64,000 bases of DNA from NCBI GenBank assembly GCA_964016885.1, contig OZ024754.1, positions 16,802,001 to 16,866,000 on the forward strand, in the 5' to 3' direction. The DNA comes from Eledone cirrhosa (lineage: Eukaryota). The notes under the pieces are model-generated. The model had not been told where the DNA came from, ran no database searches, and worked only from the letters and a program-made list of their open reading frames with translations. Below, in pieces: positions 1-64,000 of this stretch; positions within the stretch are counted from its first letter, which is position 1; every line of letters starts with the position of its first letter. Made by a program: the position numbers and the translations under genes.

Positions 1-488
1 TTATATGCTGTGTTGAAAATATATCTTTTTATAATGAATTTATATTATTTTGAATATTTTCGGAGGGATGGGTAGTGGTGGTGTGGTATTTTGTTTTATT
101 TTTTTATTTTTCGTAAATATTGAATTTCCTACATCTTCCCTAATAATACAGGTAATTTATATACATGTACGGAGAAGCGGTTACAAACCTTTCCTCTCTA
201 ATTTCTAAATACTCATTTTAAGACGATCTTTTTATTTCGATTTTCTTGTTTGAAACGTATCATTGCTTTATATAATATCACGTTCCTCATTTGCTTATTA
301 ATTCCTCTCAAACTTGTCTGCACAGGAAGTGTTTTGCCCCAAACACGTTGTAATGGAACTTTTGGCAATAGAATTGGTTCAGTAATTGGTATACAGAATC
401 AAAGACCATGTTAATTTTCTTCATGGAACAGTTGGATAGAATAATGGGAAGATTGTAAGAACCCATTTGGGCTAGACTATTTTGATTT

Positions 489-577
489 TATATATGTAGC
501 AATTAACATTTGTATAGTCAGTCGCAGCAGGCACCTTGTGTAGACTTTCACATGAAATCTGAAGACTGATGGTATTT
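489..577 (+). promoter_or_regulatory. Candidate core promoter (TATA-like + initiator) and short first exon
   Basis: TATATA at 489-494 lies about 31 nt upstream of the A in an Inr-like TCAGTC (518-523). ATG|GTATTT at 569-577 is a possible donor. The first ~1.2 kb looks richer in CpG than downstream unique DNA. Motifs are short and could be chance. Confidence 0.2.
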
Positions 578-1030
578 ATCGTGGATCTCGCGTCAAGTTT
601 CTGAATGTTTCCTTATCGTCTGCACCCCATCCCCTCACCGCTGGCTGTCATTGCTCCCTATATCATTATTATCAGTGAAAATATTTGTCTATTTGACTAC
701 AACTGGTTCGATGTGTATTTTGGATAAAATATACGAATAGGCTATGTAACCGGTAAACCCTAAAGGGACGCAACACACATCACTATAGCGTTTCACCAGC
801 CCCTTCCTTCAGTTGTCTGTTTATGTAATTACGTGTAGATGTGTGTATGTAACTAAAGCGTAGCGTACATTACCAATGGACGACTAAATGATTTTAACTT
901 GTTTTTTAACAATTGATGGAAAGATTTCAAAGTGTCTTAACTTGGACCGTAGCTCATGGTGTCTGACACTCTTACCGGCTACATAGCCTCTTTCAAAATA
1001 TATCTAAAGTTTTTTTGTTTTTTTTGCCCT

Positions 1031-1165
1031 GATTTCAAATCTTGCCGGTGTCAACTTTGCAATTAATTCTTCCAGGGTCGGTAATATAAAGTACTGGGCA
1101 CTGGGCTCGATGTATCGGCTTCTCCCGCCCCACAAATTGTTGGCCTTGTACTTAAATTGGAAGCC
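1031..1165 (+). mobile_element. Degenerate fragment of SINE family B
   Basis: ttcaaatcttgccggtgtcaactttgc...gggtcggtaatataaagtac...tggccttgt resembles intact copies such as 60375-60563. Confidence 0.55.
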
Positions 1166-1810
1166 ATTAATATACAGAACATTAAACACCGCAAAGTAGT
1201 TATATTCTAAGTTGAAGGTTTTTGTTGAACTATCTTCCTATTTTATTTATCTTGAGATACAAATTTATATAATTCTGCCTTAAGCAAGTTTTCCTCCTTT
1301 CAGCTGTCTTATATAGTTCTCATTGTCTCTTGTATCAGCACATTACCATTTCTATACTGTTAACAATATTTCTTCCAATAATTTGCTGGAAAAGGAGTTA
1401 TTCAACATCACTTTAGTCTATTTTTAGTAAATATGATCCCATGAGTAAATGGTGCATCTTAAATATTGATTTTCTTGTATTTTTAGACTTGTCTTTCTCT
1501 GCCTATGGATACAAAACAACTTGTTTGAGTATATGACTCAGCAATTTAGAAAAGTGGGTGCTTTCATCTCTTGTTAGTTTCAGTATTTCTTACATAATCT
1601 TACCACCATATCAATTTCTAGCAGATTAGCCTATCTACTTAGATTTCATAGGAATCATTCAGTTTTCAGGCACTTTTCACTGCCCATGTTACAATGTTTT
1701 AGCAAGTTTATATATATATAAATGTAATCTGAGTTTTTCGAATATTAATAACATTTGATTCGTTTGCAATTATGCAGACAAGCCTCTATTCTTTATATAT
1801 ATATATATAT

Positions 1811-2149
1811 GGAGGCACATGGCTTAGTGGTTAGAGCATTGGCCTTGCAATCGAAAGGTTGTGAGTTCAATTCTCAGACCGGGTGATGTGTTGTTTCCTT
1901 GAGCAAGACACTTTATTTCACATTGCTCCAGTTTACTCAGCTGTAGAAATGAGATGATAGGGACTGGGGTCCCTATCATTCCACTGCAAAGTGGTCGTGG
2001 AGGTGCCACGGCAAAAAAGCACCCAGCACTCACTGTAAATGAGGTTGGTGTTAGGAAGGGCATCCAGCTGTAGAAATCAAGCCAGAATCAGTTCCCGTCC
2101 CACCCTTGCAAGCAGGGAAAAGCGAACGTTAAATGATGATGATGATGAT
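1811..2149 (+). mobile_element. tRNA-derived SINE family A with RTE-LINE-like 3' tail
   Basis: Pol III A box TGGCTTAGTGG and B box GAGTTCAATTC. The 3' half matches the RTE 3'UTR at 10940-11085, the terminus matches the RTE end at 5180-5240, and there is a (GAT)n tail. Inserted in (TA)n. Confidence 0.9.
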
Positions 2150-2390
2150 ATATATAAATGTAATCTGAGTTTTTCAAATATTAATAATAACATTCGATTC
2201 GTTTGCAATTATGCAAACAAGCCTCAATTTTATAGCCATGTCAGTAGAATGAAACCTTCATTTTTGCTCTTTTGTTGGCATGTAAACAGAACTGCAGACA
2301 CTAATGTTTCTGGGTATCATCCTTCATCAGTACAGCTGCCAAACTGTCGGAGCTTGTGGAAATATATGCTATTTTCAAAAATACACATTG

Positions 2391-2497
2391 ACTGATCGGC
2401 CTGATTTGCATATTAGCAGACTGGCTGATCAGTCAGATCTGCATATTAGCAGATCCACTGATCAGCCAGATTTGCATATCAGCCGACAGGCCAGTCA
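2391..2497. repeat. 33-bp tandem repeat x3 containing octamer motifs
   Basis: ctgatc(g/a)g(c/t)c(t/a)gat(t/c)tgcatat(t/c)agc repeated with period 33. ATTTGCAT at 2404 and 2470, ATCTGCAT at 2437. Confidence 0.75.
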
Positions 2498-2610
2498 GTT
2501 TCCTGTATACGAGCGATAAATGGCCGGCTTTGCCACATTCAAATAAAAAAGAAAATTTTCGCTCTACATGGCTGAATACAATAAATGTAATCTGAGTTTT
2601 TCGAATATTA

Positions 2611-2796
2611 ATAATTGTTTCTACTTTTGGCACAAGGCTAGCAATTACCGAGTGTATTACTGGTACTTTATTTTATCGACCCCGTAAGGATGAAAGGCAA
2701 AGTTAACCTCGGTGGGATTTGAACTCAGAATGGCAAGGGCCGTAACTCTATGCATCAAAGCATGGCGTCTGACCCTCTACCGATACTGCCAATCTG
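2611..2796 (-). mobile_element. SINE family B
   Basis: Reverse complement of the family consensus: ttggcagtatcggtagag...gagttcaaatccc...ttgcctttcatccttacggggtcgataaaataaagtaccag...gtagaaacaatt. Confidence 0.9.
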
Positions 2797-3028
2797 CTAA
2801 TAATAACATTCAATTTGTTTGCAATTATGCAAACAAGCCTCAATTTTATAGCCATGTCAGTAGAATGAAACTTTCATTCTTGCTCGCAATCGTGAGGTTG
2901 TGATTTCGTTTCTCGGACTGGGTGATGCGTTATGCCTTGTCTGGATTTGTGACTGATACATAGTATTAGCAATTGGATAGACCAATGGAAACATTGTTTC
3001 CTTGGTCTGATTTGACGAGCTCCACCCG

Positions 3029-3061
<33 letters not shown>

Positions 3062-3772
3062 TATCAAAAGTATGTGTACAAGCCAATAAAGAAGGAGAGA
3101 TGGGAGATTAGTTGCGAGATTTATAATTCAGTAGTGAAGAGGACAGTGTGCTCAATGTGTATAAAGTGCAAGACAAACGAACAGTGAAAGTAAGCGAGAG
3201 AATTATATGTCAACCAAAAAGTATATAGGCAGAGCATTAATATAAAAATTAATTCTTAGAGAATACAATACCGAATTGAACAAATATATTTATTCATTTA
3301 CAATTGTTTCAGAAATAATATCCAAATTCAGTTCATAAAAATGAAAAATTATTGATGAGACCAGATAAGAAAATTGAACTAAGAAATGACCTCATCTTCA
3401 GAACCAAAAAGAAAATAAATATAAAATTCAAAAATACATGTCATTGATGATGTGGACTACATAAAACATAAAAGGCAAACCATACCACTTATCATTCAAA
3501 GGACCGAAACATAATTAAAATACATTCTAAAATCAAAGAAGTTAATTATTTACATAATGGAGGAAATATAAAACAGGAAGTAAGCAGGTGTAAATAGCAA
3601 GGGGCATAAATATGATAAGACTTAAATACTGGTTCTTAATGGAATTTACTGTTGATATACTAATGAGATATTTAAAAAAGGATGAGAAGTGTTACTATTA
3701 TTTATTACGGTAGATTAAAAAATAAATATAGGTGTGAAAAGAAATAGCATGCAATATTACTCAAGAGAGTAG

Positions 3773-3958
3773 GGCGGTGGATTGGCACTATCGGTAGAGG
3801 GTCGGACACCATGCTTTCAAGCATAGTTACGTCCCTTTACGATCTGAGTTCAAATCCCGCTGAGGTTGACTTTGCCTTTCATCCTTACGGGGTCGATAAA
3901 ATAAAGTACCAGTAATGCACTGGGTAATTGCTGGCCTTGTGCCTAAAGTAGAAACAAT
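3773..3958 (+). mobile_element. SINE family B with target-site duplication
   Basis: Full-length copy flanked by aatattactc(a/g)agag at ~3753 and ~3956. Confidence 0.9.
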
Positions 3959-4761
3959 ATTACTCGAGAGTTAATATGAGAGGAATCATTAAGAATAAAA
4001 TAATTAGAGGAAGTAATGTATATTATGACAAATGGAGCAAAAATAAATTATAATATATTATAAAATAAACGGTAAGATAAAGATAAAGGTAAAAGAAAAG
4101 AAAAGTATGATTATCATATTTAATGACCAGGCTAGGTATACCAGAGTGTAAGACATCAAATTATTAGACATGTGTTCCTCTAGTGATTGTTTTAAGTTTA
4201 GTAATGAGGGAAGGTCAAAGTTACGGATCATACATAGGTGTGAAGAAATAGAGTAAAGAAGAATAGGAAAGACTAAAAATATGAAATGAAAAGAGGTGTT
4301 AATATGTTAAGCCAAGGCAAAAAGAGATATAACATTAAGAATACTAATTATAAAAATTTAAATGAGGGGGTTTATAAAAAAAGTGGTCAAAGAGTAAATA
4401 ATTTGTCACATAAGGAGGAAAAAAGCCTTGATAGTGAGGTTTAATACTAAAACGAATTAGGAAGGAGGGGAAACTAAAGGAAGAGTGTTATCAATCAGAG
4501 TAAGTTAAAAGGAGTATAAATCTAATGGGAAAGGATAGAGTTTAAGAGAAAAAAAAAACACCTATTAAACTAAGAGAGTACAGGGGTTTTTGGATGAGGA
4601 GTTATAGATTAATATATTAGATGGGAATAATGAAATAGATAAAAATAAAAAAGTAAAATATAAAACAATTAAGGAGAAAATTTATACTAGTTATAGTGTG
4701 AAGATAGGTGGGTGGGGGTATGTGGGATAGGTAAAAAGATAGCTAAGTTAACTAATAGAAT

Positions 4762-5142
4762 CTAAGGAGAATCAAATACTTTGTTAGTGAACGAGTAAGC
4801 CAAACGATGATAGCAATTAATTTCAATCTCATTGTGATCATTTATTAGGCTGGGCTTATACATAGTTATGAAAAAAGCTTCCGATAAACAGAGGTCACAA
4901 TGACCTTTACAACCTTTGTAAGGAGAGGATTTAGCTAAGATATCCCAGACTAAAGAGTATTCAGTATTTGAGAGCTTTAGTTTATTAATATATCTAGCTA
5001 AAGACATAGTACATTTTAAATTACTATACTTAAAGGAATGTTTATTGGAATTTAAACAAGTCTTAAAACAGTTAGCAGTAGCTCCAATGTATGTTTTAGT
5101 GATTTCTGAAACAATTGTAAACCAATAAATATATTTGTTCAA
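4762..5142 (-). pseudogene. GIY-YIG endonuclease C-terminal remnant of a Penelope-like element
   Basis: Translation KTYIGAT..FK...KHSF...SLARYINKLK...YSLVWDILAKSSPY....HCDLCLSE...LINDHNEI...CYH matches the YIG/CxLC/LN..E..CxH pattern typical of PLE endonucleases. No RT is present upstream. Confidence 0.8.
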
Positions 5143-5179
5143 GAATTCCTTATTGTATTCTCTAACAATTAATTATATA

Positions 5180-5475
5180 TCATCATCATCATCATCATCA
5201 TTTTACGCCCGCTCTTCCCTGCTTGCAAGGGTGGGACGGGTCTTATTCAGCACAGCATCTCTCTACTTGTCACGGTCCTTCGTCATCTCCACCGTGAGCT
5301 TCAGCGATCTGAGGTCTGTTCTCACCACCTCCGCCCATGTTTTTCATGGTCTACCTCTAACATGTCTTCTTTCAACTGGCATTTCTTGGCACTTTGCCCA
5401 GCAGTCATCCTCCATGCGCATCACATGTCCATACCACCTCAGTCTCCTCTCTCGCACACTACATTCTATCCCTCT
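5180..5475 (-). mobile_element. 3' fragment of an RTE LINE (short-3'UTR subfamily)
   Basis: Minus-strand translation [29 protein letters not shown]...GRP*KTWAEVVRTDL...KTRPTLASREERA* is followed directly by a (GAT)n tail. Contains internal stops. Confidence 0.9.
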
Positions 5476-5484
5476 CAGACACAC

Positions 5485-5549
<65 letters not shown>

Positions 5550-6349
5550 AAAATTAAACAAAAGTAACAAAACAAACAACACAGTACAATAAAGAAATAT
5601 ATAAATATATATACTCAGTCGACAGGAACTGTGTGGAACCAAACCATTAAAACGTACACACACACACACACACACACAAGTCTGCAGCAATCCTCTCACC
5701 ACTGCACCTAATTGATATAAAACTTGCTTACCTTAGGTGAAATGTTATCCACTTCATCGATATTACACAAGATTATGACACAGAAGGAAAGCATTACCAG
5801 ACATACATGTATGTTTTTGTTCAGTTTATGAAGCAAAGGTCCAGACAAAAAAAATGCAACAATTGACCTGTAAACTCAGCTTAGAGCATTGGAATACCAA
5901 AAACAGCACTGGTAATCTAAGAGTTAAATCTGACCAATATTCTTTTTGGTGGGGCTGGTGTAGGTGTATAATACAAACTTTTCTATGGTAATATTGTCTT
6001 ATGCATTAATTTCAAATTTCACGTACATAAAAATACAAGGTTTCAACCTTCATACCAAACTACCTATGCTACTAAATTGTGTTATTGTTTTATATTATTT
6101 ATATTGTATCTAAAATCCTTCCATGGTAATTTTATGTAAGAATCTTTGTTAAATTATGCTCCCCAAACCACCATAATATTGGTTTCTGATTTAGGCACAA
6201 GGCCAACAATTTTGGGGGAGGAGAAAGTCAATTAAATCAACCCCAGTGCGTCACTGGTACTCTATTTTGTTGACCCTGTAAGGATGAAAGGCATAGCTAA
6301 CCTTGGCGGGATTTGATATCAGAACACAAAGGACTGCAAAACCACCATA

Positions 6350-6536
6350 ATAATTGTTTCTACTTTTGGCACAAGGCCAGCAATTACCATGTACATTACT
6401 GGTACTTTATTTTATCGACCCCGTAAGGATGAAAGGCAAAGTTAACTTCGGCAGGATTTGAACTCAGATCGTAAAGGGCCGTAGATCTATGCTGTAAAGC
6501 ATGGCGTCCGACTCTCTACCGATACTGCCAATCCGA
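6350..6536 (-). mobile_element. SINE family B (an older related copy lies at ~6180-6335)
   Basis: Matches the family consensus on the minus strand. Confidence 0.9.
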
Positions 6537-7804
6537 TGAAAGGCATAATAATAAGTTAGTTATATTACTAAATGTCTTCCCGGTTCTTGATTCTTTTCAA
6601 AATTATCTAAAACTCATTGCTAAAGACATGCTAATGAAAGGGTTAAATAATTCATAATATATACAGAACAAGTTTTTATCTACTCTTATAGACTGAGCAA
6701 AAACAATAGAAAGACATAAATGGAAGGAACAATTTTGCAAATATCAGATTTGATTATCTCACCTATCATGAAATTTAAATTTTAAATTTGACCAATATTG
6801 TATTTTGGGGTGTATGGAATAAATTTTACTATGGAAATTTTCATTTTGAATTAATTCCACTGAATAGAAAATATAATGACCCAATGTTGTATAGAGAGCA
6901 AGTGCTGTCTGTCTATATGGTATTTTAGAAATACATAAATGGGAGGAATAATAATATTAGATTTAATTATTTAGCCTATCATAAAATTTGAATTTTAAAC
7001 CTGCCCAATATTTTTGTTACCTATCATTTATCATCAGATTTAAATATTTTTCGATTGTAAGTTATTTGCAGCAAACATTTCCTGAATAATATCTTCTTTG
7101 GATAATAATATATTCACTGCCATATAAGAAAATTATTACAAACTGGTTCTTATAATACAGTATTTCTCTTTGTGTTTCTTTCTCTTGAATTAGAACTTTT
7201 TCATCATCATCATTGTTTAACATCCATCTTCCACGCTAGCATATTTCTCTCAAAATTCATCACTGTATATTAATATAACTGAAGATGTTTATATAAACAC
7301 ACATTTTATATTGTATTTTCATTACCACCATCAGCATTTTATTCTTGCTTTTCATGTTTTGTAAATTATTACATGGGTCACTTTAGGTTGAGTGTGTTGT
7401 CAAATAAAGTGTTATGCAGCCCTAGCTAGGAAAACACTAAAACTAGCATCATTTTCTCTTGAGAATATTTAGCTTTCTATTGTTAACTCTATTCTTATTT
7501 GTTCTTTTTATAAAATGGCAGGTAGTAGAATTTCTGGTGTTACACATACTAAATATTTGTATATAAATGGATCTCAGAACTTTTCTCATGTTGGATTGTT
7601 TGCTTCTGTTTTCTCATTTTAATCTAGTTGTTTAGAACAACTCATACAATTATGATGGAAGGTTTTCTTTTTATATATGATTCTTATATAAAATTATATC
7701 AGAATATTTAAATCTGAATCCTTTAAAAAGTTTTGTTTTATAGAACCAGAACTGGTTTTTGCTGGGTTGGTATCAAAACCCATAAGGCCATTTGTAGTAT
7801 CTAT

Positions 7805-8082
7805 CTGGACATCCAGAGATGGGAAGAAGTCGCTAATGATCACCCATGATGGAAACGAGTACTGCGCAAGGGGTTGGAGCGAGGGGAAGAGGAACTGAAA
7901 CTTACCTTCGAAGAAAGGACAACACAGTAGCATAGGAGGAGAGCATTTTCAAATGCAGTTGCTGTGTCCAGGACTGTGACTCCTGTGTGGGCCTGTACAG
8001 ACACACTAGTACCACCACCAGCTGACACAAAATTCTCCAGGCACAGATCCATGGTCTTTCAAGACTAATGGATGCCAATAAT
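7805..8082 (+). mobile_element. Old RTE-clade LINE 3' remnant with C-terminal zinc-finger-like motif
   Basis: LDIQRWEEVANDHP*WKRVLRKGLERGEE..., then after a frameshift FKCSCCVQDCDSCVGLYRHT*. Ends tccatggtctttcaagactaatggatgccaataata. Resembles the C-termini of BovB/RTE-type ORFs. Confidence 0.65.
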
Positions 8083-8202
8083 AAGTATCTATACCGCAGG
8101 AGCAATTGGCAAGATTTGTAGTATTAAAGAAACACTTCAATTAATGTAATGAATGCAGTTATACTGTTATTTTGTAATTTTCAAGAATGTTTTGCTAATG
8201 GA

Positions 8203-8445
8203 TCACGTCTCCAATACTACAGGCATGTGGTTAGAATGTCTCTGGAAAGAATCACTGGACAGATTTTACGGGCAAAACCAACTGACAGGAAACCTAGGGG
8301 TTGACTTGGAGCAAGATGGTTGGATAACATCCATGAGGTTGGCTGGTCACGCTTGGGGGATCCAGCCGGATCAGTTGGAGTCGGTTGTTTCTGACAGGAC
8401 CCGCTGGAGGGAGTGTTTGAGGACTCTCTCAGGAATAAGTGGGCA
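8203..8445 (+). mobile_element. Old RTE-clade LINE 3' remnant (another family)
   Basis: SRLQYYRHVVRMSLERITGQILRAKPTDRKPRG*LGARWLDNI...VSDRTRWRECL, the degenerate RLxWxGHxxRM...RxxGRP..W motif. Related pieces at 15620-15930 (-) and ~35345-35425 (+). Confidence 0.75.
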
Positions 8446-8696
8446 AAGAAGAAAAGGGAGAAGTGTTGCTAATGTGGTTTCATGTGGCACAAGCTGTCAG
8501 ATGACTGGAGCTAATAAGAGCAAGATGTTTCATTTTTTTTTTTTCATGGGGGAAGTTTAGTTTTCAAATTTCATGACTTTATATATTGAAGTTGAGTTTA
8601 TAGTGTCAGTATCTCACCTTGTGTCTTTCAAAATAGCTTTGCACACCTGCATTACATATGTATGTAGGCATGATGTATGTATCTGTGTGTGTGTGT

Positions 8697-8878
8697 ATAT
8701 TTGTCTGACGAACGAATGCGGACGTTTCTTGTATTCGTCTTTTTCGGGAAGCCTCTGGTAATGAGGTAATTATACTGTATTGTTTATTATACATTAAATA
8801 TTTAGCTCAGTAACTTACATAGAGCACTCTTCATTCCTCTGACTTTTTCAATTTTCAACGGAAACTTCAATACTTATA
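8697..8878 (+). repeat. Microsatellite-embedded dispersed repeat with partial hammerhead-like core
   Basis: atatttgtCTGACGA + hairpin acgaatgc/gtattcgt...GAAActtcaatac. Segment 8757-8878 recurs inverted at 54760-54877, and a related start (atatttgtCTGAAGAacga) occurs at 11414. Confidence 0.65.
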
Positions 8879-8948
8879 TATATATGGGTAAGTATGTGTG
8901 TGTATGTATGGTTTTAATTTAGTTTTACGTGTATATGGATACACACAC

Positions 8949-11206
8949 AGGCGACAAGTATACTTAGCTAGGAGGGAAGCAGAGGATAGAAAATTCAAGC
9001 ATGTTTTACAACGTGAGGACCAGAAACAGGAGGTATTCAAGATTGCGAGGCAGTGTGTCAGAGATAGTTGTGATGTCATTGGAGAGAAGTGTATCCGGAA
9101 TGATAAAGGTGAGCTTGCCCTCACAAGTGCTGAGAAGAAAGATGCATGGAAGAGTCATTATGATAGATTACTAAATGAGGAGAATGCATGGGAAGAAGAG
9201 ACCCTACCCCACGTAGACCCTATAGAGGGACCAGCAGTACAAGTCAGCGGCAGCGTAGTAAGTAAGGCAATCAGAGATATGAAGATAGGGAAGGCAACCG
9301 GTCCATCGGGTATAGCTGCCGAGATGCTGAAGGCATCTGGGTCTGTAGGTCACACTATAACCACACGTATCGTTAACCAGGTAATACTAGAGGGGGCCAT
9401 ACCAAAAGATTGGTGCAGTAGCATCATTGTCAACTGCTACAAAGGTAAAGGCGATGCACTAGATAGAGGAAACTATAGAGGTATAAAGTTGATGGACCAG
9501 GTCATGAAAGTAACAGAAAGAGTTATAGCACAGCTGATTAGGGACCGGGTGAATATAGACGAGATGCAATTTGGGTTTGTTCCAGGGAAAGGCACCACTG
9601 ATGCGCTCTTCCTTGTGAGGCAATTACAGGAAAAGTACCTAGCTAAAAGTAAGCCACTCTACTTGGCATTTGTCGACCTTGAGAAAGCCTTTGACAGAGT
9701 TCCATGTGCAGTAATCTGGTGGGCTCTTAGAAAACTAGGAGTAGATGAATGGCTTGTGAAAGCGGTACAAGCCATGTATAGGGGAGCAGTCAGCAAAGTT
9801 AGGATTGGCAATGAGTATAGCGAGGAATTTAGCGTACAGGTTGGGGTCCACCAGGGCTCTGTTCTTAGCCCTCTCCTGTTCATCATAGTCCTGCAGGCAA
9901 TAACGGAGGAGTTTAAGACCGGATGCCCATGGGAACTCCTGTATGCTGATGACCTCGCACTCATAGCTGAATCTATGGTAGAACTAGAGAATAAATTCCA
10001 AACCTGGAAGCAGGGACTAGAGAGAAAGGGCCTCAAAGTCAACATGACAAAGACTAAGGTCCTTATAAGTAGACGAGAAAACAGAACCCAGATCCCCTCA
10101 GGGAAATGGCCTTGCTCAGTATGTAGGAAAGGTGTAGGTAGGAACTCCATTCTTTGCCCCAAATGCAAACAATGGGTACACAAGAGATGTAGCGGGATCT
10201 CAGGAAGCTTAATTAAGAATGTAGGATTCACATGCAGCAGCTGTGCTGAAACAGCAAGCAAACAGCCACAGGAAACAAGTACCACCAATCTCTGGGAGGG
10301 CCCTGTAGAAACAGTAGACAGCTTCTGCTACCTAGGTGACCGAATTAGCAACGGAGGTGGGTGCTCAGAAAGTACAATAACTAGGGTAAGAACGGGATGG
10401 AAGAAGTTTAGGGAACTACTACCACTGCTAGCTGCAAAAGGCTTCTCCCTCAGAATGAAAGGCAGACTGTATGATGCGTGTATCCGAACAGCGATGTTGC
10501 ATGGTAGTGAGACCTGGGCGCTGAAGGTGGAAGACTTACGTAGATTAGAGAGAAACGAAGCCTGCATGCTCCGATGGATGTGTAACAGTAATATACGTGA
10601 ACGACAAAGCATAAATGAATTGAGAGAGAGACAGCATAAGAGGAATCAAATGCTGCGTGCAGGAGAGGCGGTTACGCTGGTATGGACATGTGATGCGTAT
10701 GAAGGATGACAGCTGCATAAAAAGGTGCAGAGCACTAGAAGTTGATGGAAACCGCGGAGTGGGGAGACCCAAGATGACTTGGGATGAGGTGATAAAAGCC
10801 GACCTTACCCAACTACACCTCTCAAAGTCAATGACACACGACCGTGACTTCTGGCGTCACGCAGTAATACAGGGTACCCGACCTCCCATGGGTACATGCT
10901 GAAGCATATAAACAATATGCCCCCCCCCCCCCCCACCGCAAGGTGGTCGTGGAGGTGCCACGGCAAAAAAGCACCCAGCCCACACTGTAAAGTGGACGTG
11001 TAGGCGCCACGAAAAAGCACCCAGCACTCACTGTAAATGAGGTTGGTGTTAGGAAGGGCATCCAGCTGTAGAAATCAAGCCAGATCAGTTCCTGTATGAG
11101 CAAGGCATGGTCAGCCGACCAGACACTGCCCACAACAGGACAACCCGTCTAACCCATGCTAGCGTGGAAGAACGGACGTAAAACGGTGATGATGATGATG
11201 ATGATG
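8949..11206 (+). mobile_element. Young 5'-truncated RTE LINE (RT with PHD-type finger), frameshifted near 10632
   Basis: RT motifs [43 protein letters not shown] 2-bp deletion relative to the 50113-53193 copy shifts the C-terminus into ORF 10657-10902. ~300-nt 3'UTR and (GAT)n tail, with (CA)n on both sides. Confidence 0.95.
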
Positions 11207-11369
11207 ACACACACACACATAAATAACCTGAAAGAAAAGTGTAAAGTGTTTTATCAAGAATGAATGAACGTAATGGCTTTATACACACACACACACTGTG
11301 TGTTAACAATTTCAATTGAAAATCTATTTGGTTTATATATGTATCTCTCTCTCTATATATATATCTATA

Positions 11370-11412
<43 letters not shown>

Positions 11413-11413
11413 A

Positions 11414-11800
11414 ATATTTGTCTGAAGAACGAGCCCCCTTTTTTTTTAAAGTAAAAAGAAATTTCAAACACTCATATATGAAAAAACAACCTGAGCCCCC
11501 CCCCCCCCCCCCCCCCCCCCCTGTTTGAAGAACTTTGTAACATGAACTGGCGCGAAATTTATAATTATTGACCAACCAATCAAATTACTTCTCTAAAAAT
11601 CTGGCTTTTCGAGCCACTTTTTTCCATATAAAACAAGTAACATTCAAAGACCAACCAGATGTGAGAAAAACCCCTCCATCTCAACTCTACTTTTGAAAAG
11701 CAGAACAACTGCGAAACCGGTAAAGGAACCAAATAAATATATATTTTTTAAAAAAATAAGACTCCAGTTGCATTTTCGATTTCATCTTTTTTTCTTTATA
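11414..11800 (+). repeat. Microsatellite-embedded dispersed element related to 8697 and 15429
   Basis: Starts atatttgtCTGAAGAacga...GAAAtttcaaac and contains a long C run and GAAACCGGTA. It ends aagactccagttgcattttc, similar to 15538-15570, and is flanked by (TA)n. Confidence 0.5.
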
Positions 11801-12232
11801 TATAAATATATATAAATATATATATATCTATGGAGTTTCTGTGTCCTTCTTTTCTCTTTCTTCCTTCTCAGCAATATGTCATTTATCATGATCTGTTGCT
11901 TCTCATTCTATTTATAACAATACAATCACTTTGAAATATAGAGAACTGCACAAATGTTCATTGATAACATTTTTCTAATAGTTCCACTGATAACATTTTT
12001 CCAATAGTCTCACTGATTTCATCATTTCCCTACAATTTCTACCTCTTTCAATTGTATCAGTCTTTTCTTTACTATGTTTTTCCTTTCATTGTCTTTCACT
12101 TTTTATCTTTCTATGGATACCTCTATTGAAAACTATTTATTTTTAGAATTATGCCTTATATTTCAAACCCACACACGCGTGTGTGTAATATAACTCATGC
12201 TAGCATGGAAAATTTGATGTTAAACAGTGATG

Positions 12233-12301
<69 letters not shown>

Positions 12302-12344
12302 AGTGTGTGTGTGTGTATGTATGTATATATATATATATATATAT

Positions 12345-12890
12345 ATAAAATATTAAAAAAATAATGAATAAAACAATGAAACAGTTCCTTATATTAAACA
12401 AAAAAAGTTCATTATTTAACGATCGTTTCTAGGACATATATGTGTTAGAATTGGCATGCATATTCAACAGATCTATGTACAAAATTATACAAAATTATAC
12501 AAAATTATACAAACTATCAAATTTAATATACATACCAACACATATATATGCCGTCTTCACGGCATATATATGTGTTGGTATGTATATTAAATTTGATAGT
12601 TTGTATAATTTTGTATAATTTTGTACATAGATCTGTTGAATATGCATGCCAATTCTAACACATATATGTCCTAGAAACGATCGTTAAATAATGAACTTTT
12701 TTTGTTTAATATAAGGAACTGTTTCATTGTTTTATTCATTATTTTTTTAATATTTTATCTTGACTCTGTGTTCCGTTTATCTTTCACCGAAAGTGATTTT
12801 TGAATGCATCTCTTCTTTCCATGATATCCGGATTACATTGAGTTCTTCATACGGATTGGACACTACCGTAAACTCTTGGTAGATTTATCT
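12345..12890. mobile_element. Foldback (palindromic) element plus unique tail, in (TA)n
   Basis: Arms 12345-12554 and 12559-12758 are reverse complements apart from one 10-bp unit indel, with a 4-nt loop (cttc). A ~130-nt tail ends atctac before (AT)n. Confidence 0.85.
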
Positions 12891-13201
12891 ACATATATAT
12901 ATATGTGAATGTGTGTGTGTATATATGTATGTATATATATATATATATATATAAATATATATTTGTGTGAATGTGTGTGTGTATATATATTTGTGTGAAT
13001 GTGTGTGTGTATATATATTTGTATGAATGTGTGTGTGTATATATCTATGTATATATATATATATTTGCGTGAATGTGTGTGTATATATATATGTATGTAT
13101 ATATATATATATTTGTATGAATGTGTGTATATATGTATATATATATTTGCGTGAATGTGTGTGTATATATATATATGTATATATATATATATTTGCGTGA
13201 A

Positions 13202-13236
<35 letters not shown>

Positions 13237-13245
13237 TTGTGTGAA

Positions 13246-13298
<53 letters not shown>

Positions 13299-13391
13299 AT
13301 GAATGTGTGTATGAATATATATATATATATATATATTTGTATGAATGTGTATATATATATATATATTTGTATGAATTTGTGCGTGTGTATA

Positions 13392-13438
<47 letters not shown>

Positions 13439-13459
13439 ATGAATTTGTGCGTGTGTATA

Positions 13460-13496
<37 letters not shown>

Positions 13497-13517
13497 ATGA
13501 ATTTGTGTGTGTGTATA

Positions 13518-13562
<45 letters not shown>

Positions 13563-13605
13563 GTGAATGTGTGTATATATACATAGGTGTGTGTTTGTAT
13601 ATGTG
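12891..13605. repeat. Compound (TA)n/(TG)n micro-minisatellite
   Basis: Repeating tttgt(g/a)tgaat(g/t)tgtgtgt(at)n blocks. Confidence 0.95.
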
Positions 13606-14311
13606 CACAAGTATGATATAACTATCATGAGAATTATTTATGGGTAGGTGAATTTGGTTATGTCAACAAAGGTAGATTATCTTCAAAAGATGAACCACCA
13701 TTTCTGCAGACTCACAAAAGCATTAACTCTAAATGTAAATTTTGCATATAGAAAAAAATCTTCAGTTTCATCACTAAAAACTGATAGATAAAAAATTTAC
13801 TTTAGTTTACTCATATCAAATTTATCTTTTCGTTTTGTATATAGAAATGTTGATTTCCATTATAATCTGCAAATGAAGTGTTTAACCCTTTAATACCAAA
13901 CTACATGGAACTGCCACTGGTTTAATGATACAAAATTGTTTATCATCATTACTTATCACCTGTCTTTCCTGCTAGCAAAAGTTGGATGGGTTGTCACAAA
14001 GCAAGTCAGTAGTCAATCAGAGCTACTGCTAAAAAAACATTCCATCATAATTTCATGTAAGAACCTTTGTTAGGTTATGTTCCAAACATCAGCTTACCCC
14101 TTTTGATACCAAACTGCCTGAAACTGCCACAGTTCCAATGTATTTGTTTATCTAAAAACTTTTCATCATAATTTTATGTAAGAACCTTTATTAGGTTATG
14201 TTCCAAACATCAGCTTAAAGTTTTTGATATCAAATGGCATAAACGTGGCCCAGGTCTTATGATACAAAATTGTATATCATTATAATTTTTTGAGTTATGT
14301 TCCAAAAATCA

Positions 14312-14470
14312 TCATTATCGTTTAACGTCCATTTTCGACACTTGCATAAGTTAGACAGGTTGTCACATTATGAGACAGTTCGGGTCCAGAGACCACGTCT
14401 TGCTCATATGGATCTGTATTTTGGGTTGGTTTCTATGGCTGGATGCCCTTCCTAACACCAACCACGTTAC
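14312..14470 (-). mobile_element. Degenerate SINE/RTE 3' tail
   Basis: tttctatggctggatgcccttcctaacaccaacc and tttaacgtcc...cttgcat match the reverse complement of the RTE/SINE-A tail. Confidence 0.7.
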
Positions 14471-15428
14471 AAATTAATAATGAAGAAGTTATATTACAAA
14501 ATCCTTCTCAATTCTTTGAAAATCCTAGACATGGTAACGAAAGGTTTAAGTATTTATCACATAGCTGCCTCTGGAGGCTGAATATATATTGATTACACTT
14601 CATCAATAATATTGCTTCAAGAAATTAATCATTCGATTTTCAGTGAAGTTTTACTATTTGAGAATTAAGTGTGAATATTTCTGCATATGGCAGTTAATAG
14701 CCTGGAGATGTAATATTTAATAAGTAATATATATTTTTTGAAGAAAGATAATTTACCTAAAGTTTAAAAGGTCTTGCAGTTTTGACATCAGAGAGGTTAA
14801 CTGCTCTTCATACATCAATTAATGTTTCAAAAGGCAATCAATAAACGTTTTTAGTTATTGCTGCTTCCGATAATATAAAAACTCCCCATCCTATAAATCA
14901 ATGGTGTTTGTTGAAAAGAATAATCTATCATTGATATTGAGAAAAGAAGTGAAGATATTATACAACTTTAAATATGTTGCTTCACTGTCTTGTTTGGCTA
15001 TTTTGCTTTATCATGCCCAGGGGCATATTGGAGTGTTGTTGTTATTTGAGTAATTGATAATATATTGAGAATGTTCCTAAATTGCTGTGCCTGTGTAAAG
15101 AACATGATAACCATCTAGATTTGAAGATATTACATTCTGGCACATACAAAACTTCAGTGTAACATCATTAAATCAAATTGTTATTTAAATGTAGGATCTT
15201 CTTGAAAGAGTATCTTAGTTATAGCTTGATTCTAACTTATAACCCTCAAGGCATTGCACAGGAATGGCTGTATGGTTAAGAAATTTGTTTGACAATCACA
15301 CAGGATCTCTGTTTGTTCAGAGAGAGATAAATACATGGATATATATATATTTGAAAGTAAGGATTTTTAATATATCCCACATAGACAAAAATATAGGGAA
15401 AAAAGTTGAAAGAATTATATATATATAC

Positions 15429-15573
15429 ATAGGAAAAAGAAGTTGAAAATGCAATTGGAGTCTTTAACAAGGTTTATTTACAATAATTTATAACTTTACT
15501 TATATACGTTATAAATTATTGTAAATAAACCTTGTTAAAGACTCCAATTGCATTTTCAACTTCTTTTTCCTAT
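15429..15573. repeat. Perfect ~66-bp-arm inverted repeat in (TA)n
   Basis: 15429-15494 and 15508-15573 are reverse complements with a 13-nt spacer. The arm resembles the 3' end of the 11414-11800 element. Confidence 0.9.
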
Positions 15574-15619
15574 ATATATATATATATATATATATCTTCT
15601 AGTTGTCGTCATCTTCGTG

Positions 15620-15930
15620 GTGGGGGCAAGTCCTCAAACACTCCCTTCAGTGGGTCCTGTCAGAAGCAACCTTCTCTAACTGATCTTACTAGATTCCTAA
15701 GTGAGACCAGCCAAGCTCATAGATGTTATCCAACTATCTTGTTCAGGGTTACCTGCTGGTTGATTTTTGCCCTTAAAATCTGTCCAGTGATTCTTTCCTG
15801 AGACATTTTAACCACATGCCAAAAATATCGGAGCTGTGATCTCTCAATTCAGAGAAGTAGCGGCTCTGCTTGGAATGACTCTGATCTTTGAGTTACTCTA
15901 TCGAGTAACGTTACTCCAAAGACTCTTCTA
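15620..15930 (-). mobile_element. Old RTE LINE 3' remnant, same family as 8203-8445
   Basis: gtcctcaaacactccc, gggtcctgtcagaa, gaccagcc, gatgttatccaac and aaaatctgtccagtgattctttcc are reverse complements of segments in 8203-8430. Confidence 0.8.
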
Positions 15931-16818
15931 ACTCAATTGGTTAAATCAATAAATGTTCAATTATATTCCAATAGTTTGTCTTTATGATTTTCAATTTTTT
16001 AAATAATAATTTAGAAAAAACAAAAAATAAATTTCCATAATTCTTTTTTAAATTGTTTGAGAAGTTTTGGAACATTAAATTCTAGTCAACCAAAGATAAT
16101 TTTAAATACCCTACTTGACTTGCTGAAAAATAAACCTCCAGAATGCATTCATTACATATTTATTAATTCTACACATGTTTTATTTCTCTACCTAAAGTCT
16201 ATCTAATGAGCTATGTATTTTATCATTCACTAACATAGAGTTTCTTAAATCTTCTATTTTATTCTTCAGTTGACACAACATATAATCATAGCATAAAGCA
16301 TCTGCAGTCAGATTTAATAGGTTTATTTTAGTCAGATGTCATATGATTTTGTTTCTTTGTAATTAAAATGTTCTTAAAAACCTTCCAGTTATTTTTTTAC
16401 TCACATTTGGAAGAAGAGTAAAAACGAAAAATGTATATATATTTCTCTCCCCCCCCCCTCTCTCTTTTTTCAAATATTTATCTGCATAAACATGCTCACC
16501 TGAGCGTAAATATTTTAATAGCATTACAAAATTAACAATTAGTTTTGATTAATGGAAACATTTTTATTTTTAAATGGTGAAAAATGTGTAGGATATTGAA
16601 GGTGGTTAATGTTTTTGATCAAATTTTTGCTGAGGTTTTGTTATATTGTAATATATTATTTAATCAGAATCAGAAACATACAATTTATTTTCAGATTTTG
16701 GTTATTGATGGTTTATAATTTTTAGTATGTGATTAAGAAATTTAGAAAAATTGGATGCAAAAATGATTTTTGAAATTTTAAAACTGACACTTTATTATAA
16801 TAGACTGTATAGTTAAGA

Positions 16819-17006
16819 TAATTGTTTCTACTTTTGGCACAAGGCCAGCAATTACCCAGTGCGTTACTGGTACTTTATTTTATCGACCCCATAAGGATGA
16901 AAGGCAAAGTTAACCTCGGCGGGATTTGAACTCAGAATGGCAAGCATGTAACTCTATGCGTCAAAGCATGGCGTCCGACCCTCTACCGATACTGCCAATC
17001 CACCGC
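16819..17006 (-). mobile_element. SINE family B with TSD
   Basis: Full-length copy with ttaagataat on both sides. Confidence 0.9.
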
Positions 17007-17018
17007 TAATTAAGATAA

Positions 17019-17490
17019 TGAAGGCACATGTCTTAATGGTTAAGGTGTTTTACTTATTTTGAATTTGATACCCAGCTGTATGTTCTGTTCTGTTCTTGAG
17101 CAAGACACTTTATTTCATGGTGCTTCGGTCCACTCAACTGGAAAAAATGAGTTTTATAATTAACCCTTTAGTATTTACATTACTCTACTATTGTATTTTC
17201 ACATAATCTCGAGTCTACAAGATTTTGATAATGTTATTGTTTATTTTAAGAACGATATCTTAACGTTGGTGTGAGCTGCTGGTTATGGCCGGTTTCAAAA
17301 GGGGGAAAGAATTCTGGCCAGATACAGCCGGTTTAAATGCTAAAGGGTTAAAAAGGCCAGATTTGTGTCATGCTGAATCTCTCTGACAACTAGGTTAAAG
17401 GTACACATGTCTTTGGAATACACAACCACTTGTACATTTATTTTTAAAAGCAGTCCATTCCATTGTTTGAACTGGGATGCTCATTGTTGG
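17019..17490 (+). mobile_element. Old tRNA-SINE (family A-like head) interrupted by a MITE
   Basis: Degenerate head gaaggcacatgtcttaatggttaag...cttgagcaagacactttatttca. MITE inserted at 17160-17351. The 3' boundary is uncertain. Confidence 0.55.
17160..17351 (+). mobile_element. piggyBac-like MITE family 1
   Basis: TTAA|CCCTTTAG(T/C)ATTTA ... TAAATGCTAAAGGG|TTAA termini, ~190 bp. Confidence 0.85.
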
Positions 17491-18435
17491 GATGGAGTGT
17501 GGTCCAATACACACAGAGTTGAATTAGTGCACAAATCTTGTTGCCACCAGGTTATTGAATGTCTCAATCTAGCCACAACTACAAATGTTTATGATTTACT
17601 ATGCTTCAGCAGAGGTTGTATATTCTTCACCTTTATTTTCTGGTCTTGCTGTATCTAACTACCATTCGAATTTAAGCTGAAGGATATATAACCAAAACAT
17701 TGATGATAGATGGATGGTGGTTTATATTTGTGGTCAATATTTTGATGATTTTCCCTAACTTCAAATTCTATGTAAATAAGGTTTGGATTTTTGCCCATTT
17801 CTCAGACATAAAACAGCGGGGTTGGTTATATTCTGGTATATATGGTAATTCTATACATTGATGAAACTTAGTAACTAATCAGAAGAATTTATTAGCTAAG
17901 TTATACAGAACATTTGAAAGAAGATGGACCCTAAAAAGCAGGAGAAAATTTCATTGGTTATCAAATAAAAGTTTACATTTAATCCATGATCCAACCCAGT
18001 AGGACTCATCGAGAACCACTAAAATGGCTCAGGGTCGAAGTGCATCCGGTCATAGAAACTATACCAAAAATATGATAGGAGCAAGGCATCTTCTTTCAAC
18101 CCAATTTAGTCAGTAACTTGGACTAAGAGGTGGCTTGGACTGTTACAGATCTCCCCACCCCATTTCATGCTGGCATAGAAAGCTGAAGTAAAATGATAAT
18201 GGAGATGGTATATAAGATCAGTGAAAAACAAACAGTAAATGCTCTAAAATTTCAATGCTGTTTCAGGAGAATCAGTAGGAAAAAAAAAAATGAAGTTAAA
18301 ACACTGAAATGGAAATGTCAAAGGGATTTAGACATGTCAAATTTATTTTAAAAAATTATTTCTGAGTTAAAGTATGTTTCAACATGTAATTCATTTGAAA
18401 CCAGCAACCATCACACTTTTGAGATTTTATTCAGT

Positions 18436-18596
18436 TTAACACTTTCGATACCAACCCATCAGAGACTGCTTTTGATTCTATGATATAAAAACGTCCATTT
18501 TAAATTACCCCTTCTCCCCATCCACATTTTTATGTAATAACCTTTTGTTATCTACTCAATACTAAAGTTTCAGATGGTTTGGTATCAAAAGGGTTA
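18436..18596. mobile_element. Older TTAA-type MITE family 2 (further degenerate pieces near 6540-6646, 13882-14550, 20255-20713, 39690-40290, 45175-45460, 60899)
   Basis: ttaacactttcgatacca...tggtatcaaaagggtta termini. The other pieces share recurring internal motifs (aaaaccttccatcataatttta, ttccaaacatcagcttaa). Confidence 0.55.
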
Positions 18597-18859
18597 CTAC
18601 TACCATCACATGACCCTAAACATTCAGCCTAGGTTTTCTACCTGAAAATACTTCTCCACATTCCATCAGTCTTGGAGGCTAAAACAATGTCATAGGCACT
18701 ACTATTTCCTTTCTCACCAAATGCCATTGAACAGCGAAAAGGAAATGTAGAGAGAGACACGCACACACTCACATGTACACATCTATACATGCACACTCAC
18801 ATGCTCCTCCCACATGTACATACACATACAGAGATAAACATACATGCACTCACCATGCT

Positions 18860-18876
18860 TGCATACAAACACACAT

Positions 18877-18932
<56 letters not shown>
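18860..18932. repeat. (CA)n microsatellite
   Basis: Direct inspection. Confidence 0.95.
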
Positions 18933-18934
<2 letters not shown>

Positions 18935-19435
18935 AGAAAACAGAAATATATATTTATTAGATGACCTCCTATACATATTCACTCAGAAAACATTACCTGC
19001 CTGCCATCACAAATATTTCCCATGTACGTAGAATTCTTTATCTGATGTCAACAAATTCACTTTATCACTAGCGAAAGCACTCCTCTAAAGATTTCTGTTT
19101 ATGTAATTATGTGACTAGCTTTTTACTTGATTATTTTTATGTCTGCTGCGTGTTTTTCTGGCTTATGCTTTTTACTCATTTTTAGTTAACCTTGTTATCT
19201 TAGTTATAGGTAAACTGTACTTGTTTGAGAAAATATCACATGAATACACGATCAATACATGAAGCTGAGTGAAACGATACCACGGGGAGTTGCTTGAAAT
19301 GAAGCAATTTAATGCAAGACCCACCTCCATCATTATTTATTTTACACATTATCATCTTCATCATACGTCTGCTTTTCTATGTTTGCATTGGTTGAACAGG
19401 TCTTTTCCAACAAGACCCACCCTCCACCATTATTT

Positions 19436-19489
19436 GACACACACACACACCACACACACAACACGCACCACGCACCACACACCACCCAC

Positions 19490-19570
<81 letters not shown>

Positions 19571-19576
19571 ACCCAC

Positions 19577-19607
<31 letters not shown>

Positions 19608-19608
19608 C
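19436..19608. repeat. Compound (CA)n/(CAC)n microsatellite
   Basis: Direct inspection. Flanked by short diverged direct repeats (ggttgaacag..tcttccaacaa). Confidence 0.9.
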
Positions 19609-20855
19609 TCCTCCTCCTCCTGTTGGATAGGACCTTTACAACAAGCACCACCATTATTTGGCACATACACACACCATCATCATCATTCTATGTTTGAATA
19701 GGTTGAACAGATTCTTTCTTCCAACAAAACCTCCCTCCACTTGCAGTCCCTTCAGCATCTCCTTTGTGAGGTTCAGCCTTTTTTTTTTAAATTTTTAAAT
19801 CAGCTCTCATAACCACACCGCACCGCTGTCCATGTTTTTCTCAGTGTTGCTCTACAACAGCTTCCTTCCACTGGTATTTCACCTCATCACTTCATCCCCC
19901 AAACTAGAGAGACATGATATGATGGTACTTAATTACAAATAATGAATACAGCCACTTTAAGATAATAATAAATGATCTGGTTGGTGTGAAAAGCAACCAA
20001 TTCTGAAGATCATAATAGACATTATGGTTGGTGTCAAAAGCAACCATTTTGACATCATAATGTATGTTCTTTTAGATCTTTCATTTACACAGAAAGTAAG
20101 ACTAAACAGCTAAATAATGAATGACCTACTAGAAAAGTATAAACCTATACAATCGCATGGGAAATGTTGTCATGTAATTCTATATAGATTTTCAGTTTAA
20201 TGTATACAATTATTTGTATGGGATTCTATATTATGTATTTAATAATATACTTTATTAACTCTTTCGTTACCATATTTCTAATACAAGATATTCTTTTTAG
20301 TTTTCAAATCATTTTGAAAATAGAAATTTGGAAGGATTTAGATTTAATAACTAATTTTCTCATTACTAAACTGGTGTTTGGAACATAACTTAATAAAGGT
20401 TCTGACATAAAACTATGATGGAAAGGTTTTATATAAATATAAACACTTTAAAATTAATGGCTTTGTATCATAGAATCAGGGTGGGACATATTCTAAATTG
20501 TACCCTTTTCATGTCCAATCTTCTGAAACTGCCCCTGGCTGCTACAAAACTGTTTATTTTAAATTGTTAATATTTATCTAGAAACCTTCTATCATAATTT
20601 TATGTAAGAACACCAGGTTAATAATGAGAAAGTTAGTTATATTACTAAATCTCTACAAATTCTTCATTTTCAAAATAGTGTTTTTCATTAGAAGTATAGT
20701 AATGAAAGGGTTAAAACGTAGATTTTATCTCAAGAATGTTGTTGATCATATCCAACACAGAACTTAATTTCTTATAAGTCTTGGGCTGATGGGATATAAA
20801 TAAATAGCACAAGTTATGCAATGTAGATATAACACCCTGTCACATATATAAATAT

Positions 20856-21008
20856 GGCAGGCTTTTGCATAGATTCTGTCCAACAAATTTCAACCACAAG
20901 ATATTGATAAACTAAAAGCTACAGTAGAAGACACTTGTCCAAGGTGCCAAGTAGTGAGATTAAACCCAAAACCTCTTGGTTGTGAAGCAAACTTCTTAAC
21001 CACACAAC
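20856..21008 (-). mobile_element. Old tRNA-SINE fragment (third family)
   Basis: Minus strand reads tgtgtggttaagaagtttgcttcacaacc...gggtttaatctcact...ggcaccttggacaagtgtcttctac, a tRNA-like head with a core. A similar head fragment lies at ~15262-15300. Confidence 0.6.
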
Positions 21009-21765
21009 TGTCTTCAATAAACCAGATTAATCCAAATTTAATATATTCTATAGTCTATATAAGATTCCAAATTTCATAGGGGAAAAAAAAAAAGTTTTTT
21101 CATAAAACCAATATATATTCTGATGTTGATTCTAAATTAAATTTTCTTTGAACTTAGATATATAATTTGGCATTCAAATATTTGTAGAGTTTATTTTCAA
21201 GTGTTTATGTTTCTCCCATTTCTCAAAATAATTTAGCTGACACAAATGTTAAATAGGAATTTGATAATGTTTCTTCCTCCAGCACTTGCTTTTGAAATGT
21301 TGAAACAAGGAATTTAGATGTTAAAACTTTAGAGTATAGATCTAAGAGGAATTGGTACAAAATATGTGCTGTAAGTTTTGAATAATTTTGATTGTTTTTT
21401 TTTTCTATTATTTTAAAAATTAATTAAAACGCTTACCATATAAGTCAAGGAATACGTGAGGGTCAACTTATATTCGAGTTGGCTTATATTCGAGAATATA
21501 TGGTATATTTCATTTGAATTATGGTAACAAATGAGTTAAGCTGCTGCTATTTAGATTGAGATTTCTTTGATAAATGTATCTTAGTTTTCATGAATTAAAT
21601 TGAGATGCAGTAAAACTGTTACTGACCAAGTCACAAACAGTGTTACAGAAATTTTGACACCAAAAAATGTATGATAAATGTGAAAAGAATTAATATTTTT
21701 GTGTGACTTTTGAATGGTTAAAATGACTCTTCTATGATGTATTTGCTTTAGCTTCTACACAGTAA

Positions 21766-22578
21766 TCTCAGATCAAGTCACTTGCCAGAACACACAGTCT
21801 CAGATCAAGTCACTTGCCAGAACACACAGTCTCAGATCAAATCACTTGCCAGAACAAACAGTCTCAGATCAAGTCACTTGCCAGAACACACAGGCTCAGA
21901 TCATGTCACTTGCCAGAACACACAGTCTCAGATCAAGTCACTTGCCAGAACACACAGTCTCAGATCAAGTCACTTGCCAGAACACACAGTCTCAGATCAA
22001 GTCACTTGCCAGAACACACAGTCTCAGATCAAGTCACTTGCCAGAACACACAGTCTCAGATCAAGTCACTTGCCAGAACACACAGGCTCAGATCATGTCA
22101 CTTGCCAGAACACACAGTCTCAGATCAAGTCACTTGCCAGAACACACAGTCTCAGATCAAGTCACTTGCCAGAACACACAGTCTCAGATCAAGTCACTTG
22201 CCAGAACACACAGTCTCAGATCAAGTCACTTGCCAGAACACACAGTCTCAGATCAAGTCACTTGCCAGAACACACAGGCTCAGATCATGTCACTTGCCAG
22301 AACACACAGTCTCAGATCAAGTCACTTGCCAGAACACACAGTCTCATATCAAGTCACTTGCCAGAACACACAGTCTCAGATCAAGTCACTTGCCAGAACA
22401 CACAGGCTCAGATCATGTCACTTGCCAGAACACACAGTCTCAGATCAAGTCACTTGCCAGAACACACAGTCTCAGATCAAGTCACTTGCCAGAACACACA
22501 GGCTCAGATCATGTCACTTGCCAGAACACACAGTCTCAGATCAAGTCACTTGCCAGAACACACAGTCTCAGATCAAGT
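21766..22578. repeat. 32-bp tandem minisatellite (~25 copies)
   Basis: Unit gtctcagatcaagtcacttgccagaacacaca, with a periodic variant ggctcagatcatg. Confidence 0.97.
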
Positions 22579-25500
22579 AATTTGTCAGACATGTAAAACA
22601 ATGGCTAAAACAACACTTCCACAGTGTAATTGCTTTAGTTTCAACACTGTCAGATCAAGTCATTTGTCAGACATGTACAACTATGGCTAAAACAACACTT
22701 CCACAGTGTAATTGCTTTAGTTTCAACACTGTCAGATCAAGTCATTTGTCAGACATGTACAACTATGGCTAAAACAACACTTCCACAGTGTAATTGCTTT
22801 AGTTTCAACACTGTCAGATCAAGTCATTTGTCAGACATGTACAACTATGGCTAAAACAACACTTCCACAGTGTAATTGCTTTAGTTTCAACACTGTCAGA
22901 TCAAGTCATTTGTCAGACATGTACAACTATGGCTAAAACAACACTTCCACAGTGTAATTGCTTTAGTTTCAACACTGTCAGATCAAGTCATTTGTCAGAC
23001 ATGTAAAACAATGGCTAAAACAACTCTTCCACAGTGTAATTGCTTTAGTTTCAACACTGTCAGATCAAGTCATTTGTCAGACATGTACAACTATGGCTAA
23101 AACAACACTTCCACAGTGTAATTGCTTTAGTTTCAACACTGTCAGATCAAGTCATTTGTCAGACATGTACAACTATGGCTAAAACAACACTTCCACAGTG
23201 TAATTGCTTTAGTTTCAACACTGTCAGATCAAGTCATTTGTCAGACATGTAAAACAATGGCTAAAACAACACTTCCACAGTGTAATTGCTTTAGTTTCAA
23301 CACTGTCAGATCAAGTCATTTGTCAGACATGTACAACTATGGCTAAAACAACACTTCCACAGTGTAATTGCTTTAGTTTCAACACTCTCAGATCAAGTAA
23401 TTTGTCAGACATGTAAAACAATGGCTAAAACAACACTTCCACAGTGTAATTGCTTTAGTTTCAACACTGTCAGATCAAGTCATTTGTCAGACATGTAAAA
23501 CAATGGCTAAAACAACACTTCCACAGTGTAATTGCTTTAGTTTCAACACTGTCAGATCAAGTCATTTGTCAGACATGTAAAACAATGGCTAAAACAACAC
23601 TTCCACAGTGTAATTGCTTTAGTTTGAACACTGTCAGATCAAGTCATTTGTCAGACATGTACAACTATGGCTAAAACAGCACTTCCACAGTGTAATTGCT
23701 TTAGTTTCAACACTGTCAGATCAAGTCATTTGTCAGACATGTAAAACAATGGCTAAAACAACACTTCCACAGTGTAATTGCTTTAGTTTCAACACTCTCA
23801 GATCAAGTAATTTGTCAGACATGTAAAACAATGGCTAAAACAACACTTCCACAGTGTAATTGCTTTAGTTTCAACACTGTCAGATCAAGTCATTTGTCAG
23901 ACATGTACAACTATGGCTAAAACAACACTTCCACAGTGTAATTGCTTTAGTTTCAACACTGTCAGATCAAGTCATTTGTCAGACATGTAAAACAATGGCT
24001 AAAACAACACTTCCACAGTGTAATTGCTTTAGTTTCAACACTGTCAGATCAAGTCATTTGTCAGACATGTAAAACAATGGCTAAAACAACTCTTCCACAG
24101 TGTAATTGCTTTAGTTTCAACACTGTCAGATCAAGTCATTTGTCAGACTTGTACAACAATGGCTAAAACAACACTTCCACAGTGTAATTGCTTTAGTTTC
24201 AACACTGTCAGATCAAGTCATTTGTCAGACATGTAAAACAATGGCTAAAACAACACTTCCACAGTGTAATTGCTTTAGTTTCAACACTGTCAGATCAAGT
24301 CATTTGTCAGACATGTACAACTATGGCTAAAACAACACTTCCACAGTGTAATTGCTTTAGTTTCAACACTGTCAGATCAAGTCATTTGTCAGACATGTAA
24401 AACAATGGCTAAAACAACACTTCCACAGTGTAATTGCTTTAGTTTGAACACTGTCAGATCAAGTCATTTGTCAGACATGTAAAACAATGGCTAAAACAAC
24501 ACTTTCACAGTGTAATTGCTTTAGTTTGAACACTGTCAGATCAAGTCATTTGTCAGACATGTACAACTATGGCTAAAACAACACTTCCATAGTGTAATTG
24601 CTTTAGTTTCAACACTGTCAGATCAAGTCATTTGTCAGACATGTAAAACAATGGCTAAAACAACACTTCCACAGTGTAATTGCTTTAGTTTGAACACTGT
24701 CAGATCAAGTCATTTGTCAGACATGTACAACTATGGCTAAAACAACACTTCCACAGTGTAATTGCTTTAGTTTCAACACTGTCAGATCAAGTCATTTGTC
24801 AGACATATAAAACAATGGCTAAAACAACACTTCCACAGTGTAATTGCTTTAGTTTGAACACTGTCAGATCAAGTCATTTGTCAGACATGTAAAACAATGG
24901 CTAAAACAACACTTCCACAGTGTAATTGCTTTAGTTTGAACACTGTCAGATCAAGTCATTTGTCAGACATGTACAACTATGGCTAAAACAACACTTCCAC
25001 AGTGTAATTGCTTTAGTTTCAACACTGTCAGATCAAGTCATTTGTCAGACATGTAAAACAATGGCTAAAACAACACTTCCACAGTGTAATTGCTTTAGTT
25101 TCAACACTGTCAGATCAAGTCATTTGTCAGACATGTACAACTATGGCTAAAACAACACTTCCACAGTGTAATTGCTTTAGTTTCAACACTGTCAGATCAA
25201 GTCATTTGTCAGACATGTACAACTATGGCTAAAACAACACTTCCACAGTGTAATTGCTTTAGTTTCAACACTGTCAGATCAAGTCATTTGTCAGACATGT
25301 AAAACAATGGCTAAAACAACTCTTCCACAGTGTAATTGCTTTAGTTTCAACACTGTCAGATCAAGTCATTTGTCAGACATGTACAACTATGGCGAAAACA
25401 ACACTTCCACAGTGTAATTGCTTTAGTTTCAACACTGTCAGATCAAGTCATTTGTCAGACATGTACAACTATGGCTAAAACAACACTTCCACAGTGTAAT

Positions 25501-28500
25501 TGCTTTAGTTTCAACACTGTCAGATCAAGTCATTTGTCAGACATGTAAAACAATGGCTAAAACAACACTTCCACAGTGTAATTGCTTTAGTTTCAACACT
25601 GTCAGATCAAGTCATTTGTCAGACATGTACAACTATGGCTAAAACAACACTTCCACAGTGTAATTGCTTTAGTTTCAACACTCTCAGATCAAGTAATTTG
25701 TCAGACATGTAAAACAATGGCTAAAACAACACTTCCACAGTGTAATTGCTTTAGTTTCAACACTGTCAGATCAAGTCATTTGTCAGACATGTAAAACAAT
25801 GGCTAAAACAACACTTCCACAGTGTAATTGCTTTAGTTTCAACACTGTCAGATCAAGTCATTTGTCAGACATGTAAAACAATGGCTAAAACAACACTTCC
25901 ACAGTGTAATTGCTTTAGTTTGAACACTGTCAGATCAAGTCATTTGTCAGACATGTACAACTATGGCTAAAACAACACTTCCACAGTGTAATTGCTTTAG
26001 TTTCAACACTGTCAGATCAAGTCATTTGTCAGACATGTAAAACAATGGCTAAAACAACACTTCCACAGTGTAATTGCTTTAGTTTCAACACTCTCAGATC
26101 AAGTAATTTGTCAGACATGTAAAACAATGGCTAAAACAACACTTCCACAGTGTAATTGCTTTAGTTTCAACACTGTCAGATCAAGTCATTTGTCAGACAT
26201 GTACAACTATGGCTAAAACAACACTTCCACAGTGTAATTGCTTTAGTTTCAACACTGTCAGATCAAGTCATTTGTCAGACATGTAAAACAATGGCTAAAA
26301 CAACACTTCCACAGTGTAATTGCTTTAGTTTCAACACTGTCAGATCAAGTCATTTGTCAGACATGTAAAACAATGGCTAAAACAACTCTTCCACAGTGTA
26401 ATTGCTTTAGTTTCAACACTGTCAGATCAAGTCATTTGTCAGACTTGTACAACAATGGCTAAAACAACACTTCCACAGTGTAATTGCTTTAGTTTCAACA
26501 CTGTCAGATCAAGTCATTTGTCAGACATGTAAAACAATGGCTAAAACAACACTTCCACAGTGTAATTGCTTTAGTTTCAACACTGTCAGATCAAGTCATT
26601 TGTCAGACATGTACAACTATGGCTAAAACAACACTTCCACAGTGTAATTGCTTTAGTTTCAACACTGTCAGATCAAGTCATTTGTCAGACATGTAAAACA
26701 ATGGCTAAAACAACACTTCCACAGTGTAATTGCTTTAGTTTGAACACTGTCAGATCAAGTCATTTGTCAGACATGTAAAACAATGGCTAAAACAACACTT
26801 CCACAGTGTAATTGCTTTAGTTTGAACACTGTCAGATCAAGTCATTTGTCAGACATGTACAACTATGGCTAAAACAACACTTCCACAGTGTAATTGCTTT
26901 AGTTTCAACACTGTCAGATCAAGTCATTTGTCAGACATGTAAAACAATGGCTAAAACAACACTTCCACAGTGTAATTGCTTTAGTTTCAACACTGTCAGA
27001 TCAAGTCATTTGTCAGACATGTACAACTATGGCTAAAACAACACTTCCACAGTGTAATTGCTTTAGTTTCAACACTGTCAGATCAAGTCATTTGTCAGAC
27101 ATGTAAAACAATGGCTAAAACAACACTTCCACAGTGTAATTGCTTTAGTTTGAACACTGTCAGATCAAGTCATTTGTCAGACATGTAAAACAATGGCTAA
27201 AACAACACTTCCACAGTGTAATTGCTTTAGTTTGAACACTGTCAGATCAAGTCATTTGTCAGACATGTACAACTATGGCTAAAACAACACTTCCACAGTG
27301 TAATTGCTTTAGTTTCAACACTGTCAGATCAAGTCATTTGTCAGACATGTAAAACAATGGCTAAAACAACACTTCCACAGTGTAATTGCTTTAGTTTCAA
27401 CACTGTCAGATCAAGTCATTTGTCAGACATGTAAAACAATGGCTAAAACAACACTTCCACAGTGTAATTGCTTTAGTTTGAACACTGTCAGATCAAGTCA
27501 TTTGTCAGACATGTACAACTATGGCTAAAACAACACTTCCACAGTGTAATTGCTTTAGTTTCAACACTGTCAGATCAAGTCATTTGTCAGACATGTACAA
27601 CTATGGCTAAAACAACACTTCCACAGTGTAATTGCTTTAGTTTCAACACTGTCAGATCAAGTCATTTGTCAGACATGTAAAACAATGGCTAAAACAACTC
27701 TTCCACAGTGTAATTGCTTTAGTTTCAACACTGTCAGATCAAGTCATTTGTCAGACATGTACAACTATGGCTAAAACAACACTTCCACAGTGTAATTGCT
27801 TTAGTTTCAACACTGTCAGATCAAGTCATTTGTCAGACTTGTACAACAATGGCTAAAACAACACTTCCACAGTGTAATTGCTTTAGTTTCAACACTGTCA
27901 GATCAAGTCATTTGTCACACATGTAAAACAATGGCTAAAACAACACTTCCACAGTGTAATTGCTTTAGTTTCAACACTGTCAGATCAAGTCATTTGTCAG
28001 ACTTGTACAACAATGGCTAAAACAACACTTCCACAGTGTAATTGCTTTAGTTTCAACACTGTCAGATCAAGTCATTTGTCAGACATGTAAAACAATGGCT
28101 AAAACAACACTTCCACAGTGTAATTGCTTTAGTTTCAACACTGTCAGATCAAGTCATTTGTCAGACTTGTACAACAATGGCTAAAACAACACTTCCACAG
28201 TGTAATTGCTTTAGTTTCAACACTGTCAGATCAAGTCATTTGTCAGACATGTAAAACAATGGCTAAAACAACACTTCCACAGTGTAATTGCTTTAGTTTC
28301 AACACTGTCAGATCAAGTCATTTGTCAGACATGTACAACTATGGCTAAAACAACACTTCCACAGTGTAATTGCTTTAGTTTCAACACTGTCAGATCAAGT
28401 CATTTGTCAGACTTGTACAACAATGGCTAAAACAACACTTCCACAGTGTAATTGCTTTAGTTTCAACACTGTCAGATCAAGTCATTTGTCAGACATGTAA

Positions 28501-31500
28501 AACAATGGCTAAAACAACACTTCCACAGTGTAATTGCTTTAGTTTCAACACTGTCAGATCAAGTCATTTGTCAGACATGTACAACTATGGCTAAAACAAC
28601 ACTTCCACAGTGTAATTGCTTTAGTTTCAACACTGTCAGATCAAGTCATTTGTCAGACATGTAAAACAATGGCTAAAACAACACTTCCACAGTGTAATTG
28701 CTTTAGTTTCAACACTGTCAGATCAAGTCATTTGTCAGACATGTACAACTATGGCTAAAACAACACTTCCACAGTGTAATTGCTTTAGTTTCAACACTGT
28801 CAGATCAAGTCATTTGTCAGACATGTACAACTATGGCTAAAACAACACTTCCACAGTGTAATTGCTTTAGTTTCAACACTGTCAGATCAAGTCATTTGTC
28901 AGACATGTAAAACAATGGCTAAAACAACACTTCCACAGTGTAATTGCTTTAGTTTCAACACTGTCAGATCAAGTCATTTGTCAGACATGTACAACTATGG
29001 CTAAAACAACACTTCCACAGTGTAATTGCTTTAGTTTCAACACTGTCAGATCAAGTCATTTGTCAGACATGTAAAACAATGGCTAAAACAACACTTCCAC
29101 AGTGTAATTGCTTTAGTTTCAACACTGTCAGATCAAGTCATTTGTCAGACATGTACAACTATGGCTAAAACAACACTTCCACAGTGTAATTGCTTTAGTT
29201 TCAACACTGTCAGATCAAGTCATTTGTCAGACATGTACAACTATGGCTAAAACAACACTTCCACAGTGTAATTGCTTTAGTTTCAACACTGTCAGATCAA
29301 GTCATTTGTCAGACATGTACAACTATGGCTAAAACAACACTTCCACAGTGTAATTGCTTTAGTTTCAACACTGTCAGATCAAGTCATTTGTCAGACATGT
29401 ACAACTATGGCTAAAACAACACTTCCACAGTGTAATTGCTTTAGTTTCAACACTGTCAGATCAAGTCATTTGTCAGACATGTAAAACAATGGCTAAAACA
29501 ACACTTCCACAGTGTAATTGCTTTAGTTTCAACACTGTCAGATCAAGTCATTTGTCAGACATGTACAACTATGGCTAAAACAACACTTCCACAGTGTAAT
29601 TGCTTTAGTTTCAACACTGTCAGATCAAGTCATTTGTCAGACATGTAAAACAATGGCTAAAACAACACTTCCACAGTGTAATTGCTTTAGTTTGAACACT
29701 GTCAGATCAAGTCATTTGTCAGACATGTAAAACAATGGCTAAAACAACACTTCCACAGTGTAATTGCTTTAGTTTGAACACTGTCAGATCAAGTCATTTG
29801 TCAGACATGTACAACTATGGCTAAAACAACACTTCCACAGTGTAATTGCTTTAGTTTCAACACTGTCAGATCAAGTCATTTGTCAGACATGTAAAACAAT
29901 GGCTAAAACAACTCTTCCACAGTGTAATTGCTTTAGTTTGAACACTGTCAGATCAAGTCATTTGTCAGACATGTACAACTATGGCTAAAACAACACTTCC
30001 ACAGTGTAATTGCTTTAGTTTGAACACTGTCAGATCAAGTCATTTGTCAGACATGTACAACTATGGCTAAAACAACACTTCCACAGTGTAATTGCTTTAG
30101 TTTGAACACTGTCAGATCAAGTCATTTGTCAGACATGTAAAACAATGGCTAAAACAACACTTCCACAGTGTAATTGCTTTAGTTTGAACACTGTCAGATC
30201 AAGTCATTTGTCAGACATGTAAAACAATGGCTAAAACAACTCTTCCACAGTGTAATTGCTTTAGTTTGAACACTGTCAGATCAAGTCATTTGTCAGACAT
30301 GTAAAACAATGGCTAAAACAACACTTCCACAGTGTAATTGCTTTAGTTTCAACACTGTCAGATCAAGTCATTTGTCAGACATGTAAAACAATGGCTAAAA
30401 CAACACTTCCACAGTGTAATTGCTTTAGTTTCAACACTGTCAGATCAAGTCATTTGTCAGACATGTAAAACAATGGCTAAAACAACACTTCCACAGTGTA
30501 ATTGCTTTAGTTTCAACACTGTCAGATCAAGTCATTTGTCAGACTTGTACAACAATGGCTAAAACAACACTTCCACAGTGTAATTGCTTTAGTTTCAACA
30601 CTGTCAGATCAAGTCATTTGTCAGACATGTAAAACAATGGCTAAAACAACACTTCCACAGTGTAATTGCTTTAGTTTCAACACTGTCAGATCAAGTCATT
30701 TGTCAGACTTGTAAAACAATGGCTAAAACAACACTTCCACAGTGTAATTGCTTTAGTTTCAACACTGTCAGATCAAGTCATTTGTCAGACATGTAAAACA
30801 ATGGCTAAAACAACACTTCCACAGTGTAATTGCTTTAGTTTCAACACTGTCAGATCAAGTCATTTGTCAGACATGTACAACTATGGCTAAAACAACACTT
30901 CCACAGTGTAATTGCTTTAGTTTCAACACTGTCAGATCAAGTCATTTGTCAGACTTGTACAACAATGGCTAAAACAACACTTCCACAGTGTAATTGCTTT
31001 AGTTTCAACACTGTCAGATCAAGTCATTTGTCAGACATGTACAACTATGGCTAAAACAACACTTCCACAGTGTAATTGCTTTAGTTTCAACACTGTCAGA
31101 TCAAGTCATTTGTCAGACATGTACAACTATGGCTAAAACAACACTTCCACAGTGTAATTGCTTTAGTTTCAACACTGTCAGATCAAGTCATTTGTCAGAC
31201 ATGTAAAACAATGGCTAAAACAACTCTTCCACAGTGTAATTGCTTTAGTTTGAACACTGTCAGATCAAGTCATTTGTCAGACATGTACAACTATGGCTAA
31301 AACAACACTTCCACAGTGTAATTGCTTTAGTTTGAACACTGTCAGATCAAGTCATTTGTCAGACATGTACAACTATGGCTAAAACAACACTTCCACAGTG
31401 TAATTGCTTTAGTTTGAACACTGTCAGATCAAGTCATTTGTCAGACATGTAAAACAATGGCTAAAACAACACTTCCACAGTGTAATTGCTTTAGTTTGAA

Positions 31501-33320
31501 CACTGTCAGATCAAGTCATTTGTCAGACATGTAAAACAATGGCTAAAACAACTCTTCCACAGTGTAATTGCTTTAGTTTCAACACTGTCAGATCAAGTCA
31601 TTTGTCAGACATGTAAAACAATGGCTAAAACAACACTTCCACAGTGTAATTGCTTTAGTTTCAACACTGTCAGATCAAGTCATTTGTCAGACATGTAAAA
31701 CAATGGCTAAAACAACACTTCCACAGTGTAATTGCTTTAGTTTCAACACTGTCAGATCAAGTCATTTGTCAGACATGTAAAACAATGGCTAAAACAACAC
31801 TTCCACAGTGTAATTGCTTTAGTTTCAACACTGTCAGATCAAGTCATTTGTCAGACTTGTACAACAATGGCTAAAACAACACTTCCACAGTGTAATTGCT
31901 TTAGTTTCAACACTGTCAGATCAAGTCATTTGTCAGACATGTAAAACAATGGCTAAAACAACACTTCCACAGTGTAATTGCTTTAGTTTCAACACTGTCA
32001 GATGAAGTCATTTGTCAGACATGTAAAACAATGGCTAAAACAACACTTCCACAGTGTAATTGCTTTAGTTTCAACACTGTCAGATCAAGTCATTTGTCAG
32101 ACTTGTACAACAATGGCTAAAACAACACTTCCACAGTGTAATTGCTTTAGTTTCAACACTGTCAGATCAAGTCATTTGTCAGACATGTAAAACAATGGCT
32201 AAAACAACACTTCCACAGTGTAATTGCTTTAGTTTCAACACTGTCAGATCAAGTCATTTGTCAGACATGTACAACTATGGCTAAAACAACACTTCCACAG
32301 TGTAATTGCTTTAGTTTCAACACTGTCAGATCAAGTCATTTGTCAGACTTGTACAACAATGGCTAAAACAACACTTCCACAGTGTAATTGCTTTAGTTTC
32401 AACACTGTCAGATCAAGTCATTTGTCAGACATGTACAACTATGGCTAAAACAACACTTCCACAGTGTAATTGCTTTAGTTTCAACACTGTCAGATCAAGT
32501 CATTTGTCAGACATGTACAACTATGGCTAAAACAACACTTCCACAGTGTAATTGCTTTAGTTTCAACACTGTCAGATCAAGTCATTTGTCAGACATGTAC
32601 AACTATGGCTAAAACAACACTTCCACAGTGTAATTGCTTTAGTTTCAACACTGTCAGATCAAGTAATTTGTCAGACATGTACAACTATGGCTAAAACAAC
32701 ACTTCCACAGTGTAATTGCTTTAGTTTCAACACTGTCAGATCAAGTCATTTGTCAGACATGTACAACTATGGCTAAAACAACACTTCCACAGTGTAATTG
32801 CTTTAGTTTCAACACTGTCAGATCAAGTCATTTGTCAGACATGTAAAACAATGGCTAAAACAACACTTCCACAGTGTAATTGCTTTAGTTTCAACACTGT
32901 CAGATCAAGTCATTTGTCAGACATGTAAAACAATGGCTAAAACAACACTTCCACAGTGTAATTGCTTTAGTTTCAACACTGTCAGATCAAGTCATTTGTC
33001 AGACATGTAAAACAATGGCTAAAACAACTCTTCCACAGTGTAATTGCTTTAGTTTCAACACTGTCAGATCAAGTCATTTGTCAGACATGTACGACAATGG
33101 CTAAAACGACTCTTCCACAATGTAATTGTTTTAGTTTCAACACTGTCAGATCAAGTCATTTGTCAGACATGTACAACTATGGCTAAAACAACACTTCCAC
33201 AGTGTAATTGCTTTAGTTTCAACACTGTCAGATCAAGTCATTTGTCAGACATGTACAACAATGGCTAAAACGACTCTTCCACAATGTAATTGTTTTAGTT
33301 TCAACACAGTCTCAGATCAA
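22567..33320. repeat. 82-bp satellite array (~130 copies) with higher-order duplications
   Basis: Unit gtcagatcaagtcatttgtcagacatgta(c/a)aac(t/a)atggctaaaacaacacttccacagtgtaattgctttagtttcaacact, period 82 (e.g. 22731 to 22813). Confidence 0.98.
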
Positions 33321-33964
33321 CACCCCATGGTCTTAGCTCTGGTCATTTGCCAAAAATATACAACTTTGTGTTTTTTAAATACTTGGGAAAATATTCTCTT
33401 TTCATAAAGTGAAATTTTATATCCTAATATATCGGAACACATTTTCATTCAAAATTATTTGATCACATAAGATTCATTTCCCTTTTACTCGAAATGGATT
33501 GTAAACCAGTCTCTTGTTTTGTATAATTTATTGAAATACTTATGTTTCTTTTATTTACTTACAAAAGCATTTTAACATTTTTCAAATTATATATTTATTA
33601 AGTTTTTCTAATTATATCCTTTTGTATTGCATGGTTGTGAAATGTAAATTATATTTATGAAGTCATTTTGATGTCTGTTTGAATAAGTTTGAGTAACATC
33701 AAAATAAGAGTAACAAAAAATGTTTGGGTTTGAATTTCTTTGAAGTGATAATTGGATTTTTGTTTTTGTTCCATAAACATTAAGAAAATCAATATTAACA
33801 TTTTTGGATATCCATTATTGCATGCTATCTTAAGTAGGAAGTGTTTTCTGAAATGTCACCTTTCCTGCTAGTAAAAATGTAACCACGAAGTATGGGTGAG
33901 TTTTGTCTTGTCAGCCAGGCAGTCTGAGACAGAGACAAAGATACATGGGTCAGTTTAAAGTTCA

Positions 33965-34115
33965 TAGGGTGACCAAGATACTCTCATGGAATGACCAAAT
34001 GAGGTTTATTTTTTTCAACATAGTCCCCGGAAAGAAATAATGCAGTTATTAATAAGAGTTGAAATTAATGCATACAAGATTTCACAACCAATGAATTTTT
34101 CAACCAACCCTCATA
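33965..34115 (+). mobile_element. Mariner-like MITE remnant
   Basis: Shares gaccaagatactctcatggaatgaccaaatgagg... with 37515 and 42808. Ends ttttcaaccaaccctcata, a degenerate reverse complement of tacgagggttggctgaaaag. Confidence 0.6.
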
Positions 34116-36253
34116 CATACTTAGATCAAGTACAAAACAACTGATATAAATTCATCGCCATGTAGTCAGTAATTAACTTTTTGTATCCTGTAATAATTTA
34201 GCAGAACATATCTAAAAATGTGTTTGTTAATTCAAATGTTTATAGTATCTTTACTGATGAACAGGTTGTGAAAATTTACTGTATTACCTCTTAACAACCT
34301 GTGATGATTTAGCAGAAAATATCTGTTAGAGAAATATGGACATATAAATGATGATGATGGTGAAAGAAATACTGGTTTTTGTATATGGATTTCATACTCC
34401 CAGCTGAAAGAATTTTGAATGAACCCTCATAGATTGTTGGTAGTTATTTTGTAAGTGCTAGTAGTAGTTGTAGTAAAATTACTGAATTCTTTAATTTAAA
34501 TCTTACCATTTTATCCCTATACTTACATTGTATTAAGGGGAAGTTGCTCTCTTGTTGCAATTTGTCACCGACAGTGTGTTGAAGGTTAAAGCAGCTGTTA
34601 GTTAGCTTTGTAGACTCCATGACAAACTCCATACTCAATAGGTTCTGTGTGAAACTGCTGCCTTTCCTTATTCCAACTCGTATAGTTGCCTCTTATAACC
34701 AGATAAAATGTACATATTTTAAACCATATAGATACAGCATGGTTTACCTTCAATGTAGTGAAAGGAAATTATTTTTAATCAGCTAAAGATGTAGCAACTT
34801 TAATGATTATATATAGATATATTCTTTTTTTCAAACATTTTCAACAGGTCTGATATTATGTTGGCAAAATTTGCATTTTAAAAATTTATGCAATGATATT
34901 GATCTTGTCTTTTCTTAGGTTTTCATCAGCTTATTCCAGATCATAATTTTGATAAATATATGTATTAGCTGCTGAAATATCTTCTGCTGTTTTTAATGTT
35001 ATGTGTATGTAAACACACATACTCTCTCTCTCACACACACATCCAAACATGCACACATACAGACAATAACAAATATTGTAAGGAAAGCAATATTTATGTT
35101 GATACTGTTTTGACAATTTGTAAATTCTCATAAGGTTTAATTAAATAAGTTGTAAAGCTTATATTCATGTTCTTTGAGAGTAGACCCATGATCAAACGCA
35201 TTCTAGTTGAGACTGTATACAATTTTCTGGGTTTTTTTTGTTTTTTTTCCTGTCATGGCATCATAAGAATGTATTATTTTAGTGTGTCTTTTCACTTCGA
35301 GTTCAAATCCTGTGGAGGTCACCTTTGCCTTTCATGAGCTCGGCTGATCTCATTTGGGATCAATTGGAGATGGTTGCTTCTCACAGGACTCTGTTCCCAC
35401 AACCCTCTCAGGAATAAGTAGAAGAAAAATGTTTTTAGATAACTATAAACACTTTAAAATATAGTTTTGTATCATATAAGCATGGGTGGTTTCATCAGAT
35501 GTGGTATCGAAAGGGTCAAATCATTATATATATTAAATTCATATTTCTTGTCACATTTGATCATTGTCTGTTTTGTACATGTCTTTTGTTATTTGTTGGT
35601 AAATGAAAACTAATTATAATTAAGACTTAATTGATAATTGCCAATTTTCACCTTTTAATAACATGTGAATGCTTCAGTCATAAGCGATGCTAAACTCCTA
35701 AAAATATGAAATAAATGAAATTGTTTGAAAATGTCCTCTCTTGCGATGTGTGCCAGTAAATGGTTGGTTGCAGTTCTGATGGTTGTGAAAGAATAGTTTT
35801 TTAATTTTATTTTCTATTACCACCACCGTCATCACTATCACCATATCATATTTTGAATTTTCTATAACCACCATCATCATATCATTTAACATCTATTCTG
35901 ATTGTTAAATAATCTTTACATGTGAACTTAATTTAACATTCTATATTGTGTTATTTTAAAAAATTCATTCTCTTGTGTCCCTACATGTTATATTCCATAT
36001 AACAGCAATGATTTGGTTTCATTTGTGTGTGTCAATAATTATATTATTAACTCTAATTACTCAAGTAAATTAAAATTAGAAAAAAAAAAAATAGGATTAG
36101 ATCAAATATTTCAGAATTGGTTGAGACTGGGGAGTCATAACCTAATTTATTTTAATAGTTTTATTTTACATATGAACAGTTCAGTTGAGCCTAACAGCAG
36201 TAATTCACTGGTGGTATTTATTTAGAGAGTTACTGTTTCAAGCTATTATAAAA

Positions 36254-36606
36254 TTAACCCTTTTACCATTTACATTACTATATATTTACTATTGAATTTT
36301 CACAGTAAAAATTTTATTTCAAATAATTATCTCACATAATATCGAATCTATGAGATTTTTATATTATTTATTTTGAAAACAATACTTTAGCATCAGTATG
36401 AGCAGTCAGTTATGGCCGGTTTGAACAGAAAGAGGTGAGAGAAATCTGGCCGGATGTAGCCGGTTTAAATGCTAAAGGGTTGTCATTTGTCAGACATGTA
36501 CAACTGTAGCTAAAATGACTCCTTAACATCAGTATGAGCAGCCAGTTTGAACAGAAAGAGGTGAGAGAATTGTAGCTGGATGTAGCTGGTTTAAATGCTA
36601 AAGGGT
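36254..36606 (+). mobile_element. piggyBac-like MITE family 1 with duplicated 3' end and a satellite-monomer fragment
   Basis: MITE at 36254-36481, then gtcatttgtcagacatgtacaactgtagctaaaatgactc (82-bp satellite-like), then a second MITE 3' end at 36523-36606. Confidence 0.75.
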
Positions 36607-36660
36607 GAAGTGGAGAGATTATTTTACAAAATTGTTTGCTCTCTCTGTTTTGATTTTTAC

Positions 36661-36884
36661 TTAACCCTTTAGCATTTAAACCGGCCATATCCGGCCAGAA
36701 TTGTCTCACCTTTTTCTGTTTAAACTGGCTGCAACTGGCCACTCATACTGATGTTATGGTATTGTTCTCAAAATAAATATCAAAATCTCAGATTTGATAT
36801 TATGTGAGATAATTATGTGAAGTAAAGCCTTTACCATGAAAATATAAGAGTATATATAGAGTAATGTAAATGCTAAAGGGTTAA
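36661..36884 (-). mobile_element. piggyBac-like MITE family 1, intact termini
   Basis: TTAACCCTTTAGCATTTA...TAAATGCTAAAGGGTTAA, perfect terminal inverted repeats. Confidence 0.9.
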
Positions 36885-37248
36885 TATTTTTTCTCAAGAA
36901 GGTTTTATAGTTTTCTGTTCTGATCTTTTAAAGATTTTAATGAAGATATTTTGTTTAAACTCTTGAGATTACGATTATATTCAAGTATAATATAGATAAT
37001 AGCTTAATTAATTAAAGAGTTCATTTTAAATTTAATTTTTCCTGTTCTTGTTCTAAACCAATGCTCTTCTTAGCAGATTTATTAGTAAATAATAATTTTA
37101 TTGGAGAATGACAGTTATATTACTGAAGCACTTCAGTTTTTTGGTTATTTTCAAAATTATTTGCAAATTCTAGATAGTATCCTTCATTAGAAGTATGGTA
37201 ATGAAGGTTAATGAAGTGTTTAAACTTTCCATTATTGATAAAACCAGC

Positions 37249-37448
37249 TTAACCCTTTAGCATTTACATTACTCTATATTTATTATTTTATTTTCATGGT
37301 AAAGGCTTTATCTCACATAACCTTGAGTCTATGAGATTTTGGTATTATTTATTTTGAGAACAATACCTTAATGCCTAATGAGCGGCTGGTTACAGCTGGT
37401 TTAAACAGAAAGAGGTGAGAGATTTCTGGCTGGATACGGCCGGGTTAA
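37249..37448 (+). mobile_element. piggyBac-like MITE family 1 (3' TIR partly deleted)
   Basis: ttaaccctttagcatttacattactc...acagaaagaggtgagaga...cgggttaa. Confidence 0.8.
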
Positions 37449-37514
37449 TCATAAATTGTCATTTTTCTAAATCCTACCAAATTCTTAATTAAATCCTAGG
37501 AAATGTCTTTCATT

Positions 37515-38088
37515 ACGAGGGTTGGCTGACCGAGAGACTCATGGAATGACCAAATGAGGTTTATTTTTCAACATAATCCCTGGAAAGAAACAATGCAGTT
37601 GTTAAGAAGAGTTGAAATTAATGTATGAATATTTCACAGTTGTAGCACATGGAGGCACATGGCTTAGTGGTTAGAGCATTGGTCTTGCAATCGAAAGGTT
37701 GTGAGTTCAATTCTCAGACCGGGTGATGTGTTGTTTCCTTGAGCAAGACACTTTATTTCCCATTGCTCCAGTTTACTCAGCTGTAGAAATGAAATAATAG
37801 GGACTGGGGTGCCTATCATTCCACTGCAAAATGGTCGTGGAGGTGCCACGGCAAAAAAGCACCCAGCACTCACTGTAAATGTGGTTGGTGTTAGGAAGGG
37901 CATCCAGCTGTAGAAAACCTGCTAGATAGTCCTATACGAGCGAGACACGGTCTTTCGGCCAATCTTACCTCAAGTGGGACAATTCCCGTCTAACCCATGC
38001 TAGCGTGGAAGATAGACGTTAAATGATGATGATGATGTAGCATCACTACTTCATAGTTAGTTTATAAACTTTTCAGCCAACCTTCATT
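37515..38088 (+). mobile_element. Mariner-like MITE interrupted by SINE A
   Basis: TA|CGAGGGTTGGCTGA left end and cttttcagccaaccttca right end. Another left end lies at 42808-42870. Confidence 0.65.
37651..38036 (+). mobile_element. SINE family A, with tail matching the 48171 RTE subfamily
   Basis: Head nearly identical to the 1811 copy. Tail agaaaacctgctagatagtcctatacgagc...ctcaagtgggac... with (GAT)n. TSD tgtagca. Confidence 0.92.
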
Positions 38089-38647
38089 TCACTATTATTT
38101 CTAACAACCAAAATAAGATCATATAACTGCTTTGTTTTCTTTAGTCAGTGTCTTTCAATAGTAACAAAAGAGTTAAATATTGTATAGAGACAGTTGTGTC
38201 ACTAATTAATCATTCTCTAGTTTTGTTTTGTATAATATAAATTTTCTGCTCGACCATGTGGAAGGATAATTCACTCCACCTTATTGTCTGGAGAATTAAC
38301 TGGAACAATCCATAAATAGCATAACTGTCTCTACAGCTTCCAAAATAAACTTAATACACAGTTGGATAGCATTGTTTGACAGTAGAGTGCAACACATGTC
38401 AGCATATATATATATATATGGGCCCTTATGGCCAATAAATGAAATCATTACTATCATTATTATAATTAAGGCCAGTATTACAATGAAGCCAAACCAGGAA
38501 TATATGTTTCCTTGGTTTGAAGGACCAACTTATCAACCTGTGCTGGGGGAAAGCAACCAGAAATATATACGTATATAACAGAAATATATATATTCAATAA
38601 ACAATTATGGTGATTTAATCCCGTCTTAACTACCATTATTTGATAAT

Positions 38648-38921
38648 GGGTGGTGGATTGGCAGTATCGGTAGAGAGTCAGACACCATGCTTTCCAGCAT
38701 AGTTACATCCCTTTACGATCTGAGTTCAAATCCCTCCGAGGTTGACTTTGCCTTTCATCCTTACGGGGTCGATAAAATAAAGTACCAGTAATGCACTGGA
38801 TAAAGTAGAAACAATTATTTGATATCTTTACGTTCTGTGTTCAAATCCCGCCGAGGTTAACTTTGCCTTTCATCCTTACGGGGATAATTGCTGCCCTTGT
38901 GCCAAAAGTAGAAACAATTAT
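38648..38921 (+). mobile_element. Two tandem internally deleted SINE B copies
   Basis: 38648-38818 and 38826-38921 both end gtagaaacaattatttgata. Confidence 0.85.
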
Positions 38922-38972
38922 TTGATATATATATATATCTATATCTATCTCTCTATATATATATATGTGTGT

Positions 38973-39282
38973 GAAGGCACTTGGCTTAGTGGTTAGAGCA
39001 TGATTAGGGCTTACAATCGTGAGGTTGTGAGTTGGATCCTTGGATCGGGCTTTGCGTTGTGTTCTTGAGCAAAACACTTTATTTCACAATGCTTCAGTTC
39101 AGTCAGCTGTAGAAATGAGTTTACCCAGCTATGGGTTAAATACCCTCTAGCCTCACCAACCTGCAATTGGCCAACCGTACTGATACACCCCTGACATGGC
39201 CAAAACAGAAAACAGTGGAGGTCAATCAGGGTAGGGTTCCTCCGGTAGGAGTAAAAAAGCCCTGGATTGAACACACACACAC
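38973..39282 (+). mobile_element. SINE with family A head but a different 3' body and (CA)n tail
   Basis: gaaggcacttggcttagtggttagagca...cttgagcaaaacactttatttcac...cagctgtagaaatgag, then sequence unrelated to the other family A tails. Confidence 0.7.
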
Positions 39283-39667
39283 GGAGGCACATGGATTAGT
39301 GGTTAGAGCATTGGCCTTGCAATCGAAAGGTTGTGAGTTCAATTCTCAGACCGGGTGATGTGTTGTTTCCTTGAGCAAGACACTTTATTTCACATTGCTC
39401 CAGTTTACTCAGCTGTAGAAATGAGATGATAGAGACTGGGGTCCATATCATTCCACTGCAAAGTGGTCGTGGAGGTGCCCTGCCAAAAAAGCACCCAGCC
39501 CACACTGTAAAGTGGACGTGTAGGCGCCATGGAAAAAAAAGCACCCAGCACTCACTGTAAATGAAGTTGGTGTTAGGAAGGGTATCCAGCTGTAGAAATC
39601 TAGCCAGAATCACTTGCCGTGCCACCCTTGCAAGCAAGGAAAAGCGGATGTAAAATGAAATGATGAT
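39283..39667 (+). mobile_element. SINE family A
   Basis: Same head. Includes the extra cccacactgtaaagtggacgtgtaggcgcca segment found in the RTE 3'UTR at ~10979-11010. Terminus resembles the 5180 subfamily. Confidence 0.92.
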
Positions 39668-40495
39668 ATATATATATCATCATTTTGATTTGAAGTTGCC
39701 TAAAGCCACCTCTGATGATACATCTCTTCTATGATACAAAATTCTATTTAAAATTGTTTATATTTATGTAAAAACCTTCCAATATAATTTTATATAAAAC
39801 ACCACCTTGATTCTTTTGTTACCATATTTTTAATGAAAAGCACTGACTATATTGTGAAATAATTTTGAAAATAATATAAAATATGGGAAGGTTTAGTAAT
39901 GTAGACTTTTCATTATTAAGCTGGTGTTTGGAATATAAGTTAACAAAGGTTCTTATATCAAATTATGTTGAAAGGTTATAAGATAAATATAAACACTTTA
40001 AAATGAAATTTTGTTTCATGGAACCAGAGGCCGTTTAGTAATGAATAGGTGAACAATGCAAAAGTTTTATTACTAAATTCCTTCAAATTCTTAATCATTT
40101 TCAAAATCATTTGAAAATTATAAGCAGTAAAAAGTTTCCATATAATTTCATGTAAGAACTTTTATTACTTTATTCCAAACATCAGCTTAATGATAAGAAA
40201 GTTATTTATATTGCTGAATTCCTCCAAATTCTTTATTATTTTATAAATTATTTGAAAATTATAGGCAATATTTTTCAGAAGAAATATGTTAAGGAAAGAT
40301 TTAAAGCTTAAAAAGATATTCTCTATATTCATCTGACGAATTTGTGACATAAGTAACATCTACCCTTTAGGTGTAGAGGGCTTTCATTTTACTAATGTGC
40401 CTGTAAGGGGCAACAATTTAGATAATACTCTGTTATCCCAGATTGCATCAATAATTAAGAAAAAATGTTTTTAGTGTATAAGCTGTTAAGTCACC

Positions 40496-40911
40496 TTAAC
40501 CCTTTAGAATTTTCATTATTCTATATTTATATTGAGGGCGGTGGATTGGTAGTACCAGTAAAGGGTCGGACGCCAATGCTTGCAGCAAAGAGTTACGGCC
40601 CTTTACGTTTTGAGTTCAAATCCCGCCGAGATTAACTTTGCCTTTCATCCTTACGGGTCAATAAAATAAAGTACCAGTAATACACTGGGATAATTGCTGG
40701 CCTGTGCCGAAAGTAGAAACAATTATTCTATATTTACTATTGTATATTCATGGTAAAGGCTTTATCTCACATAAACTCGAGATTTTAATAATGTTATTGT
40801 TTATTTTAAGAACGCTATCTTAACGTCAGTGTGACCTGCTGGTTACTGCTGGTTTAAAAAAGGGGAAATAATTATGGTCGGATACAGCCGGTTTAAATGC
40901 TAAAGGGTTAA
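40496..40911 (+). mobile_element. piggyBac-like MITE family 1 carrying a nested SINE B (40536-40724)
   Basis: TTAACCCTTTAG...CTAAAGGGTTAA termini. The SINE is flanked by the duplication attattctatattta. Confidence 0.88.
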
Positions 40912-41892
40912 GATTTGTTAGATATTATAATGGAGAATAATTATTCTTCAAGTCTTCCTGTGTGTCCATAACAATGAAGATTTGTTCACGGTAAATAAAA
41001 CAGATGTAAAACCTCATCATTTTTATCTGTTTTTCTTTGCTATCCATTCATTGGCTTTTAGCAGTGATTATTATTGGAGGCAAATCTCGTGGCACACTGT
41101 TGTGTAATAGGTGTGTGCGGATGGGGGTGGGGTGGTTAGTGACATTTTTTTTTTCTTATTGTGCTAACACTTGAAGTGTGTTAACGTCCTGTGCCACATG
41201 AAACCACATTAGCAAAATATACTTGAAATGTATGAAACAACCCTTACTGTATCACAATGACCTTCCACTAGAAAAGCAACTATAAACATTTGAATTAAAG
41301 ATATTTTCTGCTAAATCCTCACAGGACTACATTATTTTGCTTGAGAGCATATGAAATAAGTTGAAGGAATATTTTTTACCATTCTATTATTATACAATAC
41401 AAAGGAAATTATATCCCTGATATTAATTTTGACTTAGCTATGTAAAATTATATTTTGCATAGATTTTACTTTAAGATGCAGAATCTCAATTTATATTTCA
41501 ATAAAGTTTGCCTAATATCATTTGAGAATTCTCTGCTATATTTGGTCATTTGGAATTCTAAGTTTCCTAAATATCATTCTAATATGTTATGTTGGTGTCA
41601 CATTGATTGTGTTCAGTATTAATGTCATTTGTAACAATTGAAATTGAACAACATTTCAATATCCTGTTAGTATTCATGGCTCACTGAATATATTCATGAA
41701 CAATTGTTTACATCTGTCTGTTTCAATGTATAGTTTTCCTTTTATTTTTAGCTATGAATCAAATGTTATTTGCTTCCAGATTCTGTTTAGCTTGTTTATT
41801 ATTATATTTCTAATAAAAACAAACACTGCCTATGATTTTCAAATAAATTCTAGAAGAATCAAGAATTTAGAAAGATTTAGTAATATAACTAA

Positions 41893-42089
41893 GTTAACTA
41901 TATTTACTATTGTATTTTCACGGTAAACACTTTTATCTCACATAATATTGAAGCTATGGGATTTTGATATTATTTATTTTGAGAACACTACCTTAACATT
42001 GGTATGAGTGGCTGATTATGGCTGGTTTGAACAGAAAGAGGTGAGAGAATTCTGGTCGGATACGGCCAGTATAAATGCAAAAGAGTTAA
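41893..42089 (+). mobile_element. piggyBac-like MITE family 1 (degenerate)
   Basis: Internal match to the family, ending taaatgcaaaagagttaa. Confidence 0.75.
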
Positions 42090-42378
42090 GCTTATGTTTG
42101 GAACAACTTAACATCCCGTACTGCATGAAACCACATTAGCAAGAAATTCTTGTAAAATATAAAACAACACTATTGCTGCATCACATTGAGAAATTAAAAT
42201 CTTTACTTTAGTTTACTGCAACTTTTCACACTTTGTCCACTAGTAAAAATACTATAAACATTTGAATTAACAAACCTTTTAAAGATGTTTTTTTTTGTTA
42301 AATCATCACAGGATGTTAAGAGTTAAATGTTCTCAAATAGAATGATGATAGTTTTGTGGATAGACACGCATTTTAATA

Positions 42379-42563
42379 TAATCCTTTAGCATTTAAACTG
42401 GCTGTAACTAGCCACTCATACTTATGTTAAGGTATCGTTCTCAAAATAAATAATATAAAAATTTAATAGATTCAATATTATGCAAGATATTAATGTGAGG
42501 TAAAGACTTTAAAGTGAACATATAATAGTATATATAGAGTAATGTAAATAGTAAAGAGATAAA
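42379..42563 (-). mobile_element. piggyBac-like MITE family 1 (degenerate)
   Basis: taatcctttagcatttaaactggc...agagtaatgtaaatagtaaagagataa. Confidence 0.75.
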
Positions 42564-44166
42564 CAGCTGGGTATCATAGAATCTAGGGTGTTTTCAGGTG
42601 GTTTGTATGGAGATAGGTTCAAAGTAGTTGTTGGTAATTGTATAAATATTGTGTATCAAATTCAACTTCAAAAATTACTTCATTGTGGCTTTGTGGGTTT
42701 TATATAATAACCACGTAGATCGTGACTGAGGATGTTAATGGGACTTTAAGTCTAGTTCCAGAAGGTTCAGTGGTTTAAAATAAAATGCTAATAATTTGCT
42801 GGAAAATACGAGGGTCGGCTGAAAAGATCATATGCTGACCAAGATACTCGCATGGAATGACTGAATGAGATATTGTGTACCCAGATTTCAAATAGGCATA
42901 TTGTATCCCTGCATGTTATAAGAAGCAACTAAAAGGCTTGGCACTTGGTTGAAAGGGCTTCTACCTGTAAAACATTGCCCCCCCCCCCCCCCCAAAAAAA
43001 GTAACAACATCAAACAAACAAACAAACAAAACAAAACAAAGAGAACAAGAGCCCCTTGTCATGGTGTTTGCAGGGCTAAACCCGGCTTTAGCAAAGAAAA
43101 TGATTTTAAAACGCATGTTGATATTGTTGTGTACATCATTCTGTAGTTAAAGTTTTTTTCAATTAAAAGTAAAATAGTGAGTATTTAGGTAAAGTAAACA
43201 ATAAATAAAAGGATGAGCATGGTAGCTGTCCAATTTGATGATTGATGTGTTAGCTAAGTAAAGTATTGTGATATAATACAGGTCTTTGATGATATAACAA
43301 CTTGTCATTGCCAGCATGTCATCTGCAGCTCTTTTACTATTGTAAGACACCTAAGAACTATTATTCTTTGTCTTTTTATTTTCTTCTTAAAACTACATAT
43401 GATCCTTTTCATAGTATTTCTGTTTTCTCTATTCCACCTGTCAGTCAGTATTTAGTTGAAAGAATTGTTAGGATGTTTCAGCTTTTTTGATTTTTGTTTG
43501 TATTATTTATTTGTCTTTTCTTTTCATCATTTTTTCTCCCTCCTCCAATATAACATTTGTTTCTGTTGAGATAATTGTTTAGCTTTTGAAAATATTTGCT
43601 TTCTATATTTTTATTATTGCTCAAAGACTCTGCAAATTGAATTTGAAATCAAGACAGATATTTTTATTTTTTATTTAAAAAATAAATGATTCAAAAATAA
43701 TTTAATTTATTTTTTCTTTTGTTTCAAGCACCGATTATTAAGGTGTAACTTTAAATAGAGGGTTTTCAACCATGTAATAACTCACTTATGAGTGTTATCA
43801 GGGTTTATTTTTACCTTTGATTTTCTTTTCTCTAAAACACTTTAATAAAAGGTAAAGATGGTTCAGTGATGGTGGGGGTCTACAGGAAACCATTGTTGGT
43901 TCCAGTGGGGAGTAAGGTTGCAAATTTGAAACTTGCAGGAGTTGGTGGCAGAGCAACACCAGGAATATAGTCTGCTGTTTTAATCTAATGCCCAACACAG
44001 GAGGAAGAGATTGATATGCAGACTGTTATGGGGCCTGCTACTTCAGCAGAGAAAATGGCCTTAGAATGATTGTTGATGTGAAATCTTGTTACCTTTTTCA
44101 TACCAACCTACCCCAAATCACATCTGATTCTTGGAAACAAAACCATACATTTTAAAAGGTTCCGAC

Positions 44167-44377
44167 TTAACCCATTAGCATTTAGAATGGCCAGAATTCT
44201 CTCACCTCTTTCTGTTCAAACTGGCTCTTACCAGTCACTCATACTGATTTTAAGGTATTGTTCTCAAAATAAATAATTTCAAAATCTTATAGATTCAATA
44301 TCATAGATAATTATGTGAGATTAAAGTCTTCACCATGAAAATATAATATATATAGAGTAATGTAAATGCTGGGTTAA
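44167..44377 (-). mobile_element. piggyBac-like MITE family 1
   Basis: ttaacccattagcattta...gtaatgtaaatgctgggttaa. Confidence 0.8.
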
Positions 44378-46429
44378 ATTAAAACTTCCCAACATAATTA
44401 GATATAAGAATCTTGTTAAATATTTTACAAATACCATCATAATAATGAAATACTTTATAAATTTCATAAATCCATCCAAATTCTTCATTAATTGATTCTA
44501 AGAAACAGACATGATACAAAGGTCTGCATTTCTTGGGGATATTTCTCAGAACTAGAATATCTTCATAATTTAATGTCATTCTGAATATTACTTTGAAGTA
44601 GTATTTTTGGTAAACTTGTGATAATAATTTTACTAACTTTTGCTTCATGGATGACAAACTTATTCCCCATTGTTGTCTGCAAAAAATATTCAAAGACATC
44701 TTTTCTATATACACAAACATTCAATATATCTTACATGCAAGAAAACTGATTTTGTTATCTATTAGCTGATTAGATATTTATATATTCTACTGTAAACAAC
44801 TTGTTTGTTATAACTGTGTGAAATACAGTTGAAGAAATAAACAAAAGATAATTAAAATAATCATATATGATATTAATTGTTTTTTATAGTCATTTTAATT
44901 TGTTGACAGTTATTTGTTTCTGGTAGATGTTTGCAAATAACACTTCAATTATAAATGATTATCAAAAAAGATTTTTGACAACTCATTGAGAGGGGAGGAA
45001 AAAAGTGTTTTAAAATGTAAAAAGCCTAGGAAATTTATTGTTTCATGAGAAATGTTTGTTATCTGTTGCTGTGTCTCCATGTACTTAGTTTCTTCCATAT
45101 AGCATAGCTGCACATTGAGCAGCAAGAAGTCACCATTCTTCTCTTGTTTACCTATCTCTTCTCATGTGACGCTAACCCATTTAATACCAAAATACCAGAA
45201 ATCAGGATAAGCATCAGCTTCATGAGCCTCTGGGCTTAAGACAGACTTTAGACTAGAAACCACCCCTGGCATTTGATACTAAAATGCTTGTTTAAACCTT
45301 CCTTCATAATCTTATGTAAGGGCCTTTATTAGGCCATGTTCACCAGCTTAATAATGAAAACGTTATATTAATAAATCTCTCAAAATTTTTGATTATTTTC
45401 AAAAGGATTTGAAAATCATAGCCAGTGTTTTTCATTAGAAATATAGTAAAGGAAAAGAATTAAGCTGTTTTAAATTTTTTGATACCAATCCAGCTAAAAC
45501 CTCCAAAATGAAACCTGTGTAATATTCACCTCCAAAAGAGGATTTCAGTCAGAGAAAAAATGCAGTCAGTGTGTATGTGTGTATACGTGTGGAGGATATT
45601 TATGTATCAAAAAGTTCAAATTTAGTAATATAACCAGTCTTATTATTAAAGTGGCGTTTATTACATAGTTTTGGAAAATTGAAAACCTATAATAGTTTTG
45701 ATCATAGTTTCATAAATCAATGTTGATATTTGGAACACAATCATAAATATATTGTTTAAGTAATATAATTGTTTTTAATTTTATTGCTAAATTACATTTT
45801 ATTGAAAAAATAAGTTGAAATAAATAAATTTTTTTTTTCATTAACAATAATGATTTTTTGATGAAAAAAAAAGATATTTGAATATTATTTCGTAATTGAA
45901 ACTTTTTATATTAAATGATATTTTTTTTCAACATTATGTTTATTGAATTAATGGATATTAAAAGTATTAAGCAAACAAAAAACAAACAAACCATAATTGG
46001 ATAATGAACTTTACTATAGATTTTTTTTCCTTTAGTGATTTCAATTGAAATTAAATTACCGAATTCGACAGCTTATAAAACACACTTTTTTTTCTTCCAA
46101 AATATGTCTCAGAAAATCACCTTGAGTCTTATAAGGTTAAGGGTCAGTGTTGCAGTGGCTCTTGAATTTTCACAATTCCTTATGTTTTAAAAATGTACTA
46201 AGATATTTCAACTAGAAATTATGATGTAGAATGTTAATAATAATTCTAATAATGCTAATAATAAGTCAACATGTTTGATGGTCTCCTCTCTCTACATCAC
46301 TGATATTGACCAAGGGAAAAGCAAAAGCTGATATAGCTTGACACCAGTGATGTCATAACTCACTTCTATGGCTGAGTATACTGTATGATATATCTATATA
46401 TAGCATATATCATATCATATTATATAATA

Positions 46430-46618
46430 TAATTGTTTTTACTTTTGGCACAAGGTCATCAATTATTCCACTATGTTACTGGTACTTTATTTTATCGGCC
46501 CTATAAGGATGAAAGGCAAAGTTTAACCACAGCGAGATTTGAACTCAGATTGAGAAGGGCCATAAGTCTATGCTGCAAAGCATGGCACTTGAACCCCTAC
46601 CGATACTAGCAATCCATC
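46430..46618 (-). mobile_element. SINE family B (diverged)
   Basis: Matches the family consensus on the minus strand. Confidence 0.85.
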
Positions 46619-47007
46619 GTTTATTATATTATATAATATAATATACAGTAAACTTCCTTATGGCAATCTTGTGAATCGGAGGTGTTTTTTTCAATGCATT
46701 TATTATGTAAATAAATTGGGTTGAGTTAATAAGAAATATAATGTAATAAAGACTACGTTATCAGATGCTAGATGGACAGTAAGCAAGTTGTGAACTGAGA
46801 GGAAGTAAATAAAGTTTAAAAATACAATTTAAAAAAAATCCATTTTATAAATGGCAAAGCTGATAGAAATAAGCAACAACATTGTCTATACTTTTCAAAA
46901 ATGCCTTCAGTTATTTTAGAAGTTTGCTATATATAAACACACTTGCACACACTGTTTGCTGTATATACTACTAAGTACATATATATATATATGTATATAT
47001 ATATATA

Positions 47008-47478
47008 CTTTATTCTTAACTCTGAAGCGGAGATTCATTCGGTTTCCTAGTTAGAATTTTAGTCTACGACTTCAGCTATACCATTTACGTGGTTTTGTCT
47101 TTGCGTGCAATTGTTCTCCACGCTCCACATATGACGTATTATCTTCGTTTTTTCTGTTCATTGCCAGAGAACGTCTCTATGAACCACCTAAGAGAACATT
47201 AGTCTACGACTTCTTTTATACCATAAACGTGGTTCTGTCTTTGCGTGTAATTGTTTTTCACCACTCCTATTAATGACGTATTATATTCGTTTTTTCCCGT
47301 TCTTTGCCAGGGAACGTTTCCACGAACCAAAGTATCGTCTTCCTGTCTTCCTCCGGTTGCAACGTTTTTTGAAATATTCACTTCTGCGTTTACAGATTGA
47401 CTTTGTTAGTTTCAGAAGATCCCGTTAAGGGTGAAAGCAGCGATTCTTTGCTTAAACTTTAATCTGTTATTTTAATAA
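47008..47478. repeat. CpG-retaining element in (TA)n with ~140-bp diverged tandem duplication
   Basis: ttagtctacgacttc...ttgccag(a/g)gaacgt..gaacca occurs at ~47059-47187 and ~47199-47329. Flanked on both sides by (TA)n. Confidence 0.75.
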
Positions 47479-47496
47479 ATATATATATATATACAT

Positions 47497-47688
47497 GCTG
47501 AGCTCAAGCCGTTTCGACGGCTAATTCTGGACCAGAATTGGTCCAGAATTGGTCCAGAATTAGCCGTCGAAACGGCTTGAGCTCAGCCGTCGGGGTCCTA
47601 CTCGTTCCTATTACCCACTCTACTACCCTAAGTATTGAGTACTTTGGTGCGTTATGGTCCACCTGGTTCCTTACCACATTTCCTTCGT
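47497..47688. mobile_element. GC-rich foldback element plus tail, in (TA)n
   Basis: 47497-47534 and 47550-47587 are perfect reverse complements, with an 11-bp tandem unit ggtccagaatt at the centre and a ~100-nt unique tail. Confidence 0.8.
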
Positions 47689-47724
<36 letters not shown>

Positions 47725-47766
47725 CATATGTATATATATACATACATATGTATATATATACATACA

Positions 47767-47818
<52 letters not shown>

Positions 47819-47886
47819 CACATATGTATATATATACATACATATGTATATATATACATACATATGTATATATATACATATATATG

Positions 47887-47918
<32 letters not shown>

Positions 47919-47919
47919 C

Positions 47920-47968
<49 letters not shown>

Positions 47969-47983
47969 TACATATATATATAT

Positions 47984-48030
<47 letters not shown>

Positions 48031-48053
48031 CATATATACATATATATATATAT

Positions 48054-48137
<84 letters not shown>

Positions 48138-48170
48138 ATATATATACATATATATATATACATATATATA
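47689..48170. repeat. Long (TA)n/(TACA) microsatellite
   Basis: Direct inspection. Confidence 0.97.
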
Positions 48171-49981
48171 TCATCATCATCATCATCATCAACGTTTAAC
48201 GTCCGTGTTCCACGCTTGCATGGGTTTGGACGGGGGTAGTCCCACTTGAGGCAAGAGTGATTGTCTTGCTCGCATAGGACTGTCTGGCAGGTTTTCTACA
48301 GTTGGATGCCCTTCCTAACACCAACCACATTTACAGTGTGGGTCTGGGAGGTTTTTACCGTGTTGCCTACACGGCCACATTACAGCGTGGACTGTGTGTT
48401 TTTTTGTCGTGACACCTACACGATCTCATTTGTTTCGGCCTCGAAGGCGCGGCACCAACATAACTTTACATAGAACGGGGTGGTGTGGATCGGGTGGGGG
48501 TGGGGGTGGTGGGACGGGGTGTATTTTGTTAGAGATGCCTACTGGCTGGAGTAGGTTTTACTATATATTTAGGTAAGGCGGGTCTTCTCTGTTACTGAGT
48601 ACCGCCAAAGGTCTCGGTCCAGTGACATTGTCTTGGAGAGGTGTAAGTGTGTGATGTCGGAGTTTATCAGCTCGTCCCAGGTTTTTCTAGGTCTGCCTAT
48701 TCCGTGACTACCGTCTATCTTTATTGCCCTGCACTTTGTTATACAGCTATCGACTTTCATGCGCATCACGTGTCCATACCAACGTAGCCTTCTCTCGAGT
48801 AAACAACATCTGATCCCTCTTATCTCTAATTTTTTCCTTAGTTCGTTTATGCTTTGCCGTTCACGTATATTACTGTTACACATCCAGCGGAGCATGCAAG
48901 CTTCGTTCCTCTCTAGTCTGCGTATATCCTCTGCACACAATGCCCAGGTCTCACTGCCATGCAGCATTGCTGTTCGTATGCAGGCATCGTACAACCTGCC
49001 TTTCATTTTTAGTGAGAGCCCTTTAGCAGCTAATAGTGGTATAAGCTCTCTGAACTTTTTCCAACCAGTTCTGACTCTAGCTACAGTACTTTCAGAGCAC
49101 CCTCCCCCACTGCTGATTTTATCGCCCAGGTAACGGAAGCTGTCCACTATTTCTATAGAACCCTCTGCGCAATTGAAAGAGCTAGTAGTTTGTGGGCACT
49201 TGCTGCTACTTATTGCACCAGAGCACCGGCCACATGTAAAATCTATGTTCTTAGTTAGCTTACCTGTGATCCCACTACATCTTTTATGCACCCATACTTT
49301 GCATTTAGGACATAAAATGGAGTTTCTACCTACGCCTTTCCTACACACCGAGCACGACCATTTCCCAGAAGGGACCGCCGCCTTGTTTTCTTTCCTACAA
49401 ACTAGCACTTTGGTCTTAGCCAGGTTAATTTTAAGTCCTTTTGACTCTAGGCCGTGCTTCCATGTTTGGAATTTCTTCTCTAGCTCGGCCATTGATTCCG
49501 CTATGAGTGTCAGGTCGTCTGCGTATAGGAGTTCCCATGGGCAGCCTGTCTTGAACTCCTCTGTTATAGCCTGAAGGGCAATAATAAATAGTAGTGGACT
49601 GAGAACAGAGCCCTGATGGACGCCAACTTTTACGCTAAACTCTTCACTATATTCGTTGTTAATTCTAACCTTGCTGACTGTTTCTTTATACATGGCTTGT
49701 ATAGCCCTCACAAGCCATTCGTCAACGCCTAGTTTTCTAAGAGCCCACCAGATAATGGAGCGGGGGACTCTGTCGAAGGCTTTCTCCAAGTCGACAAAAG
49801 CTAAGTAGAGGGGTTTACCTTTAGCTAGGTACTTCTCCTGTAGTTGTCGTACTATGAAAAGAGCGTCTGTGGTACTTTTGCCTGACACAAACCCGAACTG
49901 CATTTCATCTAGGTCAATTCTCTCTCTGATTAGTTGCGCTATTACTCTTTCCGTGACCTTCATGACCTGGTCGATTAATTT
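48171..49981 (-). mobile_element. 5'-truncated RTE LINE, second subfamily, open RT-to-stop frame
   Basis: Frame from KLIDQVMKV to EKTRLT* (stop at 48569) with [23 protein letters not shown], a C4HC3 finger and [11 protein letters not shown]. ~400-nt 3'UTR and (GAT)n tail. Clearly diverged in DNA from its neighbour. Confidence 0.95.
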
Positions 49982-50001
49982 ATATATATATATATATATA
50001 C

Positions 50002-53193
<3,192 letters not shown>

Positions 53194-53210
53194 TATATAT
53201 ATATATATAC

Positions 53211-53244
<34 letters not shown>

Positions 53245-53287
53245 CAAAATGAAAATCCGAAGGCAAGGTAAAATTCCAATCATTTAA

Positions 53288-53361
53288 TCACGACACATGT
53301 TTCAATAAGAGATAGATCGATTGTGAAGCCATGATCGATTATCACTGATCTCATCAGGTGA
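53288..53361 (-). ncRNA. Type I hammerhead ribozyme motif (GUC triplet)
   Basis: Minus strand: ucac-CUGAUGA-(long, weakly closed stem II)-GAAA-C-AUGU-G-UC-guga. Stem I ucac/guga and a minimal stem III. Confidence 0.65.
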
Positions 53362-53552
53362 AAATGAATTGTCTTCAAATTCTTGATATGAGGGAGAAAA
53401 AATAACGATGTTCTCTCACAGAATTCATTCCCTCATTCATTTCCCAATCATTCATTTCCCAATCTCATACATCAATTTTAAATTATTTTTCATATGTTGA
53501 TTTAAAACTTCATTATTCACAAGTGTTTTTTAAGCTGCATATCATGTATCCC

Positions 53553-53620
53553 TATTTTATCTGATGAGAACGCAGATATCATTCCATGATATTTGTTTTT
53601 GAAATGTGCATAATAAAATA
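53553..53620 (+). ncRNA. Type I hammerhead ribozyme motif
   Basis: uauuuuau-CUGAUGA(53561)-stem II gcagauauca/ugauauuugu-GAAA(53601)-U-GUGC-A-UA-auaaaaua. Perfect 8-bp stem I. Predicted cleavage after 53612. Confidence 0.8.
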
Positions 53621-53818
53621 CTTGGAACTGTTTTAACCATCTTTTGATCTTATATTATTTATACTCCAGTCCTACAAACTGTAGAGTGCTACTTATCCGA
53701 TATTTGCATTGCTTTATTGTGCTACAATAAAACTCATCTCCTACATATATACATATATATATACACATTTATATACACATATATAAACACATATATATAA
53801 ATACACATATATATATAT

Positions 53819-53851
<33 letters not shown>

Positions 53852-53852
53852 C

Positions 53853-53966
53853 ACAGTCCTATGCGAGCAAGACAACCACTCTTGCCTCAAGTGGGAAAAC
53901 TCCCGTCCAAACCCATGCAAGCATGGAACACGGACGTTAAACGATGATGATGATGATGATGATGAT
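53853..53966 (+). mobile_element. Extreme 3' tip of RTE (48171 subfamily) or cognate SINE
   Basis: acagtcctatgcgagcaagacaaccactcttgcctcaagtggg...gacgttaaacgatgatgatg is the inverted match of 48171-48283. Inserted in (TA)n. Confidence 0.88.
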
Positions 53967-54060
53967 ATACACATATATATATACGCATATATATACATAT
54001 ATATATGTATATATATATATATAATATATAAGATCAAAAGATGGTTAAAAGAGTTCCATG

Positions 54061-54131
54061 TATTTTATTATGTGCATTTCAAAAACAAATATCATCATGC
54101 AATAACATTTGTGTATTCGTCAGATAAAATA
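54061..54131 (-). ncRNA. Type I hammerhead ribozyme motif
   Basis: Minus strand: uauuuuau-CUGACGA-auacacaaauguuau...gaugauauuuguuuuu-GAAA-U-GCAC-A-UA-auaaaaua. Diverged inverted paralog of 53553-53620 with an intact core. Confidence 0.75.
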
Positions 54132-54333
54132 GGAAGACATGATATGAAGGTTAAAATACACTTGTGAATAGTGCAGTTTTAAATCAACATATGAAAAGTA
54201 GTTTTCTTATCCGATATCTGCACTGCTTTATTGTACTACAATAAGACTCACTTCCTACATATATATATATATAAATATATATAATATATATACGATATTA
54301 AATAAATGGAAACTATATTTATAAAACCATATT

Positions 54334-54398
54334 TATTTCATTATACATATTTCAGGGATACCAAATTAAAATATGGTATGCCTTCATCAGACAAGATA
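54334..54398 (-). ncRNA. Type I hammerhead ribozyme motif (left arm of foldback)
   Basis: Reverse complement of the 54545-54609 motif. Confidence 0.78.
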
Positions 54399-54544
54399 CA
54401 ATATATAAACAGTTTTATAAATAATTTTGACATACCCTATTAAATGCAACCATTATTTTTGGAAGCTATCTGGATAGCTTCCAAAAATAATGGTTGCATT
54501 TAATAGGGTATGTCAAAATTATTTATAAAACTGTTTATATATTG

Positions 54545-54609
54545 TATTTTGTCTGATGAAGGCATACCATATTTTAATTTGGTATCCCTGAAATATGTAT
54601 AATGAAATA
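54545..54609 (+). ncRNA. Type I hammerhead ribozyme motif (right arm of foldback)
   Basis: uauuuugu-CUGAUGA(54553)-aggcauacca/ugguaucccu stem II-GAAA(54590)-U-AUGU-A-UA-augaaaua. Predicted cleavage after 54601. Confidence 0.8.
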
Positions 54610-55100
54610 AATATGGTTTTATAAATATAGTTTCCATTTATTTAATATCGTATATCTACTCCAAAAACTTGTCGAGTGCTTTATATCAGTTATAAAATAT
54701 TTACTTGTTGTATCCCAACAATTTTAAATAGAACTTTTGCATATAATATATATATATATAAGTATTGAAGTTTCCATTGAAAATTGAAAAAGTCATAGGA
54801 GTGAAGAGTGCTCTATGTAAGTACCAGAGCTAAATTTAATGTATAATAAACAATACAATATAATTACCTCATTACCATATATATATAGTATATACATATA
54901 TATATACACACACACACACACACATATATATGCACCCACTAGCTCTGATTGTATTTTGCTGAATATACCATTAGACAAGAACATTATCTTGTTTATAGAC
55001 TGTTTATAAACACAAATAAATATCTCTAACAAATGTATTCATTATTAAGCCTGTTATATTTTCATTTTTGACATTATATATTTATGGCCTCTATTAAAAC

Positions 55101-55163
55101 ACTGACCTCTTTTTTTCTTTATTTTTAGGTAAGTAACTCCCCAAAGTACCCCCCTGGGTAAGA
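55101..55163 (+). promoter_or_regulatory. Candidate recursive splice site / 29-nt microexon
   Basis: Branch-like CTGAC (55102), pyrimidine tract 55106-55126, TAG|GTAAGT at 55126-55134, and a second donor TGG|GTAAGA at 55158. Confidence 0.5.
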
Positions 55164-55197
55164 ATTTCTTTGATTTTCTTGTTTATCAATTTATTCT

Positions 55198-58100
55198 GTT
55201 GTACTGTAGTGTATGTAGTGGTACTGTAGTGTATGTAGTGGTACTGTTGTGTATGTAGTGGTACTGTTGTGTATGTAGTGGTACTGTTGTGTATGTAGTG
55301 GTACTGTTGTGTATGTAGTGGTACTGTAGTGTATGTAGTGGTACTGTTGTGTATGTAGTGGTACTGTTGTGTATGTAGTGGTACTGTTGTGTATGTAGTG
55401 GTACTGTTGTGTATGTAGTGGTACTGTTGTGTATGTAGTGGTACTGTTGTGTATGTAGTGGTACTGTTGTGTATGTAGTGGTACTGTTGTGTATGTAGTG
55501 GTACTGTAGTGTATGTAGTGGTACTGTTGTGTATGTAGTGGTACTGTTGTGTATGTAGTGGTACTGTAGTGTATGTAGTGGTACTGTAGTGTATGTAGTG
55601 GTACTGTAGTGTATGTAGTGGTACTGTAGTGTATGTAGTGGTACTGTAGTGTATTTAGTGGTACTGTAGTGTATGTAGTGGTACTGTAGTGTATGTAGTG
55701 GTACTGTAGTGTATGTAGTGGTACTGTAGTATATGTAGTGGTACTGTAGTGTATGTAGTGGTACTGTTGTGTATGTAGTGGTACTGTTGTGTATGTAGTG
55801 GTACTGTTGTGTATGTAGTGGTACTGTAGTGTATGTAGTGGTACTGTTGTGTATGTAGTGGTACTGTAGTGTATGTAGTGGTACTGTTGTGTATGTAGTG
55901 GTACTGTTGTGTATGTAGTGGTACTGTTGTGTATGTAGTGGTACTGTTGTGTATGTAGTGGTACTGTAGTGTATGTAGTGGTACTGTTGTGTATGTAGTG
56001 GTACTGTTGTGTATGTAGTGGTACTGTTGTGTATGTAGTGGTACTGTTGTGTATGTAGTGGTACTGTTGTGTATGTAGTGGTACTGTTGTGTAGGTAGTG
56101 GTACAGCTGTGTATGTAGTGGCACTGTAGTGTATGTAGTGGTACTGTAGTGTAGGTAGTGGTACAGCTGAGGATGTAGTGGTACAGTAGTGTATGTAGTG
56201 GTACAGTAGTCTATGTAGTGTATGTAGTGGTACTGTTGTGTATGTAGTGGTACTGTTGTGTATGTAGTGGTACAGTAGTGTATGTAGTGGTACAGTAGTG
56301 TATGTAGTGGTACTGTAGTGTATGTAGTGGTACTGTAGTGTATGTAGTGGTACTGTAGTGTATGTAGTGGTACTGTTGTGTATGTAGTGGTACAGCTGTG
56401 TATGTAGTGGTACTGTAGTGTATGTAGTGGTACTGTAGTGTATGTAGTGGTACTGTAGTGTATGTAGTGGTACTGTTGTGTATGTAGTGGTACAGCTGTG
56501 TATGTAGTGGTACTGTAGTGTATGTAGTGGTACTGTAGTGTATGTAGTGGTACTGTAGTGTATGTAGTGTATGTAGTGTATGTAGTGGTACTGTAGTGTA
56601 TGTAGTGGTACTGTAGTGTATGTAGTGGTACAGTAGTGTATGTAGTGGTACTGTAGTGTATGTAGTGGTACAGTAGTGTATGTAGTGGTACAGTAGTGTA
56701 TGTAGTGGTATTGTAGTGGTACAGTAGTGTATGTAGTGGTACTGTAGTGTATGTAGTGGTACAGTAGTGTATGTAGTGTATGTAGTGGTACAGTAGTGTA
56801 TGTAGTGGTACTGTAGTGTATGTAGTGGTACTGTAGTGTATGTAGTGGTACTGTAGTGTATGTAGTGGTACAGTAGTGTATGTAGTGGTACAGTAGTGTA
56901 TGTAGTGGTACTGTAGTGTATGTAGTGGTACAGTAGTGTATGTAGTGGTACTGTAGTGTATGTAGGGGTATAGTAGTGTATGTAGTGGTACAGTAGTGTA
57001 TGTAGTGGTACTGTAGTGTATGTAGTGGTACTGTAGTGTATGTAGTGGTACAGTAGTGTATGTAGCGGTACTGTTGTGTATGTAGTGGTACTGTAGTGTA
57101 TGCAGTGGTACTGTTGTGTATGTAGTGGTACTGTTGTGTATGTAGTGGTACAGCTGTGTATGTAGTGGCACTGTAGTGTATGTAGTGGTACTGTAGTGTA
57201 GGTAGTGGTACAGCTGAGGATGTAGTGGTACAGTAGTGTATGTAGTGGTACAGTAGTGTATGTAGTGTATGTAGTGGTACTGTTGTGTATGTAGTGGTAC
57301 AGTAGTGTATGTAGTGGTACAGTAGTGTATGTAGTGGTACTGTAGTGTATGTAGTGGTACTGTAGTGTATGTAGTGGTACTGTAGTGTATGTAGTGGTAC
57401 TGTTGTGTATGTAGTGGTAGAGCTGTGTATGTAGTGGTACTGTAGTGTATGTAGTGGTACTGTAGTGTATGTAGTGGTACTGTAGTGTATGTAGTGGTAC
57501 TGTTGTGTATGTAGTGGTACAGCTGTGTATGTAGTGGTATTGTAGTGTATGTAGTGGTACTGTAGTGTATGTAGTGTATGTAGTGGTACTGTAGTGTATG
57601 TAGTGGTACAGTAGTGTATGTAGTGGTACTGTAGTGTATGTAGTGGTACTGTAGTGTATGTAGTGGTACAGTAGTGTATGTAGTGGTACTGTAGTGTATC
57701 TAGTGGTACTGTAGTGTATGTAGTGGTACTGTAGTGTATGTAGTGGTACTGTAGTGTATGTAGTGGTACAGTAGTGTATGTAGTGGTACAGTAGTGTATG
57801 TAGTGGTACTGTAGTGTATGTAGTGGTACAGTAGTGTATGTAGTGGTACTGTAGTGTATGTAGGGGTATAGTAGTGTATGTAGTGGTACAGTAGTGTATG
57901 TAGTGGTACTGTAGTGTATGTAGTGGTACTGTAGTGTATGTAGTGGTACAGTAGTGTATGTAGCGGTACTGTTGTGTATGTAGTGGTACTGTAGTGTATG
58001 CAGTGGTACTGTTGTGTATGTAGTGGTACTGTTGTGTATGTAGTGGTACAGCTGTGTATGTAGTGGCACTGTAGTGTATGTAGTGGTACTGTAGTGTAGG

Positions 58101-60051
58101 TAGTGGTACAGCTGAGGATGTAGTGGTACAGTAGTGTATGTAGTGGTACAGTAGTGTATGTAGTGTATGTAGTGGTACTGTTGTGTATGTAGTGGTACAG
58201 TAGTGTATGTAGTGGTACAGTAGTGTATGTAGTGGTACTGTAGTGTATGTAGTGGTACTGTAGTGTATGTAGTGGTACTGTAGTGTATGTAGTGGTACTG
58301 TTGTGTATGTAGTGGTAGAGCTGTGTATGTAGTGGTACTGTAGTGTATGTAGTGGTACTGTAGTGTATGTAGTGGTACTGTAGTGTATGTAGTGGTACTG
58401 TTGTGTATGTAGTGGTACAGCTGTGTATGTAGTGGTACTGTAGTGTATGTAGTGGTACTGTAGTGTATGTAGTGTATGTAGTGGTACTGTAGTGTATGTA
58501 GTGGTACAGTAGTGTATGTAGTGGTACTGTAGTGTATGTAGTGGTACTGTAGTGTATGTAGTGGTACAGTAGTGTATGTAGTGGTACTGTAGTGTATCTA
58601 GTGGTACTGTAGTGTATGTAGTGGTACTGTAGTGTATGTAGTGGTACTGTAGTGTATGTAGTGGTACTGTAGTGTATGTAGTGGTACTGTAGTGTATGTA
58701 GTGGTACTGTAGTGTATGTAGTGGTACTGTAGTGTATGTAGTGGTACAGTAGTGTATGTAGTGGTATTGTAGTGTATGTAGTGGTACAGTAGTGTATGTA
58801 GTGGTACAGTAGTGTATGTAGTGGTACTGTAGTGTATGTAGTGGTACAGTAGTGTATGTAGTGGTACTGTAGTATATGTAGTGGTACTGTAGTGTATGTA
58901 GTGGTACTGTAGTGAATGTAGTGGTACTGTAGTGTATGTAGTGGTACAGTAGTGTATGTAGTGGTACAGTAGTGTATGTAGTGGTACTGTAGTGTATGTA
59001 GTGGTACAGTAGTGTATGTAGTGGTACTGTAGTGTATGTAGGGGTATAGTAGTGTATGTAGTGGTACAGTAGTGTATGTAGTGGTACTGTAGTGTATGTA
59101 GTGGTACTGTAGTGTATGTAGTGGTACAGTAGTGTATGTAGTGGTACAGTAGTGTATGTAGTGGTACAGTAGTGTATGTAGTGGTACAGTAGTGTATGTA
59201 GTGTATGTAGTGGTACAGTAGTGTATGTAGTGGTACTGTAGTGTATGTAGTGGTACTGTAGTGTATGTAGTGGTACTGTAGTGTATGTAGTGGTACAGTA
59301 GTGTATGTAGTGGTACTGTAGTGTATGTAGTGGTACTGTAGTGTATGTAGTGGTACAGTAGTGTATGTAGTGGTACTGTAGTGTATGTAGTGGTACAGTA
59401 GTGTATGTAGTGGTATTGTAGTGTATGTAGTGGTACAGTAGTGTATGTAGTGGTACTGTAGTGTATGTAGTGGTACTGTAGTGTATGTAGTGGTACTGTA
59501 GTGTATGTAGTGGTACTGTAGTGTATGTAGTGGTACAGTAGTGTATGTAGTGGTACTGTAGTGGTACAGTAGTGTATGTAGGGGTATAGTAGTGTATGTA
59601 GTGGTACTGTAGTGTATGTAGTGGTACTGTAGTGTATGTAGTGGTACTGTAGTGTATGTAGTGTATGTAGTGGTACAGTAGTGTATGTAGTGGTACAGTA
59701 GTGGTACAGTAGTGTATGTAGTGGTACTGTAGTGTATGTAGTGGTACTGTAGTGTATGTAGTGGTACAGTAGTGTATGTAGTGGTACTGTAGTGTATGTA
59801 GTGGTACTGTAGTGTATGTAGTGGTACTGTAGTGTATGTAGTGGTACAGTAGTGTATGTAGTGGTACAGTAGTGTATGTAGTGGTACTGTAGTGTATGTA
59901 GTGGTACTGTAGTGGTACAGTAGTGTATGTAGTGGTACAGTAGTGTATGTTGTGGTACAGTAGTGTATGTAGTGGTACTGTAGTGTATGTAGTGGTACTG
60001 TAGTGTATGTAGTGGTACAGTAGTGTATGTAGTGTATGTAGTGGTACAGCT
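55198..60051. repeat. 20-bp satellite array (~240 copies)
   Basis: Unit gtac(t/a)gt(a/t)gtgtatgtagtg, with occasional 9- or 11-bp half units and recurrent variant blocks. Confidence 0.98.
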
Positions 60052-60128
60052 GTGGCCATATTTCCTGTATCTAGTACATCGATGTTTGTAATTTGTGGAC
60101 TATGTAGTACAGTTGTATCTGTTAAAGT

Positions 60129-60308
60129 AATTATTTCTACTTTTGGCACAAGGCCAGCAATTACCCAGTACATTACTGGTTTTTATTTTATCGACCCCGG
60201 GAGGATGAAAGGCAAAGTTAACCTCGGCGGGATTTGAACTCAGACCGTAAAGGGCCGTAACTCTATGCTAGAAAGCATGGCGTCCAACCCTCTGCCAATC
60301 CACCGCCA
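60129..60308 (-). mobile_element. SINE family B with TSD
   Basis: Flanked by ttgtatctgttaaa(g/a)taat. Confidence 0.92.
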
Positions 60309-60374
60309 TTGTATCTGTTAAAATAATATTTTGTGTTTGGTGGTGGTGTAGGAGTGGCCATTATTCCTAACATT

Positions 60375-60563
60375 GGCGGTGGATTGGCAGTATTGGTAGA
60401 GGGTCGGACGCCATATTTGACGTATAGAGTTACGACCCTTGCCATTCTGAGTTCAAATTCCGCCGAGGTTAACTTTGCCTTTCATCCTTACGGGGTCGAT
60501 AAAATAAAGTACCAGTAATGCACTGGGTAATTGCTGGCCTTGTGCCAAACGTAGAAACAATTA
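60375..60563 (+). mobile_element. SINE family B with TSD, inserted in an older minus-strand relative (to ~60770)
   Basis: Flanked by attattcctaacattggc. B box GAGTTCAAATTC. Confidence 0.92.
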
Positions 60564-61424
60564 TTCCTAACATTGGCAAAAAGGCCAGAATTTTTATTGT
60601 TGGAATTAATCAGTTAAATCCATTTTGGTAGTTGACTGTTCCTTTATATATTGACACTGGAAGAATGAAAAATAAAGTTAACCTCAGTGGCATTTGAGCT
60701 CAGAATGTAAAGATCCACAACTATTCCACACAATATTTTGACCCAGGCTCAAACAATTCTGTTAATCCATTGTTGTTATTTGCTAATTTATACACAGTTT
60801 ACTTTGTCTTATTGATATTTGGTGGTATACTTTATTCATCAACTCTGAGCACCCTGTAATGATTTATCAAAAAATATCTAAAGATAGGTTTATAAATTTA
60901 ACCCTTTAGTTACCAACCCAGCCAAAACCCGGCTCTGGTGTGTGATAATGGATTTGGATGATTCAAGAAGAGAACCAGATGTTTTTAAATGTATCATGTT
61001 TCCAGGCTCAATTACATTGAGGTTAACTTTGCTGCTTTCACGGGTCAATAACATACATGGTGTATATTCCGAATATATATTGGAGTTAATTCAATTGTTT
61101 ATATTCCACTTGAGTCTTCAGAACAGAATACATGCAATGTTATTCCTGAAAAATTGACATCTGAAATTAATTAAAAGGAAAGAGCAAAAAATATAATATA
61201 ATGTAGTTTCTCATAATTAATTTGTCTAGAAATTTCTACAGTCAACACATTCTTTGCATGAGCTATGACCATCACTTCACCATTTTTACAACTAATTTTT
61301 GAATTACAATGTTAGAGTTCTAAATTTCATTCTTTCATCATTTGCTTTAACCGCTAATTTAATGAATTGAAATGATAATCATATTATTTGTTGGTCAATG
61401 GAGTTATTCTTTTTTTTCTTTTTA

Positions 61425-61550
61425 TCATTATCATCATTGTCATCATCATCATAATCATTGCCATTTTTCATTGTCATCATCATCATCATCAACATCTGTT
61501 TTTGTCATCATTGTCATCGCTGTCATTGATGCCTTTCATTCATGTCATCG
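61425..61550. repeat. Degenerate (CAT)n microsatellite
   Basis: Direct inspection. Confidence 0.8.
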
Positions 61551-61854
61551 TCAGAATCTAAATTAAACACTTTAAAACTTTATTTTTGTTGTAATTAATT
61601 AATTAATTAATTTGAGAAAGAAGAGCAGTACACCTTACATTTGTATGGCAGGTGTGATTGATAGATTTGGTTTTTAGTTTAAGCCTTTGTTTAGCTTGAG
61701 CTGTAGAGAAATATGTAGGCTGCAGTAGAGGGATGGAATTAATGGTGTTTAGAGTTGTCAGGTGAGAAGATATTGGAATTGTGACAGTGTGACAGTAGCA
61801 TAGGCTTGTACATTGGGTAAGCTTTGGTATGTAGTTTAGAGGTGCTAAGAACTG

Positions 61855-61928
61855 TAGTAGTGATGGTGGTGGTAGTAGTAGTAGTAATGGTGTTGGTGGT
61901 AGTAGTAATGGTTTGGTGGTGGTAGTTT

Positions 61929-61966
<38 letters not shown>

Positions 61967-63506
61967 ATAGCAGTAGTAGTAGTAGTAGTAGTAATAGCAG
62001 TTGTAGTAGTAGTAGTAAAAGTAGTAGTAAGAATAATAGCAGTTGTAGTAGTAGTAAAAGCAGTAGTAAGAATAATAGCAGTTGTAGTAGTAGTAGTAGT
62101 AAAAGCAGTAGTAAGAATAATAGCAGTTGTAGTAGTAGTAAAAGCAGTAGTAAGAATAATAGCAGTTGTAGTAGTAAAAGTAGTAGTAAGAATAATAGCA
62201 GTTGTAGTAGTAGTAGTAAAAGTAGTAGTAAGAATAATAGCAGTTGTAGTAGTAGTAGTAGTAAGAATAATAGCAGTTGTAGTAGTAGTAGTAAAAGTAG
62301 TAGTAAGAATAATAGCAGTTGTAGTAGTAAAAGTAGTAGTAAGAATAATAGCAGTTGTAGTTGTAGTAGTAAAAGTAGTAGTAAGAATAATAGCAGTTGT
62401 AGTAGTAGTAGTAAAAGTAGTAGTAAGAATAATAGCTGTTGTAGTAGTAGTAGTAAAAGTAGTAGTAAGAATAATAGCAGTTGTAGTAGTAGTAGTAAAA
62501 GCAGGAGTAAGAATAATAGCAGTTGTAGTAGTAGTAAAAGCAGTAGTAAGAATAATAGCAGTTGTAGTAGTAGTAGTAAAAGTAGTAGTAAGAATAATAG
62601 CAGTTGTAGTAGTAGTAAAAGCAGTAGTAAGAATAATAGCAGTTGTAGTAGTAGTAGTAAAAGTAGTAGTAAGAATAATAGCAGTTGTAGTAGTAGTAGT
62701 AGTAAAAGCAGTAGTAAGAATAATAGCAGTTGTAGTAGTAGTAGTAAAAGCAGTAGTAAGAATAATAGCAGTTGTAGTAGTAATAGTAAAAGTAGTAGTA
62801 AGAATAATAGCAGTTGTAGTAGTAGTAGTAACAGCAGTAGTAAGAATAATAGCAGTTGTAGTAGTAGTAGTAGTAAAAGCAGTAGTAAGAATAATAGCAG
62901 TTGTAGTAGTAGTAGTAGTAGTAGTAAAAGCAGTAGTAAGAATAATAGCAGTTGTAGTAGTAGTAGTAACAGCAGTAGTAAGAATAATAGCAGTTGTAGT
63001 AGTAGTAGTAGTAGTAAAAGCAGTAGTAAGAATAATAGCAGTTGTAGTAGTAGTAGTAGTAACAGCAGTAGTAAGAATAATAGCAGTTGTAGTAGTAGTA
63101 GTAGTAACAGCAGTAGTAAGAATAATAGCAGTTGTAGTAGTAGTAGTAGTAAAAGCAGTAGTAAGAATAATAGCAGTTGTAGTAGTAGTAGTAGTAAAAG
63201 CAGTAGTAAGAATTTTAGCAGTTGTAGTAGTAGTAAAAGCAGTAGTAAGAATAATAGCAGTTGTAGTAGTAGTAGTAGTAGTAGTAAAAGCAGTAGTAAG
63301 AATAATAGCAGTTGTAGTAGTAGTAAAAGCAGTAGTAAGAATAATAGCAGTTGTAGTAGTAGTAAAAGCAGTAGTAAGAATAATAGCAGTAGTTGTAGTA
63401 GTAGTAGTAGTAGTAGTAAAAGCAGGAGTAAGAATAATAGCAGTTGTAGTAGTAGTAGTAGTAAAAGCAGTAGTAAGAATAATAGCAGTAGTAGTAGTAG
63501 TAGTAG
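61855..63506. repeat. Compound trinucleotide minisatellite
   Basis: Core gtaaaag(c/t)agtagtaagaataatagcagtt plus variable (GTA)n. All unit lengths are multiples of 3. Confidence 0.97.
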
Positions 63507-63812
63507 GTAAGAGAGAAGAAACACTATGTTTGTGAGCCTATGTTCACTAGGTAGGCTTTGTTATACAGTTAATTTAGAAGTGCAAATAACATTGGGAGTA
63601 ATGATGGTGGTGATGATGGTAGTTGAAGGTACAGAAAGAAGACGCACCATGTGTGTGTGTGCCATTGTTTGTAGAGTGCCAAATAGTTTTTCTTTATCAA
63701 ATTGAAGATAGAAAGTTTGGCTTTTACACCTACCTCCCTTAGCACTGTTTTATCAGAGATTGCTTATTCATCCAGCAGGAGTCCACTTATATTGCAACTA
63801 ACCATCATTTGT

Positions 63813-64000
63813 GAAGGCGCATGGCTTATTGGTTAGAGCATTGGGCTTGCAATTGAGAAGTTGTGAGTTCAATTCTCGGACCGGGTGATGCGTTGTGCCC
63901 TTGAGCAAGATACTTTATTTCATGTTGCTCCAGTTTACTCAGCTGTAGAAATGAGTTGAGACATCACTGGTGCCAAGCTGTATTGGTCATTGCCTTTCCC
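63813..64000 (+). mobile_element. tRNA-SINE with family A head, different body, running off the window
   Basis: gaaggcgcatggcttattggttagagca...gagttcaattctcggaccgggtgatg...cttgagcaagatactttatttca...cagctgtagaaatgag. Confidence 0.88.

Follow-up and report, generated by a model that had tools for sequence, protein, structure and literature searches.

The closest described relatives of the elements reported here are the Hydra-clade Penelope-like elements (PLEs) of Craig et al. 2021 (PMC8557442), a clade that includes the octopus element Hydra-1_Obim. Section 11 of that paper gives RWK, DKT, CxCX5C, CxxC and CxH as defining features. As described there, the members have no CCHH, carry a canonical hammerhead near the 3' end, insert into (TA)n and are accompanied by inverted truncated copies. 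Minimal hammerheads with a long stem II and a short palindromic stem III have been reported from PLE pseudo-LTRs (Cervera 2014, PMC4209133), mostly as single motifs or as opposite-strand pairs 100-700 bp apart, and these pairs were already ascribed in 2014 to truncated PLEs. Inverted truncated PLE copies with a single tail were described in 2013 and in 2021, and section 15 of PMC8557442 states the origin of the inverted copies and tails as open. The protein of a green anole PLE, the Poseidon element PAc (Frangieh et al. 2024, PMC11167929), is reported to cut and extend both strands, starting at two internal sites that bound the tail. Lastly, the non-LTR retrozymes (Cervera and De la Pena 2020, PMC7229834; bioRxiv 10.64898/2026.07.22.740005) are described as tandem repeats of ORF-less units of ~200-350 nt with a type-I hammerhead and a very high copy number.

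The locus studied here is a cluster of hammerhead motifs at 53288-54609 of a 64 kb window, the whole stretch of Eledone cirrhosa DNA that was analysed. With a probability of about 0.95, judged from sequence, we take these motifs to be the hammerheads of PLE copies that lack their 5' part and keep the 3' pseudo-LTR end, and that belong to three protein-coding families of the Hydra clade, here called A (with a subfamily A'), B and C. This anatomy is of a known kind (PMC4209133; PMC8557442), and the families are new. The short copies are likely to be dead on arrival.

A strict type-I descriptor matches five times in the window, and all five matches lie inside the cluster. These are HH1 (53288-53361, minus strand, family C, cut predicted after 53292), HH2 (53553-53620, plus, family A, after 53612), HH3 (54061-54131, minus, subfamily A', after 54069), HH4 (54338-54394, minus, family B, after 54342) and HH5 (54545-54609, plus, family B, after 54601). 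All five have the core CUGANGA...GAAA...UH closed by stems I-III. The positions agree with those of the first-pass annotation of this DNA, as do the loops AUGU, GUGC and GCAC and the division into three sequence types (A including A', B and C). The one difference concerns HH4, whose extent had been given as 54334-54398 because a stem I mismatch lies beyond its four contiguous pairs. No strict match arose in 2000 dinucleotide shuffles of the cluster region, and 100 block shuffles of the whole window gave a mean of 0.03.

The Rfam search that the same annotation had suggested found no hammerhead at gathering score and none at E<=10, likely an effect of the long stem II. As monomers the five hammerheads are not better folded than shuffles (z-scores -0.38 to -1.81). 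The 8-mer across stem III is fully self-complementary in four of the five when G-U pairs are allowed, while HH3 has two mismatches, and these self-complementary 8-mers fit the dimer model put forward in PMC4209133. HH4 and HH5 sit on opposite arms of a single palindrome, so that the motifs cannot be counted as five separate elements.

The cluster is built of three head-to-head arm pairs within (TA)n: a short family C arm against a tailed family A arm, a short A' arm against an A' arm that consists of tail only, and a short family B arm against a tailed one. Between the pairs lie TA arrays and a LINE 3' fragment. The C arm (53245..53436, minus strand, from ~-144 to +56 relative to the cut) has the short 3' end, holds HH1 and abuts (TA)n at 53194-53243; the same 191 nt occur without a difference in at least five other copies. 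A filler without TA repeat, part of a 15-nt tandem duplication, occupies 53437..53454. It is followed by the A arm (53455..53744, plus, ~-160 to +132), which has the tailed 3' end, holds HH2 and runs into (TA)n; the opening of its tail is predicted, from sequence and from covariation across families, to form a bulged hairpin at 53663..53690 (plus). The LINE fragment (53852..53964, plus) ends in (GAT)n, is an insertion into the TA array that separates two PLE units and looks by eye like the LINE-type 3' end at ~48171-48290. The A' short-ended arm (54031..54204, minus), ~86% identical to family A, holds HH3, and its partner (54206..54258, plus, +80 to +132) has no sequence in common with it. In the last pair, the short-ended B arm (54293..54470, minus, ending at +57) holds HH4, and the tailed B arm (54472..54742, plus, ending at +144) holds HH5 and continues into (TA)n, with a bulged hairpin predicted at 54658..54680 (plus) where the tail opens. 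The two B arms differ at 1 of 169 nt and form a near-perfect palindrome.

Copies of all three families are plentiful in the same genome. A first look gave 1384 candidates for A, 830 for B and 1344 for C, and among 40 scored candidates each, from samples ranked by best hit, identity was 93-97%, 99-100% and 98-100%. The sequence common to the copies reaches at least 1.1 kb (A) or at least 1.45 kb (B and C) upstream in some of them, and for all three types it runs via a 3' UTR of 1.1-1.5 kb into endonuclease ORFs. Among loci chosen by endonuclease DNA, the N-terminal/RT half is found upstream in 15/25 for A and 17/25 for B. In family C the ORF, UTR and pseudo-LTR are collinear in three loci (L141, L143 and L152). 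Motifs, together with homology to an intact 892-aa relative, indicate a single ORF, with RT followed by a C-terminal endonuclease, upstream of the hammerhead-bearing end. The first-pass annotation was right to class the motifs as type-I hammerheads of the PLE kind, whose stem III is short and nearly palindromic, but its small ORF-less non-autonomous family does not stand, as longer copies reach RT and endonuclease ORFs.

The assignment to the Hydra clade was made by motifs and by-eye comparison with published proteins. Family C displays RWK, families B and C display DKT, and the CxCX5C linker, CxxC and CxH are present in A, B and C, with CCHH absent by eye. The proteins resemble, again by eye, the Hydra-1_Obim protein in the supplement of PMC8557442. 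Pfam and PDB profiles gave no RT or endonuclease (GIY-YIG) match in the Hydra-type proteins; in the Atlas, the nearest clusters (at 0.98) were of ctenophore and cnidarian origin, and GIY-YIG appeared further down the list, on 31-50% of members. Domain identity therefore rests on the motifs, the by-eye likeness to published Hydra proteins and the Atlas lead. (TA)4 lies within 24 nt of the 3' end in 126/152 copies, so these families share the (TA)n insertion of the Hydra clade as well as its inverted truncated copies.

In some respects the families depart from the published description of the clade (PMC8557442). They are longer than the <3 kb given there, with ORFs of up to ~890 aa that contain low-complexity inserts, 3' UTRs of 1.1-2 kb, and ~4 kb or more of ORF and UTR together. 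Stem III consists of 2 bp and a 4-nt alternating loop, whereas File S2 of that paper lists stems of 3-4 bp, and the tails measure 80-140 nt against 30-40 nt. None of the three cluster hammerheads is that of Hydra-1_Obim as published. The low-complexity inserts lie between RT and endonuclease and are family-specific, N-rich or R/G/P-rich (P0005-P0007, alignment A1); they resemble the N-rich inserts reported for rotifer PLEs. No RNA run is listed as containing this stretch, and three RNA runs chosen by guess gave short scattered matches or none, a result that speaks neither for nor against expression.

Genome-wide, the hammerhead pattern matches 111,279 times (78,562 + 32,717), or ~37 per Mb in 3.0 Gb, while the reversed control pattern matches 484 times. 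Against the 2,000-9,000 copies of PMC4209133 this amounts to ~110,000, a rough comparison because the descriptors differ. The count is near the 126,247 motifs found with another descriptor in axolotl (PMC7229834; bioRxiv 10.64898/2026.07.22.740005), although the axolotl genome is roughly ten times larger, and here it comes from truncated coding elements and not from retrozymes. As in PMC4209133, the motifs are mostly single or in opposite-strand pairs that truncated PLEs account for.

The stems and core of the motif are conserved, and two checks that the first-pass annotation had named, stem covariation and a core better kept than its flanks, came out in favour of hammerheads. On contig 1, the first 100 matches to the pattern, covering 7.9 Mb of that one contig, were picked on core and stem III alone, blind to stem I; in 89 of them stem I has 4 or more contiguous pairs, whereas a shifted control gave 0. 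Covariation of stem I is seen across families, with 10/21 distinct signatures fully paired against a shuffle mean of 3.7, a value of 10 being reached in 0/5000 shuffles. For stem II, 33/58 distinct regions fold better than 95% of shuffles. Kinship among the copies inflates shuffle tests of this sort. In BLAST-collected copies below 93% identity, core cells differ in 10/429 cases and other cells in 384/3627; the near-identical B and C copies show no difference between core and other positions. Five loci (L037, L074, L082, L134 and L150) contain hammerheads of other types, whose stem III loops are longer and which probably come from other PLE clades.

Each family has two fixed 3' ends, which, counted from the hammerhead cut site, lie at +51 and +132 in A, +57 and +144 in B, and +56 and +195 in C. 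The tail of a full-length family C copy runs on into the 5' UTR, with the ATG at ~+239. These ends recall PAc, for which PMC11167929 reports two fixed 3' ends bounding the tail, a stem-loop in the initiation region, an AT-rich target and a hammerhead just upstream, all shared with the families here. The tail of PAc lies inside the ORF, whereas that of family C ends at +195, before the ATG. Inverted pairs, which characterize the present families, are not treated in the main text of that study.

At their 5' ends the copies mostly meet an inverted arm of their own family. This holds for 133 of 190 5' ends; the others meet a TA/CA repeat (15), a collinear piece (8), another family's reference (9) or other sequence (25). 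Besides the junction of the C and A arms, seven cross-family junction rows were set aside as evidence, five of them involving a SINE-like piece embedded in the reference copies and two having a TA spacer. In 51 same-family pairs, a sample biased to tails because the A and B copies were retrieved with tailed queries and ranked by best hit, 35 join a short arm to a tailed one, 5 join two tailed arms, none joins two short arms and 11 are of other kinds. The position-ordered sample, made up of the 100 contig 1 matches, gives 21 pairs, scored by script as 17 short with tailed, 2 short with short, 1 tailed with tailed and 1 unscored; by eye two further pairs are short with tailed (19/21).

The two arms are usually of one source, being nearer each other than the family median in 15/18 position-ordered pairs. 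Their lengths differ by up to ~1.3 kb, with offsets in either direction, and the spacing of paired cut sites varies between loci. In 9 of 35 pairs the 5' ends lie within 10 nt of each other, making these pairs nearly symmetric, and in 3 of the 35, one of which belongs to the window, the arms have no overlap and so cannot be fold-back copies of each other. Pair junctions favour palindromes.

Just 3' of the short end, where the tail begins, many families have a predicted hairpin in which ACTC is followed by an inner stem, a bulge of 2 nt and then GAGTGCT (in family C, GAGAACT). With a bulge of 2, the three inner pairs all form in 58/70 distinct sequences and 29/40 signatures; they do so in none at a bulge of 1, 3, 4 or 5, and in 6/40 at a bulge of 0. 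The shuffle mean is 15.2 and none of 5000 shuffles reached 29. By eye, the bulged hairpin is also present in published coral and sea-cucumber elements: the Hydra-2_Amil, Hydra-1_Ajap and Hydra-2_Ajap consensuses have GCTC with GAGCACT, the same arrangement with a compensatory change. Hydra-1_Crog fits in part, and the published Hydra-1_Obim sequence ends before the hairpin. Single-sequence folding backs the predicted structure weakly; it is missing when the family A tail is folded to minimum energy, and the z-scores of the tails range from -0.01 to -1.09. In the open papers that we searched, we found neither this hairpin, nor the rule that pairs one short with one tailed arm, nor the genome-wide count given above.

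We are highly confident of the identity of the elements taken together with the arrangement of back-to-back arm pairs in (TA)n, each pair likely arising from two primings on opposite strands. How the primings are placed is a less certain matter, and here we somewhat favour a model with one priming on each target strand, the two sites lying on either side of a hairpin bound by protein, after which the products are joined 5' to 5'. We infer nicking by a GIY-YIG-type endonuclease, hairpin binding and the two priming sites. In this scheme the endonuclease would nick both strands of a TA array while the protein binds the conserved bulged hairpin, which lies 50-75 nt downstream of the hammerhead. 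Priming from one nick, just 5' of the hairpin, would give the short arm, and priming from the other, 80-140 nt further 3', would give the tailed arm, both usually on RNA of the same source copy. Both cDNAs would stop early and be linked by their 5' ends, in many cases at a small palindrome. As each insertion would leave TA arrays at both of its ends, later insertions could pile up there and produce a cluster such as this one. In full-length elements the hammerhead would, going by the literature, cleave transcripts of tandem copies, probably with low efficiency and either as a dimer or aided by protein.

The view of the first-pass annotation was that the motifs belong to non-autonomous retrozymes, small ORF-less elements spreading via their own circular RNAs with a PLE acting in trans. 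Such elements do share with our families the type-I hammerhead, a similar unit length, ORF-less short copies and abundance, and monomers related to PLE pseudo-LTRs are known in vertebrates (bioRxiv 10.64898/2026.07.22.740005). Most copies are also short: 39/61 5' ends lie between -160 and -61, and 9/26 family A ends are at -123/-124. However, the position of the 5' end differs greatly between copies, in a gradation that extends into UTR and ORF, the families include coding sequence for RT and endonuclease, and where retrozymes form tandem repeats of hammerhead units the cluster has none, consisting instead of inverted pairs of variable length and of inconstant cut-site spacing. Among the 100 contig 1 matches there are 35 neighbour intervals below 6 kb, of which 21 are head-to-head and 4 same-strand within one family, just one of these 4 being shorter than 1 kb. 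We therefore consider retrozymes very improbable here and this reading largely refuted. A fixed transcription start was also considered and may be the source of the short copies; the family A spike at -123 coincides with a palindrome, and divergence between subfamilies makes BLAST ends imprecise. If RNA were cleaved before reverse transcription, 5' ends should accumulate at the cut site; no such accumulation was seen, with 3/61 and 2/71 ends within 10 nt of it; the sample of 61 is biased towards copies that hold the whole hammerhead.

A different origin for the inverted arm is self-priming, in which the elements are the same and a cDNA or antisense template folds back at a palindrome, as modelled in PMC3846280. 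The common source of the two arms, the palindromic junctions and the near-perfect palindrome of the window's B pair all agree with it, and the nearly symmetric pairs (9/35), being expected from self-priming too, count against dual priming. Self-priming nevertheless leaves without explanation why one arm has the fixed short end and the other the tail end; arms offset by hundreds of bases, one way or the other, and the pairs without arm overlap are further points against it, and we think it unlikely. A separate difficulty for strand-specific priming is that the anole study saw no difference between the two strands as to start site (PMC11167929).

The junction of the C and A arms at 53437-53454 raises another question, namely whether it is one chimeric insertion made from RNAs of two families or two insertions fused by deletion. 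A short and a tailed arm stand here head to head with a small duplicated filler and no TA between them, and both arms look young, with no near-private substitution in the 191 nt of C and 2 in the 290 nt of A. This is, on the other hand, the sole PLE-PLE junction without a TA spacer among the 190 5' ends, none of the 21 head-to-head neighbours in the position-ordered sample is of different families, and a deletion between two adjacent pairs would yield the same picture; we regard a chimera as rather doubtful. The wider proposal, that a clade-wide hairpin positions a dimeric RT-endonuclease to prime both strands, before the hairpin and at the tail end, and that the C and A junction is a two-RNA product, we put forward tentatively, at slightly less than even odds.

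As annotation the locus is ordinary: the families are new, but both their PLE clade and their arrangement have been described before. The rule of one short and one tailed arm, together with the conserved hairpin, turns the question of inverted PLE copies into specific mutations and read-outs. If true, dual priming at the hairpin would explain the structure of inverted copy plus single tail that has long been unexplained in PLEs, and the ~37 hammerheads per Mb would represent tens of thousands of natural reaction products for testing the model.

The window also holds a separate fourth Hydra-type family, D, at 3065..5178 (minus strand), with an endonuclease fragment (4762-5172), a long 3' UTR, a damaged hammerhead, a tail and a short inverted arm at ~5107-5178. 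The GIY-YIG element at 4762 had been proposed as a possible mobiliser of the cluster. Its protein is 30-40% identical to those of the other families and the element has no DNA match to the cluster; being distinct in both protein and DNA, it bears nothing that marks it for this role. Its hammerhead (3299-3401, minus; core at 3401, cut after 3299, stem I damaged) is the sixth in the window and was absent from the first-pass annotation. Stem II measures 84 nt in the window copy and 95-98 nt in relatives, and the core with a 6-bp stem I is kept in 6/11 relatives. A SINE-like repeat lies inside the 3' UTR of this element at ~3770-3965. The 3' end of the same repeat abuts the 5' ends of A or B copies in three loci (L037, L047 and L171), possibly as template-switch chimeras or by chance. 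Outside the window, a further family, E, has an uninterrupted Hydra ORF of 892 aa (L136:2419-5097) and frames of 814-894 aa in at least five loci, and such intact long frames may point to recent activity.

A 957-aa ORF at 50414-53287, beside HH1, was tried as the hammerhead's own ORF and rejected, as it is that of an APE-RT LINE, with a TA array between the two. There are three APE-RT LINE pieces in the window (50414-53190, minus; 48569-50164, minus; 8892-10709, plus), which have a PHD finger after the RT and which we take to be RTE-like. The LINEs at 48-53 kb have (GAT)n 3' ends, and the copies at 8892 and 50414 are nearly identical in protein. Large satellites occupy 22568-33320, where an 82-nt unit is repeated 131 times, and 55201-60043, where a 20-nt unit is repeated 246 times. 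A weak tRNA match (37660-37717, plus, 30.5 bits) is likely the head of a tRNA-derived SINE. Finally, a short palindromic repeat at 47500-47590 lies by a long TA array, and similar sequence is found near TA arrays in several loci.
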